Shown here in pieces: positions 1-64,000 of a DNA stretch of 64,000 bases. Source of the DNA: Eledone cirrhosa (lineage: Eukaryota). Numbering within the stretch: position 1 is the stretch's first letter; each line of letters begins with the position of its first letter. The stretch spans positions 305,412,001 through 305,476,000 of the forward strand of contig OZ024740.1 in the NCBI GenBank assembly GCA_964016885.1. The letters run 5' to 3'. Both the position numbers and the translations under genes were made by a program. A model generated the notes under the pieces. The model saw only the letters and a program-made list of their open reading frames with translations. It ran no database searches and had not been told where the DNA came from.

Positions 1-2535
1 ACCAGGAAGAGAGAATCTGTACTGCTTTTTCCTGGCCCAAATCTGAACTACATCTCATCTAGATTAACCCAGTCCCTAATCAGCTGCACTATGACTTTAT
101 ATTACTTTCATGACCTGATGCCTCTATCAAGTGCATCTTCTTTACCCTTGTAGCAGTTGACAATGATGCTGCTGCACCAATCATTCGGTGTGATACCATT
201 TAATATTACTTGGTTTACAATATATGCGGTTAAGGTCTAACCAACCAACCCAGATGCTTTCGGCATCTCAGCAACTATCCCCTGCTTTTCATATCCTTAA
301 TTGCCTTACTACACCGCTGCTGACTTATACTGCTGGGTCCACTTCTGCCATGCATTCTCCTCATTCAGTAATGTTTCATAATGGCTCTTTCATGCTACTT
401 TCTTTTCTGTGTCTATGAGGGCAAATGCATCTTTATCATCACGAACACACTTCGTCACAGGAATTATAATTTCATCTTAGATTTACATATGGTAAAATTG
501 AAAATAAAATTACTGAAACACTAGAAAATAAAAAGTAAACTTTCTGCTATCATATTGTGGCTGAGTGGTTAGGGATGTCTAGTTCATCTAGATCATAAAG
601 CTGATTTCAATTTCCAGTGTGTCCTTGAGCAAGACACTTTATTTCACATTACTCCCAGTCTATGTAGTTAGATGGAGAGTACCTGTAATTCCAAGAAACA
701 AACTTTATAACTGTGACATACTGAATCTTCCTGAGAACTACATTAAGGCTACACGAGTCTGTGGAATGCTTTGCTACTTGCAGGTTAATTCTATGAGCAA
801 GCTGTTCCGTTGGTCAAACAACCGGGACACTTACCATTAGTACCAACAGAGGTCCGACATCAAATGATGCCTCACAATGCTACATATTTTACTCAACGTT
901 TTTTATAAATATACTTCAAAGCCTTTATATGTCAAAAGTAATATATCTAATTAATTCTTTGTTTATGAAGGATTTTAATTCCAAAGGAAACTGCTTGGAT
1001 TTATTCTAAATTAATACACTACCTAAAATTTATTAAACACAAGCAACAACAAAATACTGCTGTTTGTAGAAATCTAATTTTTTTTAATGAAATCTTGAAA
1101 ATGAATACAGTCTAAAACCTTTGTATCAAATAAAAATAAAATTGATTCCATGTACAGCATGATCAATAAGAGGTTCTTAATTTTTTTTAAATAGTTTGGC
1201 AACGGAATTTAGAAGCAAAACATTAAAACTATATTGTACAATTAAAATGCAAGTTACAAACTCACCCTAAGTTGTTTATGTTTTAGGACTTATGAGATTC
1301 ACTATCTCAACAGATATACAATCAATCACATTTTGCTCACACTGATTAGTGTGAGCAACAATGCAAAACATTGTGCTTACAAAATTGAGAAAAGATAAAA
1401 GGAAAAGAACAATTGAAGCAAATGAATATTGCAAGCAAGTTTGAAATTAAAATGAAACTTCAATTTTGAAAAGTCATAATTGTGTATTTAAGGAGTTTCA
1501 TTTTTAAGGCTTTTAAGAGACAGATTTTATAAAAGCAACAAGCTAGTGATGAATTAAGGATAATATCAGGTTACATCTTTTTGTTTCAATAAAAATATTT
1601 TGAGTGATGAATTTTAAATCTAAAGATTGGTGAATGTTTAGAATGATCAAAAATTATATGAAACACTCATCTCTTTCTCTCTCAAACACACAGCAAGCAA
1701 ATGGGTTTTCAATCAAGTATAACTGTGGCAATCTATGAAAGAGGTGACGATAAAAAGCTAGACAAAGCTTATTCTATGAAACAGGAATGTTAGAGCCAGA
1801 TGCGATTAAAACTCCAGCTAATACTAAAGCAATGGTCCCCGGATGGAAGGCAATAAGATTCATGAAACAATCTTCTAAAGCCTGCATCAATGCTCCTAGA
1901 TGTTAATAGCTGGAAGAGGTATAATCGAGAAAATATTTCAGGTTTATAAAAAAATAATACATGATAAATATTATCACTTTCAAAAGTAGAGAAAGACTAA
2001 TAAAACAGAAAATAATCGATAAAGTTAACAATGTCCCTGATTTCCGAGCAAAGGTTTTTACAACAGAAAGCCCATTTCTCTATCAACTAACAAATAGGAA
2101 GAAACGATGACAATTGGTAATAATAAAAATGAAAACAAAGCAGAACACACAAGCAAAATTTTACCAATTTACTAAGAGTTAATTTATTATGTAATTTAAT
2201 CAAAATGGACAGATCATCTAAAAAATAAAATACTAAATTGGCTTATGGGAGGGTGTGAAGGCAGTGCATAAATGTTTAAATTTTAGGTTATAGTTTCTTT
2301 TGAGTAGATGAACATACCAGTGACAAACATACAAACTACCTCAGATACTTGTTGTATCTAAAAACCCAGATTAACAGTGTATTTGATGAAGACATTGCTA
2401 CACCAGAGCCAAGCTAGCTGAGTTCATATAATTTCTAAACAAGTATTTTTTTTTAAAATTAGCTGCTAACAAGATGAAAATAGTGCATATTTGGAATAAA
2501 ATATTCTTATAGACTCTTACACACACTCTGCTCAC

Positions 2536-2652
2536 TTGCACACAACCAAGTTTTAAAAAGTCCATTCTTGGGTCTGATTTACTAGATGAAGATGAGAAGT
2601 CTTGATGCCAACATACTGCTCCTAGATTTAGACAGATGTATCCCAAATTATC
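2536..2652 (-). other. Candidate downstream (3' UTR or alternative) exon of the AT-hook gene
   Basis: Minus-strand acceptor ttttatttttgttttcag|GAT and donor CAA|gtgagc; 117 nt, open in phase 0; no recognisable protein motif. Confidence 0.3.
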
Positions 2653-3400
2653 CTGAAAACAAAAATAAAACATAGTTTACTCTATTAATTCTTGGTACAA
2701 TGGAAGTAAATAAACCTATGGCTAAGAAAGATTGTATTTCTCCCATTAAAAAGTGACAACTGTCTTAGTGTCAATCATGTAATAAATGACAAAAATAATC
2801 TAGAATAATGTAATTGGTAAGTATATGTCTAGAAAATGTTAAAGCAATGGTTATGATCAAATAAGTATTTTGATTAAGAGAAAAACGAATGTACTTGTAA
2901 ATGATATTACTAAATAAAAGAAATGTACACTGAACCTATGTATTTATTGCTGGCTGGCTATGTATATAATTTATTATCTCCAGTTAGGTAATATAAATCA
3001 TATTATATCATATATTTTCTACATAAAAATTGTAGAATTTAATTGATAATCCTTTTTATCACCTATTCACCAAATGGAAATATCACATTTTTTGAAATCA
3101 TATGAAAATAAATCTGTATAAACCCCATCTAACATTTCAATGAAGTTGTACATAAAATGTCCTAAGTTGGATGTGTCTTTCTTTTTAGGAAATAATGAAG
3201 ATTTTGAATATTTTATACATTAAAAATCATGAACTTTCTTACATTTAAGAAATTCTCTCATATATATATATATATACATACACACACACATACATATATC
3301 TAGGGAGTGTAACGCGAAGTTACTGTAGGTTCACCCAGGTGAGCACTCGTTTAGGTTCAGATCAGTATTGAGGTGTAGAGCTAGACAGAGTCTAATATAA

Positions 3401-3594
3401 TAATTGTTTCTACTTTAGGCACAAGGCCGCCAGCAATTACCCAGTACATTACTGGTACTTTATTTTATTGACCCCGTAAGGATGAAAAACAAAGCTAACT
3501 TTGGCAGGATTTGAACTCAGATTGTAAAGGGACGTAACTATGCTAGAAAGCATGGCGTCCGACCCTCTACCGATAATGCCAATTCACCGCCCTT
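3401..3594 (-). mobile_element. tRNA-derived SINE, family B
   Basis: A-box/B-box-like head (TGGCATTATCGG; GAGTTCAAATCC) on minus; 14-bp TSD AGAGTCTAATATAA at 3387-3400 and 3595-3608; homologous to other copies in the window. Confidence 0.85.
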
Positions 3595-3610
3595 AGAGTC
3601 TAATATAAGG

Positions 3611-3862
3611 AATACAAGGACGAATGGTTACACCTTCATTAGCTTTATGGGTTGGGAACGCGTGTTTTGCTACTGATCAGCTCAAGGTTCGATCTGGCCC
3701 AACTCTGGAATCAAAAGCTCGTCGGAGTAAGTACTACTACTACAGAGCACGATGAGCTTTTCATTCTAGAGTCGGGCCAGTTGAACCTTGAGCTGATCAG
3801 TAGCAAAACACGTGTTACCAACCAATAAATGTAATGAGGGTGTAACCATTCGTTCTTGTATT
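3611..3862. repeat. Long imperfect inverted repeat (fold-back), probably derived from a Penelope pseudo-LTR
   Basis: Arms ~3611-3724 and ~3749-3862 are reverse complements (e.g. gtgttttgctactgatcagctcaaggttc / gaaccttgagctgatcagtagcaaaacac). Confidence 0.85.
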
Positions 3863-5915
3863 ATTATACACACACATATTCTATTCCCAAAGAAAAATCA
3901 GAAAAGTGCATACTTTTATGCTTGCTCTCCAGGCTAGCATGGTCTAAGTAATCTCATCTTGCTCATAAATTCCATATTTGGCATGGTTACTACATCTGAA
4001 AGCCCTTCTTAATGCCAACAACTTTACAGAGTAGTTTCAGTGCATTATATTATGACACCTGCACAAGAAAGGTTATCACATCTAATCTGAAGAGTCCTCT
4101 CACAACCTATACTGTATCCATTTGATGACCAAACACTAGCCTCTAATCACACACCACACATTTACTTTTAGTGTTGCAGTGCTTGTACTCTAATACTCAA
4201 CTTTTCTCTCAATTCACTTCTGCCCCAGCATTCATGCACATTACACAGCCAATGAAGCATGCTGGGAAATTTGCAGTCAGCTAAAATAAAGACTTTTTAT
4301 CGTGATGCAGTCATATTGCTTTATCCTTTTCTAGAAAATTTTGCTAATGTAGTTTCATGAAAATACAGGACTTTAAACTAATTTAAAGTAGAATTGCTAA
4401 CTGTGAGAATAAGAAAAAGAATCCTTTTCTACCATTGGCTTATGTAGGCAGATGTTCAGCACTATTCTTCATGGATGGGCTGTTGCCATGATAGGCAAGC
4501 TCCTCAAAGATATTTCAAATGAAGGAGGTACTGAAGAATGATAACTGTGGAAACGACAGGTCTGGTCTGTGGGGTGCAGGTGGTAGACAACTAAATAAAT
4601 GTGATGCAGGGAGAAGAAAAGTTTGTTGCGTGTAGGTGGTATATAACTAAATAGTTCTGAGAAATACTATTGTATCAAAAGAATAGGCAGAGAGAAGACA
4701 AAATGACTGCAGCAGAGATTGTTGTATAATCGCATATGTAGCAGCAGTACCATCTGTAGGTTTGGTTTTGTAGAGGGTCAGCAACTGAAGCATTTTCTCA
4801 GCCTGAAACAGGGGCCCAAGTTTATCGACCTCTGGTGGTGGGCCCTGGAAACTGGTCACTGAGCTCTGATCTCAATCAGGCAAATAACAACAACACGAGA
4901 CCAATTCATATGCAAGAACTAGAAACCCCAAAACAATGGTTAGTTTTAGGGGATGCAGTTTTACCTATGATTCACATGTGTGGCATTGTCACATAAGACC
5001 GTCTTAACCCTTTTATTATGCATTTCAATTAAATTCTGAAATAGTGAATTTTTATAAAACCATGACCATTTGTATTTATTTATTAAAACAATACTTTTAA
5101 CACAGTTGTTAAAATGCTCTTACATAATAATCCAACCCTTGCTAGCAGAAAAAGCAGAAATTAAAAAGATGAAGATAATTCTATTATGGAATGATCTCAA
5201 AATTACAAATAAAATTTGCAATATAAAGTGTCACTATATAAAATTAGTTATTAGCCAATATATTACATAGATGAACATTATTTTGACAAAAAGACACCAG
5301 TTTGTATATTGATCTCCTTTGTTGACATCTTGTATAGCAATTGGTGGAGTGAATTTTGTTTTTTTTATATTCCTGAAAAGACAGGATTTAATCAGTTTCC
5401 CCTGATGATATAAAAGCTATTATTTTTTCCCCTTCAAATGTCCCAGAAAATAACAATATTAAAAAAGAAAAACAAAAAAAATGTATAAATGTAATAGATT
5501 ATAATAGTTATATGAGTAGATGGGATGAATCAAATTACTCAGTTGGTAAACAAGGTAATAAGTGGTGACAATACCTGGTTTGGTATATAGCAAATATGAG
5601 TATTGTATATGCTTTTTTTTTTAAAACTATATACTAAACCGCAGTGGTCTCAAAGTGTCTGTAACTATCTGCATGAAGCAACACAGTTGAGGACATTGTA
5701 TTCTTAAAAAGAAAATGTTTAAATACTGGAGGGAAGGCAAAAGCTGACAAGAGGGATAGTCCTCAGAATCCATCCGATCAACAATTGATGGTCACAAAAG
5801 ACAGTGTCAAGAATGCCAACATAAAAATAGGGAAACTCCAATCTACATTCTGCATTATTCAAATAATTTACATCTTTCCATGAAAGAAAAATGATTTAAT
5901 TTGTAAATCATCATT

Positions 5916-6256
5916 CATCATCATTTCATTTTACGTCCGCTTTTTCCCTACTTGCAAGGGTGGGACGGGAACTGATTCTGGCTTGATTTCTACAGCTGGA
6001 TGCCCTTCCTAACACCAACCTCATTTACAGTGAGTGCTGGGTGCTTTTTTTGCCGTGGCACCTCCACGACCACTTTGCAGTGGAATGATATGGACGCCAG
6101 TCCCTATCATCTCATTTCTACAGCTGAGAAAACTGGAGCAATGTGAAATAATAAAGTGTCTTGCTCAAGGAAACAACACATCACCCGGTCTGAGAATTGA
6201 ACTCACAACCTTTCGATTGCAAGGCCAATGCTCTAATCACTAAGCCATGTGCCTCC
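5916..6256 (-). mobile_element. Full-length tRNA/CORE-like SINE, family A, with RTE-type 3' tail
   Basis: Minus strand reads GGAGGCACATGGCTTAGTG..GAGTTCAATTCTC (Pol III boxes), TCCTTGAGCAAGACACTT (CORE-like), AGGAAGGGCATCCAG module and (GAT)n tail; near-identical to 9028-9368 and 15427-15756. Confidence 0.85.
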
Positions 6257-6775
6257 AAATATATAATTTAATTTTTATATACATATTTTCAAATTTATTT
6301 CATTTACCAGTAAGTTTAGTGACATTATGATTAATGAATCATTGTGCTTGTGTATTAATGTGTATGTGTGCGTGTTTATCTCACAGTTTAGTATGTTTGT
6401 GAATTTATTTCATCTTGTTTTCTTCAAACATGAATTCCACCATATTACTTTTATCACACCTTTCAAGTTCACTTGAAAATGTATATTATAATCGTTATAT
6501 ACCCAGTAAAATATCGATTAACGATTCATTTTATATGACGATATGCAAACAATTTTACATTTTATGGGAGTTACCTGTAATTAGAAAAGTTTTGAAACAA
6601 AAATTATATAAATTTATTAAAAAACCTTTTGTTAGGTTGTGTTCCAAAGACCACATCCATATATCAAGTAAACATGTTATAGTTATTTGACGGAACCAGC
6701 TAGTATTCTTTATTTTGTATTTTAGTTAGAAATATAGTAACAAAAAGGGCTAGTGAAGTTATTGAAATTACTTAC

Positions 6776-6823
6776 TTATTCTTTCCTGGGCCTTCCAGGT
6801 TTCTTGTGTTTACGCACAGTTAC
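6776..6823 (-). CDS. AT-hook protein (HMGA/D1-like), coding exon 10: VTVRKHKKPGRPRKE*
   Basis: Acceptor ctttccttcag|GTA; 48 nt, phase 0; AT-hook KKPGRPRK; TAA immediately followed by gtaagt. Confidence 0.8.
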   Translation of the reverse strand, partial: VTVRKHKKPGRPRKE

Positions 6824-7058
6824 CTGAAGGAAAGACAGATTACACAGAATAATTATAAACAAACAACTATGAAATTCAACTGTCCAATGTAATCAAATAC
6901 CAACAAACTTAAATTTAGACACCCAATTACGCTAATCAAAATAGCCTAAACCTTTATATATATTCATGTTAATCATGAAAAACCCTCCTTGCTAGAAATG
7001 GAAGTTCTAATTATCAAAAGTTTTGTTTAGAAAGAAACCGAGAAGAAAACTTAAATAC

Positions 7059-7088
7059 CTTTCCCGATTTGTTCTCACCATCAGCAAC
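7059..7088 (-). CDS. AT-hook protein, coding exon 9 (linker): VADGENKSGK
   Basis: Acceptor ttctttcttatttag|GTT, donor AAG|gtattt; 30 nt, phase 0, open. Confidence 0.65.
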
Positions 7089-7964
7089 CTAAATAAGAAA
7101 GAAAAATTATTAAGCATAACAGTTAACTTTGTTTGATATAAACTGCCTGAATATTTTAAGGATTGCTAAGAAGAATATTAAATCTATGCTATTAGTATTA
7201 TTATTAGAAATACCAATTATGTAAGATTGTGTCTCAGTAGGCACCTCTTAACCAAATATTCACCCCAATCCACTACCCCTACTCCATCCTCCCACCAACA
7301 CCCTTTCTCTGTAAAGTTGGTACCACAACATCCAGTCCAAATAAATGAGATAATGATGTCACGACAAAAAAAAAAAAAGTCCATGCTCTAATGTGGCCGT
7401 GTAGGTAACACGATAAAAAGTTCCCAGTCCACACTGTAAATGTGGTTGGTATTAGGAAGGGCATCCCGCCGTAGAAAACCTGCCAGATAGTCCTATATGA
7501 GCAAGACACGTTCACCCGACCAGCCTTGCCTCAAATTGGGACAACTCCCGCCTAACCCATGCTAGCGTGGAAGATGGACGTTAAATGATGATGATTCATG
7601 ACAAAGTCTTATTTCCTATATTGAAATCATTTAAATGTAGTTAGGATTTGTAGAATATCAACTATTTCAACCAAATAAGACTAGTATGATTTTTACTATT
7701 TGGCACGATACTTCTGGAAGAGGTAGACTTAAGACATGGGATTGGAGGCCAACCTTATGAAACTAAACCTTTTAACAGAGATAACAAGGGACTACAAGAG
7801 TTGGAGACCTGTGAGCTAATTAATCCACTAAAACTAATCCAGGACCACTACGGCCTCATTTAAATCTTAAACCACCTGTCTTAATAGCTGCTTGCACCAT
7901 ATTGTCATGCCCTAACACACTGCCGTTTACCATATCACACTTCCTCTTTTATTGTATTCACTAA

Positions 7965-8324
7965 AAGCCACAAGAATCCGCCACCACCAAAGGACTACTG
8001 CCACATGAAATTTCGTGTGGACATCACATCTCAGCTACGTGGAGGATATACTTCTCGCAAACACAAAGCTGGGAGAAAGTCAAAATTATCTGAGGTGAAC
8101 AAAGAAAATATTGATTTTCACAAAGTGGAGAAAATTGATGGGAGGAAGGATTGTCGAATGTGTTCTTTGCAAAAGAGAAAAACTGCTAAAGGTTATCCAA
8201 TTGAAATCTCGTTTATGTGTTCCTTTTGCAAAGTGCCATTATGTAAAGGCTGTTTTGGCCAATATTATGTACGTGAATAGATAAGCATGACATTTGAAAA
8301 TTAATGTGAATGCTAAAGGGTTAA
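7965..8324 (+). mobile_element. piggyBac transposon 3' relic (C-terminal Cys-rich zinc-ribbon domain plus right TIR)
   Basis: ORF 8005-8280 has H..CRMC..CSFCKVPLCKGCF, the piggyBac/PGBD C-terminal Cys-rich pattern; ends in TAATGTGAATGCTAAAGGG|TTAA. Confidence 0.75.
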
Positions 8325-8904
8325 CCTAGGTGTTTGAAATATTAGCCTCCAATTTAAGCTTATTAAATGCTAAAAATGAGAATTCCTTTTTCTCAACATA
8401 AAACACCTTTCTTCTTTTACTATAGAATTAAGGAACCTGACTAGAATTATGCTTTATTTAGTCTTTGTTTTTTGTTTTATTTAGGTATATATATATATAT
8501 ATATATATATAATCATCGTTTAACGTCCATTTTCCACGCTAGCATGGGTTAGACAATATATATATATTTTTCTTCTATGTGGATGTTATTTTTGTATCTA
8601 TGTATGTACTTACCTTTTCTATTCTGTATTTTTATTTTTTTCTATAGATTTTGTATATTCAGGTATATTTCTAGATTTCATTTTATGAGGAAATAGATTG
8701 ATTTTTTTTATATGTATTTATGTATGTGTATATGTGAATGTGCACACCCATATATATGTGAGTGTTAGGTATGCATTTATGTCTTTGTATTTATGAATAC
8801 AGGTATGAGTGTATATGTATGTGCATGTATGTATCTTTATTTTATGTGTGTGTATTTACATGTATATATTTGTGTATTTTTATATACGAGTGCATGGATG
8901 GGAC

Positions 8905-8937
<33 letters not shown>

Positions 8938-9027
8938 GATGATGATATATATGTGTATATATGTGCGTATGCATTTGTATGCAGTTATGTATGTACGTGT
9001 ATGTGGGTGTATATATAAATGTTAGTA

Positions 9028-9368
9028 TCATCATCATCATTTCATTTTACGTCCGCTTTTTCCCTGCTTGCAAGGGTGGGACGGGAACTGATTCTGGCTT
9101 GATTTCTACAGCTGGATGCCCTTCCTAACACCAACCTCATTTACAGTGAGTGCTGGGTGCTTTTTTGCCGTGGCACCTCCACGACCACTTTACAGTGGAA
9201 TGATAGGGACCCCAGTCCCTATCATCTCATTTCTACAGCTGAGTAAACTGGAGCAATGTGAAATAAAGTGTCTTGCTCAAGGAAACAACACATCACCAGG
9301 TCTGAGAATTGAACTCAACTTTTTTTGATTGCAAGGCCAATGCTCTTACCACTAAGCCATGTGCCTCC
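9028..9368 (-). mobile_element. Full-length SINE, family A
   Basis: Near-identical to 5916-6256; embedded in a (TA/TG)n low-complexity tract. Confidence 0.85.
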
Positions 9369-10454
9369 ACATATGTATGTATTATGTATTATGTATGTTT
9401 ATATTTGTATATATGTGTGTATGTAAATATGTATACGTATATGTCTATTTTTTCCTTCTTATCTGTTATATTTTTTATCAAGTTTATATTTCTCATCTAT
9501 TTATTATTTTAAAATAAGTTTTTATAGTAATGTGCTAGAGCGGTTTGACGTATTTCTATAGCTGGACAACATAGATTTTCTATGCATTATGGCGCCATGT
9601 CGGATTTTTAAAATGTAAACATTTTCTTTGGCTGTTGTGTGTTTTGGTGAGGTTATAATGAGGTTTTTAATCTTAAATAACTGATTTTGACAAGCCCTAG
9701 GAAGGGGATGAAGCGTTCGTAAATCAGTATTTAATGTAAAAACGTATTTTGTATATATTTTAATCAATAATTTGCTTCATGTATAATTATTATTTTTAGC
9801 ACAATAGGATTTTGTCTACATGCTTTGTTGGAATATTCTTTCAAAGTATGAAATATAGCCTTTTGTACTGCTTATTATAATAAATTACTCTATTTTGAGC
9901 TGTTTTAACTTCATCTATGTTTCTAATTTTTTATATCGTTTTTGTAAAAAATGGTATTTATGTATGTATGCATGCATGCATGTATGTATATCCTGTCTAG
10001 TCCATTCATACATATTACTATTTTTCAGGTCTCAAAATTTGTCCCGTTTCCTATCATCTTAATCGAAAATATTCCATCTCCTTTTCTGGGTGGGAAATGC
10101 TAATGGGCTCGATGGAGTAGGGATTATGTTAGCAAAAAAAAAGAAAGATGGGTAGATAAGGTTATTGCTGTATGCATGTGAACATGTGGTCAGGAAATAA
10201 GTATTTTTTAAAAATATTATCTAGTGATTCTGACAATTTCTCTATAAAGGAATTAAATAATGAATTGAACCTTGTTGATTATTTTTTCATTTATATAAGC
10301 TCTGTGATTTTGCAAATATACGATGACTGGAAATTTACAAATTAGATATAACTCTGAACTGCCTTTTACCAATTTTGATGTGGATAAAATTACATTAGAG
10401 CTTTAAATATCTGACTGCCTTATAACAGTTGTATCACCAATTCATATAATTTGC

Positions 10455-10485
<31 letters not shown>

Positions 10486-10675
10486 TAGAGAGACTGCAGC
10501 TAATTGTTTGTCATTGCTACAAAGATGGTAAGGAAGACAGATTCAGTTTATTTAAACAAAATATAATTTATATATCTAAATAGAAAACATCACAAAGACA
10601 GGAGGAAAAAAAAAGCTACAGCTAAAATACTGTGAATGCCCCAAATCTAAAATTTATGTATTAAGCTTTGCTAAT

Positions 10676-10802
10676 ACACATCAGATCTAGCAACCTGTGC
10701 TACAATGGGAACACAACACACCTACACAGGTGAGATACATCAAATCTAACACACTGTGCTATATTGGCAACACAACACAATACACCTACACAAGTGGGAT
10801 AC
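10676..10802. repeat. Two-copy ~60-bp tandem repeat
   Basis: acatca[g/a]atcta..ctgtgcta..acacaacac..acacctacaca.gtg.gat occurs twice. Confidence 0.65.
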
Positions 10803-11304
10803 CATTAAGTTTTTTCTTTTTAAACTTGAGTTTGAAAATGGTAGGATGACTGAAATTTATGAATTACAATAGTAAATTTAAGGACTTCATTAGCAAAATA
10901 TTGCTATTTTTAAAGAAAAAATATCAAATAGCTGAAGAAATCCTTAAGAATAGTGTTCCTTTTGTAGATACTGTTGTTAAAATAACCATTATGATGTACA
11001 AACAAAACAATTATAATGGTCTCTAAAATTTACCAACGCTCTTCACTGAAGCTCCCCACACACTCACACCAATTATAACATTTAATGAATGAGTCAGTCG
11101 TCTGTGGTCTCTAACCTGCCAAAAATAGCAAAAAATTCACTCTTAAATTGCAACCTACTATTTTTCAAGGGAAAACACTATACCAGAATATAAAATAAGA
11201 TAGACACAGAGCACTTTTAAACATAAATCTGATGGATCATGGTTGGCATGGGCTAAGCAATAATATTTTAAGTCTATGTAATCTAAACAGAAAAAAAGAC
11301 TTAC

Positions 11305-11346
11305 TGGATTTTTGCATGGCCTACCCCTTTTTTTTTTATGGGCAAC
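11305..11346 (-). CDS. AT-hook protein, coding exon 8: VAHKKKRGRPCKNP
   Basis: Acceptor ttctattttctag|GTT, donor CCA|gtaagt; 42 nt, phase 0; AT-hook KKRGRP. Confidence 0.8.
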
Positions 11347-12099
11347 CTAGAAAATAGAAATATATCACATAAACAATGTATAACAGAAATAAACTTATAA
11401 TGAAAACACAACATTAAACCAATACGGTATAGGTGACATTTTTATATCTCTCTGACAAGCTTAATTTTGAGGGAGAGAGATATTTATCGTCAGTACTTAT
11501 TTCTATGTTCACACTCAATATGAACTACAACCATAGATCAAAGCCATAAGCTTTGTTGTAAATCTCACTAACAATTTCACAGGTTACCAATAAAGTAGCA
11601 ATGTGATAATCTTAAAGATATATAAGACTACTTTGGCACCACAATATAATTATTGGTACAGTCATTATTTTCTTATTTATTTTCATAATGGCTCGCTCTA
11701 CTTTAGTTTTACCATCACCAAGTTTTCAAATCCTTTCCTAATATATTTCTGATTTTAACATGCAATGTTTGTCTCTTTTTGAAAAGGCTTGTTTTCATCC
11801 AACTTCCTGTGGATGTGTGTTTAATAGTAGAGCTCTAAATATTTGAATACTAATGTGGTTTTTAATGCATGAAATTTGTGGTGGGATACTGAACTGATTG
11901 TTTAAATTCTGATAATGTAAATAACCTCGGAAAATAGTCCTGAAAGTGAGGATTTCCAGAGAAGAAATGTAAGTAATGTCAGACAATAATATTGAAAGGG
12001 AGGATTTCCAGAAGAAATTGTATCCAAACAGTCATCATCATGATTCAAACCCCATTGAATATTTACATTTGCTTCTTTTAAATTATGGCATTTTTATCA

Positions 12100-12512
12100 T
12101 ATGGAAGCCGCGGAGTGGAGAGACCTAAGACCTGGGATGAGGTGTTAGAAGCCGACCATACCCAATTACACCTCTCAAAGGCGATGACACGCGACCGTGA
12201 CCTCTGGCGTCACGCAGTAATACAGAAGACCCAAACCCCCACGGGTACAAGCCGAAGCTGAAGCATATAGACAATATGCCCCCCACACCCTTCCACTGCA
12301 AAGTGGACGTGTAGGCGCCACGGAAAAAAAAGCACCCGGCACTCACTGTAAATGAGGTTGGTGTTAGGAAGGGCATGCAGCTGTAAAAATCGAGCCAGAA
12401 TCAGTTCCCGTATGAACAAGACAAGGTCAGCCGACCGGACACTGCTCACAACAGGACAACCCGTCTAACCCATGCCAGCGTGGAAGAACAGACGTAAAAC
12501 GGTGATGATGAT
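12100..12512 (+). mobile_element. 3' end of RTE-type LINE (5'-truncated)
   Basis: GRPKTW-like terminal codons, cagtaatacagaagaccc, AGGAAGGGCAT module and (GAT)n tail as at 20700-21197. Confidence 0.65.
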
Positions 12513-12998
12513 AACTGTTTCTACATTTGGCACAAGGCCAACAATTTGAAGGGAAGGGGAATGTCGATTAAATCGATCTCAGTGCATTACTCGTACTTTA
12601 TTTTTATTGGCGCTGTAAAGATGAATGGCAAAGCTAACCATCGCAAAATTTAAATTCTGCTAATCCACTACCCTTATTTTTTGTCATGAATATAACATTC
12701 CATTTATTAATCAATTTTATATAATATTAGCCAATAATCTATATTAAATGGTGATACGTGTACATAATTTAAATAAATTTATATTTGGACAAAAATTCAT
12801 AAATAGATTTATGTAAAAACCTTTTAAATTATATTTGAAATACTACTTTAATCCACTTTTGATATAAAACCACCTTTGGTTTTATGCAATAAACAAGACT
12901 ATTTTGATAAATCCCAACAAATTCTTGATTAAGTGAAAATTAAGAACTGCATCTTATTAAAAATATGGTAGGAAAAAGATTAAGAAAGTATTATTTAC

Positions 12999-13046
12999 AG
13001 GTCTTGAACGTGGTCTTCCTCTAGGTTTCTGTTCTTTGATAGACTC
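12999..13046 (-). CDS. AT-hook protein, coding exon 7: ESIKEQKPRGRPRSRP
   Basis: Acceptor ttttctttcttag|GAG, donor CCT|gtaaat; 48 nt, phase 0; PRGRP core. Confidence 0.8.
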
Positions 13047-13141
13047 CTAAGAAAGAAAACAAAAAGCACAAATAAGTGAAAATTATTAACTGTATCATAT
13101 TAGAAATATGGTAGGAAAAAGATTAAGAAAGTATTATTTAC

Positions 13142-13189
13142 AGGCTTTGAGCGTGGTCTTCCTCTAGGTTTCTGTACTTTGTTAGTGTC
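13142..13189 (-). CDS. AT-hook protein, coding exon 6: DTNKVQKPRGRPRSKP
   Basis: Acceptor ttttctttcttag|GAC, donor CCT|gtaaat; 48 nt, phase 0; PRGRP core; paralogous to 12999-13046. Confidence 0.8.
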
Positions 13190-15081
13190 CTAAGAAAGAA
13201 AACAAAAAAACACAAATAATTAACCAGATGGACAAGTTGAAACATTTGTAAATTTAAGTTTATCATTTAAAAGATACTTTGGAGAGATACACCAGAAAAA
13301 ACAAAATTTAGAAATATTAATTTCATACTGCTTTATAATTTATCACAGCTCAGTTGATATATCCTAACTAAAACATTGTAACAAATTCTTTGTCTTAACA
13401 TCTCATCTACTTCTCTCAGTTGGTGGGGCCATAATTAAAAAAGTTCACTGAAATCAAAATAACTCAAAAGCAATTATTTTCTTTTATTTATGCTAAATCA
13501 GTTGTTTTTTTTTGCTCTTGTGTGAAGAGAGACAAAGATAAAAAATATAAGTAATAGAAAGAGACGTATTTCTTTTCTTCCCATATTCTTACTTCAATAT
13601 CTTGTTCACCCCTCTATGTCACATACATATAAATCTATCTACAACTGCTTTTTTTTTTGTTTCTCACTTCTCTCCTTGTCTCCTACTTTTCTGGCACTGA
13701 CAACAATAACAACCTCGTAGGCAGGTTAGTCAATGCAAAATGATTTATCTATCCACCAATTGTGGGTTATTGTAACAATAAGTAAAAGATGGCTATTTTC
13801 GGAATGAATTTAGCCCATCAATGACTATTCTCATAAAAGAAAAAGGTCCTGGAAGAAGTTCCCTGTAGACTTGAGAAAAAAACATGTAAACAGTGTTTCC
13901 AAACAGAACATTGGAATGGAACCAAAAAACAGGATGTGAACCTCTACATCAGCTGTTTCATCTTGAACATTTCTAGCAATTGATATAAACAAGCTCCCAG
14001 GTATTGAATGTTTAAGAAAACGTTTTTTCAGATTTTTGCTCATAGTTTGTGATACTAAATTGTTTATTTAATTTAACAAAATAAATATGCTTATGGAACT
14101 AGTGTGAAAATATCCTACGGTTATTGAGGGAGGTAATCAGTGGTTGTAGTGGAAAACTTAACTAATTTATTTCACAACATTGTTTCAGGTTTGATTTCAT
14201 TATGCAGCACAACTTTCGGCAAATGCCTTCTACAATAAATAGCACTGGATCAACCAAGATGTTGAGCAAAATTTGGTATCGTATATGCTTGTTTTATACC
14301 CATTTATATCGACCTGAGATATGAACACCATTACTGTCATAAATGCAGTTAACTAGTGATTGGGCTGTAAACCTACAACCAACCACATTTTATAGTTTTC
14401 AAACATCAATAAACTTTAGTATTTTGTGCTAATACAAACACGTGTGTATGCATGTATGTCTGTTTAATAAATATGTATCTGAACATGTACAGTATTAACC
14501 AAGACTGCATAAGTGTGTGCGCACACATTCTCATATATATATCTCAATCATCATTTTTATGTCCACTTTTCCATGCTTGCATGGGTTGGTAGGTCCTTAG
14601 CACGGCATCTCTCCACGTCATGATCCTTTCCTTTCTCATTGCCTCAGTGAGCCTCAGTGATTTGAGGTCAGTTCTCACAATCTCTGCCCATATATATATA
14701 TTTTATATATACATAAAAAAAAAAAATCAAAATTTATAAATTGAATTTCCTTGTTAACAGAGTAGATTTAAGATGAGAATTCCATAAGAACCTATTGTAA
14801 AACTGAGACAAACACCACCATATAAACAAAAAATTCAGTTTTATAAAACCAGTTTAAATTCATGATAATTTTAGAGTTTACACATTTCAATTAGAAATAT
14901 TTATGACTTTGCTCATGGCAAAATATCTTGATTCATTTACCAAATCCATAAAAATATATTCTACAAAGTAATGAATAACTAAATGAGTTTCTTGCATTTT
15001 TAACAATAGTAACTATAATAATTAACTCAAAACAATATGGATGATGTTTAGAAAGAAACTAGAATCTGCAATAAAACTTAC

Positions 15082-15129
15082 AATTGGATAAATTCTTGGC
15101 CTTCCTCTTGAACGACCCGTTGGAACCCA
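15082..15129 (-). CDS. AT-hook protein, coding exon 5: WVPTGRSRGRPRIYPI
   Basis: Acceptor acttttttcag|TGG, donor ATT|gtaagt; 48 nt, phase 0; RGRPR core. Confidence 0.85.
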
Positions 15130-15426
15130 CTGAAAAAAGTAAAATTACGAGAGAGAAAATCAATAATAGGAATACAAGAGAGATTACTTCCATATTTACA
15201 CAAATTGATTTAATACAGATTTACTAATGTCTTTGTTATACAAACTTCCTGGTTCTAAAACTTACATTCTGCATCTATTAACTGCAGATGTTCCATTACA
15301 GAATACACTTTATATAGATATACCTATCCTTGAGATTCTTTAAAACAATTTCATATTATCTACCAAGTCTGAAATATAATCATTATATTAATACCCTTTG
15401 AATTTATTATTCCATATTACTAACAG

Positions 15427-15756
15427 AAGGCACATGGCTTAGTGGTTAGAGCATTGGCCTTGCAATCGAAAGGTTGTGAGTTCAATTCTCAGACCGGGTG
15501 ATGTGTTGTTTCCTTGAGCAAGACACTTTATTTCACATTGCTCCAGTTTACTCAGCTGTAGAAATGAGATGATAGAGATGAGGTCCCTATCATTCCACTG
15601 CAAAGTGGTCGTGGAGGTGCCACGGCAAAAAAGCACCCAGCACTCACTGTAAATGAGGTTGGTGTTAGGAAGGGCATCCAGCTGTAGAAATCAAGCCAGA
15701 ATCAGTTCCCGTCCCACCCTTGCAATCAGGGAAAAGGCAGACGTAAAATGAAATGA
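15427..15756 (+). mobile_element. Full-length SINE, family A
   Basis: Reverse complement of the copies at 5916-6256 and 9028-9368. Confidence 0.85.
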
Positions 15757-15844
15757 ATTCATCTACTACTGTCCCCCACCCCCATTAAATTTTGCTCCAA
15801 GCATACTTCCATCTCTCTCTCTCTTTATATATATATATATATAC

Positions 15845-15898
15845 CTTCTTCTTTTCAGACTCTTCTTTTCTAGGCCTACCACGTCCTTTTTTAACTAC
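15845..15898 (-). CDS. AT-hook protein, coding exon 4: VVKKGRGRPRKEESEKKK
   Basis: Acceptor tttcttttgcag|GTA, donor AAG|gtatat; 54 nt, phase 0; canonical AT-hook KKGRGRPRK. Confidence 0.85.
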
Positions 15899-18390
15899 CT
15901 GCAAAAGAAATTGAAAATCAGTTAAAAGATATGTCGAGTAAATATTTACTACAATGGCACAAGACCAGTAATTTTAGGGGAGGGATATAATCAATTGAAC
16001 CAACTCTACAAGAGAAATGAAAGACAAGATCAACTTTGAGTGGGATTTGAACTTAGAAAGCAACTTAATACCACAAAGCATTTATGGTAGCATCCCACCA
16101 TGACCCTCAGAGATTAAAATAATTTAAAACTAACCTTACACAAAATCATAAGCACCTGTCCAATTCCTTAAACCTCTAGAGCAGGGGTGAGCAATCAAAG
16201 GTATTTTATCATTATAACTACTAATTTGCTTTTCAAAAAATACTTAGTTACTAACATATCACTAATTGGATCAGATTCTCAAAAAGGCTGCCTATCTCTA
16301 CATTTAGATTGACATAGCAGCAAAGACAAACACAAACTCTGGTAACTATCAAAGGATCTAAAATGTTAAAAATTCTGCTGTTTACAACACCATCCCAGTC
16401 AACATTAAAATAGTTTTAAAAAACTGTTGACAATGTTTTTAGAAAAACACTTAATAATCAAGATTGTGTCAGAATTGAGAAGAGGTTACCTAACATACTC
16501 AAGATATAAAATGACAATTCCAAACCTAAAGTAATGGTTTCTAATTTAGGCACAAGGCAAACAATTTAGGAAGTTGCCAGCACCCTCAATTTAAAAAAAC
16601 TGGATTAAGGTTTGCGATAAGGTGGAAAACATTAGCTCAAGGCATAATATTAAATTTATCTGATCTTTGGCAAGCATGGCGAAAACTACAGGCATACATC
16701 AGTCTTATTAAACCTCACTGGTGAAATCACCTTTATCGTACCTGCCAGATCTGTACTAATATACTAACTCTATAAATACATTAATGCCCATAGTAAGCAT
16801 AACATAACAATGGACTACACTAATTACCCAGGGATGCCATCAGCCTAGAAAACAAAGTAATTGATTGATACAATGTTACTAACAAAATACGTTAATGAAA
16901 AGCCTCCCTGCAAGTTGCTTACAAAAAATAGAAACGCTAGGAACTTAGACACGACTAAACAAAACAGAATAAAGCCATAACATGATGAATAGAGCTGAAT
17001 TTAGAAAATTTAGATTATTTTGCAATAACTCATCTCTGAAATTTATAGACAAGAAATACTACATAGGAGGTAGAGAGTTTTATATGGGTTGAATGTTTAC
17101 TGAAAATAGGGAGGAAATAACTGTAATAAGGTGCAGATTGTAGTTGACTTAAAAAAAAAAATGTACTCCAACTTCAGGTTGGTTTCAGTAGCATTGGAAA
17201 TTAGACCAAAAAGGAAAATTTCCATTTCAATATCTCATAAATCTATATGCTTGCAGACTAGTTGAACACACAATATTAATAAGTAGGGCAATTCTTTTTT
17301 TATTATTTAAACTTAAAAAATGTTATACCTTATATAGACCTTAAAGATATAAACTTTAACTCAAGATCATTATTCATTAAACAAAAATAAAAATTATTTC
17401 CATATACATTGCTGCAATATAAAATTTCATGTTATCAGGGGGGAAAAAAACTGTCTTTAGTTAGTATTTTATCGAGCATTGAAAAACTACTCAACACTAG
17501 CTGATGTATGTTGATACTTAAACAAGAGAGTGTAAGGAGATATTGAGTTTTCCATTCAGCAAAATCATCTTAGATCATTTTTTATTTGGCACGGATCTTG
17601 GGCAAAATTCAAATCAGTGAGACAAATGTTTCCTCAATAGAATATTGTGAACTTTTCAATTTTTTTTATTAAATCCTTCAGTGGCAAATGGCATCTATCT
17701 ATGTGAAACTCACTTCTATTATTGGCGAACTGACACATCATTTTGCTTTTTCCACAAGAATTCCTCCAAAAGTTCTATTATCTCACAAATGCAGGGTCAA
17801 TTGCTTCGATCCAAATGCCCCATTAAGTGACTACTGGCTCATATGGGAATCTGATATCTTTGAAAAAGGGCCTTTCTAGTGCGATCAGAATTATGAAGGA
17901 AATGTGCAACACGTCACATGAAAAAATTGGGATAGAGGATCTTTCTTATTTAACCTACTTTGACTATATACCTGGCAGCATCTGATAGAAGAAATAAGAG
18001 GCTTTCTCATGCAACGCCTATTTCATACAGATTATCAACAATAACTTGATTTATGATAAATAGAACAGCTGTAACGAGTTCCTCACATACACATGTGTAT
18101 GTGTGTGTCTATGTATGCATATACAAGTTGTGGTTTTCAACCTATACTGGATTATTGTCTCCATTTCATTTACTCTGAAAGCTTTGGCTGTAGAACTGAC
18201 CCCTTTTCTCTCCCCTTAAACATCATTATATTGACCATATGTATAATGAAGTGTATATATATACATAATATTTCATCATCATTTCATTTTATGTCCGCTT
18301 TTCCCTGCTTGCAAGGGTGGGATGGGAACTGATTCTGGCTTGATTTCTACAGCTGGATGCCCTTCCTAACACCAACCTCCAATATATATA

Positions 18391-18780
18391 TTATTGAGTA
18401 AAATGACAGGAGGCTGGACTGGTGATATTCCTTCAAAGATTTATTATAGTAAACACTATGCACATATCAATGACCAGGTTCCGTAGGATCCTGGTGACAT
18501 CAGCTGTTGCCAGTCTGCCAGCCTTTACTTGAAGGCTGGTCATCCAGACTGACAACAGCTGGCCCTGACCGCCTTCGGGCTTTAAACATTTCTATCTGCT
18601 TTACAGCCTCTCGCATTGTGTTTATCATTATTCCTGTATTATTTAACTTTTATACAATAAACACCTGATGATGTCACCAGGATCCTACAGAACCTGGTCA
18701 TTGAAATGTGCATAGTGTTTACTATAATAAATCTTTGAAGGAATTTCACCAGTCCAGACTCCTGTCATTTTACTCAATAA
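18391..18780 (+). mobile_element. Non-coding Penelope-like fragment with inverted pseudo-LTR copy
   Basis: 18391-18502 is the reverse complement of 18669-18780; internal hairpin 18501-18561; AATAAA after the ribozyme-like motif. Confidence 0.7.
18658..18721 (+). ncRNA. Minimal type I hammerhead-ribozyme-like motif
   Basis: Stem I TAAACAC/GTGTTTA; core CTGATGA (18665-18671); stem II ACCAGG/CCTGGT; GAAA (18703-18706); short stem III TGTGCA followed by UA (AUA cleavage triplet). The base of stem II is imperfect. Confidence 0.6.
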
Positions 18781-19548
18781 TAATTAACTCCATTCTCGCA
18801 GCACCAACAAGATTCAACATAAACGAAGATGGATGAGTTGCATTACGTCAAGTCCTTTTCCTAATATTACATCACGGTTGACTATACGGAATGACCAGTT
18901 CTATCCAGTGGTGAACCAACAGACCTAAATGTATGTATAATATATATATATATATATAATATGGGCATATAAAAACGATATATATGTATGCGTATATATG
19001 CGTGTGTGTAAATATTACCATTGCTGGTTTTATTCCTTGTAGATTCTGCCCAATACCAGCCAAAGTCCCTTAAAAGATTGAACTGGAGACAGTATTTATG
19101 TGTGTATATATGCATGTATATAAATTTAAGTCACACTACCACCACTAATTCTAGTTTTCACCAGTTTCATTTTTGATTTTTATTAATTTCTTAGGGAATT
19201 GTTTGATCATCTGCTTTTGCTAATTGCTTTATTTCTTTTCTTTCTCTAAGACTCTAGATGTTTTCTTTGAAAGGAAAGTTCTGACAATTTTCAATATTTT
19301 AAATAAGATTTTAATCAATATTTTATATTTAAATTTTTTTAAAGAATTTTTAGACCTAAAAATTTTTTTTTATTTGCTATTTTTAATCAATATATGTTTC
19401 TGCCATTTCTAGGCCATTGTAAACTTTCATAGACTTATAGACATTTTAGCAAAAAATTGTCCTACTAATAAGTCAATTTCAAGGCGAGAGAAGTAAATTT
19501 AGATTTTGAAGAGAGATATAGAAGAAAGTGGTGGTTGAAAGAAATTAC

Positions 19549-19596
19549 CTCAGAACTTTCCTTAGAAACTGCCTCTGTGGTGTCATTGGAATCTGC
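19549..19596 (-). CDS. AT-hook protein, coding exon 3 (acidic): ADSNDTTEAVSKESSE
   Basis: Acceptor cttttctgttgtag|GCA, donor GAG|gtaatt; 48 nt, phase 0, open. Confidence 0.7.
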
Positions 19597-19658
19597 CTAC
19601 AACAGAAAAGCATATAAATTATAAATCTCAGGAAACGGAATAACATCACCACAGAGTC

Positions 19659-21197
19659 CCACGCCCCATTATCTGGTGGGCTCTCAGAAAACTAGGTGTT
19701 GATGAATGGCTTGTGAGAGCTATACAAGCCATGTATAAAGAAACAGTCAGCAAGGTTAGAATTAACAACGAATATAGTGAAGAGTTTAGCCTAAAAGTTG
19801 GTGTTCATCAGGGCTCCGTCCTTAGCCCCCTCCTATTTATTATTGCCCTTCAGGCTATAACAGAGGAGTTCAAGACCAGCTTCCCATGGAAACTCCTATA
19901 CGCTGATGATCTAACGCTTATAGCTGAATCAATGGCTGAACTAGAGAAGAAATTCCAAACATCAAAAAGGCCTTAAAATTAACCTGTCTAAGACTAAAGT
20001 TCTAGTATGTAGGAATGAAAATAGGGCACTGGTCCCATCTGGGAAATGGCCATGCTCAGTGTGTAGGAAAGGAGTAGGCAGAAACTCCATTTTATGTCCC
20101 AAATGCAAAGTATGGGTGCATAAAAGATGTAGTGGGATCACAGGTAAGCTAACTAAGAAAATTAGATTTTATATGTGGCCGGTGCTCAGGTGCAATAAGT
20201 AGCAAGTGCCAACAGAATACTAGCTCATTCCATTGCACAGATGGTTCTATAGAAATAGTGGACACCTTCCGTTACCTGGGTGACAAAATCAGCAGTGGTG
20301 GAGGGTGCTCTGGAAGTACAGTAGCTAGAGTCAAAACGGGATGGAAAAAGTTCAGAGAGCTTATACCACTATTGGCCACTAAAGGTTTCTCTCTAAAAAT
20401 GAAAGGCAAGCTGTATGATGCCTGCATACGAACAGCAATATTACATGGCAGAGAGACATAGGCATTGTGTGCAGAGGATCTACGCAGACTAGAGAGGAAC
20501 GAAGCTTGCATGCTCCGTTGGAGGTGTAATAGTAATATATATGTGAACAGCAAAGCATAAATGAACTAAGTGAGAAATTAGGAATAAGAGGGATCAGATG
20601 CTGTTTACTTGAGAGAAGGCTACGTTGGTACGGTCACGTGATGCACATGAAAGATGACAGCTGTATAAAAAAGTGCAAGTCAATCAAAATAGACAGTAGC
20701 CACGGAGTAGGCAGACCCAGAAAAACCTGGGACGACTTGATAAATTCCGACCTCACACACTTACACCTCTCCAAGACAATGTCACTGGACTGAGATCTTT
20801 GGCGCTACGCAGTAATACAGAAGACCCGCCTTGCCTAAGTACAAAGCGAAACCTAGTCAGTAGGCACCTCTTAACCAAAATACACCCCCATCCTACTACC
20901 CTCACCACTTTCGATCTAAAGTTATGTTGGCACCACAACATCCAGTCGTAAATAAATGAGGTCGTGTAGGTGTCACGACAAAAAAACACAGTCCACGCTG
21001 TAATGTGGCCATGTAGGTAACATGGTAAAACTTCCCAGTCCACACTGTAAACGTGGTTGGTATTAGGAAGGGCATCCAGCCGTAGAAAACCCGCCAGACA
21101 GTCCTATACGAGCAAGACAATCAATCTTGCCTCAAGTGGGAAAATTCCCGTCCAAACCCATGCTAGCGTGGAAGATGGACGTTAAACGATGATGATG
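19659..21197 (+). mobile_element. RTE-clade LINE, 5'-truncated, frameshifted reverse transcriptase plus 3' UTR
   Basis: GVHQGSVLSPLLF, LLYADDL, FRYLG and RLRWYGHV..GRPRKTW across broken ORFs; 3' UTR ends in (GAT)n. Confidence 0.9.
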
Positions 21198-22726
21198 ACT
21201 TACTCCCACCATTCCCCGATACTAGTATGTCACTGGTAACAGTAATTGCTTGGGGTTCAGGAAGATGGCTCACCAGATTTAATTTTAATGAATTTGCATG
21301 AGACTTACAAGATCAGTCACAGACTGGGCATCTATTTGCTCAGCATAAATAATTTTAGTAAACTCCTCAAAATTCTCAATCAATTAATTGAAATGTGCAT
21401 TTCATTAGCAATATGGGCACAAAATGGTTAAATGAAAGACAGTCAATGACAATATAAATATTGCTCTCTATTTTACTTCATGTTACTTTTTATATTCATA
21501 GTATACATTTACTTTCATGTAATAAACAAATTTGATCAGGATTTCTTAAATATCAACACTTGAGCTCTTTTGATACCAACCCAGCCATGCTTGTACAAAA
21601 CAAAATTGATTTTAAAAGGTTCCTATATAAATTCAAATCTTCCATCATAAGTTACTATCATCATCATTTAATGTCCCTTTTCCATGCTAGCATGTGTACA
21701 ACAGGCTGCCCTGTCGTGAGAGATCCAGGTTGAAGGACCGTGTTTTGCTCACACAGAACTGATTTTGGCTTGGTTTCTTTGGCTGGATCTCCTTCCAAAC
21801 GGCAACCACATTTATAGTGCATGATGGGTGCTTTTTGTCGTGACACCTAGACGACAGCTTTACAGTGAGCTGGGCATGTTTTGTTGTGTCGCCAACATGA
21901 CTACTTTACAGTGTGGACTGGGTGCTTTAGTCGTGTCACCTTCATGACCACTTTATAGTGTGGACTGGACACAATGTCTGGGGAATTGAGGAGGTAGGTA
22001 TAGTGGTGGGATGATTACAGCAAGGGAAGTGTATGGTAGGGAAGGTGTTGCATACTAGATATGCCCTAGCTAATGCATATTGAAGGGCAGGTCTTCTGTA
22101 ATACTGCATAGCACCATAATAAAATAATAATTTTAGTAAACTCCTCAAAATTCTCAATTAATTGAAATATGGTCACAAAATGGTTAAATGAAAGAGGACA
22201 ATCAATGACAATATAAATATTACTATCTCTTTATTTTTGTTCAGCAATGACAACATTACCAGTTTCACAATCGACACAAAGCAGAGAGTAGCAGGAATTA
22301 AATACCAGTATAATACTAATGAAATTATGGAATATCCTAAAAGCATGGTTAAAAATCAGTGCACCCCAAGAACTAAATTATTATATCAATCATATATCAA
22401 ATACATCATAACGTTCATGTATCTATAAAAAAATGTTGCATATAGTCCATGGTGGTTATGATTAATTGTCTAGATACAGTTTCTATGAACAGAATGAGCA
22501 AAGTTAGGAATAAGAGTTGGTTCAAATACAGTTAAACAGGCATCTCTAATCTCAATCTAGTAAACTTCGAAATTTGTGGAGTCTTATTTGGAGGAAGGGG
22601 GGATTAATTAATGAGAGGAGCTCTTGGTTTGTTGCTGACATGTTGCTTACTGTACACTAACTCACTAACCCTCATCCTTTTTATTATCAACCTCCACTTT
22701 GGTCTTATTATACAAAATTGCTTGCT

Positions 22727-22957
22727 TTAACCCATTCATGACTGCATTTCTAATACACACTATTTCAATCAATTAATGAAAAATTTTGAAGGATTTACTG
22801 AAATTATTAATTATTTCATTACTAAGATAGTAACTTAATATAAGGTTCTTATATAAATTTTGGAAGATTCTAATTTAAATTGAAAACCTTCAAAATGGGC
22901 AACTTTATTTCATAGAACCAGAGCTAGTTTTGGTTGGGTTAGTAACTAAAGAGTTAA
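22727..22957 (-). mobile_element. TTAA-flanked MITE, family 2 (related copies ~42480-42710, ~52830-53042, ~53822-54035)
   Basis: TTAACCC...GAGTTAA ends; shared internal ataattttagtaaa/ctggttctatgaa blocks between copies. Confidence 0.55.
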
Positions 22958-23135
22958 AGTGTTCATATCTAAATTAAAAAGTATTATACTGTAAGAACTT
23001 TTTAAGTTACGCATCATACACCAATTGCATAATTGAATAATAAACAATGTATATCAGAATAATTGTCACAAAAGGCTTAAAGATTACCACTAGTCATATA
23101 TCATCTCAGATTCTAATATATTCCATGCCAATTCT

Positions 23136-23342
23136 TAACCCTTTAATGTTCAAACCAGCCAAAATTCTCTACCCCTTTCTGTTCAAACTGGCCACTCATA
23201 CTGATGTTAAGGCATTGTTCTCAAAATAAATACTTTCAAAATCTCATAGATTCGATATTATGAGAGATAATTATGCAAGGTAAAGCCTTTACCGTGAAAA
23301 TATAATAGTATATATAGAGTAATGTGAATGCTAAAGGGTTAA
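23136..23342 (+). mobile_element. piggyBac-type MITE, family 1
   Basis: TTAA|CCCTTTA...AATGCTAAAGGG|TTAA; homologous to 37753-38848 and 56315-56726. Confidence 0.8.
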
Positions 23343-23354
23343 AAGAATACTTAC

Positions 23355-23390
23355 AACATCTTCATCGGCTTTCATTTCTTTAGCGGGCGT
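23355..23390 (-). CDS. AT-hook protein, coding exon 2: TPAKEMKADEDV
   Basis: Acceptor ttcttttctttttgtag|ACG, donor GTT|gtaagt; 36 nt, phase 0. Confidence 0.8.
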
Positions 23391-24098
23391 CTACAAAAAG
23401 AAAAGAAAATAAAGAAAATATCCAAGATATAAATATTTACATCTATTTAATGCTATTTCTCTACCTAACCACCTAAATAAAAAATAAAATAAAATAAAAA
23501 AATTCAACATGGAGATTCTCCCAAAATTAAAAGTCAACACATCAGATATGCCTCATACTACTGTTTCTGTATAAGACCAGCAGAAGATTTGTATAGCTAC
23601 AATCCTTGAAATATAACTTGCATACCTACACACATTATGCACATATATAAAAACCAAACAATAAATCATTACAATTCAAATCAGATCCACTTCCATATGA
23701 ATGTTCAACCTGATAAAAATAGCAACCAAATCGCCCTCAAATCACCCCTGACTATCCTAAAAAAAAAAATAAGGTTGCATTACTGTAGCCCTGGATATAA
23801 TATGCCTTTCAAAAGATGAATGGTTACAGTTGTACCATTTTTAATCATAAGTTCTCAATCAGGCCTGACTTGGGACAAAGCAATCTAGCAAAAACTTTCA
23901 ACACCTTTTAAATTAAAACTAAATAGGTTTTCAACATACCAGCACTGATGTGAATTGGAAGATTGTATGAAAATAAGGTTCTTATATAAATAAAAATTTT
24001 CCAACATGATTTCATATCTGAAGCTATCTTGGTAATGGAAAAAAAAAAAAAAATTTCATAAATCACTTAAAATTTGTCATTAATTCAAATATAGTGTT

Positions 24099-24205
24099 AT
24101 TTTAATAGAAATATAGGCACAAAATAGTTAAAACTACATTTAGGTTTCGCTCCACGAAACCTAAATGTAGTTTTAACTATTTTGTGACCATATTTCTATT
24201 AAAAT
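24099..24205. repeat. Near-perfect 51-bp-arm hairpin
   Basis: attttaatagaaata..cacaaaatagttaaaactacatttaggtttcg-CTCCA-cgaaacctaaatgtagttttaactattttgtg..tatttctattaaaat. Confidence 0.9.
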
Positions 24206-24344
24206 GTTTAATTTTTTTTGTTGACCAGTGAAAATGAAGACAAGATACTCTAAATAAGTCAGTCCACCATCTAAACTAACCAAATCTAATCAATAAGGTA
24301 TACAACTAAATAGAATTTAAAACAGAAATAATTTAGATTCTTAC

Positions 24345-24395
24345 ATCAGAATTAGGTGAGTCTTTCCGGCCCCTTTTGGCACTTCTGGATGACAT
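24345..24395 (-). CDS. AT-hook protein, coding exon 1 (start): MSSRSAKRGRKDSPNSD
   Basis: ATG at 24395 downstream of acceptor ccctttttttaaag; donor GAT|gtaaga; phase 0. Confidence 0.75.
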
Positions 24396-25339
24396 TCTGG
24401 ACTCTAAACACTAAAACTTTAAAAAAAGGGAAATAAAGCTGAGTAAACTTCGCCATGCAACCCAAAATATTTCTGTCACAGTAATAGAGTAGTCTTTGTA
24501 GAAATATTGGGCCAGCAGTTATTTGCCAGAAAAATAAGTTTTAGTAAGAATAAAAATTCATTTCTGATAGTTAAAAAAAAAAAAAAAAAAAAATCTCAAT
24601 GCCTAATAGTTTCAAATTCTACTAAAACAAAATTTTGACCAATACCTAGTCAAATTCAGGTGTCATGTATGAATATATCAACATCATCACTGTTTAACAT
24701 CTATTTTTCCACACTAACATGGGTGAGATGATAATATATCTAGATATATCATTATCATTTAACGCATATGAGGCCAGCCAAGTCAGGTGACTACATCATA
24801 CAGATGTTTTGGGCTTGTTGTTTTCTACAGTTGGCTGCCTTTCCGAATGCCAACCATGTATGTTACAGTGTGTACTGGAAACTTTTCTTGTAGCTAACAC
24901 CACTTTTCAGGGTGGACTGGGTTATTTTCTTGTCATGATACCAGTATGGCCACTTTACAGGATGGACTATGCTTTTTTGTTGTGACACCAGCACAACCAC
25001 CTTACAGAGTAGACTATGTTTTTGTTGTAGGACCAGCACAGTAAGGGTGTAAATGTGGAGCTTGTCTGGCTTTGCATGCGTGAGTTTGGCAGCAAAGGTG
25101 TATCAATGTTTGTGGAGAGAGAGTAGTACATTGATAGTCATTTGACTACTTCTCCATGTCTGCCTAAGTCAGATGGTATATTGCACTCGGATACTAGGCC
25201 AGACAAGAACTCACCCAGTTCATAAGGACTTTGTATATTGGTATGGGTTGAACTTAGTTAGGAGAGAGTGGGGGTTGAATGAGAGCTGCCTTTCCATGCT
25301 GGAAAAAGTTGGTTGAGAGGAGACATGTTAGGTCAGCTT

Positions 25340-25750
25340 TTACCTTATTCCAAGAGTTCCTAGGTTTTCCTTAGTTTCCAACAACCTTTTATGAAGCTGT
25401 CATTCTCCATACATATCACCAGTCTCCTCTCCTGTACACTGCATCTGATATCTCTTATGCCCAGTTTCTCTCTCAGTTTATTGATGCTTCATCCTTCATG
25501 CACACTTCTATTACACATTCATCCAAGCATGCTTGTCCCATTTCTTTCCAATCTTCATAGATCCTCTGCACACACAGCCCAAATTTCACTTCCATGCAAC
25601 ATTGTCATTCCCACACAAGCTTCATACAATCTTTCATTTTGTGGCAGTAGCTTCCTAAATTTTTTCCAACCCATTCTCACTCTGGCAGCTATACTCAGAG
25701 CATCTCCCCCTACTGCTAATTTAGTCACCCACGTAACAGAAGCTGTCCCC
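25340..25750 (-). mobile_element. Degenerate RTE LINE fragment
   Basis: Reverse complement resembles 20270-20730 (ARVRMGWKKFRKLL; LREKLGIR). Confidence 0.7.
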
Positions 25751-26638
25751 TAATGCCAGGGAGCCCTCCAAGCATTTGAAAACACTTGTTTCATGTGGGC
25801 CCTTCTGCTTACCACTCCTGTGCATTTACCACACACAAAGTCTACATTCTTTGCTAAATGTGTATGTGTGCTTGTGTATAAACACACACAAAATCTTGAA
25901 CATCATCAACCATTATGCTAAACTTTATCATGTCTTCCAATTCCATGTTAATGAATATCAATCAGCAATTTTTCCAGAAATTATGAATCATGAAAAAAAA
26001 ATGTTTTATTTTCCAAAGTACTTTAAAATTTGATCAACACATAACTGTAATGTACACCTTAAAAAATGTATCTGCAAAATTTCAGTAAAAATATACATTA
26101 CGAGGAAATGAATTCGGAGGAGAAATCATCATCTTCGTTTAACGTCCATCTTCCACGCTAGCATAGGTTGGACGGGAGTTGTCCCACTTGAGGCAAGGTT
26201 GGTCGGGTGACTATCTGGCAGGTTTTCTACGGCTGGATGCCCTTCCTAACACCAACCACATGTTACCTACACGGCCACATTACAGCGTGGACTGTGTTTT
26301 TTTGTCGTGACACCTACACGAGTAGGGGAATAAATTGTAATTATGCAGAAAATGACACTACAAGTTAGTGTGTATGGATCTTCTGATGTACACCCCAGAG
26401 GTATCATTCAGTACTAGCCTGAACAACAACGTTTGTTCCACAAGGCGAGTGCCTAGAAAAGATGGTCTAATCAAGCTACACAAGTCATGAAGAAACTAAA
26501 GCTAGCATGTTGTATCAGAACCAGAATTCACACCGAAGATAGTGGTTACCAAGAACGGTACTCCTCTGACAACAGGTTGCTCCGTGTGCCTCCCCCCAAT
26601 TCAAGCATTATTTTTAATTTTCTCGATATACTTTAAAA

Positions 26639-26674
<36 letters not shown>

Positions 26675-26680
26675 AATTCC

Positions 26681-26936
26681 GGCGATACTTGATTTTAGTG
26701 TCCTAAATGATCATCATCGACAATCAGTTATTAGCTCCACCCACTACACGAAACGTCATCAGCTGCTGCTGCTTGATTTTTACACGGAAAAACATTTCAA
26801 AATGAAGCATGCAAGATAATGAATATGTAAAAATAAAGCAGCAGCAGATGACGTGTCGTGACGTGTCGTGTAGTGGGTGGAGCTAATAACTGATTGTCGA
26901 TGATGATCATTTAGGACACTAAAACCAAGTATCGCC
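26681..26936. repeat. Long inverted repeat (fold-back)
   Basis: ggcgatacttg..agtgtcctaaatgatcatcatcgacaatcagttattagctccacccactacacg and its reverse complement ending caagtatcgcc; preceded by (TA)n. Confidence 0.9.
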
Positions 26937-27439
26937 CAAATTCCTTTCCCGCTATAAAACGAACAGGAGTAATAATCCAAGTTTGAATTATTCAAATATC
27001 ACCAGCGATAAGAGTAAACAACAGCCAAGTTTGTTTCCATATAACTTTCTTAATAATGTACTTATTTTAATGAAATTCTGCATACACACTTTTCGAAAGT
27101 GTAGATCACTTATGTTAATTGCAATTAAAATTAAAACTTTTTTCCTCAATTCATAGTTGCGATCCTATGAAAAATCTATGACATTAATCCTGATTAATTG
27201 TACATAATTAACATTAAATTGGAAGGGATGATGAAAAAATGTTCGAGTTATAAGTTTAGTCTAATGCAACCAAAAATCGAAAGTATCCCGTAAATGAAAG
27301 CCATTAACGGAACTATGTATAATTTATTTGGAAAATTTATAGAAAAGCACCAAAGGATGCAAAATTAGAGGGTCCACCTCCTCCCATTTCTGGGGGAAAG
27401 AAACAATTTATCACCGAAGTGCTTTTATATAAAATTTAC

Positions 27440-27462
27440 CTTCATTGTGGATGCTTTTATAC
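27440..27462 (-). other. Candidate 23-nt 5' exon of the AT-hook gene
   Basis: Acceptor tcttgttttcttgcctag|GTA, donor AAG|gtaaat; ends in ATG AAG. Confidence 0.5.
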
Positions 27463-27783
27463 CTAGGCAAGAAAACAAGAAAAGTGTGTTTAAAATCTAG
27501 AATTTTTATATGAAAACACTATTAAACGCTAATAAAGTTTTATTTGTTGGCATAAAGATTGGAAAACTTTAAGCATGAGAAAGCAAGAAAACACTTCCCT
27601 GGTAAAGTTAGTTAAACTGGTTGAAGTACTGATAGTAAATTGTTTAACAATCTGCACCTTTCTGCACCATATATAAATGGAGTAATATTGGAGTTTTCCA
27701 TATACATAAATATGTTATATCTAAAAAGAATTTATATCATAACTGAATCTGATTCTTAGAAATGTGCAATATTGAAACATTTA

Positions 27784-29563
27784 AAAATATTTTGAGAAAA
27801 TACAAGCAACAACCAAATTGAAAAATAAAACAAATTAAACTTGTTTGATGAAAAACTTCAAAGATTCAAATAAATGAATAAAAAGTTCAATGAAACAAAA
27901 ATTAAAATCTATCGAAATAACAAAGGAATAGAAAATGAAGGGGTAAAAAACAAGAAGAAAGCGAACAAAAAATAACCCGCCGTTCTGGGAAATGAGAAAA
28001 AGATGAGTTGAAATATTAAATGAAGGATCAGGTTAGCCAATATTTTCTGCTTGGACTTGATCACTATTTTGTGACCAGATATTTTTCTCTAATTTTTATA
28101 TAACTGTTCTGGGAACAGCAGCGAAATTTAGGTAGGCTGCATCATTCTCAGAGTTTTCTTCTACACAGAAAGGAAAGGGTTGATTATATTACTTAAATAG
28201 AGCAGGAGAGAACTATAGCTAATCATAAAACACGTTTCAAACAGAATTCTGCACACTCAACTATTAATATTACTATATATATAGTAAAAACTCCAGAATA
28301 ACAAGACTCACTATTTAGCCTTAATAAAATCAATATTAAAACTCTACTTCGGTAATGAATACTCCCTTCTCTCAGCCGTCAACTATATATATATATATTT
28401 GTTTCTACTTTTGGCACAAGGCCACCAATTACCCAGTACATTACAGGTACTTTATTTTATCGACCCCGTAAGGATGGAAAGATATATAATAATAAGTTGA
28501 CGGACCCAGCATATTTATCAATGCCATTAGTGTTTTATTACACTGGAGTTTCGCTTGTCATATATATACATATGACAAGCGAAACTCCAGAGTAATAAAA
28601 CACTATATTTAGCCTCAATAAAATGAATATATATATATAACGTATAAATGTGAGAATTGTATTTTCTTTAATGAGTAACAAAATATAATTGAAATAAATA
28701 CTTAGTATATAGATATAGGAAAGTGTATATTACGATTATGATATTTAAAATAAAAAAATATGTCCACGCAATTCAGTTGTAGACATGACATTGTATTCTT
28801 ATAGAAAAATCTAATATTTATCTTCATTGATATTCAACATTATCAACTTGAAATTGGAAGGCATGATAATCTAAAAGATATTCAGTAAATGGAAGCATTT
28901 AAGGAATTAACTATACAATAATCGGAATCTAGACATTCGAAGATTTATCTCTGAAATTTTGTGTAAAAAGAAACCGGCGGTAATAAAGTTATAAGGAAAC
29001 AATATCGAGGTAGGAGCTAAACTGAAGTTATGTCAATTTACTAAAGGGGGGAGCAGACGATAAAACTTAAGTTTCTATAATGTTACTAGAAAGAAATTTA
29101 ATGAAACTGCATATAACTATAAATAATTTAATATAAAATACATCATGTTGCTAAGATGATATATTACATAAAATAAAAATACTCTGAAAATTTTAAACAG
29201 ATTACAAGAGACCCCTAAATACCTATTTCGTAGCGAAGGTAATGGAACGGAGCCATTAATAATAAATAATATATTATAGGTATATTTATATCTAGGAATT
29301 AAGGCAAAAAATAAATATTGGAAATCTAAATTTTTTATATGAAAATACTAATAAAATGTGAATGAGTTTTATTTTGTTGAAAGATTGGAAAAGTTTAAAA
29401 CATAAGAAACTAGAAAATGTTTTCCCGGTAAAATTAGTTCTACTTATGGTGGAAAGGGTGACAGTTATGATAGTGCATTGTTTGAAAATCTGCATCTTTC
29501 TCCCTACATATAATATTAACACACCAACAATAACATTGATATAACCGTTTCTAACATATATAT

Positions 29564-29620
<57 letters not shown>

Positions 29621-30450
29621 GTTGACAGCTGAGAGAAAAGAGTACTCAATACCGAATTAGAGTTTTAATATTTTATTAAGGCTAAGTATTGAGTCTTGTT
29701 ACTCAGGAGTTTCGCCTGTTTATCACAGGTGAAGCTCCAGAGTAACAAAACCCACGATTTAGATTTAGCCTTAATAAAACGATATATATTTATATATTTG
29801 TAAATTGTGTATTATATTGTTATTGATTCAAAGGGGTCATGTTGCCAATATTATATCGGAAAAAAAGAATTGAATTATAACCAACTATAATTCTAAAATT
29901 ATTTTAGATATAAAAAAAATATCAAAATATTTGAGAAAATACAAGCAACAACGAAAATTAAAAATAAAACAAATTAAACTTGTTCAGTGAAAAACTTAAA
30001 AATTCAATATAAATAAAACAAATTAAACTCGTTCGGTGAAAAAAGATTCAAATAAATGAATAAAAAGTTCAATGAAACAAAAATTAAAATCTATCGAAAT
30101 AACAAAGGAACAGAAAATGAAGGGGGAAAACGAGAGGCGAACAAAAAAAAAAACTGCCGTTCTGGTAAAAGTGAGAAAAGATGAAGAGTTGAAATATTAA
30201 ATGAGGGATCAGTTTAGCCAATATTTTCTGCTTGGACTTGATCACTATTTTGTGACCAGATATTTTTCTCTAATTTTTATATAACTGTTCTGGGAACAGC
30301 AGCAAAATTTAGGTAGGCTGCATCATTCTCAGAGTTTTCTTCTACACAGAAAGGAAAGGGTTGATTATATTACTTAAATAGAGCAGGAGAGAACTATAGC
30401 TAATCATGAAACACGTTTCAAACAGAATTCTGCACACTCAACTATCAATA
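27784..30450. repeat. ~500-bp direct duplication (27784-28270 and 29924-30450)
   Basis: Direct alignment by eye; core of ~230 bp almost identical. Confidence 0.9.
28528..28605. repeat. Hairpin of the GCGAAACTCCAGAGTAA family (related at 28286-28383 and 29621-29780)
   Basis: tagtgttttattac.ctggagtttcgcttgtcata..tatgacaagcgaaactccagagtaataaaacacta. Confidence 0.85.
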
Positions 30451-30704
30451 TATATATACATATAAATAAAATGAAGAGAACCAAGGTTATCACATTAAAT
30501 CCATATCTATATATTTAATCTAGAAATGGCTGCTACAGGACTAGAACTGTTTCATTCGAAGGAAAGCCGGAATACACACACATACATATTTATATAAAAC
30601 ATACTAGATAAAAATGTGAGAATTATTTTTTCTTAAATGAAAAAAACAATAAAATAAAATTTAAAATTCAGTACAACAAATATACATATATATATATTAG
30701 TACA

Positions 30705-30738
<34 letters not shown>

Positions 30739-30851
30739 CCCGTTTCTTTTCAATTTGAAAGCACATACCTCAAAGCAGTAATGGTTGATAGAAATAAACC
30801 ACGCGGCAAAACTAATAAGCCTCCTCTTTTTTGTCACTCTCTCCAGCTTAC

Positions 30852-30960
30852 CTCCCTTGACAGTCACATGACTACGACGGTGTTACAAAAATTGAAAATG
30901 GCGCTTTTTATTAAATTGCTGAAACATTTACAGAATGGTCGGTCACTGGCAAAGACAGCT
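30852..30960 (-). promoter_or_regulatory. Probable promoter and first non-coding exon of the AT-hook gene
   Basis: Local CpG enrichment; strong donor GAG|gtaagc at 30852/30851; YY1-like AAAATGGCG (30895-30903, + strand); E-box GTCACATGAC (30863-30872). Confidence 0.45.
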
Positions 30961-31224
30961 TCCAACTTAGTTTCCATTCTCGATATTACTTTTTCTCTTA
31001 AATCAATAAAAATTCTTTTTTTTTTGTTCTTTTAATTTCCGTCTTCTCATAATTCTAAGGCTTCAACCTAACACACGTAGTCAGGAATTGTCAAGCATAA
31101 GGTTCCAACCATCAGACTCTGACTTCTTTACCATTGTTGATTGGGAAAGATATTGAACATCACAACATCCCGTTTCTCTTCTCTTAGACTTAGTAGCTAC
31201 ACTAAAACATAATCAGCTGTGAGA

Positions 31225-31612
31225 TTTTTTTTTTTGTCATCAGGAAAGAATTTATTAAGGCATAACCGTCAAAAAATATTACAAATAGAAATAGAAAAAA
31301 AAGAAAGAAAGGGGAAAGGAAAAAACACAAACATAAACAGGTAATACACACAACTAGGACCACATACAACAAAAGGCGTGGACAAACGAACAGCTGGCAG
31401 AGCAAAAATAACAATATCGCGAGGAGCACTGGGGAAACCTCTAATAATATTTCAGGCAAGCCAGCACGCTCGCAGCGTTACCTCGGGTAATAGCGAGGCT
31501 GATGCGCTGGAACAGCTAAGTGCCCTCGCGTGCATCACCAGTTACCTCTGCTAGGAAAGCCGCCAGTGAAGACAAGAAACTCGCAGTTAGCAGCCCGACT
31601 CCCCTAAACACC
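31225..31612 (-). mobile_element. CRE-clade-like non-LTR retrotransposon 3' end
   Basis: Minus strand translates to LAEVTGDAREGT*LFQRISLAITRGNAASVLAC*, followed by a 3' UTR with AATAAA and a poly(A) tail. Confidence 0.65.
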
Positions 31613-32169
31613 ACAGACTATCTTTTACGTAAATTTTTAAATAATAAACAGGAAAAGAAAAAAAAAGAAGACTACACCCCTGATTAGATGGTATATTTCA
31701 GATGCGCCTCATGAAAGCATTGGTGGGGAGAATAGCCTGCAAAACCCACTGCATCAGACATTCCGCCTCACATGGTTCCTTCCTCAAGTGGGTTGCCGTT
31801 CTCCTGTATTTCAGAGGAAATCAGCTAACTGGAAACCAAAGACACCAGATAACTTGATGGCGACCAGCACTAAAAGGAAGCAGTTGATCAAGTCCCAGTA
31901 TTTGCTCCTCTTTAGACTTTGTGTATGATGATGATGTATATATACATATATATATTGTTATATTTGGGGAGGGTCATATTATAATATTGCCAGAAACAAT
32001 AATAAAACACACTCCCTGTTTGGTTTGGATTGGTTTTCGCTTCTGTATATTCTATATCCCTATAGTTAATTTAGCTGGCAATCAATGTTTATCATTGATT
32101 GACCAATGGTTAAAAATATCGATATATAAATATATATATATATATAAAGGAGGAGGTTATAGATATGCC

Positions 32170-33900
32170 TTTAGATACGCCTTTAGCCTCGACGTTGTCT
32201 CCCTCTACACTACAGTCCCCGCTCATCCAGCTGTCGATTTATTGACGGACTGCGTGGTCGCAGAGGACATCCACTGCTACGGCCTCCATCCGACGGACAT
32301 ACACCAGCTTTTGTCCTTCACAGTAGACAACACGTACTTCACCTTCCACCACCACACATACAGACAGACAACAGGATTACCCATGGGATCCAGCCTATCG
32401 GGCCTGCTGGCCATCACCTATATGAACCAGCTAGAATGCTGAGCCCTCAACACATGCCATTCCCATACCTTCTTCACCCGATATGTAGATGACATACTCA
32501 TCCTTACATCATCCCGTAAGGAGGCAGATAAAATATACACAACATTCTCCAGCATGGACGCCAGTATAAAGTTCAGCATGGAACACCCCGATGACCGCGG
32601 ATCCCTATCCCTACTGGACTTCCAACTCAGGGTAACAGAGGAAGGCAACATCCACACCTGCTTCTATAAAAAAGCCGCCAGCAGGGACCTGTTCGTACAT
32701 TTCAGATCGGCCCTCCCAGCAGGCGCTAAGTTTGGATACATAAGGAACGAACTTACACGTATCCGGAACAAATGCACCGACGCTAGAGACCGAGACACAC
32801 ACACCACACATTTCCTGGAAGTACTCAAACTGAATGGATACACGACATCCACCACAAACCGTGCCAGAAAGAACAGAGGACACCACACCCGAGGCACTAA
32901 CACTTGCTTCCTGAAGCTCCCACACTTCAGTGACGAAACAACAACAGCCATCCGCAGAGCTATCAGACGAGAGGGACTAGATATCCAACTGGCCCTTCTC
33001 TACGCGGACAGCTAACCAAAAGACACTCCACCAGACATGACAACTGCTGCAGGCTAGCCAACTGCCCCATCAACGACACAGACCTATGCCACCAGGCTTA
33101 CGTCGTATAAAGACTAGAGTGTGACAAATGCAGCAACTTCTACGTAGGTAGCACCACCAGACTACTCCACATAAGAATAAAAGAACACCTGAATACTAAC
33201 ACTTCCTCATTTAAGAAACACCTAGTTAAATGCAAAAACACTGACAAAACCATAACAGTTAGGATAGAAACTAAGGAAAGAAACCTCAGCAATCTTAGAA
33301 TTAAGGAAGCACTAATTATAGACAAAACACAACCACCAATCAATAATAGACTAGAACTCAACACCCAATTTATAACTTGATAGAGCTTCTAGCCCCATAT
33401 TTACAACCCCCCCCCCCACACACACACACTTACATCTCCACTTATTCTCTCTCACACACACACATACACACACAAAGACCAGTTCTAACACGAGATAGCA
33501 TCTATCCCCCACATTTACGTATAGACATATCTTCTCACTCTCACACACACACACTCACCTACTTACATCTTCATGCATTCTCCCACACACTTAAACAGGC
33601 ATGTACAAAAACAAAAAAAAACTTTTAAAGGGAGACTACTCTTTATCCACCTAACCTTAACTCTTTGATATTAGAGATAGAACAGATACTCTATACCATT
33701 TCCTGTCAGCATGACTTGGCAAGCTATTTAGAACACTGGTTTAACCGCTTTACTTCCCTCCGAAGAAGAGATATTATCTCGAAAATTAAAGACATTTAAA
33801 TAAATCTAAGGTAAAAGACTAATTGTCAACAATATCTTTTGCATTTGCATTCTTTATTCTATGTCCATACCTGCATTGTTTTGGCTTTATTATACATATA
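32170..33900 (+). mobile_element. Penelope-like element (reverse transcriptase plus GIY-YIG endonuclease), 5'-truncated and frameshifted
   Basis: SLDVVSLYT, YRQTTGLPMGSSLS, RYVDD, LSLLDF, FLKLPH and VVYRLECDKCSNFYVGSTTRLLHIRIKEHL. Confidence 0.9.
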
Positions 33901-33939
33901 CAAACGTTTATATATATATATATATATATATACATATAG

Positions 33940-35170
33940 TCTATCAAAGTTCTTTCATCACATACCTGTGACATCATCAGTGGTACTATTATGTTTCCTC
34001 CCGTTGTATTGTAATGTCTACTCCATTTTTTATTTTTTTATTTATTTATTCATCCTTGTCTCTGAGCGTATGTTTGTGTGTGTTTTCTGTTTGGTGTGTG
34101 TTCGTGTATTTGTATTCTATCTTTGTTCACTAGTGTGTGGTTGTTGTTATTGTACCAGTGTATATTTATTTATTTATATTTATCTTAGGTCAGTATTGTG
34201 TGTTTGTGCATGGTTGTTGTTATTCCATTCGTTTTTTCTGTTCAACTTTGGTTTTCTTAGTTCTATTTCAGTTGCTTCTCTGATTTGTCTACCTGTTGAA
34301 TCATTTCTATGTTGTCTATATTACCATCATGTCTTCGTCTGGCGTGTTCATATAGTACCAATGTCTTTTTGTCCTTTTAGTTTACCCCAGTGTTGGTCTC
34401 TCTGCTTCGAGCTGTCTCACCTATGTGTGTCATGTTTCTGCAAGTACCCTCTGTACGTCTTATGCTAGAGACTACATTTCTAGTTTTACAATTTATTTGT
34501 GGATTTATTCTACATATAACACATTGCTTATTGGTACAGTGGGTTTTCTTAAAAGGATGTTTTGCTGAGCAGGGATTTTCTACCACTTTAATCTTTAGAT
34601 GCGTCTTTCTTAGGGCTTTTCTAAATTGGTTAGCTAATTTCCCTCCAGGGGTTGCATCCACAAACATGACACTCTGGTATCTTTAGTTGTTGTACCATGA
34701 AGTGGCTTTCCTTATCTTATGTTTAGTCCTATCTATGTTATTCCATGATTTGCTCCTGTACAATGAACTCTTTCATGTCCATCTCTATGAGGGTCTTATA
34801 TTTCTCCGTAGCTCCTTTGTACACTTTGATTCTGCCTCTTTGGTTGTAGCCAGAGAACTGCATGCAATTGATGAAGTGTTGAATGGGTCTTTCCATTTCA
34901 GTTGGATCACACGTGCAGGATACATTTTTCATCATTCTTACCAAGTCTGCAATCAGAATATTAAACTTAGCACTATCGGACATTGCTGAGTTTTTGTGTA
35001 TAAGGTATTTGGGGGCCATGAGTTTAACATAATGTGAGTGGAGAATTTGGGTTTTCTCGTTTATAGTGTTTAACCAGAGTTCAGTGTCTAATAATGGTAG
35101 TCTATTGTTAGGATGTTTGGAAGGGAAGTCAATAGTTACTGTTATGCTCTGGTCTATGGAATTAGCTTTG
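33940..35170 (-). mobile_element. Second, distinct Penelope-like element, degenerate
   Basis: Minus strand gives DFPSKHPNNRLPLLDTELW, HKNSAMSDSAKFNILIADLVR, MFVDATPGGKLA and C..C..C..RNVV...HIGETARS (GIY-YIG-like). Confidence 0.8.
33942..33985 (-). ncRNA. Degenerate minimal hammerhead motif at the 3' end of the second Penelope
   Basis: Minus: TACCA CTGATGA tg TCACA ggta TGTGA t GAAA GAACTT TGATA. Confidence 0.45.
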
Positions 35171-35667
35171 ATAGACTATATATATATATCATCATCATCG
35201 TTTAACGTCCGTGTTCCATGCTTGCATGGGTTTGGACGGAGGGTTTTCCCACTTGAGGCAAGAGTGGTTATCTTGCTCGCATAGGACTATCTGGCGGGTT
35301 TTCTACAGCTGGATGCCCTTCCTAACACCAACCACATTTACAGTGTATATATATATATATATATTTATTTATATCTATATTTTTAACTTTGGTCAATCAA
35401 TGATAAACATTTATTGCCAGCTAAATTAACTATAGGGATATAAAATATACGGAAGTGAAAACCAATCCAAACCAAACAGTGAGTGTGTTATTATTATTTC
35501 TGTTAATATTATAACAATATGACCCTCCCCAAATATAACACTATTTGTTTCAACACATGATTTCATATCAAAAACCTTGCAAAACAGATATATATATATA
35601 AACAATTGAAAAATTTTACTTCTTTCATCCCCAAACCATATTTATTCTCTGACATGTTTTGAAGGAA

Positions 35668-36050
35668 CCGCCTTGCCTAAGTACAAAGCGAAACCTACAG
35701 TCAGTAGGCACCTCTAACAAAAATACACCCCTGCCCCACTACCCCCATCCCATCCACACCACCCCCTTCAATGTGAAGTTATGTTGGTACCACAACATCC
35801 AGTCCGAAACAAATGAGGTCGTGTAGGTGTCACGACAAAAAAACACACAGTCCACGCTGTAATGTGGCCGTGTAGGTAACACGGTAAAAACCTCCCAGTC
35901 CACACTGTAAACGTGGTTGGTGTTAGGAAGGGCATCCAGCCGTAGAAAACCCGCCAGACAATCCTATACGAGCAAGACAACCAATCTTGCCTCAAGTCCA
36001 AACCCATGCAAGCGTGGAAGATGGACGTTAAACGATGATGATGATGATGA
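35668..36050 (+). mobile_element. RTE 3' UTR copy
   Basis: Collinear with 20826-21197; ends in (GAT)n. Confidence 0.75.
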
Positions 36051-37808
36051 CTTGCACACATTTGAAATGGTAAAATTTTTCACATAGTCATATCTATCTA
36101 TAAATTTAGATATATGGCTATATAGTCATATACATTCTCCTCAGAGAGATAAAGAATTTATACTGAATGTTGTCAATGAAATATCAACATTACCTTTAGC
36201 AAAGGTATTGTATATAAATCATGCATCTTAAGTATATAATTTCTTTCAATAGAAAAATGTTATGATATATATATATATGTCATCATTGTTATCAGTTTCA
36301 CATCCATTTTCCAGGCTAGCATGGGTTAGACGAGCTGTCCTGTTGTGAGACAAGCCAGGTCAGATGACCATACCTTGCTCATACAGAACTGATTTTGGCT
36401 TGGTTTCTTCAGCTGGATGCCCTTTCTAATGTCAACCCCATTTACAGTGTGTACTGGGTGCTTTTTGTCATAAAACTTACAGCGCCACTTTACTGTGTGG
36501 GTGGACACTTTTTGTTGTCACCAATATGACAACTTTACAGTGTGGACTTGAGTGAGGAGGAGCATGGGGATTGGGGAGGTAGATAGTGTCACTCAAAGAC
36601 AGCTCCATCAGTACATGGTGATGGCACAATCTGGTAGGAAGCCTCTGATCCAAAAGCTACAGGGTTTGTATCTAGCATCTGGGAATACCTAAGCATATTC
36701 TTTTCAAGTACTGGATGCTCTTTACGTGTATAGGCACTATCAAGAACAATCAGTTGACTGAAAATGCCATAGGAAGCATAGTGGTTAGTAGAGAAGAGGC
36801 AGTAGCCAGATGGGTTGATAGGTGCAAAGACTGGGATGATAATCAGGTTTACATGATTAGAGTTATATTTAACCTGTCCTGGAAATGTAAAGAGCATCCA
36901 ATACTTCCTTGAAAAGAATATGTTTAGGTATTCCCAGATGTTAGATACAAACTTTGTAGCTGACCTATCTGGACTATACTTTGATTAGAAGGGTTCTGAT
37001 TTTATCTATTCTCAGGTCTCAAATAATTGCCCCCCTCTCCCCGATTACTTATTTTTCAGACTTTATCAAACCTCCTGCTCTTATTCCAACCCCTCCTCCA
37101 GCTTATTTAATGTTGCTAATCTATCTCCGGTGAAATTTTATTTTAAGTGGTAGCATTCCTGCGATAATTTTCTTTAGACATTAAAAAGACATTACACATG
37201 ACAAAAAAAAAGTACATTACAAGAAATCCCATGTTATAAAATATATAGGATGGGTTGAGGTCTCGATGTGTAAACTAAACGACTAATTGTTTTTTTTTTT
37301 AAATCAACAGAGACAACCTAGAAATATTACTGATTTTCCACCCCCACCCCCTATTATTTGGGACCCAAGGGTAGTTCACTTAGAGCAAGAATGAATTAGC
37401 TTGTAAATTTGTCACTCTATGAAAGGTAAAAATAGTACATAGGTATTACCTATGAGAACTGTTGAAAACTAACTTTACACGTACCATTACTGCTTGGTCA
37501 TTATGTTATAGTCATGCAACAAAAACCAATCTGTCTGTAGCTATACAAACTGACAACTCATAATCAAAGATGATGATGGTATTTGTAGATGAAAGAATAC
37601 CTTGTTTCCAGTGATAGCTTTAACTGAGAAAGTTAAATGATGATATGGTGAACATTGGTTAATATATTTGTCACATGGACACATTTGTTAACTAACAATA
37701 AACCAGTAATTATTACTTTACTATTTCTGGAATTTGTTCTAGTTCATGTGTCTTAATCCTTTAGCATTTACATTACTCTATAATTACTATTGTATTTTCA
37801 AGGTACCA

Positions 37809-38702
37809 CTAGCAGTGGTACCCAGCATTGCACGGGATAAAGTATTTTGGAATGCGGGCCGCCAACAGACCTAATTGTGGGAAAACTGCATGCCTGGACA
37901 ATATGTAAAGAAAATAAACCAAATACTCTGATAGCTGGATAATCTTCAAGATTTTACTTGATGAAGCAGGAAAGATGCAGGTTTTCACCTAATGCAGGCC
38001 CTAGGAGATCAAGAAAATTATTTTTTTTAATGTGCATAATATGCCTTGAAATTTCGGGAAAATCGGCTAGACGTAACGCCTCAAAAAAGCTGAAAAAATG
38101 AAGTTTTTCACCTAATGCGGGCCCTAGGCCATAAAAAAGTTGGATTTTCTTTGCTCACGGTATGAGGAAGAGACTGACTAATACATAGTTACAATTTCAA
38201 GGAAATCGGTCTGACGTAACGGATCAAAAACCCCTAAAAACCTGAAAAAACACAGTTTTTTTACCTAATGCGGGCCCTAGGGGATCAAAAAGTTGAATTT
38301 TTTTATGTGCATAACATTTCCTGAAACATAATACACATGTAAAGTTTGAAAAAAGTCGGTTGGGTATTTCTCGAGTTTTAGGGATTCAAACTCAGACACA
38401 CACACAGACATCCTCAGGGAAGTGACGTAATGCAGACATACAGATATTATAAGGGCGCGACGTTATATGTATGTATCTATCTAAAAAAAAGAAAGACTAA
38501 GAATTATAGAGAGAGATCGCTAAATCGCCTAATGTGGTCCCTAGGGCATAGAAAATTTGAAATTTTTTTTTGCCCAGAACACTCCCTGAAACATTATTAC
38601 ATGTGTAAAGTTTGAAAACAGTCGGTTGGGTGGTTCTCGAGTTTTAGGGATTCAAATTCACACACACACACAGACAGACATCCTCAGTTTTATATATATA
38701 GA
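37809..38702 (-). mobile_element. Non-autonomous Helitron with internal tandem repeats, inserted into a piggyBac MITE
   Basis: Minus strand: A|TCTATATATATAAAA...CCCGTGCAATGCTGGGTACCACTGCTAG|T (5' TC, subterminal hairpin, 3' CTAG, AT target); repeated cctaatgcgggccctagg units; MITE halves on both sides. Confidence 0.8.
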
Positions 38703-40989
38703 TAATATTGAATCTATGAGATTTTGATATTATTTATTTTGAGAACAATACCTTAACATCACTATGAGGGACCAGTTACAGCTAGTTTGAACAGAAAGAG
38801 GTGAGAGAATTCTGGCTGGATATAGTTGGTTTAAATGCTAAAGGATTATAGAGATCACTGCTGAACTAGATTTGGATATCCATCTTGCTATCAAAACCAC
38901 AAAATGCAGTCTCCTGTATTGTTGAGAAACACAGTACAAAGAACACATTTAAAAATACACCATTATTTAATGGTAGATTGGCAGTATCGGCAGATACCAT
39001 GCTTTGCAACACCGAGTTATGGCCCTTTACGTTCTGCGTTCAAATCACGCCGACGTTAGCTTTGCCCTATGGAGTCAATAAAATAAATCACCAGTAATGC
39101 ACTGGGGTAATTGCTGCCTTGTGTCGAAATAGAAATAATTATTTAGTGACATTTGAAATATGAAAGGCATTGAACAATTTACTTCCTAAGTGAACAGTAG
39201 GTCCCATGCTTTTATCAATATGATGGATGGATTCATTATTAGACATGGTAGACCCAATTCTTCTGTATGTTCAATCTGTCTGTTTGTAACATCACTTATT
39301 TGTCATCCAAATCTAAATATATTTCTATTTCAAATAACACACAGCCTAAACAACAATTAACACAAGAAATTTGCTTTGATTAGATAATACATACAGCAAT
39401 TGATGTCATCCTCTTGCTTCCTAAATTCTAAATTTAAATCAAATTTCAAAGTGATAAGACAGGAACGTTTTGCTTTGAGAGTTCCCCATACACTGCCATA
39501 GGGATTTTTAAGTCCCAAAATATTAGGATGAAAAAAAAAAGATAATACATACCAGGTAACATATCATTTTCTACATTATATACTATACACAATGCTTCAA
39601 GCAAACTACATTCTACTAATTTTTTAAATCAATTTCTTACTTCAACTATCACGATATAACTTTTCAAATCATTGCTTCTGATTTTCATCATTAATACGTA
39701 AAATTAGAATGACAAAGATTTTTAGGACAAATACTGAATTACGTTCTGAATTTTCACAGCTTGTAATCAGATTTTCTTCTTTGGTTCATCATCATCATCT
39801 TTTAACATCCATGTTGTATGCTAACATGGGTTAGACAAACTGTTCCGTTGTGAGACAAGCCAGGATGAATGATTGTGTCTTGTTCATACAGAACTGGTTT
39901 TGGCTTGGTTTCGATGGCTGGATGCCCTTCCTAATGCCAACCACTCTTAGTGTGTACTGGGCACTTTTTGTTATGACATCTACACAACCAATTTACATGG
40001 ACTGGACACTTTTTCTAAAAGATTATTCTCAGTTTTATTTTCTAAATGTAAGCCATTATTATTTTTTAAACTTATGCTGTCTATATAACCTAGAACATAG
40101 ATGAGACATGGTCTATATCCTCCATATTGTTAAATAGAGTTTTATAAATATGCAATGTATACCTCTGGATTGAGAGACCACAGCTCTGATACTATGGATG
40201 TGTCGTTAGAATGTCTCAGGAAGAATCATTGGACAGATTTTACAGGCAAAACCAACTGGCAGGAAACCCAGAGCAAGATGGTTGGATAATATCCATGAGC
40301 TCTGTTGGTCTCGCTTGAGGATCCGCCGGATCTGTTGGAAATAATTGCTTCTGATAGGACCAACGAACCTCACAGGAATAAGTGGACTATGAAGAAGAAA
40401 TGAATGTTATTCTCCTTTGCAAGATGTCTTAGCATTATTCAAAGATCACTCTGAGAGTTGGACTGGCTAAGAGGTTAATGATTAATATGTTGCCAACATT
40501 ATGTTTTGTCAATGTCTAAAGCAACTGTCATATGGCCCAGTTTTAATTTTGAATTTTTTTCGTAGTTGCTGGCGTTAAAGAATTTTGGCAGCTTCACACC
40601 AGATTTTCTTCTTAATCTGTTTCCAAAGGATTATTCAAATAGTTCCGTTATTTTCTAAACTTAGGCCACTATCATCTAGAATACATGCATTGTTAAATAC
40701 AGTGTTTCATTTTAAAGTTAATCAGATTTGTAGAATGTTCATTATTATAAACTTTAAACCTATTTCCACAGGTTTTATTAATAGCCCATATAGACAATGT
40801 CATCAATTGGATACAGTCATACTTTAATTGCCAGACTTATTCTTTAGGGTTTTAATCATAGTTAAGTTCTGGAGTAATTTACTCTGCATATCTATTAAAT
40901 ATTAGCTTTATTTGTTTCACTAATTCAAAACTAAGTAGTAAAGAGAAAAATTGTGTCTTTTAAAAAGTATTAGCATTATTAAAGGATCA

Positions 40990-41174
40990 GGGCGGTGGAT
41001 TGGCAGTGTCGATAGAGTGTCGGACGCCATATTTTCCAGCATAGTTACGTCCCTTTACGGTCTGAGTTCAAATCCCACCGAGGTTGACTTTGCCTTTCAT
41101 CCTTACGGGGTCAATAAAATAAAGTACCAGTAATGTACTGGGTAATTGCTGGCCTGGTGCCAAAAGTAGAAACA
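40990..41174 (+). mobile_element. SINE, family B (other copies ~12515-12675, 38970-39135, 55610-55783, 58464-58650, 63316-63533)
   Basis: TGGCAGTGTCGA A-box, GAGTTCAAATCCC B-box; 15-bp TSD ATTATTAAAGGATCA. Confidence 0.85.
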
Positions 41175-41309
41175 ATTATTAAAGGATCACCTTGAGAAAT
41201 AGATGGCCAAGTGATCAATGTTGTAAATATACAGTTAAGGGGTTGGTCATTTGTATCATGCCACTAACAATGGGTTGTGTCCATGGCTAAGACAGTTATC
41301 TCTTATATA

Positions 41310-41670
41310 AGCCAAAGAGAAAAATTGGGTATAAGAGGAGTCAGATGCAGTGTGCAGGAGAGGATTTGCGTTGGTATGGGCACATGATGTGTATGAAGGA
41401 TGACAGCTGTATAAAAAGGTACAGGGGGCTCAAGGTTGATGGAAGCTAGTGTAGGAAGACTTGGGGTGAGGTGATAAAAGCTGACCTTGTACAATTGCAC
41501 CTCTTGAAGGCGATGATACAGGATTCAAATCTCTGGCATTATGAAGTAATACAGAAGACTCGCCTTCCCATTGATAAAGCTGTCCTTGCACAATTGCACG
41601 TCTTGAAGGCGATGATACAGAATCAAGATCTCTGGCATTATGAAGTAATACAGAAGACTCGCCTTCCCTT
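41310..41670 (+). mobile_element. RTE 3' fragment with an internal ~100-bp tandem duplication
   Basis: REKLGIRGVRCSVQERIC..WYGHMM similarity; gataaa.ctg.ccttg.acaattgcac...cagaagactcgccttccc occurs twice. Confidence 0.7.
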
Positions 41671-42272
41671 CGAGTTGAAGAATACATCTTGTATTGACTA
41701 GTGACCACATTGGAATGAGTTCAAGGCCATAGTATTAGAGTTATTATGTAGTGCCTTGACAAGAAGCAGTTTGCTTAACTGACAGGTTCTACTTCATACA
41801 TCACCACAACTGAAATGTTTAGTTGTATAAAAGGCATCCAGCTATAAAATAACAATGATCCCACCCATGAAAGAATGGTAAATATGTTACAAACAAGATT
41901 TTAATCTATATAGGAACCCTTTTAAATGAAGTAGGGTGTGGGAGGATTTGTTCCATAGAACCAGAGGTGGTTTTGGGTGGGTTGGTATTAAAAGAGTTAT
42001 TGAAACACTTCCCACTCACTGTGATAGTGAACTGTACCTATTCATGATACTTATTTTTACAGCCATGTGTACCATTTGTAGTTAAGTGACTTGGCCATGA
42101 ACACAACACAGTGCTGGGATATGAAACGATGACTGGCCAATAAACTGACATTATTGCAAAAACTGGCTTCAAGAATATGATTTATCATCTTCACTGATGA
42201 TAAATGGATTCTAGTACTTTTTTCATTATAAGTAAGTTTATTTTGAAACAACGAGCGAGTTTGAAAATAGAA

Positions 42273-42453
42273 ATAGAAGCTTTCGCTGTATTATTTACTA
42301 AAGCAGTTTTAGCCTGATAGTGGGGTTTAGAACCCTCTAAGAAATGGAAAAAGATGGATATTGACGTACTCATCTTCTTCCATTTCTCAGAGGGTTCCAA
42401 ACCCCACTATCGGGCTAAAACTTCTTTAGTAAAAAATATGGCAAAGCTTCTAT
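42273..42453. repeat. Long imperfect hairpin
   Basis: agttttagcctgatagtggggttt.gaaccctct.agaaatggaa / ttccatttctcagagggttccaaaccccactatcgggctaaaact. Confidence 0.85.
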
Positions 42454-44189
42454 ATATTTTTTTTTTCATTATATCACTTAACCCATTTGATATCAAACTG
42501 CCCTTGGCTCTATGATACAAAACTGTTTATTTAAAATTGTTTATATTTATCTAAAAACCTTCCTGCATAATTTTACGTTATAACTGTTATGTTCAAAACA
42601 TCAACTTGATAATGAGAACATTGTTTTACTAAATTCCTCCAAATTCTTGATTTACAAAATTATTTGAAAATCACTGTCTTTTATTAGAAATATTGTAACA
42701 AAATGGTTCAATTGGCTCTCCTTTAGTTTTACAGCTTAGATATAAATAGTTATTTCATTTCTTTTGCTTTAAAATATTACAGCTAATGCTGAACACTGAA
42801 TTACCTTTTAAAATATACAAACTCTAGAGGAAACCAAAAACTACTGCTGGAAAAACTAGCAGTAGCCAGAATATACAAAAAACAGTTCAATGAAGTTCAC
42901 AAAATAGAATAAAATTGTATGATACTAAAAGATGAATATTTTTAATATTGTATGACTCATCATGAGAATAAATTGGAGAAGAGAACATCCTATTTATTGA
43001 TATCTAACTAGAAAGCAGCTTATGATCAAATTGTTACTAGTCTTTAGCTGTAAAATAAGGCTGTTTCATTAAGACTGAATACAGTGCAGGAGTACAATCA
43101 GTCCTTATAAAATATCAGTTACTATGAATCTATTGTCACATTATATACAACCAATCAGTGGTAAGAAACTCTCAAAAGGTCTTCAGAGAAAAGACCCCCC
43201 CCCCCCCCCACCTCAAGTGAGTGTTTCAACCCTTAATTTTTCAAGGTTACCATATTGATAAACATGCCAATTAATATGCTATTAAAAATGTATAAAAACG
43301 TAATTCTTTTTAAAAACCATAACATGACATATATTTTCATTTTGAATATTTTAAAAATCCTCACCATACATTTTAAATGGTCAGATTGTTATCAAGTCAG
43401 AACTATATATTAAAATAGTAACTACCAATTTATATTTACTCAATTGAATGGAATGACTACTCAATACTTGATTTGAGTTCGAAAGTTTTAATTAAAAAAA
43501 TAATTTCTAATACAGGACAAGTTTGAAAGAGTTCTAGATAGTATGTATTTTATACTTAACAACAATATTTATATTTTAATATTTTAGATTTAATAACATT
43601 GGCCCAAAAGAATACAGGAGAAATATAATAGACAACAAAAGGAAAAAAAAAAAAATCCATTTAAAGATAATCCCAAATTAAAACTATTAGAAAACAATGA
43701 CAAAACAAAATGTGGACTTGTCAGAAAAATTATTAGGGAAAGGGATATATATGTATATATATACATTGAAAAAAAAAAAAGTATGTGTTGTTTTTGTATT
43801 TTTTTTTTGTATTTTTTTTTTTTGCAAAATCTTTAATTTATAGCTTTGAAGATATTTTCTGGAAACATTTCCTCTCAAAGTTATTGTAAAGTGAAATCAG
43901 GGGTCTATATTTCTGTATGATGACAACAGCTAAATTTGCTGCTGTTTTTCACTTTATGTTGAGCACGTGAGAAGAAACCTGATAAAAAGTGGTCCATGTT
44001 ACTGCAGCCATACTTTAAACTGTGGCTCTGTATATATTACCTGTAAACCATTCTTTGCACAAGAGGACATCATTCCTTCCAGCACATTTTCAAGCCAGGC
44101 AAACAGGCACACATACAAGAATCCATGATGAAGTTTCCTATCTATCTAGGAGTAGATTAAAGCACTCTGCGAATGTTTGATTTTGTTTT

Positions 44190-44279
44190 TTACGCATTTT
44201 TTGAAAGTTCGTTAGACAGCCAGTCAAGACCTTCATATAAACCAGTACCTTGTGTTGCACATGTTGACTGAATGTACCA
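44190..44279 (-). CDS. ARF4: ADP-ribosylation factor class II, last coding exon: [29 protein letters not shown]
   Basis: Acceptor tttgtttgcag|TGG; G5 TCAT motif; class II-type C-terminus WLSNELSK. Confidence 0.92.
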
Positions 44280-45097
44280 CTGCAAACAAAAGAAAATAAT
44301 ACAAGTTAAAGCTAGCCTCTTATCTAACTACTTACTGCTCAAAAGTAGGAGTGATGTTATTCCTACATCAGACCTTATTCATAGTAAAATTACTTAGCTT
44401 TATTTTATCAACACTGATGAAAACCAATGTTGAATTTGGATTATTTTGAATTCAACTTGCAATAATAAACCAAAATACTATAGAGTTTGGTGCTCTTAGC
44501 TATGTATACACACATATATACACATGCACATTACATATATATATATATATATATATAGTTTGTATTTGTGTTGAAGGACATTGTCATTTCCAGCTAATAA
44601 CTGTGGAGGCATGTGCCCTTGTGGTAAGGGTGTTGGACTTATGATTATAATGTTGTGGGTTTGATTCATGGGCTGGGTTGTGTGTTGTGTTCTTGAGTAA
44701 AACACATCATTTTATGTTGCTCCAGTATATTCAGCTGAAAATGAGTTACCAGTAATAGCTGGAGGTTTAACCTTGTGATGAACTGGTGTCTTGTCCAGTG
44801 AGTAGTCTTGTATACTCTGTCACTGCATGTCATGAAATCAGGATAAGCACCTGCCTGACGAGCCTCCTGGCTTGGGACAGACTTTAGACTAGAGAGTTAA
44901 TAACTAGAGATCACAAAATATTTGTATTACTGTATTCAAATGTGCCAAACAGCCTTTCAATGCTCCATGCATTAAATATGTTGATACTGATTTATCTATA
45001 AAAAAACATTGCTGATAGTAGATTAACAGTACGCTATTGATTGTTCACAAAATTTTAAACGTTACAACCTCAATAGAATCTGAAAAAACAAATTTAC

Positions 45098-45220
45098 CCT
45101 TTTTGACAAATTTTCTAATTTAAGTGAACGTTGAATTTCACAAGCAGTCATGGCATTTGGTAAATCTTGTTTATTGGCAAACACCAATAAAATAGCATCT
45201 CTTAGATCCTCTTCTGAAAG
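45098..45220 (-). CDS. ARF4: ARF class II exon 5: [41 protein letters not shown]
   Basis: Acceptor ttccag|CTT, donor AGG|gtaaat; G4 NKQD motif; 123 nt. Confidence 0.92.
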
Positions 45221-45689
45221 CTGGAATATTGAGAAAAGAATAACAAGGACTTTGTAATATTGAATCATTTTAAATACACATCTTAATTGGAAACTCAGAA
45301 GAGAGAGAGAGAGAGAGAAAACAAATTAGCTAAAAAAAAAAAAAAAACCCCAGAGGAGATTATAAATAGAATACGACACTGATAATATATTCAAAATATC
45401 ATGAAGAAGTGTAATAGTTTTCAATAACCTTCATAATTATTTTCTTGTTCGTGTCACAACATTCTGATTTAATTTACAGTTACTAGAATATCATACAGGC
45501 AACTCTAGAGCATTGCTTGGAAATGTTTATAAATTGATTATATTACTCTTCATCCTTCCTTAACTTTCCACATACAGGTACAGGAAAGGAGTTGGTAGAA
45601 ACTCTATATGGTATATCCAATGTAATTTTGGCTGCACAAAAAAATGTAATGGGATCACAGGTAGGCTAACAGAGGTAGTCATGTTAGTG

Positions 45690-46181
45690 ACATGATCAAA
45701 AGCATCCAATCCACCCTGTAAGATGACCATGCAGGTAGCACAAGTGCCCAGTCAATCCTTTTAAGGTGATCATGCTAGAAACACGACAAAAAATGCCCAG
45801 CCTATCCTGTAAGATGGTCGTGCTAGTGACATGATCAAAAGTGCCCAGTCTACCCTGTAAGGTGGTCGTGCTAGTGACATGACAAAAAGTGCCTAGTCTA
45901 TAAGGTGGTCATGCTGGTGACAACGAAAAGTGCCCAGTCCATTCTGTAAGGTGGTTGTGCTAATGAAATGACAAGTACTCAGTTCACTCTGTTAGATGAT
46001 AAAAAGCACCCAGTCCACACTGTAATGTGGTTGGTGTTAGGAAGGGCATCCAGCCGTAGAAACTAAGCCGAAATACAGATCCGTACAAGCAAGACATGGT
46101 CACCCGTCCTGACTTGTCTCAATGTGACAACCCATCTAACTCATGCACGCATGGAAAATCGATGTTAAACGGTGGTGATGA
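45690..46181 (+). mobile_element. RTE/SINE-A 3' module with an internal ~45-bp tandem array
   Basis: About 7 copies of tagtgacatga.caaaag.gcccagtc.accctgtaag.tggtc.tg ahead of AGGAAGGGCATCC and the tail. Confidence 0.7.
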
Positions 46182-46356
46182 CATTTCAGTTCAGTTTTTC
46201 TGACATAATAGTTTATTTAGCTGGATCATATTAACTATATGTATTTTATAGCTGATAGAAGAGCTTTATATAACCCATCTTCCATTGTATACAGCATTTT
46301 CCTTTCTTTTATTTACATGAACATTGGAAAATATAATGAAATATAATTGAACAAAC

Positions 46357-46428
46357 CATTTTTTGCAATTCATCACAAGCTTCAGTCATTCTTTCTCGAT
46401 CATTGCTATCTATTACAAATATCAAGCC
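46357..46428 (-). CDS. ARF4: ARF class II exon 4: GLIFVIDSNDRERMTEACDELQKM
   Basis: Acceptor tttttcttgtag|GGC, donor ATG|gtttgt; 72 nt as in ARF4/5. Confidence 0.92.
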
Positions 46429-47310
46429 CTACAAGAAAAAAATACATTTATTTGACAGAAATAATAACATCTAAATTAAAAACAAAACCTGTCAGTAGAG
46501 TTCATGTTGTATTTAGTTAGAGTAATACCTTAGTATTGTTATGATTTTTCAAAGAGCATCACTCAAAATGTGCAATAACAATGCAAACCACATGACTTAC
46601 TCCAATAAATACTGTACAACAACTTCACTAACAAAACAAACTAGGTAAAATAATGTTATGTTAGCAGTGAAGAATTAGATGGCTAATGTAAACAAGATAT
46701 TTCAAGTGAAATATGAAACAGTTTAGATGAGATAGTAGTAAATTTTAGACCAAACATCAAATTAATTCATTTAAAAATTCAGCAGGAAACTGTTGGAATC
46801 AATTGCTTCTGACAGGACCTGCTGGAAGGAGTATTTGAGGACTCTGCCTCCATGGCCTTCTCGGGAATAAGTGGGCAAAGAAAAAGAAGAGGAAGAAGAA
46901 GCAGGAAACTGAACAAGGTAAAATGGCGGCCATAAACTGAAAATATTTGTTTTCTCAAGCTCTATTGCTAAAATAATACTGTCATTGAATCTTAATAAAA
47001 TAATGAGATTCTACAGAGCATCTCTTTTCTCTGCTGTAGTATCTTTATTTTTACTTCCATTTTTCCATGTTGGACAGGATATTTTAAGGTAGTGTTTTAT
47101 GGCTAGATGCTGTTCTTGATACCAACTCTCTTTGTTGCCTCATATGACATGCAGACATATGGTACCGCCTTCAAAAATAGGAAGGAATGACAAAACTTTG
47201 GTAAATCCAACAAAGATTTGGATATAATTTTTGTTCATTGGATATGAATTTCTCTCAAACACCCAGAAACACAAAAAAAGAATTAAAGTCATTTCATAAT
47301 AATCTTACTA

Positions 47311-47556
<246 letters not shown>

Positions 47557-47802
47557 TCATTATTAATAATCTATTTGTAAAAACAATTGGATTTTTAAAA
47601 AATAGCAACAATAACGAGTATATTAATAACAAGAAAACTACTAGTACAATCAATACCACCACCATCACACTATTCTTACTCTAAGACTCCTTACAGGTTT
47701 ACAATAGGGTAAATTTTCATACTGTATGTACTCATATATAAGTCACATCCTCTTTCTGTTTACAATATTTTGGTTTCAGTTTTCAACCCATACATAAAAA
47801 AA

Positions 47803-48412
47803 GTATATATATAAAGTTGTTGTTCCTGTCTGTTTGTTCACGAACTCCTATGGTTTTGGAGATAGACCCCCTTAACCATATATATTCTGAAACTACATTA
47901 CCCAGGGTACTTGGATAAATATATTTCATTTTAATCAAAGGGTTCCCTGGGGGCACAAACCCCTGCTGAAAATTTTTTCCCTTCGATTTATATGAAATTT
48001 AAACCATAGGTAAATGACAAGATATGATGCCTATTCACAAAATTTCAGCAAATTTCAATAATATTAAGACACCCTAATGGGGGGGGGGGGGTTAAACCCA
48101 CTAGAGTAACATTTTGGAAGCCCAAATAAAATAATACTTTACACAAAAATGAAATGATCAAGTTTTGAATTGATATTTTTAAAAAAATTATTTACAAGAA
48201 ACAAAATAAGAATAAGATTTTATTATGTAATTTTGATTTGAGATATTACAAAAAATAATGTTTTCCAATTTTTCATGCATTACATTTTACATTGAGTAAT
48301 ATTGAAATGCAGAGTTTTTCTCCATAAATTATATCAGTGATTTAAAATCAATCATCATTTTCTTACAAAAAAAAATGTGTGAAACATAGCAAAGCGCAGG
48401 TAATTCGGCTAG
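47803..48412 (+). mobile_element. Degenerate non-autonomous Helitron-like element
   Basis: 5' tatatatataaag..gtctgtttgtt; 3' gcaaagcgcaggtaattcggCTAG|T. Confidence 0.55.
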
Positions 48413-50487
48413 TATATATATAAAACTGAAATAATCATTGCCAATATAATGTACCAAAATCTCAGAACCAAGGGTATCATAACAATACGTTTTTATGATT
48501 TATGCCTGGAACAAACAGACCAACATCATCATCACTGTTTAATGTCTATTTTCTATGCTTGCACGGGTTAGATGGCTGTCATAGACTGAGGCCAGACCAG
48601 TCAGGTGACTAGGTCCAACTTGTATGCTTTGTTTTGGCTAGTTTTCTATCACTGGATGCCCTTTTTAACACCAACCACTCCACAGATTTTACTGGGAGCA
48701 CAGTTTCTACAGCTGGATGCCCTTCCCAACACCAACCACTCTACTGTACTAATGCTTTTAAATTGCTACATTTGATTGACAACAGGATCCAATCGGTACA
48801 TTGATTACACTTGACTGAACAAGAAATGTGCATGTTTCATCACAGACTGAGTCAGAACTTAAACGGAGCTACATATCATCACAGATGCATTTGTTTTGTA
48901 GCAAAATTGAATTAAATAACTGTGTTTCTTTTCACTAGTGACAACTCAGCATTTTTTTTCAAAAACCGATTTTCATATAGACTGAGCAGTGACAACCAAT
49001 TTGCTTTAAATATGCATGTTAATGCATGCTGTGATTTTCAAGCCCTGAGCATAGTCCAGCAGATAAGTCACGTTTTATTTTTCCTATACAAAACATTACG
49101 ATTCATTGACAAGTATATATGGCAAATCTCTCAAGGGTTCTAGAGGCACAATAGGAAGTGACTCTAACTGACTTATACACTCAAGTGAATATTGATCACT
49201 ACATGAAAGCATCTACCAAAAACACCAACACCATAATAATTATCATCTTAACATTATTTTTGTACTGATTGTAAACTTCAGAAAAATAGCAAACATCTTT
49301 GTTATCTTAATGATGTTCTACCATGTAACTACTTCACTCCATGTGTTCTTTACACTAACACCCTTTGCTACATGTACCACATGTACCAAACATCTAGGCT
49401 TGTTCAAAGGAGAGTAGTCATTTTCATTATCAACCATTCTTTTCATGTTTAATTTCATAGTTTATTCAAATTAGTCTCTCGAGTTTATGTGACACATTCA
49501 ATGTATCACTTCTTTTTAAAATTATTACAGATGATCTGCATTCACTTTATATTTTACACTTCTGATACACCCCACATTTCACTAAATTTCTTCCACACAA
49601 TTGAAACCATAACTGGAAGCTAAGAGGACCCTTTAGTTGTGTGAAAGACATGACAAACTCTCTAGTATTGGTGCCACGATAAAATGCACTCGGTAGAGTG
49701 TATGACTGTAAATATGCAAAATGCGAGTCCTCCAGCTTGTCTGAGAGGTCTATGAAGACCCGTCCAACCGTTGCTAGCAGGGAAGGTGGACGTTAAATGA
49801 TGATGACAACCTGCATTAAGTATATTGTGAACCAAAGCAGCAATTCCTTAAACCCCAACTACCGATCATCAATCATAGTCATGGCCTGTATTAATTATAT
49901 ACAAGGCTACGGGCATTCCCTATTTTCTGTGTAATAAAGAAAATGGAATTAACTAATTACACAGATACTCTAGTTTATTTGTTCTAATTCCCTTTAGCTT
50001 ACTTGGTATCGTTCTGTGCTGAAAATAATTTATCATCTTGGCACTAATCCACAAAAGTCTAAAAAAGGATATATAAATATATCCCACTTTTTAATAATCC
50101 AGAAAGCTGAACCTAAATACTGAACAGTGCAGTATCTAATTTCTACAATTAAAGAATTATTTTCACTAAGTATAATAACTGTGGAGCATGTGACCTAGTG
50201 GTAATGGTGTTGGAATTACAATTCATAGGCTCAGTTGTGAGTTGTGTTCTTGAGCAAAACACTTCATTTCACATTGCTCCAGTACACTCAGCTGAAAATG
50301 AGTACCAGCAATAGGTGGAAGTTTAACCCTGCAATGGACTAGCGTCCTGTCCAGGGGGAAGTATTGTATTCTCAGTTGCTTCACACTATGAAACAGAGAT
50401 ACGGGCCTGTTGAACATCCTAATTTGAGACAGACTTTAGAAATATTGAAATGAGTAAAGGAAAACACTGGTAACATTTGAATTCTCA

Positions 50488-50721
<234 letters not shown>

Positions 50722-51642
50722 TCAGACATTTTAAATTATTATACTAAATGAATTCTATCCATTAATATCAAAATCAGAATGAAATTTAAGACTTTTTTTC
50801 ATACAAGAAAGATTATTTTAGGTTGCTGTTTGATAATTACTGAAATTCATAAAACATATTAGGGAAAATGAAAACAAAAAGTGAAAATATTAATTTGGAT
50901 AATGGTAGTCAGTTTGGCTTTATAACATGAAAAGTTCAATGTAAAGATATGAAAAATTTAACCCAAATAACCACATAGGCTATAGTTGGATTTAGCTATC
51001 AAAACAACTATCTAGATGGGACTAACAGTTACTAACAAATTAAGGTGTTTCATATCCTTTGATATATCACAAAGGAATGCTTAGTGTTGATTTTAAAGCC
51101 ACAAAGAAAAGGGTTATAGAAATTTTATTCTGACAATCTAAGTCACAAGAATGAAAAAGAAAGCTACATTTATATATTTTTATTTATCTTAGACTGCATA
51201 TTTGTTATTTCAAATTTCGATTACATGTTCTATTATTTAGTGTTCCAAACATATATCAGGGCAAACAGTTACTGGTCCTTTACATACATCTTTTAAAAAA
51301 AGCCATAACATACAGCACTATGTCTACATTTGAAATAACACACTTAGCTTCAGCCAATATATGTAATTCTTTAACACATCATTACAAACAACTGTTAATT
51401 TCCATGACATGCTAAAAATAGCAAAATCGCACCGAAACCCCATTCTACCATTTTAAAAAGAACATGCATAGCACAATGTGGTCACTAATAAGAAGTTTTT
51501 GATCATAAGTGCAGTCATGACTGCATAGTTAAGAAATTTGGTACACAACAACATGGTTATAGGTTCAATTCCATAGTCATGGCCTTACCAATACCTTGTG
51601 AGCGAAGTTTAGTAGACAGAAACTGTACAGAAGCCTATCATA

Positions 51643-51686
<44 letters not shown>

Positions 51687-52034
51687 TGTATGTATATATA
51701 TAAATATATATATCATCATCATCACCGTTTTACATCCATTCTTCGATGCTAGCATGGGTTAGATGGGTTGTCCTGTTGTGGGCACTGTCAGGTCGGGTGA
51801 CCATGTCTTGCTCATACGGAACTGATTCTGGCTTGATTTCTACAGCTGGATGCCCTTCCTAACACCAACCTCATTTACAGTGAGTACTGGGTGCTTTTTT
51901 ACTGTGGCGCCTACATGACCACTTTACAGTGTGGACTGGGTGTTTTTTTGTCATGACACCTACATGGCCACTTTACAGTGGGAGGGGGTGGGGGCATACT
52001 GTCTATATGCTTCAGTTTATATATATATATATAT

Positions 52035-52112
52035 ATATCATTCACCTATATACATCAGCAAAAGATATATGCGTGCATATATCTTTTGCTGATGTATATA
52101 GGCGAATGATAT
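52035..52112. repeat. Near-perfect palindrome after a (TA)n run
   Basis: atatcattcacctatatacatcagcaaaagatatatgc-gt-gcatatatcttttgctgatgtatataggcgaatgatat. Confidence 0.9.
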
Positions 52113-55100
52113 TAACATTGAAAAATAAAAAAATAAAATGTAGGTCTTTGTGAACACTGTCTGTTTTGATATCTGTTCTGTAACAAGTTACAAATGTGCC
52201 CCCTTGTCAGCCTCATCAGAAACATAGTAAACCATTGAAAACCTGTAAGCAACAACACTATAGTTCACAAATTGAAGTATAAAATAAGAGAACAATAATT
52301 ACTAGTTTCTACATGGAATGTTTATCATTCAACTGGTGTTCCAGCTTCGATCATTTTACCTTTTTATCGATTATATTATATGGCTTTTTAAATATGAACA
52401 GCATGACACTAGAACCTTTAAGACTGATACAAATGCTAGGCCTCACCACCACTGAGAATTTCTCCCTCAACAACTTATAACTTTCTTAAAAGCCCACAAT
52501 GGAATACTGCTCCCTGCTCCTTTGTATCTGCTGCTGCTGCTACAGATACAAACATCCTAGACCACATAAAAAAAAGGGCCACGTGACATTGGCACAAAGT
52601 CACTCACCAACACACTCCAACCTCTGACCCATGAATGTAGAGTCTCCTCTCTGCTTTTTTATACTATTACTACTACTACTACAGTGATCTTAGGTCCACA
52701 GACCTGTCTGGTCTCATGCCACCACTCAAGTAATATCAATTCACCTGTCGCTTGTCACCTATACTGTATCCACTTCCACAAACCCCATACACTTGGTTCT
52801 TCTTTCCAGAACACCATTTCATTGGAAAGTTCCCTCCCTGCAGCTGTTAACTTAAACTGTTTAACCATTTTGATACCAATCATTCTATGAATCAAAACCT
52901 CCCATACTAAAGAACATTTTATTAAATATTACAAATAGCATCTTAATAATGAAATAATTATTTTAGTAAATTCTTCCAAATTCTTCATTAGTTACTTCAG
53001 ATACAGTGTAATTTATCATAAATATGGTCATGATAGGGTTAATGACTGTATAGAAGCTCTTGCATTGGACAAAAACAAAAGCAGCAACATCAATAATCTT
53101 AATTAGTCCTAAACACTGCTCTGACTGAATCCACATTTATTGTGGTCACCATAGGATCACACAGGAACAGACTGGCCAGTATAGAAAATACAGCATATCC
53201 AGATATTCAATTTAATAAACCACTACGTATAAGAGAGCAGAGCAAGGTCCTCAACTTAGTGGATTCATGAATGATACTTGTTTGAGCAAGTACTTACATG
53301 TTATACATCTGCTCTATATGACTGAACATGTCTACACAACAACCACACTGAATATATGACTGCACAATGGCCATAATTTCACTACACTTTCCTAATTAAG
53401 CAACTATTTTCTTCATCATTCAGAAGTTCCCAACATCTTACATTTTTCAACAAACTACAAGAATTCTCCATAAAAGATACTAAGCAATCGTTAATATTGC
53501 AATCGACTATCATTGGCCAATTTTGTTAATCCTAAATCTTCACACTCGTTATTCTATATCTCCTTTCTCTCACTTTACTGAAAGTGTCTGTTCTTATTTT
53601 TTTTCTCTTCACACACCATCAGCAACATTTAGGAAAGAATAATTCCATACAGTTAATTTAAGCTAAAATCAGGCATTATTTCAGCTAGAACAAGGTAAAT
53701 ACAACAATGTTTGGAATAATTCCTTTACTCTGCAATGATTACTTAGATTTGAGATATAGTCACTAATGGATATTTCAATAAGAGAGGTAAGGTACCTTGT
53801 TACTTAATTAGCTCCTACTTTTTAACACTTTTGTTACCAATCCAGCCAAAACTGGCCCTGGTTCTATGAAATGAAACCACCCATTTTAAAGGTTTCTAAT
53901 TTAAATTTAAATTTTCCAACATAATTTTATATAAGAACCTTACAATCTTAGTAATGAAATAATTAATAATTTTAGTAAATCCCTCAAAACTCTTGATTAA
54001 TTACTTAAAATAGATTGTATTTCATTAGACATGGAGGGATGACAAGGTGAAGCTAATTTGTTAGATAGTAGACTGGAATTTAGTTTCTTCTTTTAAAACT
54101 GTGTGATACATTATTTTTTAGGAAAATACACCTTGGATAGAGTATATATAAGTAATAGTTATATAGTAATTCACAGATTAACTATCAAGATTGAAAGCTA
54201 TAATAATAGTCATCTGAAGAACAAACTGATTTCTGTAAGATGTCTTGTTTGCCAACCTGAATATATCTAAGACAAAATCAGTTGTTCTTGTCAACTATAC
54301 TCAAAAATACAGTTCTATAAGTAAAATAGAAAAGGTGAAAGATAGTTTTTGAACGGCAAGATAAATGGGTAAGGAAATTTAGGGACAAAGTTTGGAGTTT
54401 TGGGTAAACATGGTTCATTTACCTTAATAATAATGAAGTTGGAGTCATTTCAACTTCTTAATGCTATATCTGCAATAGATGGTGAAGAGATAAGTCAATA
54501 GTTTACATCTTAGGCCTCTTGCACCTACCATGAAACCAAATCATATTAGAAATATATCACATAGCAATGTTGAAACGGTAGTAGAACTGAAACTTTTTAC
54601 TTTATCACAAGTAACATTTAGATGATATAAAATATAAAGTAAATAAGAAGACCACTTTTCAGAAAATGTGTTATAAAATGGTTTTAAGGTAATGTGAAAC
54701 ACTTTTGTTAAGTGTACTTTTAAAAGAAATCACTTAGACTTGTACAATTAAAGACTGAATGATTGACACAAGATTGATTTATTGATTCTCAATATTAGAC
54801 AGCATAGGAAAATTTGAAATAGTTGGCAGTTGATACTAGTTAAGGAATTCAAATGCTCACCACATTAGAGTAATAGATATATTGCCATTTGCATGATGAC
54901 AAGAAGTTGAGCAAGAATTGAAACTTAAGTTAAGCAAAATTAAGTTTGAAGAATATTGGAAGTAATTTGCTTAAATTGAATCTGTCTAAGTAATTATATA
55001 TGTTTCTACATATACAGAGTTTCGAGGTTTTGAACATTTTCATATTTATACAAACAGATGCCACAGAATAGTTATAGCAATGTTTTTCAAAATGGCCCCT

Positions 55101-56314
55101 ACCTTGAGTTGCTTTTTTAATAATATAGTTTTTTGGACAATTAACTTTAAATTTAGAGATGAAACATTTTTCATAAAACTTTTATAAGAGGAAAAATAGC
55201 TAAGTAAGGAAAGGCTGATTATAGATTGAGGGAGAAAGGAAATCAATGGAATGAAATTTTGGACTGGACTAAAAGCGGCCAGTCCACGCTGTAAAGTGGT
55301 CATGTAGGTGTCACAACAAAAAGCGCCAAGTCCACACTATAAATGTGGTTAGTGTTAGAAAGGGCATCCAGCCGTAGAAACCAAGTCAAAATGAGTTTTG
55401 TATGAGCAAGAAATGGTCATCTGACCTGTCTTGTCTCACATTGGGACAACTCATCTAACCCATGCTAGTGTGGAAAAATAGACATTAAATGATGATGATA
55501 AAGAACTATGGTGGAGATTTAGAAAAATTGAAATAGCAGTAAACATTTCAATATTGAATTGTTATATTTATTTGAGAACTGGCAAAGATAAATTTAAGTA
55601 ACCTAATAATTATTTCTACTTTAGGCACAAGGCCAGCAATACCCAGTGCATTACTGGTACTTTATTTTATCGACCTCGCAAGGATGAAAGGCAAAGTCAA
55701 CCTCGGCGGGGTTTGCACTCAGATCGTAAAGGGACGTAACTATGCTGGAAAGCACGACGTCCGACCCTCTACCGATACTGCCAAACCTAATAATGTAATA
55801 ATGCATTAGTAGCTTGGTGGAGAAAAGCAAGACTAGCCTTAATTTAAAAATAAAGGTTCATAGTTTGAATCCAGTCTAGTATTACATGCATATCCAGGAA
55901 TAAAAGATGTGATGACAATTAGAGATCAAAACATTGCAGATGTAAATATTAAAAAATATTTCAAATTATAATCTTATTGAATGTGCTTTGATTTACAAAA
56001 AATACAATAACAGAATTTGTAATATGCTATATAAAACAATTGAAAGACAAGGAAAAATAATAAGCAAAAAGATAAAATATAGAGTTTACAAATGATAACC
56101 CCTTGTGTATGTATCAAGTGAAGTAATCTAGTCAGTGTCTGTATTATTAACTATCAATATGGACAGGACATTGGGGCTAGGTAGCTGAATCATGAAGAAT
56201 GATATAGAGAAGCAGAGAACTAAATGATCAGATGTTTAGGGGCTAATCTAGAGAAAATGACAGATATAACATGATTGTATGAAGTGTAGTTCAGTAGTCT
56301 GTGTAGCTTTTCCT

Positions 56315-56726
56315 TAACCCTTTATCATTTAGATTACTCAATATTTCCTTTTATATTTTCACAGTAAAGGCTTTATCTCACATAATGTTGAATCTAAGAT
56401 ATTTTGATATTTATTTTGAAAACAATACCTTAATGTTGGTATGGGTGGCCAGTTTGAACAGAAAGTGGTGAGAAAATTTTGGCCAGATATGGCCGATTTA
56501 ACCCTTTAGCATTTAAACCAGCCATATCTGGCATAAATTCTCTCACCACTTTCTGTTCAAACTGGCCATAACGGGCCCCTCATACTGATGTTATGGTATT
56601 GTTCTCAAAATAAATAATATCAAAATCTCATAGATTCGATATTATGTGAAATAATTATGCGTGAAAAAGCCTTTACTGTGAAAATACAATAGTAAATATA
56701 GAGTAATGTAAATACTAAAGAGTTAA
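56315..56726. mobile_element. Two adjacent piggyBac-type MITEs (family 1) in inverted orientation
   Basis: 56315-56497 is the reverse complement of 56498-56726; TTAACCCTTTA ends. Confidence 0.8.
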
Positions 56727-59252
56727 AGGGACTGCAACTAGATAGTGTACATATTAAACATTCAAGGATATATGCAGTACTGAAACACTTCAGAAAAGAA
56801 ATGTTCATATTGAAAAGAGAATTCAATTTGCATAAGTAAACATAATCAGGTTCGAAACGTAGATAGAAATCACAATATAATTTTGTATTTTATGAGAAAT
56901 AAGATGGTTTATTTGGAGAACTATTAACATCTTGTAGAAATCAACAAGGGAAATTTTTAATAGATTTTTGACAATGTTAAGTAGCTTTTTATGGTGTGAA
57001 GAATAACCGAGTTAAATTGAAATGAGTAAACAAACCTTAAAACTGGTTTACTATAAATTATGTTACATTACTTTGATAACTTTGATAGGTCTTCGCCAGT
57101 ATTGGCCCAGGCCATGTCTAACTTAATAGCACCACCTCATTAGGAATCTTGCAACTATTTTAAGGGAAAGTAAAAAATAAATAAGTAAAAGATAAATTGT
57201 TCTAGGTTTTGCATGGCAGATAGAGCATATAGTTATGTAGGTGTAGGTACCACAACAAAACGAACCCAGTACACACTGTAAATGTAGTTGGTGTTAGGAA
57301 GGGCATCCAGCCATAGAAACCAAGCCAAAACTAGTTATGAGCAAGATGTGGTCATCTGACCTGGCTTATCTCACAACAGAACAACTCGTCTAACCCATGC
57401 TAGTGTAGAAAATGGATGATGATAGCAAATGGAGATAAAAGGTTTCAAGATGATAATTTCTTCTTAAAAACAAACTTGTGATCTCTATATAAAAAGTCAA
57501 GTCACATGTCACTTTTTGCTGGAATGTCATGCTTGTGAGAAGCAATGAAAAGAGAATAAGACAGTGGACAGTAAATAGAGTGGCATAAAGTCATGAAAGA
57601 AAAGAAAGACAGTGTATAACAGATGTTGCAGAGAGAATGAATTAAGTAAAGAGAATGAGAGATAGAGAGTATCTACAAAATATTGTAATTAGAAGGGGAA
57701 ACATGTTTTCTTCGTAGTCTTTTGAGAGAAATTACAAAATAGTTGGCATTTGTTGCAGATGCATGTACAAATGTGTATGCTAGGTATGACAACCTTTTGT
57801 GCTCCTATTCTTTCCTATTATAGGTGTGGTGCCACCCTTACATTGGAGTTTCTAACACACTGCATGGATGTCACACATACACATCAAGGAATTATCACAT
57901 TAGATATTTTAATTCTGAAATTTATCTTTGTATACTCAAATAAATCCTGATATTTTTTATGAGTATTACACCTATAAGATGGTAATTAGTATTCACAGCA
58001 GTTACTTTATAACAAGATGCTTATATTGTTAGTATAGGGATGTGAGGGAACATATACTCTAACCCCAGTCCATCTCTGAGGTGAGTAGCTCTGCTTGAGT
58101 ACTTGATCTGTGATGACCTATCTAACCCTTGCTAGCAAGGGAAACGGACAACATTAAATGATGATGATGCTATACGAGAGTGGACTGAATGAGTGATGCT
58201 AGTGCTGTGAAATCTTGCATGCATTAATTTCAACTTTTCTTCTTAATAACTGCATTATTTCTTTCCAGAGTCTATGTTGCAAAATAAATCTCATTTGGTC
58301 ATTTCATGAGAGTATCTTGGTTGAACTTTTCAGCCAACCCTTGTATAACTTAGTATTGGATTCTACTACCATTGATGAATTGAGAACACTTAGTGTCCTT
58401 TTGAAATATCTAATATTTGCAAGAGGCCAAATTTAGGTTCCTCTGAAGGGTCTTTAGAATAATTGTTTCTACTTTAGGCACAAGGCCAGCAATTACCCAG
58501 TGCATTACTGGTACTTCATCTTATCGACCCCGTAAGGATGAAAGGCAAAGTCAACCTCGGCGGGATTTGAACTCAGATCATAAAGGGACGCAACTATGCT
58601 GGAAAGCATGGCGGCAAACCGTCTACCGATACTGCCAATCCACTGCCCTGGATTGTCTTTAGAATAATGTTAATTGATAGAGTGCGTAGCTCAGAGATCA
58701 GTGAGTCACTCCAAGTAGAGCCGCTACTTCTCCAAATTGAGAGAAAACGGCTCTGATACTATGGACATGTGGTTAGGATGTCTCAGGAAAGAATCACTGG
58801 ACAGATTTCATGAGCAAAACCAATCGGCAGGAGACACAGGGGTAGACCCCATGTAAGATGGTTGGATAACATCCATGATCTTGGCTGGTCTCACTTGGGG
58901 ATCCAGCCAGATCAGTTAGAAACAGTTGCTTCTGCCCCACTGGAATGAGTGTTTGAAGACTCTGCCCCCATGACCCTCTCAGGAATAAGTGGTCGAAGAA
59001 GAACACAGTTTGACCTATGTGGAAAATTACTCCCCTTTAAACTATCAGTTTTGGAGAGATCAATATACAAAACCTCTGGCTTCATTAGTTGTTATTCTCA
59101 GCTATCTACACCAACTCACCTCTTTATATACTGATTGACCTAACTAAAATGTGCAACTATTCTTTCTGTCAACACCTTTCTACCATATTAACATTTCCTG
59201 TATTATATACACACTGGTTATTTTAAGCCAGATAATTTTTAATGGTCTAGAC

Positions 59253-59915
59253 CAAAGGTACTCAACGGGGGGCATATGCACCCCCAGGGGGCATTTCGGA
59301 ACTCCAGGGGGGCGTTTGGGAGCAAGATCGCGTTAGGGGGGCGCTGGAAGGCTCTTTATTTTGGTAAGTTTTATAAGCCATATTTGTTTGTCTTTGAGAC
59401 AGCCAGTGTGAATGCATTTGAATGAGCTTGCAGACAGCATAACTATGGTCTGACTGCAGCTGTGAGTAGGTGTGCAGGCATGTCTGGTAATTGAGATCCT
59501 AAAAATGGAAAAACCCACAGTCAACTGGGTCAAAGACACTTTGAGTGCAGCCAGTTAGAATCTTATCTTTCCTTCACCGATAACAATGTATTTCATGTCT
59601 GAAATAATTGACTCAACCGCAACGAGTTAACACTATGTAGATCTATTTTATTCCCTATTGTATAAATAATATTACAAATAAAAAAAAGAAAAGAAAAAAC
59701 AGAAGCGAGTAGAACACACATCTAGGACCACATACAACACATAATCAGATAATACACACATCTTTGGAATATTGTTAATCGATTTTTTAGTAATCTACTG
59801 ATATAAAAATCAGTAGTATATTGAAAAATGGAAAAATGGGGGGGGGGGGGGGGGGCGTTTCGTGATTTCGAAGGACAAAAGGGGGCATTTGGCCTAAATG
59901 TGTTGAGAACTTGTG
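59253..59915. mobile_element. hAT (Charlie-like) non-autonomous DNA transposon
   Basis: 8-bp TSD GTCTAGAC (59245-59252, 59916-59923); imperfect TIRs CAAAGGTACTCAAC / GTTGAGAACTTGTG; subterminal GGGGGC repeats. Confidence 0.8.
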
Positions 59916-60019
59916 GTCTAGACTATCTACACATGTCAAGATGAAATTGCCAAAATTATCATATGTACCTTTTTACATTCCATTCATCTCTGAAACATGC
60001 ACAATGACCTTCTCTAGAT

Positions 60020-60420
60020 GTTATCATCATTCATTTTTCACGCTAGCATAATTTAGACGGGTTGGTCATTATAGGCAATTTGGGTCAGATGACCGTGGGT
60101 AAGTAGTGGTTAAGAGGTGCCTACTAGATATATGTCAGAGTCCGTATGCATGGGAAGGCGTGTCTTCTGTATTACTTCATAATGCCAAAGATCTTGATCC
60201 TGTGTCACTGTCTTTGAGAGGTGCAATTGCGCATGGTCAGCTTTTATCACCTCACCCCAAGTCTTCCTACCCTATAGCTTTGATTACCTTTCACTTTTTT
60301 ATACAGCTGTCATCCTTCATACGCATCACATGACCATACCAATGCAATCTCCTCTCTAGCATACTACATCTGATCCCTCTTATACCTAATTTCTCTCTCA
60401 GTTCACTTACGCTTTGCCGT
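60020..60420 (-). mobile_element. RTE 3' fragment
   Basis: ORF 60291-60608 contains SVSELREKLGIRGIRCSMLERRLHWYGHVMRM. Confidence 0.8.
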
Positions 60421-60489
60421 TTATGTATATATATGTATGTAAAAGTAATAACAAAAATAACAAAACAAACGGCACAGTACATGGAAGAA

Positions 60490-60520
<31 letters not shown>

Positions 60521-61805
60521 CATACATACACACACACAGATATATGCAGTTAAATAAGTTAGACAAACATAGTGGGCAATTAAAATTAATGAAGATAAGG
60601 AAATACAACTGTTATCTAACCCTTTCCTGACTACATTTCTAATGAATAGACTGCCTATGGACTTCAATTAATTGTTGATGATAAAAATTTTAAAGAGGTT
60701 TAATAAAATATCTGTAATTTTATATATTATGTATATTATACTGATATTAAGTGAGATTTTGATTTAAACACGAATAGCTTAGTATGGTTGATCCCAGACG
60801 TGTTGGTGATAAAAGGGTTAAACAAGGAGCAAACACATGTTCTCACTTAGGTAAACTAACAATCTTCTATAGCCATCACTCACCCTTGCCAACCGGTGTC
60901 TTGCTCCTCCATAAACATTTTATTGTGCCTCTCAATGCCTCAGTTCACTTAGGTGTTGGACATAAGTAACAGCTTTGTTAGAAATATTATTTGTGGTAGA
61001 TCATCTAGGGGCAAACTTATCTGACATTTGCCCAATATCACGAAATTATAGCTAAGCAGTAATGGGCTCTATGAGGTGACTGTCACATCCTTTGCAATCA
61101 ATAGTGTGGAAGAAACCTTTGTTCAACATAGAGGCAACAACAAATCTCCTATAATTACAACTGCAATTATCATTTATTTTGTTAACATTTCAAACATTGC
61201 CGATCAATTGTATCTGAATATTATTCTTTCATAAAATGACATCTGTGTATTTGTGTGTATATATATATATATATATATATACACTAGACCACTCGTAACC
61301 AATTGGGTCACATTAAATTCAAAGTCATTCTTAAATAATTAAAATATACAGACGTATATAATGTGAAATGAAACTGGAAGGCCCATATATATATATGTGT
61401 GTGTATGTATATATGTGTGAATATATATGTGGGTGTCTGGGATCTATATACACTGGTCATAGACACACACACACTCACATATCTATATACACAACAACAC
61501 CTCCAGCTCTCTTCCATTCCCCCTTCTCTCTATGTCTTTCTTTCAATCTACTCTCTCACAACTTCCTCTCTCTCTGTTTATGAAGGTACTCAGAAAAACA
61601 CCATATCTCGGAAACTCGTGCTCTGATTTACGCGAAACTTGTTTTATTCCATTTGTATTCCCATTTCAGGGTCAACTTCCTTTCAAAGTATTTTCCCACT
61701 ATGCGCCCTTTTGGCTGTATTACATTACAGACAAGCAAGCAAGCAGTTAGAGTTTTAGTAGTATATATATATAAACTACCATTTCCTTCTCTCTCTATAT
61801 ATATA

Positions 61806-62677
61806 AAGGGGTGGTGCAAAAGTAGGTATACATGTTTCTTATTGATGTTTTTATAATCAATAAAATACGTTTTGTTTCTCATTACAAACCCAGCGTCCTC
61901 ATACTCCCTCCACAGCACTAATATCAAGAAGTTTTCTTGTGAACGTGACCTGGGCATTACGGTCAGCAGCGATTTGCGTTGGACGAGGCATGTCTCTAAA
62001 ATTGTCAAGAGGGCCGAGGGTGTCTTAGCATCACTCAGCAAGACCTTTGTCAGCCGCTCTCCAGATATCTATTTAAGGCTGTACATGGCTATGGTGCGAC
62101 CACACTTAGAATTTGCATCACCAGTCTGGAACCCCTATCTTGCTCAGAACATTGACCGCCTGGAAACTGTTCAGAGACGTGCAACCAAGCGAATACCCTC
62201 CATCAGGCATCTACCATACTCTGAGCGCCTTGTTTCCCTGGGCATGGATACATTGAAGCTCTGACGCCTGGCAACTGACTTGGTAAACACCCACAAAATT
62301 GTTAACCATGTTGCCAACAACAACCCTGAGTGCCTTTTTGATTTCCATGTGTCTAACACACGTGGATATGCCCACAAAGTAAGAAAACAGCACAGTTCCC
62401 ATGACTTTCAGAAACATTTTTTCACGCTCAGAGTTGCTGAAGCATGGAACAAACTACCTGCATCAGTTGTTAACTGTCGAGACACTGCATCCTTTAAGGC
62501 CTCCATGCTTCCCGAGATCCGCCAACACTACAGGTAACACATACACATATGTACTTCCCTGACATTTGTGTATTATTCTATGTACTATACATACACCTTT
62601 GACGAGTTGTAGTGCACCTGAGCACTTTACACAATAATTTCATTATTACAGTATACCTACTTTTTCAGCCCCCTGTA
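61806..62677. mobile_element. Tc1/mariner-like MITE interrupted by a LINE
   Basis: Imperfect TIRs agggg...aaaagtaggtatac (61807-61831) / gtatacctactttt...cccctg|ta (62651-62677). Confidence 0.6.
61872..62648 (+). mobile_element. CR1/L2-group LINE 3' fragment (RT C-terminal region, in-frame stop)
   Basis: ERDLGITV..W..HV, LYMAMVRPHLEFASPVWNPY, LETVQRRATKRI, PYSERL, TRG..K, FFTLRVAEAWNKLP; (ATT)n tail. Confidence 0.9.
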
Positions 62678-62683
62678 TGTATT

Positions 62684-62872
62684 ATATGAATAAGATCTGT
62701 ACACAAATACATGCTACCTAAGGTTTCAAATTTCAACCAGCATAGGACATAGTTATTCTGTCTGCTAGTTTAGATGATAACTAAACTAGTGGACATAGAA
62801 TATCTATGTCCTATGTTGGTTGAAATTAGAAACCTTAGGTAGTGTGTATTTGTGTAGAGATTTTATTCATAT
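62684..62872. repeat. Long imperfect hairpin (~90-bp arms)
   Basis: atgaataa.atct.tacacaaatac...ctacctaaggtttc.aatttcaacca.cataggacatag and its reverse complement. Confidence 0.9.
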
Positions 62873-64000
62873 TATATATATATATATATATCAATCGTGT
62901 CATTTGCTTTGTTATTTCTGTTTGCCTTTTGTATAAGAAAGTATAACACTGATTACAATTGTTGGCTGGTGGAATCTAAGGCAGCAATGTGTCATTTGTA
63001 AATCATCATATCAAGTTAATTATTCATTCTAATCACACACCCCTCCCTGACTCAGAAAGTTCCCATAAAACCAAAAGATCATAAATATGTGAGAGAGAGA
63101 GAGTGTGTGTGCGTGTGTATGTGTGTGTGTGTGTGTGCGTGTGTATGTGTGTGTGTGTGCGTGTGTTTGTGAAAGAGAAGGATAAGACTGCTAAAGACAT
63201 GCACAAGTCAATAAATGGCAACAGATGTTCTGAAGTAAATGAATAACAAATTGCCACAAAGTAACAATTGTGTTTAAATGCAACTCTAGATGATTAAACA
63301 TCTCTCAATAATAATGGTTTCTGATTTAGGCACAAGGCCAACAATTTTGGGGAAGGGGAAAGTCGATTAGATCAACCCTAGTGCATTACTGGTACTTTAT
63401 TTTATCGACAGCGTAAGAATGAAAGGCAAAGTTAACCTCGGTGGGATTTGAACACAGAACATAAAAGCCGATAAACTCTATGCTGTAAAGCATGTTAATC
63501 TGATGCTCTGTCAATACTATCGATCCACCACCCTCACTCAATAATAATAATATTGTCAATGTTCGTTTTTTAATTATTCTTTCAAGGATTTTTTATTGTT
63601 ATCCAAAGATACATTAGTAATCCTTTCTCTTGTTACCGTTTCTTGTGTTTTTTGTTGTTGTTTTTAAACAAAGAAGAAATTTAAAATTATAATTGAAAGT
63701 TTGAAAAGTTAAAAAATAAAAAAAGATATTTATTAGCATGCTATCTAATTCGTAGCAATCTTAGTTAATCATTAAAATATGAAGAGACTAGTTGTGGACT
63801 GTGTTGCTAAAAACACAGTTCAATAAAGTTTTAAAATATTAGTCCTAAGAACAGAATTTCAGGGGTTCAAACAGGCTCTTCAGATCAATTTTAGCCTATG
63901 TATTTTAATATTTGGTTCATCATATTTTATGGTCGTCTTTTAAGTCCCCAGCTGTAAATTACTATTTATTTCTATCTTATTGATTTTGAGTCAATGTGGA

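What the first reader, a model, noticed from the sequence alone, without database searches (positions are those of the whole stretch)
6776..24395. Hidden ~150-aa chromatin protein with six AT-hooks, assembled from ten symmetric micro-exons
Seen: ten GT-AG-bounded minus-strand exons of 30-54 coding nt, all phase 0, join into MSSRSAKRGRKDSPNSD-TPAKEMKADEDV-ADSNDTTEAVSKESSE-VVKKGRGRPRKEESEKKK-WVPTGRSRGRPRIYPI-DTNKVQKPRGRPRSKP-ESIKEQKPRGRPRSRP-VAHKKKRGRPCKNP-VADGENKSGK-VTVRKHKKPGRPRKE*. None appears in the ORF track. Known: vertebrate HMGA proteins have three AT-hooks, each in its own exon, and an acidic C-tail; TPxK is a CDK consensus site. Here there are six hooks, no acidic C-tail, and the acidic patch is N-terminal. 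Inference: every internal exon can be skipped without a frameshift, so hook number and spacing could be tuned by splicing in a very AT-rich genome.
Basis: partly seen in the sequence, partly recalled or inferred. Interest (0 to 1): 0.75.

Follow-up and report, generated by a model that had tools for sequence, protein, structure and literature searches.

The report
Octopus's second, six-hook HMGA-like gene
Ten tiny exons, four of whose joins are seen spliced in a probable RNA sample, encode a small octopus protein with six AT-hook motifs that likely grips AT-rich DNA; it is a separate gene from the genome's conventional HMGA gene, and its hook number has changed repeatedly by exon duplication, much as described for a frog gene.

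Summary
The gene is real. All ten phase-0 AG/GT exons lie as stated and give 150 aa with six hooks. A probable RNA run joins exons 5-6-7-8-9, 4 of 9 coding junctions. Orthologues exist in three Octopus species, two of them auto-named 'HMGI-C'. O. sinensis models carry 4, 5 or 6 hooks, and X1 has the same hook spacing as this gene. Bivalve, limpet and annelid look-alikes have 4-11 hooks. Xenopus XHMG-AT-hook is a published precedent: 6-8 hooks, no acidic tail, a duplicated exon. New here: a conventional HMGA-type gene lies 67 Mb away, so this is a second gene. Exons 6 and 7 are a recent 143-bp tandem duplication, apparently independent of the O. sinensis one. The scan holds no look-alike finding. 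Verdict: new variant of a known kind, moderate interest.

The parts
30769..30904 (-). Predicted promoter and 5' non-coding exon: GCGCCATTTT motif at 30904 (YY1-like, label recalled), CATGTGAC at 30870, donor GAG|GTATGT after 30769
   Evidence: Sequence only; not tested with reads
24345..24395 (-). Coding exon 1 (51 nt, ATG). Holds KRGRK, probably a decayed hook; the unnamed relative P0130 has an intact hook here
   Evidence: 14/17 identical to O. sinensis; alignment
23355..23390 (-). Exon 2 (36 nt), acidic linker. Its internal Met is the start of O. sinensis isoform X3; TPAK is not conserved
19549..19596 (-). Exon 3 (48 nt), acidic linker
   Evidence: weak orthologue identity, 5/16
15845..15898 (-). 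Exon 4 (54 nt), AT-hook 1
   Evidence: Pfam AT_hook 19.6 bits, cut-off 17.4; 14/18 to O. sinensis
15082..15129 (-). Exon 5 (48 nt), AT-hook 2 (WVPTG type, no PKGS extension)
   Evidence: Spliced to exon 6 in X4; 14/16 to O. sinensis; its pattern matches once in the genome
13142..13189 (-). Exon 6 (48 nt), AT-hook 3
   Evidence: 13/16 to O. sinensis
12999..13046 (-). Exon 7 (48 nt), AT-hook 4; recent tandem copy of exon 6
   Evidence: 41/48 nt identical to exon 6; both copies in one spliced contig
12930..13219 (.). 143-bp tandem repeat, 2.0 copies, 90% identical, holding exons 6 and 7 with their splice sites
   Evidence: TRF and self-BLAST
11305..11346 (-). Exon 8 (42 nt), AT-hook 5; best match is the Octopus fourth-hook module, with a 2-residue gap
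7059..7088 (-). Exon 9 (30 nt), linker
   Evidence: Spliced to exon 8 in X4
6776..6823 (-). Exon 10 (48 nt), hook 6 (PGRP) and TAA, followed at once by a GTAAGT donor
   Evidence: 10/15 to O. sinensis
5000..6574 (-). Predicted 3' UTR exon (acceptor ends at 6575; poly(A) signals near 5392, 5084, 5017), holding a SINE at 5910-6265
   Evidence: Sequence. X4 holds 0.65 of the words of 4950-7100, against 0.77 expected if this stretch is exonic.

Best explanation
[quoted passage not shown] Shown: the exons, four junctions, the 143-bp duplication, the orthologues, the separate HMGA-type locus. Inferred: nuclear location, DNA binding, disorder (from the orthologue's model), higher avidity from more hooks and from the missing acidic tail, and independent duplications in two octopod lineages. 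Exon skipping that gives 4-6 hooks is shown only as predicted RefSeq models in O. sinensis, and whether it is regulated is open.
For: Ten clean phase-0 exons with an open frame; 6 hooks against at most 2 in 60 shuffles. Junctions 5-6, 6-7, 7-8, 8-9 in X4, with the 6-7 joint absent from DNA-like runs. Pfam AT_hook over the cut-off for exon 4 and for O. sinensis X1. Orthologues in three Octopus species keep the hooks (13-14 of 16-18 residues in exons 4-6) while linkers drift (5/12, 5/16). The Atlas model of the orthologue has pTM 0.11 and pLDDT 0.55, and its nearest clusters carry AT_hook (scores up to 0.83, a lead only). Exons 6/7 are a 2.0-copy tandem repeat, and none of the 5 residue changes touches the PRGRPR core. 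O. sinensis X2 and X4 equal X1 minus 14 and 30 residues of whole hook modules. Separate locus C1:238.50-238.42 Mb: a hook-1 exon, a hook-2 exon matching human HMG-I chain 2ezd_A (E 4e-5, 14 residues in a row identical) and a candidate acidic last exon. Literature: D1 and HMGA1 bundle satellite DNA through several hooks (PMC5957525, passages); hook number sets D1's partitioning into chromocenters (10.1101/2025.08.07.669059, passages).
Against: No binding or protein data. The closest architectural precedent, XHMG-AT-hook1, did not bind HMGA's AT-rich probes (PMC3723657, section 16). Only 3 of 6 hook exons hit Pfam and 1 passes the cut-off; hook 6 is PGRP and hook 5 is followed by Cys. D1 variants with a strong positive net charge clustered chromocenters poorly, and this protein is +28, so it may coat DNA rather than bundle it. 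No skipping was seen here (20 joints and 810 loose ends not shown; contigs drop rare forms). The identical hook spacing in O. sinensis X1 also fits one shared six-hook ancestor with later gene conversion. No third hook exon was found for the HMGA-type locus within 300 kb downstream of its second hook, and its last exon is unconfirmed.
Confidence: 0.7

Rival explanations
1. The gene works as described, but hook number is not a tuned dial: symmetric micro-exons duplicate and get skipped at random, and the extra hooks and minor isoforms are tolerated noise. This is compatible with the best explanation and rivals only the 'tuning' claim.
For: Hook number in relatives and look-alikes ranges from 4 to 11. 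Coding and intron differences in the 143-bp unit do not differ significantly (7/48 vs 7/95, p = 0.23). No skipped form was seen in X4.
Against: Both new copies are included at depth in X4, and the hook core is unchanged. This gene and O. sinensis X1 share spacing 20-17-16-14-26 although their extra hooks seem to come from different duplications.
Confidence: 0.45
2. The hooks serve mainly RNA or protein binding, or nucleolar targeting, not AT-rich DNA binding, as may be so for Xenopus XHMG-AT-hook1.
For: XHMG-AT-hook1 (8 hooks, no tail) failed EMSA on HMGA probes and bound only p53, hnRNPK, PTB and NPM. AT-hooks of HMGA1 also bind RNA (PMC7013770, section 3).
Against: Five RGRP cores with basic flanks fit the HMGA consensus BBXRGRPBB given in PMC7013770 to varying degrees. 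That EMSA used in vitro translated protein and two probes only.
Confidence: 0.15
3. It is simply the octopus HMGA2 (HMGI-C) orthologue, as the automatic names say, which gained hooks and lost its tail.
For: Names in O. sinensis and O. vulgaris records; one hook per exon, as in HMGA2 (PMC11291832, passages).
Against: Another locus in this genome has the canonical PKGSKNK second hook and a candidate acidic last exon. The orthologue P0125 and window exon 5 find no HMGA chain in the PDB at E up to 10. O. bimaculoides carries a different automatic name.
Confidence: 0.1
4. It is a germline or sperm chromatin-condensing basic protein rather than a general architectural factor.
For: Small, pI 10.9, 32% Lys+Arg, no acidic tail.
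Against: No tissue data point to the gonad. The predicted promoter looks housekeeping-like (YY1-type motif, label recalled). The basic residues are organised in hooks, not Arg runs.
Confidence: 0.06

Closest known systems
Octopus LOC115210677 'high mobility group protein HMGI-C' (O. sinensis XP_029635208-10, XP_036357686; O. vulgaris CAI9722082; O. bimaculoides XP_014783749)
   Same: Orthologue: collinear exons, 14/17, 14/18, 14/16 and 13/16 identity in exons 1, 4, 5, 6; X1 has six hooks with the same spacing and no acidic tail.
   Different: Here the extra hook is a copy of exon 6 placed before the 'HK..RGRP.KN' module; in O. sinensis the copy lies after it (12/14 to its own third hook). Only automatic names; no paper found.
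Xenopus XHMG-AT-hook1-3 (PMC3723657)
   Same: 6-8 hooks, no acidic C-tail, hook number changed by an internal exon duplication and proposed differential splicing, living beside a canonical HMGA2 (passages).
   Different: 276-327 aa class (327 and 298 aa in the passages seen) against 150 aa. The authors found no similar sequences in other species. Homology with this gene was not tested; convergence is assumed.
Vertebrate HMGA1/HMGA2
   Same: Small, disordered, AT-hooks only, one hook per exon in HMGA2.
   Different: Three hooks, a PKGS-extended second hook and an acidic C-tail; this genome's match to that description lies at C1:238.5 Mb.
Drosophila D1
   Same: Disordered multi-AT-hook protein; hook number governs partitioning into chromocenters.
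   Different: 10-11 hooks broken by acidic regions and a C-terminal acidic domain; here one uninterrupted hook block and net charge +28.
Unnamed molluscan and annelid multi-hook proteins (Sinanodonta KAL3852346, Tegillarca KAJ8300613, Patella KAK6175439, Lottia ESO88810, Lamellibrachia KAI0216316)
   Same: Acidic N-terminus, then a hook pair spaced 20-23 residues; top non-cephalopod hits of the family profile among those I had named.
   Different: 4-11 hooks; 4 of these 5 keep an acidic C-terminal stretch (net -6 to -16). Hits between hook repeats can arise without orthology, and no tree was built.

Membership tests
HMGA (HMGA1/HMGA2) | AT-hook motifs | tested here: met
   Five RGRP and one PGRP core; Pfam PF02178 on 3 of 6 hook exons, 1 over the cut-off; O. 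sinensis X1 18 bits against 17.4
HMGA (HMGA1/HMGA2) | Small, intrinsically disordered, no other domain | tested here: met
   150 aa; orthologue model pTM 0.11, pLDDT 0.55; no other Pfam family in 7 of 7 relatives scanned
HMGA (HMGA1/HMGA2) | Three hooks (3 or 4 in PMC7013770) | tested here: not met
   Six hooks
HMGA (HMGA1/HMGA2) | Acidic C-terminal tail | tested here: not met
   Two residues follow the last hook motif; the next exon in frame is not acidic; the O. sinensis and O. bimaculoides orthologues end at the same place
HMGA (HMGA1/HMGA2) | Second hook with the PKGSKNK extension, as in 2EZD | tested here: not met
   Absent here; present at C1:238,490,085
HMGA (HMGA1/HMGA2) | One hook per exon | tested here: met
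   HMGA2 layout from PMC11291832 passages
HMGA (HMGA1/HMGA2) | Conserved neighbours (MSRB3, LLPH; recalled for HMGA2) | tested here: inconclusive
   SelR matches lie on C4, C15 and C347; LLPH on C1 at 32 Mb, far from both loci; neighbours here are Folliculin and a COX6B-family exon
HMGA (HMGA1/HMGA2) | [quoted passage not shown] | not testable with these tools
   Needs EMSA, SELEX or ChIP
XHMG-AT-hook (Xenopus) | 6-8 hooks, no acidic tail, internal exon duplication | tested here: met
   against the passages
XHMG-AT-hook (Xenopus) | Common descent (sequence homology outside the hooks) | not tested
   No Xenopus sequence was identified among the search hits; the paper reports none outside Xenopus
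XHMG-AT-hook (Xenopus) | Isoforms that differ in hook number | tested here: inconclusive
   Met in O. sinensis predicted models; not seen in this species' one run
Drosophila D1 | 10-11 hooks in modules separated by acidic regions, near-neutral charge for clustering | tested here: not met
   Six hooks in one block, net +28

The most novel reading that the evidence does not exclude
Cephalopods carry, beside a conventional HMGA, a tail-less HMGA-like protein whose DNA-binding valency is a dial. Separate lineages rebuilt it by independent micro-exon duplications, two octopod lineages converging on the same six-hook spacing (20-17-16-14-26), and cells reset it by regulated exon skipping (4, 5 or 6 hooks) to match AT-rich repeats in their large genomes.
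Probability: 0.2. Interest if true: 0.7.

Novelty: new variant of a known kind. Interest (0 to 1): 0.4.

Why it matters
It corrects an annotation: the octopus 'HMGI-C' records are likely a second multi-hook gene, with the conventional HMGA elsewhere on the same chromosome. It also offers a natural valency series (4, 5, 6 hooks within O. sinensis models; 4-11 across molluscan look-alikes) to test how hook number and charge set chromatin packing, a question so far probed with engineered D1 variants. If the two six-hook layouts arose independently, that would point to selection on hook spacing. The general design is already published for Xenopus, which caps the surprise.

Tried and rejected
No RNA holder was listed as such: all four runs have kind '?', so X4 is read as RNA only from its exon-limited cover. 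A 42-residue frame around exon 4 found nothing at E up to 10 among 37 candidates; the six-exon profile did. The Pfam AT_hook scan of the genome gave 1 match of 55 candidates and missed this gene, so it is too weak to count copies. Further copies or a retrocopy: exon 6/7 DNA 1 match, exon 5 pattern 1 match, P0012 9 matches of which only this locus reaches 82% and the one other read is a tandem repeat. Decayed extra hook exons within 4.9-31 kb: none above about 55% identity. Positive selection on the duplicated exon: not significant (p = 0.23). Synteny with HMGA2 neighbours: none close. 'Acidic patch moved to the N-terminus' rejected. Conserved CDK site rejected. Third hook of the 238-Mb gene: not found in 300 kb downstream, and none of 17 genome-wide RGRP.KW-type matches lies there. 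No let-7 seed in the predicted 3' UTR. No structure prediction was run, since the orthologue's model is disordered. Two papers could not be read (PMID 28474175, amphioxus HMGA; PMC307378, HMGA2 exon map); the first may describe invertebrate multi-hook forms.
Full report
Observation. All ten exons are in the sequence at the stated span, on the minus strand, 30-54 nt long, each a multiple of three, with GT after each and AG before exons 2-10. Joined, they read 150 residues plus stop, pI 10.9, with hooks at spacing 20-17-16-14-26 and net charge +28. The window has six hook motifs on one strand; 60 block shuffles gave at most two. The genome is 3.0 Gb, and the nearest named proteins are from Octopus, so I call it octopus-like.

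Splicing. Four runs of one organism and one study hold the 3' end; none is on record as RNA. On 11200-13420, X1-X3 cover introns and exons alike, while X4 covers exons 6, 7, 8 and a SINE and has essentially no depth in the other intron bins. X4 has a joint that skips the 95-nt intron between exons 6 and 7 (CT..AC on the plus strand), absent from X1-X3. Its loose ends match the end of exon 5, the end of exon 7 (2 contigs), the start of exon 8 and the start of exon 9. So 4 of 9 coding junctions are shown, and both duplicated exons sit in one spliced contig. The loose part upstream of exon 6 is given as 255 letters, possibly a display cap, which is enough for exons 1-5 (237 nt), but only 30 letters are shown. 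No 6-to-8 skip appears among listed rows; 20 joints and 810 loose ends were not shown, and contigs drop rare forms.

Orthologues. A profile of the six hook exons found O. vulgaris 'mobility group HMGI-C isoform X2'. Its cluster has 6 members: four O. sinensis RefSeq isoforms, O. vulgaris and O. bimaculoides. They are collinear with the window, exon by exon. O. sinensis X1 has six hooks with the same spacing. X2 and X4 equal X1 minus 14 and 30 residues, that is one and two whole hook modules. These are predicted models; I did not see their read support, and that the modules are exons is inferred from the window's layout.

How hook number changed. Exons 6 and 7 lie in a 143-bp, 2.0-copy tandem repeat at 90% identity. 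The exons differ at 7 of 48 bases, changing five residues, none in the PRGRPR core; the excess over intron differences is not significant (p = 0.23). Exon 7 is closest to exon 6 (11/16). Exon 8 is closest to the Octopus fourth module (9 identities with a 2-residue gap, against 7/14 to the fifth). The O. sinensis fifth module is closest to its own third hook (12 identities). The simplest reading is two separate duplications of the third-hook exon, one before and one after the fourth module, that ended at the same spacing. A shared ancestor with gene conversion is not excluded; I put independence at about 0.65. Two unnamed relatives (P0127, P0128) show a block repeat of hooks 1-3 instead.

Wider family. 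The family profile gave 250 proteins at E up to 0.001, most of them probably generic hook repeats. I looked up 10 selected proteins: 7 were named, including a mussel, a clam, two limpets and an annelid. Those proteins carry 4-11 hooks; four of five keep an acidic C-terminal stretch and all have an acidic N-terminus. So the N-terminal acid patch is likely old, and what the octopods lack is the tail. No tree was built, and orthology of these proteins is not shown.

A second gene. A pattern for the canonical second hook (motif recalled) gave 19 matches against 26 for the control; I read 4 of them. One, at C1:238,490,085, is a 69-nt AG/GT exon that matches human HMG-I chain 2ezd_A at E 4e-5 with 14 residues in a row identical. 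A 90-nt first exon with a hook lies 12 kb upstream and a candidate acidic last exon 66.5 kb downstream. No third hook exon was found in 300 kb downstream, and no reads were laid there. The window's exon 5 and the O. sinensis orthologue find no HMGA chain in the PDB. The finding's gene, 67 Mb away, is therefore likely a second gene and not the HMGA2 orthologue. It appears single-copy.

Mechanism. Inferred from AT-hook chemistry (PMC11354804, section 11 and passages; PMC7013770, sections 3 and 15): each RGR core enters the minor groove of an AT tract, and six hooks on a disordered chain give avidity and could bridge DNA segments, as proposed for D1 and HMGA1 (PMC5957525, passages). In D1 variants, hook number set partitioning into chromocenters while strong positive charge impaired clustering (10.1101/2025.08.07.669059, passages), so this +28 protein may coat AT-rich DNA more than bundle it. 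In HMGA2, loss of the tail leaves DNA specificity but alters protein contacts (PMC11291832, section 7). Against: the Xenopus multi-hook protein did not bind HMGA probes.

Precedent and print. Xenopus XHMG-AT-hook has 6-8 hooks, no acidic tail, an internal exon duplication and proposed differential splicing (PMC3723657, passages and section 16). Searches for 'HMGA' with 'octopus' (5 papers) and 'AT-hook' with 'cephalopod' (1 paper) listed nothing on this gene, judged from titles and abstract starts; broader searches likewise. Subscription papers, including the amphioxus HMGA survey, were not readable, and no supplements were read. PMC13192832 was seen as abstract only. The scan's own index has no look-alike stretch; it does list other exon-duplication arrays in this genome, which I did not test.

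Verdict. A real, spliced gene, annotated only automatically in relatives; not a member of HMGA in the strict sense, but likely working like one. New variant of a known kind; interest 0.4.

Noticed in passing
G000:C1:238,423,395-238,502,558 (L050, L057, L058), minus strand: Conventional HMGA-type gene: hook-1 exon, PKGSKNK hook-2 exon and a candidate acidic last exon after a 66.5-kb gap. No third hook exon found, so it may be a two-hook HMGA.
   Followed up: partly
window 7059-7088 against G000:C1:238,423,490: Exon 9 matches the start of the other locus's candidate acidic exon at 7 of 9 residues and 19 of 27 bases (1 of 2000 shuffles; noticed after the fact). It could be a remnant of the tail exon, but Octopus orthologues do not share the match. 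Unexplained.
   Followed up: partly
window 6776-6574: The stop codon is the last codon of exon 10, followed by an intact donor and a 201-nt intron. The next exon read in frame begins VTPIK, and SPIK precedes a further hook in longer relatives (P0130, P0172). The tail may have been lost by a stop at the exon end; speculative.
   Followed up: partly
window 23355-23390: An internal Met in exon 2 matches the start of O. sinensis isoform X3 and of P0126, so a form without exon 1 is possible.
   Followed up: no
P0012 (O. vulgaris record): Its C-terminus looks like the last hook exon read in another frame, probably a gene-model error; O. bimaculoides XP_014783749 is named lens epithelium-derived growth factor.
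   Followed up: no
L025:2523-2861 +, L026:3920-4144 +; L008:7831-8157 -: Neighbours: Folliculin exons 72-84 kb past the window end, and a COX6B-family exon 42 kb before its start.
   Followed up: no
window 19644-21200, 7888-8277, 31888-35175, 61857-62537: Mobile-element relics: a reverse-transcriptase fragment in intron 2, a DDE_Tnp_1-like zinc finger in intron 8, and further retroelement-like frames upstream.
   Followed up: partly
genome-wide: A dispersed repeat family, probably a LINE, encodes a KRGRGRPRK hook-like motif and accounts for most of the 100 listed of 149 pattern matches.
   Followed up: no
window 27823-28283 and 30011-30464: A 466-bp direct repeat at 92% identity in the predicted first intron.
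   Followed up: no
window 11327: A one-base insertion in the A10 run of exon 8 in one X4 contig (depth 115 of 2263), probably homopolymer error.
   Followed up: no

What the first reader, a model, noticed from the sequence alone, without database searches (positions are those of the whole stretch)
18391..18780. Small non-coding fold-back element carrying a hammerhead ribozyme motif inside an intron
Seen: 18658-18721 folds as a type I hammerhead (7-bp stem I, CUGAUGA, stem II, GAAA, near-palindromic two-pair stem III, AUA triplet). The ~110 nt from the core to the 3' end are repeated inverted at 18391-18502, and that inverted copy stops inside the catalytic core. Known: Penelope-like pseudo-LTRs and retrozymes carry minimal hammerheads proposed to cleave as dimers, and Penelope insertions often have an inverted partial pLTR. 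Inference: a ~390-bp non-autonomous ribozyme-bearing retroelement. The complete core is antisense to the host gene, so it would not cut the pre-mRNA. The base of stem II is imperfect, so this copy may be inactive.
Basis: partly seen in the sequence, partly recalled or inferred. Interest (0 to 1): 0.72.

Follow-up and report, generated by a model that had tools for sequence, protein, structure and literature searches.

The report
Two-armed Penelope stub with hammerhead
This fold-back is one of many short, two-armed leftovers of a protein-less jumping element that carries a known minimal self-cutting RNA motif, and the fixed start and stop points of its copies suggest that a Penelope-type enzyme likely copied just the front end of the element's RNA twice, once from each side of a DNA break.

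Summary
The hammerhead motif (18658-18721, +), the inverted repeat and the intronic, antisense position (AT-hook gene, - strand) are confirmed. The boundaries are not: the insert runs 18390-18931 and includes a 150-nt tail. The left arm is internally deleted, not simply truncated. It is a stub of a dispersed family (about 2,600 unscored first-look candidates) whose parent is a ~2.3-kb non-coding unit in Penelope-type partial tandems. It is not a 390-bp element and not a tandem retrozyme. The U·U at the base of stem II is a family trait (173 of 180 arms), not decay. Family statistics: two fixed 3' ends 150 nt apart; two-armed inserts pair unlike ends (67 of 71 views); 38 of 48 long arms stop within a 24-nt stretch at an initiator-like TCACT; no sharp pile-up at the ribozyme cut. 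Most likely, a Penelope-type RT/endonuclease primed both sides of a (TA)n break at two internal RNA sites and ran off the RNA's 5' end. The architecture is published, and this scan noted the same pattern on other DNA. Cleavage, expression and the helper element were not shown. Interest is modest.

The parts
18381..18389 (.). (TA)n target remnant, left side; no target duplication can be told
   Evidence: sequence
18390..18503 (-). Left arm, outer part: inverted copy of the pLTR-like segment from its first fixed 3' end back into the ribozyme core; core dead (A9 lost at the deletion, GAAA changed)
   Evidence: 4 mismatches in 114 nt to the right arm; outer end 18390
18501..18525 (-). Left arm, inner part: 5' end of the pLTR-like segment, joined to the outer part across a 109-nt deletion (plus a 5-nt deletion); forms the short junction palindrome
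   Evidence: (I4)
18527..18781 (+). Right arm: pLTR-like segment from the putative transcription start (A of an initiator-like motif) to the first fixed 3' end
   Evidence: family alignments and end statistics
18528..18579 (+). Family-conserved 14-bp stem closing the 5' end of the putative RNA
   Evidence: 89% of cells paired versus 23-44% for slid controls in 108 arms, with U-A/U-G/C-G exchanges
18658..18721 (+). Minimal type I hammerhead, dimer type; predicted cut 18714/18715
18782..18931 (+). 150-nt tail: the part of the parent unit that follows the pLTR, ending at the second fixed 3' end
18932..18962 (.). (TA)n target, right side
   Evidence: sequence
19549..19596 (-). Host gene exon upstream of the insert (predicted HMGA-like AT-hook gene)
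   Evidence: in-frame exon chain
15845..15898 (-). Host gene exon downstream of the insert, carrying an AT-hook
   Evidence: Pfam AT_hook above cut-off

Best explanation
The insert is a two-armed stub of a dispersed, protein-less ~2.3-kb element with Penelope-type ends, likely written into a (TA)n tract by a borrowed Penelope-type reverse transcriptase/endonuclease that would prime both sides of the DNA break at two fixed sites 150 nt apart in the element's RNA and copy toward the RNA's likely 5' end. Shown: family membership, non-coding parent in partial tandems, two fixed 3' ends, pairing of unlike ends in two-armed inserts, pile-up of 5' ends at one place, conserved hammerhead core. Inferred: that the pile-up is the transcription start; that each arm was primed separately on RNA; that the hammerhead cleaves only as a dimer (palindromic helix III) and is not needed to make these stubs; that a coding Penelope-like element supplies the enzyme. 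This copy is a dead-end product: its complete ribozyme is antisense to the host pre-mRNA, which instead carries a long double-stranded hairpin.
For: Family: 2649 first-look candidates for the element, 2499 for the tail, but only 99 and 97 for upstream and internal parts of the parent (40 scored each). Parent: pLTR-tail-internal-pLTR partial tandems and unit-length copies (L091, L092); majority unit 2273 nt, longest stop-free frame 102 codons, no tblastn match to 8 PLE protein pieces better than E=0.38. Two 3' ends: of 30 copies picked by the ribozyme core, 14 end at the pLTR end, 10 at the tail end, 6 elsewhere. Of 165 arms picked by exact 3'-end patterns, 71 had an inverted partner with a classifiable end, and 67 of these 71 views paired unlike ends (73 had no partner, 21 other). 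In 26 of 55 distinct unlike-end inserts the tail-less arm reaches more than 10 nt further 5' than the tailed arm (14 the reverse, 15 equal), so it cannot have been copied from the tailed arm's cDNA. Partner arms are closer to each other than to other copies (7.8% versus 10.9%; 31 of 42). 5' ends: 38 of 48 arms that reach the zone stop within 24 nt at the TCACT motif, versus 6-18% in nine other 24-nt bins (29 of 34 by a second alignment method); the outermost common start is the A of that motif. Ribozyme: 0 of 11 core columns vary at >=10%, versus 16 of 60 and 7 of 38 flank columns; one stem II pair switches A-U to G-C (112 versus 31 arms); helix III spacers stay self-complementary. Published parallels: inverted 5'-truncated copy, one-sided tail, (TA)n bias (PMC8557442, PMC3846280); RT starts at two internal RNA sites, both DNA strands cut and extended, ribozyme dispensable in vitro (PMC11167929).
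Against: No coding partner was found: none of 170 tail ends led into a shared sequence other than the non-coding interior, and the one abundant coding PLE tested has a different pLTR and hammerhead. The 5' stops are spread over about 16 nt and coincide with the 5' strand of a strong hairpin, so RT release at that hairpin is an alternative to a transcription start. 10 of 48 arms pass the site. 45 of 165 mapped 5' ends moved between the two alignment methods. Arm views are not independent, pattern-picked copies favour consensus-like ones, and the compensatory stem II change is probably one subfamily event. In the predicted start-to-tail RNA of this copy the hammerhead stems are not the favoured fold. 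The tail (150 nt) is far longer than the published 30-40 nt.
Confidence: 0.7

Rival explanations
1. Ordinary random 5'-truncated ends of a Penelope-like element, with the inverted arm made by fold-back self-priming of the cDNA or of an antisense template (the model proposed in PMC3846280), and the 5' pile-up caused by RT release at a hairpin rather than by the RNA's start.
For: Head-to-head arms with a junction palindrome are what that paper describes. Arms share variants. The stop zone overlaps the 5' strand of a 14-bp stem. In 15 of 55 inserts the two arms end within 10 nt of each other.
Against: In 26 of 55 inserts the tail-less arm is the longer one at the 5' side, and in several the tailed arm holds only tail sequence, which simple fold-back of one sense cDNA cannot give. 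Second arms do not cluster at the hairpin's 3' strand. An antisense-template version is not excluded.
Confidence: 0.2
2. The copies are ends of an autonomous, ORF-bearing Penelope-like family whose coding master was missed; the 2.3-kb non-coding unit is only one deletion derivative.
For: Only 40 of some 2,600 candidates were scored per search; other hammerhead stubs in this scan were traced to coding elements (unchecked notes).
Against: All sampled continuations upstream (30 loci) and downstream lead to the same non-coding unit, which has no ORF or PLE protein similarity.
Confidence: 0.15
3. A ~390-bp self-contained ribozyme retroelement or retrozyme that spreads through ribozyme-cut, possibly circular RNA.
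For: Conserved hammerhead core and dimer palindrome; a weak excess of 5' ends in the 24 nt after the cut (27 of 148, uncorrected p=0.04).
Against: Arm lengths vary from copy to copy, so there is no 390-bp unit. No same-strand cores closer than 907 nt in 336 loci. Only 4 of 165 arms start at the cut. Copy ends are the two fixed sites, not the cut.
Confidence: 0.05
4. A miniature inverted-repeat DNA transposon or an assembly fold-back artefact.
For: Long terminal-looking inverted repeats and TA flanks.
Against: The arms differ by substitutions and a deletion; one arm always runs on into a tail; 73 of 165 arms have no partner; hammerhead polarity and 5' truncation fit a retro-element.
Confidence: 0.02

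Closest known systems
Insertion units of endonuclease-positive Penelope-like elements with inverted pLTR and one-sided tail (Arkhipova et al. 2013, PMC3846280: passages and Discussion read; Craig et al. 2021, PMC8557442: passages and section 11 read)
   Same: Head-to-head inverted 5'-truncated arm, junction palindrome, tail on one arm only, partial tandems, (TA)n targets, initiator-like TCACT in the pLTR; pLTRs alone can mobilise unrelated interior DNA in trans.
   Different: No RT or GIY-YIG ORF in the parent; tail is 150 nt instead of 30-40; clade cannot be assigned without the protein.
[quoted passage not shown]
   Same: Type I, CUGANGA/GAAA core, long helix II, palindromic helix III, mostly single dispersed motifs, pairs on opposite strands 100-700 bp apart.
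   Different: The paper's conserved G10.1-C11.1 pair with one 5' bulge is replaced by a U·U opposition at the base of helix II (equivalently one extra U on each side of a G-Y pair); helix I is 7 bp rather than 4-5.
PAc (Poseidon of Anolis) in vitro mechanism (Frangieh et al. 2024, PMC11167929: parts 1-2 of 4 read)
   Same: Two internal RT start sites that define the tail; AT-rich targets; both strands cut and extended; ribozyme cleavage not needed for insertion.
   Different: PAc is coding; in the parts read, the paper does not report that the two arms of one insert use different start sites or that copies end at the RNA start.
Metazoan non-LTR retrozymes (Cervera and de la Pena 2020, PMC7229834: passages read; Li, Clavereau and Pollet 2026, bioRxiv 10.64898/2026.07.22.740005: part 1 of 5 read)
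   Same: Non-coding, type I hammerhead, proposed PLE origin; axolotl HHR_Amex2 also has U·U at the base of helix II and still cleaves.
   Different: Retrozymes are 150-450-bp tandem repeats processed to circles; this family has a 2.3-kb unit and no short tandems.

Membership tests
EN+ Penelope-like elements | Single ORF with telomerase-like RT and GIY-YIG endonuclease | tested here: not met
   No ORF over 102 codons and no PLE protein similarity in the parent unit
EN+ Penelope-like elements | pLTRs formed by partial tandems | tested here: met
   L091 and loci with truncated pLTR/tail directly before the interior
EN+ Penelope-like elements | Inverted 5'-truncated arm with tail on one arm only | tested here: met
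   67 of 71 classifiable views pair unlike ends; tail length 150 nt is outside the published 30-40
EN+ Penelope-like elements | Insertion bias for (TA)n | tested here: met
   124 of 170 tail ends run into microsatellite
Non-autonomous PLE-dependent element | Identified coding partner sharing the pLTR or tail | tested here: inconclusive
   One abundant coding family tested, different pLTR; other PLE families not examined
Minimal dimer-type hammerhead of pLTRs | Conserved CUGANGA and GAAA core with UH site and helices I and II | tested here: met
   0 of 11 core columns variable; compensatory stem II pair
Minimal dimer-type hammerhead of pLTRs | Palindromic helix III able to pair between two molecules | tested here: met
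   8-bp self-duplex, -6.0 kcal/mol here; common family variants keep self-complementarity
Minimal dimer-type hammerhead of pLTRs | G10.1-C11.1 pair with a single 5' bulge | tested here: not met
   U·U in 173 of 180 arms, next pair G-U or G-C; similar first-pair variation in other hammerhead families of this genome
Minimal dimer-type hammerhead of pLTRs | Self-cleavage | not testable with these tools
   Needs in vitro assay; no sharp genomic footprint at the cut
Non-LTR retrozymes | Short (150-450 bp) tandem repeats, one hammerhead per unit | tested here: not met
   No same-strand cores closer than 907 nt in 336 loci
Non-LTR retrozymes | Circular monomer RNAs | not testable with these tools
   No RNA data available for this stretch

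The most novel reading that the evidence does not exclude
The family is a fossil record of the Penelope integration step: an RT/endonuclease dimer uses a different internal start site for each end of one double-strand break, both copy the same uncut RNA up to its start, and the two cDNAs are joined head to head. This would explain in one stroke the one-sided tail, the inverted pLTR and the flood of solo hammerhead stubs, and it shows that a 2.3-kb protein-free passenger with a 150-nt tail can use the machinery.
Probability: 0.5. Interest if true: 0.6.

Novelty: new member of a known kind. Interest (0 to 1): 0.35.

Why it matters
The motif and the architecture are known, so the locus itself is ordinary. 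What adds value is the family-level count: it argues against fold-back self-priming and for two separately primed arms, and it names exact RNA positions (start, two priming sites, cut) that can be tested with an existing in vitro PLE system. It also warns that 'inverted-repeat mini-elements' with hammerheads in such genomes are usually stubs, not self-copying units.

Tried and rejected
Rfam scan: no hammerhead family at E<=10; these minimal forms are simply missed. Ribozyme-cut footprint in 5' ends: 4 of 165 arms at the cut, weak excess in the following 24 nt: inconclusive, not used as support. Tail-to-ribozyme pairing (18890-18902 with the 3' strand of stem II): present in this copy and predicted to disrupt stem II, but subfamily changes on the ribozyme side are not compensated in 81 arms: rejected as a conserved switch. 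RNA-editing scars: no A-to-G excess between arms (C>T 77, G>A 40, A>G 39, T>C 30). Helper element: the abundant coding PLE seen at 34380-35175 has another pLTR. Coding capacity of tail and interior: none. A possible intron in the pLTR (polypyrimidine tract plus YAG about 80 nt after the putative start) was seen by eye only and not tested. First stem-pair probabilities were off by one base and were redone. PDB search with one host exon frame: nothing. Lunse, Weinberg and Breaker 2017 on dimer-cleaving PLE hammerhead variants is not held; only its title was seen in a reference list, and it may already cover the U·U variant. Paper searches found no description of this family, of unlike-end pairing counts or of start-site pile-up; the library lacks most subscription papers and Repbase/Dfam, and no supplements were read.

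Full report
Observation. Stem I (18658-18664 with 18715-18721), CUGAUGA (18665-18671), a long stem II, GAAA (18703-18706), a self-complementary six-base spacer and a UA triplet end give a predicted cut at 18714/18715. A descriptor for minimal hammerheads finds only this site in the window and 0.01 sites per 64 kb in 100 simulated sequences. Rfam does not detect it. The inverted arms are 94% complementary over 121 nt. Five short - strand exons with AG/GT ends join in frame into an HMGA-like protein with AT-hooks, and the insert lies in the intron between 19549 and 15898. So the complete ribozyme is antisense to the predicted pre-mRNA, which carries a long hairpin instead.

True extent. The genome (3.0 Gb, 1796 contigs) gives 2649 first-look candidates for the element, of which 40 were scored. 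In 13 of the 30 loci fetched, including this one, the shared sequence runs on past 18781 for another 150 nt, and that tail has 2499 candidates of its own. The insert therefore spans 18390-18931 between (TA)n tracts. The left arm is not simply cut off in the core. It lost 109 nt by an internal deletion and resumes up to a fold-back axis at about 18525-18527, so both arms reach the family's common 5' zone.

Parent element. Walking upstream and downstream leads to one unit of about 2.3 kb: pLTR with hammerhead, tail, AT-rich interior, then the pLTR again. It occurs as partial tandems and as unit-length copies. Interior probes give only 97-99 candidates, so most copies are short ends. The unit has no stop-free frame above 102 codons and no similarity to eight PLE protein pieces from this genome. 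Of 170 tail ends, 124 run into microsatellite, 14 were classed as running into the interior, and among the 32 others the only shared continuation was again the interior. An abundant coding PLE of the same genome has a different pLTR and a hammerhead with the usual bulge and G-C pair. The helper element is unknown.

Ribozyme. In 187 distinct arms, none of 11 core columns varies at 10% or more, against 16 of 60 and 7 of 38 flank columns. One stem II pair switches from A-U (112 arms) to G-C (31), probably a single subfamily event; other pairs exchange G-C and G-U. The helix III spacer stays self-complementary in its common variants and forms an 8-bp duplex with a second molecule, as described for pLTR hammerheads (PMC4209133). 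The U·U at the base of stem II is in 173 of 180 arms, so it is not decay of this copy. It departs from the G10.1-C11.1 consensus of that paper, but an axolotl hammerhead with the same mismatch self-cleaves (PMC7229834). In the predicted start-to-tail RNA of this copy the hammerhead fold is not favoured. Cleavage is untested.

How the copies were made. I took all 165 arms that match two exact 3'-end patterns, a choice blind to 5' extent, and 30 of 142 copies matching a core pattern, blind to 3' ends. First, there are two fixed 3' ends: 14 of 30 core-picked copies stop at the pLTR end, 10 at the tail end, 6 elsewhere. Second, two-armed inserts pair unlike ends in 67 of 71 classifiable views; 73 arms had no partner and 21 were unclassified. 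Third, in 26 of 55 distinct unlike-end inserts the tail-less arm reaches further 5' than the tailed arm, in 14 the reverse, in 15 they are equal. A second arm made by fold-back on the first cDNA could not be the longer one, so both were likely primed on RNA. Partner arms are still closer to each other (7.8%) than to other copies (10.9%; 31 of 42), fitting one template or one active subfamily. Fourth, 38 of the 48 arms that get that far stop within a 24-nt stretch whose outer limit is the A of a TCACT motif, versus 6-18% in nine other bins (29 of 34 by another alignment method). PMC3846280 calls TCACT initiator-like in a rotifer pLTR, and the Drosophila Penelope has an internal promoter with an initiator (PMC2377424, passages). 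A 14-bp stem with base exchanges begins one base after that A; it fits an RNA 5' end but also offers a rival cause for RT release. Fifth, only 4 of 165 arms begin at the ribozyme cut, so the template was mostly uncut RNA.

Mechanism. These counts fit the in vitro behaviour of the Anolis element PAc: both strands cut in AT-rich DNA, reverse transcription starting at two internal RNA sites that define the tail, a predicted dimer, and no need for ribozyme cleavage (PMC11167929). The simplest reading is that each side of a break in (TA)n primes at a different site near the front of the passenger RNA, both copies run toward the RNA start or fall off earlier, and the two cDNAs are joined head to head. 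The steps from end statistics to enzyme action are inference.

Comparison and novelty. Inverted 5'-truncated arms, a one-sided tail and (TA)n bias are standard for endonuclease-positive PLEs (PMC8557442; PMC3846280). The family works like such an element but lacks the defining ORF, so it is filed as a non-coding dependent, not as a PLE proper. It fails the tandem test for retrozymes. It differs from published cases by its 150-nt tail and 2.3-kb protein-free unit. Unchecked notes of this scan report the same two-fixed-end and start-site patterns for other families here and in other genomes; they are leads, not support, and no note matched this sequence. That the host is a cephalopod is taken from those notes and from the repeat landscape, not from a test. 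Verdict: real, correctly recognised in kind, mis-bounded, a new member of a known kind; interest 0.35.

Noticed in passing
window 12999-24410, - strand: Predicted HMGA-like AT-hook gene: exons 24345-24410, 19549-19596, 15845-15898, 15082-15129, 12999-13046 join in frame; last exon not located.
   Followed up: partly
window 44194-50660, - strand: ADP-ribosylation factor gene, at least five coding exons.
   Followed up: partly
window 33980 (- strand) and 34380-35175: Decayed copy of a very abundant coding Penelope-like family (20106 first-look candidates, open frames above 1000 codons elsewhere) with its own hammerhead-like core.
   Followed up: partly
window 31888-33015, + strand: Broken reverse transcriptase of a second, Penelope-looking element (clade label by eye).
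   Followed up: no
L006:984, L052, L020:1095, L018:1953, L002:1333, L008:156, L019, L096:617: At least six other hammerhead-bearing repeat families in flanks, all with palindromic helix III spacers; several have U·U, A-U, G·U or C·A at the base of stem II instead of G-C.
   Followed up: partly
L004:2038-2178 (oriented), L040, L055, L193: Some inserts carry an inverted tail beyond the tail end or two tailed arms, exceptions to the unlike-end rule.
   Followed up: no
L092:4071-4204 and 6604-6740: A unit-length copy is flanked on both sides by pieces of another (TA)n-targeting repeat, showing nesting of such elements in the same tracts.
   Followed up: no
window 18278-18380: The insert sits directly after the end of another common short repeat seen in many flanks.
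   Followed up: no
window 3394-3464, 28391-28456, 39082-39145, 41118-41180, 55605-55666, 58458-58519: Six copies of a ~65-nt repeat also found inserted in L091.
   Followed up: no
window 19472-20461, 7888-8277, 61857-62534: LINE-type RT fragments and a DDE-transposase zinc-finger fragment.
   Followed up: no
L095:2162-3725: Long C2H2 zinc-finger array next to a large two-armed copy of the family.
   Followed up: no
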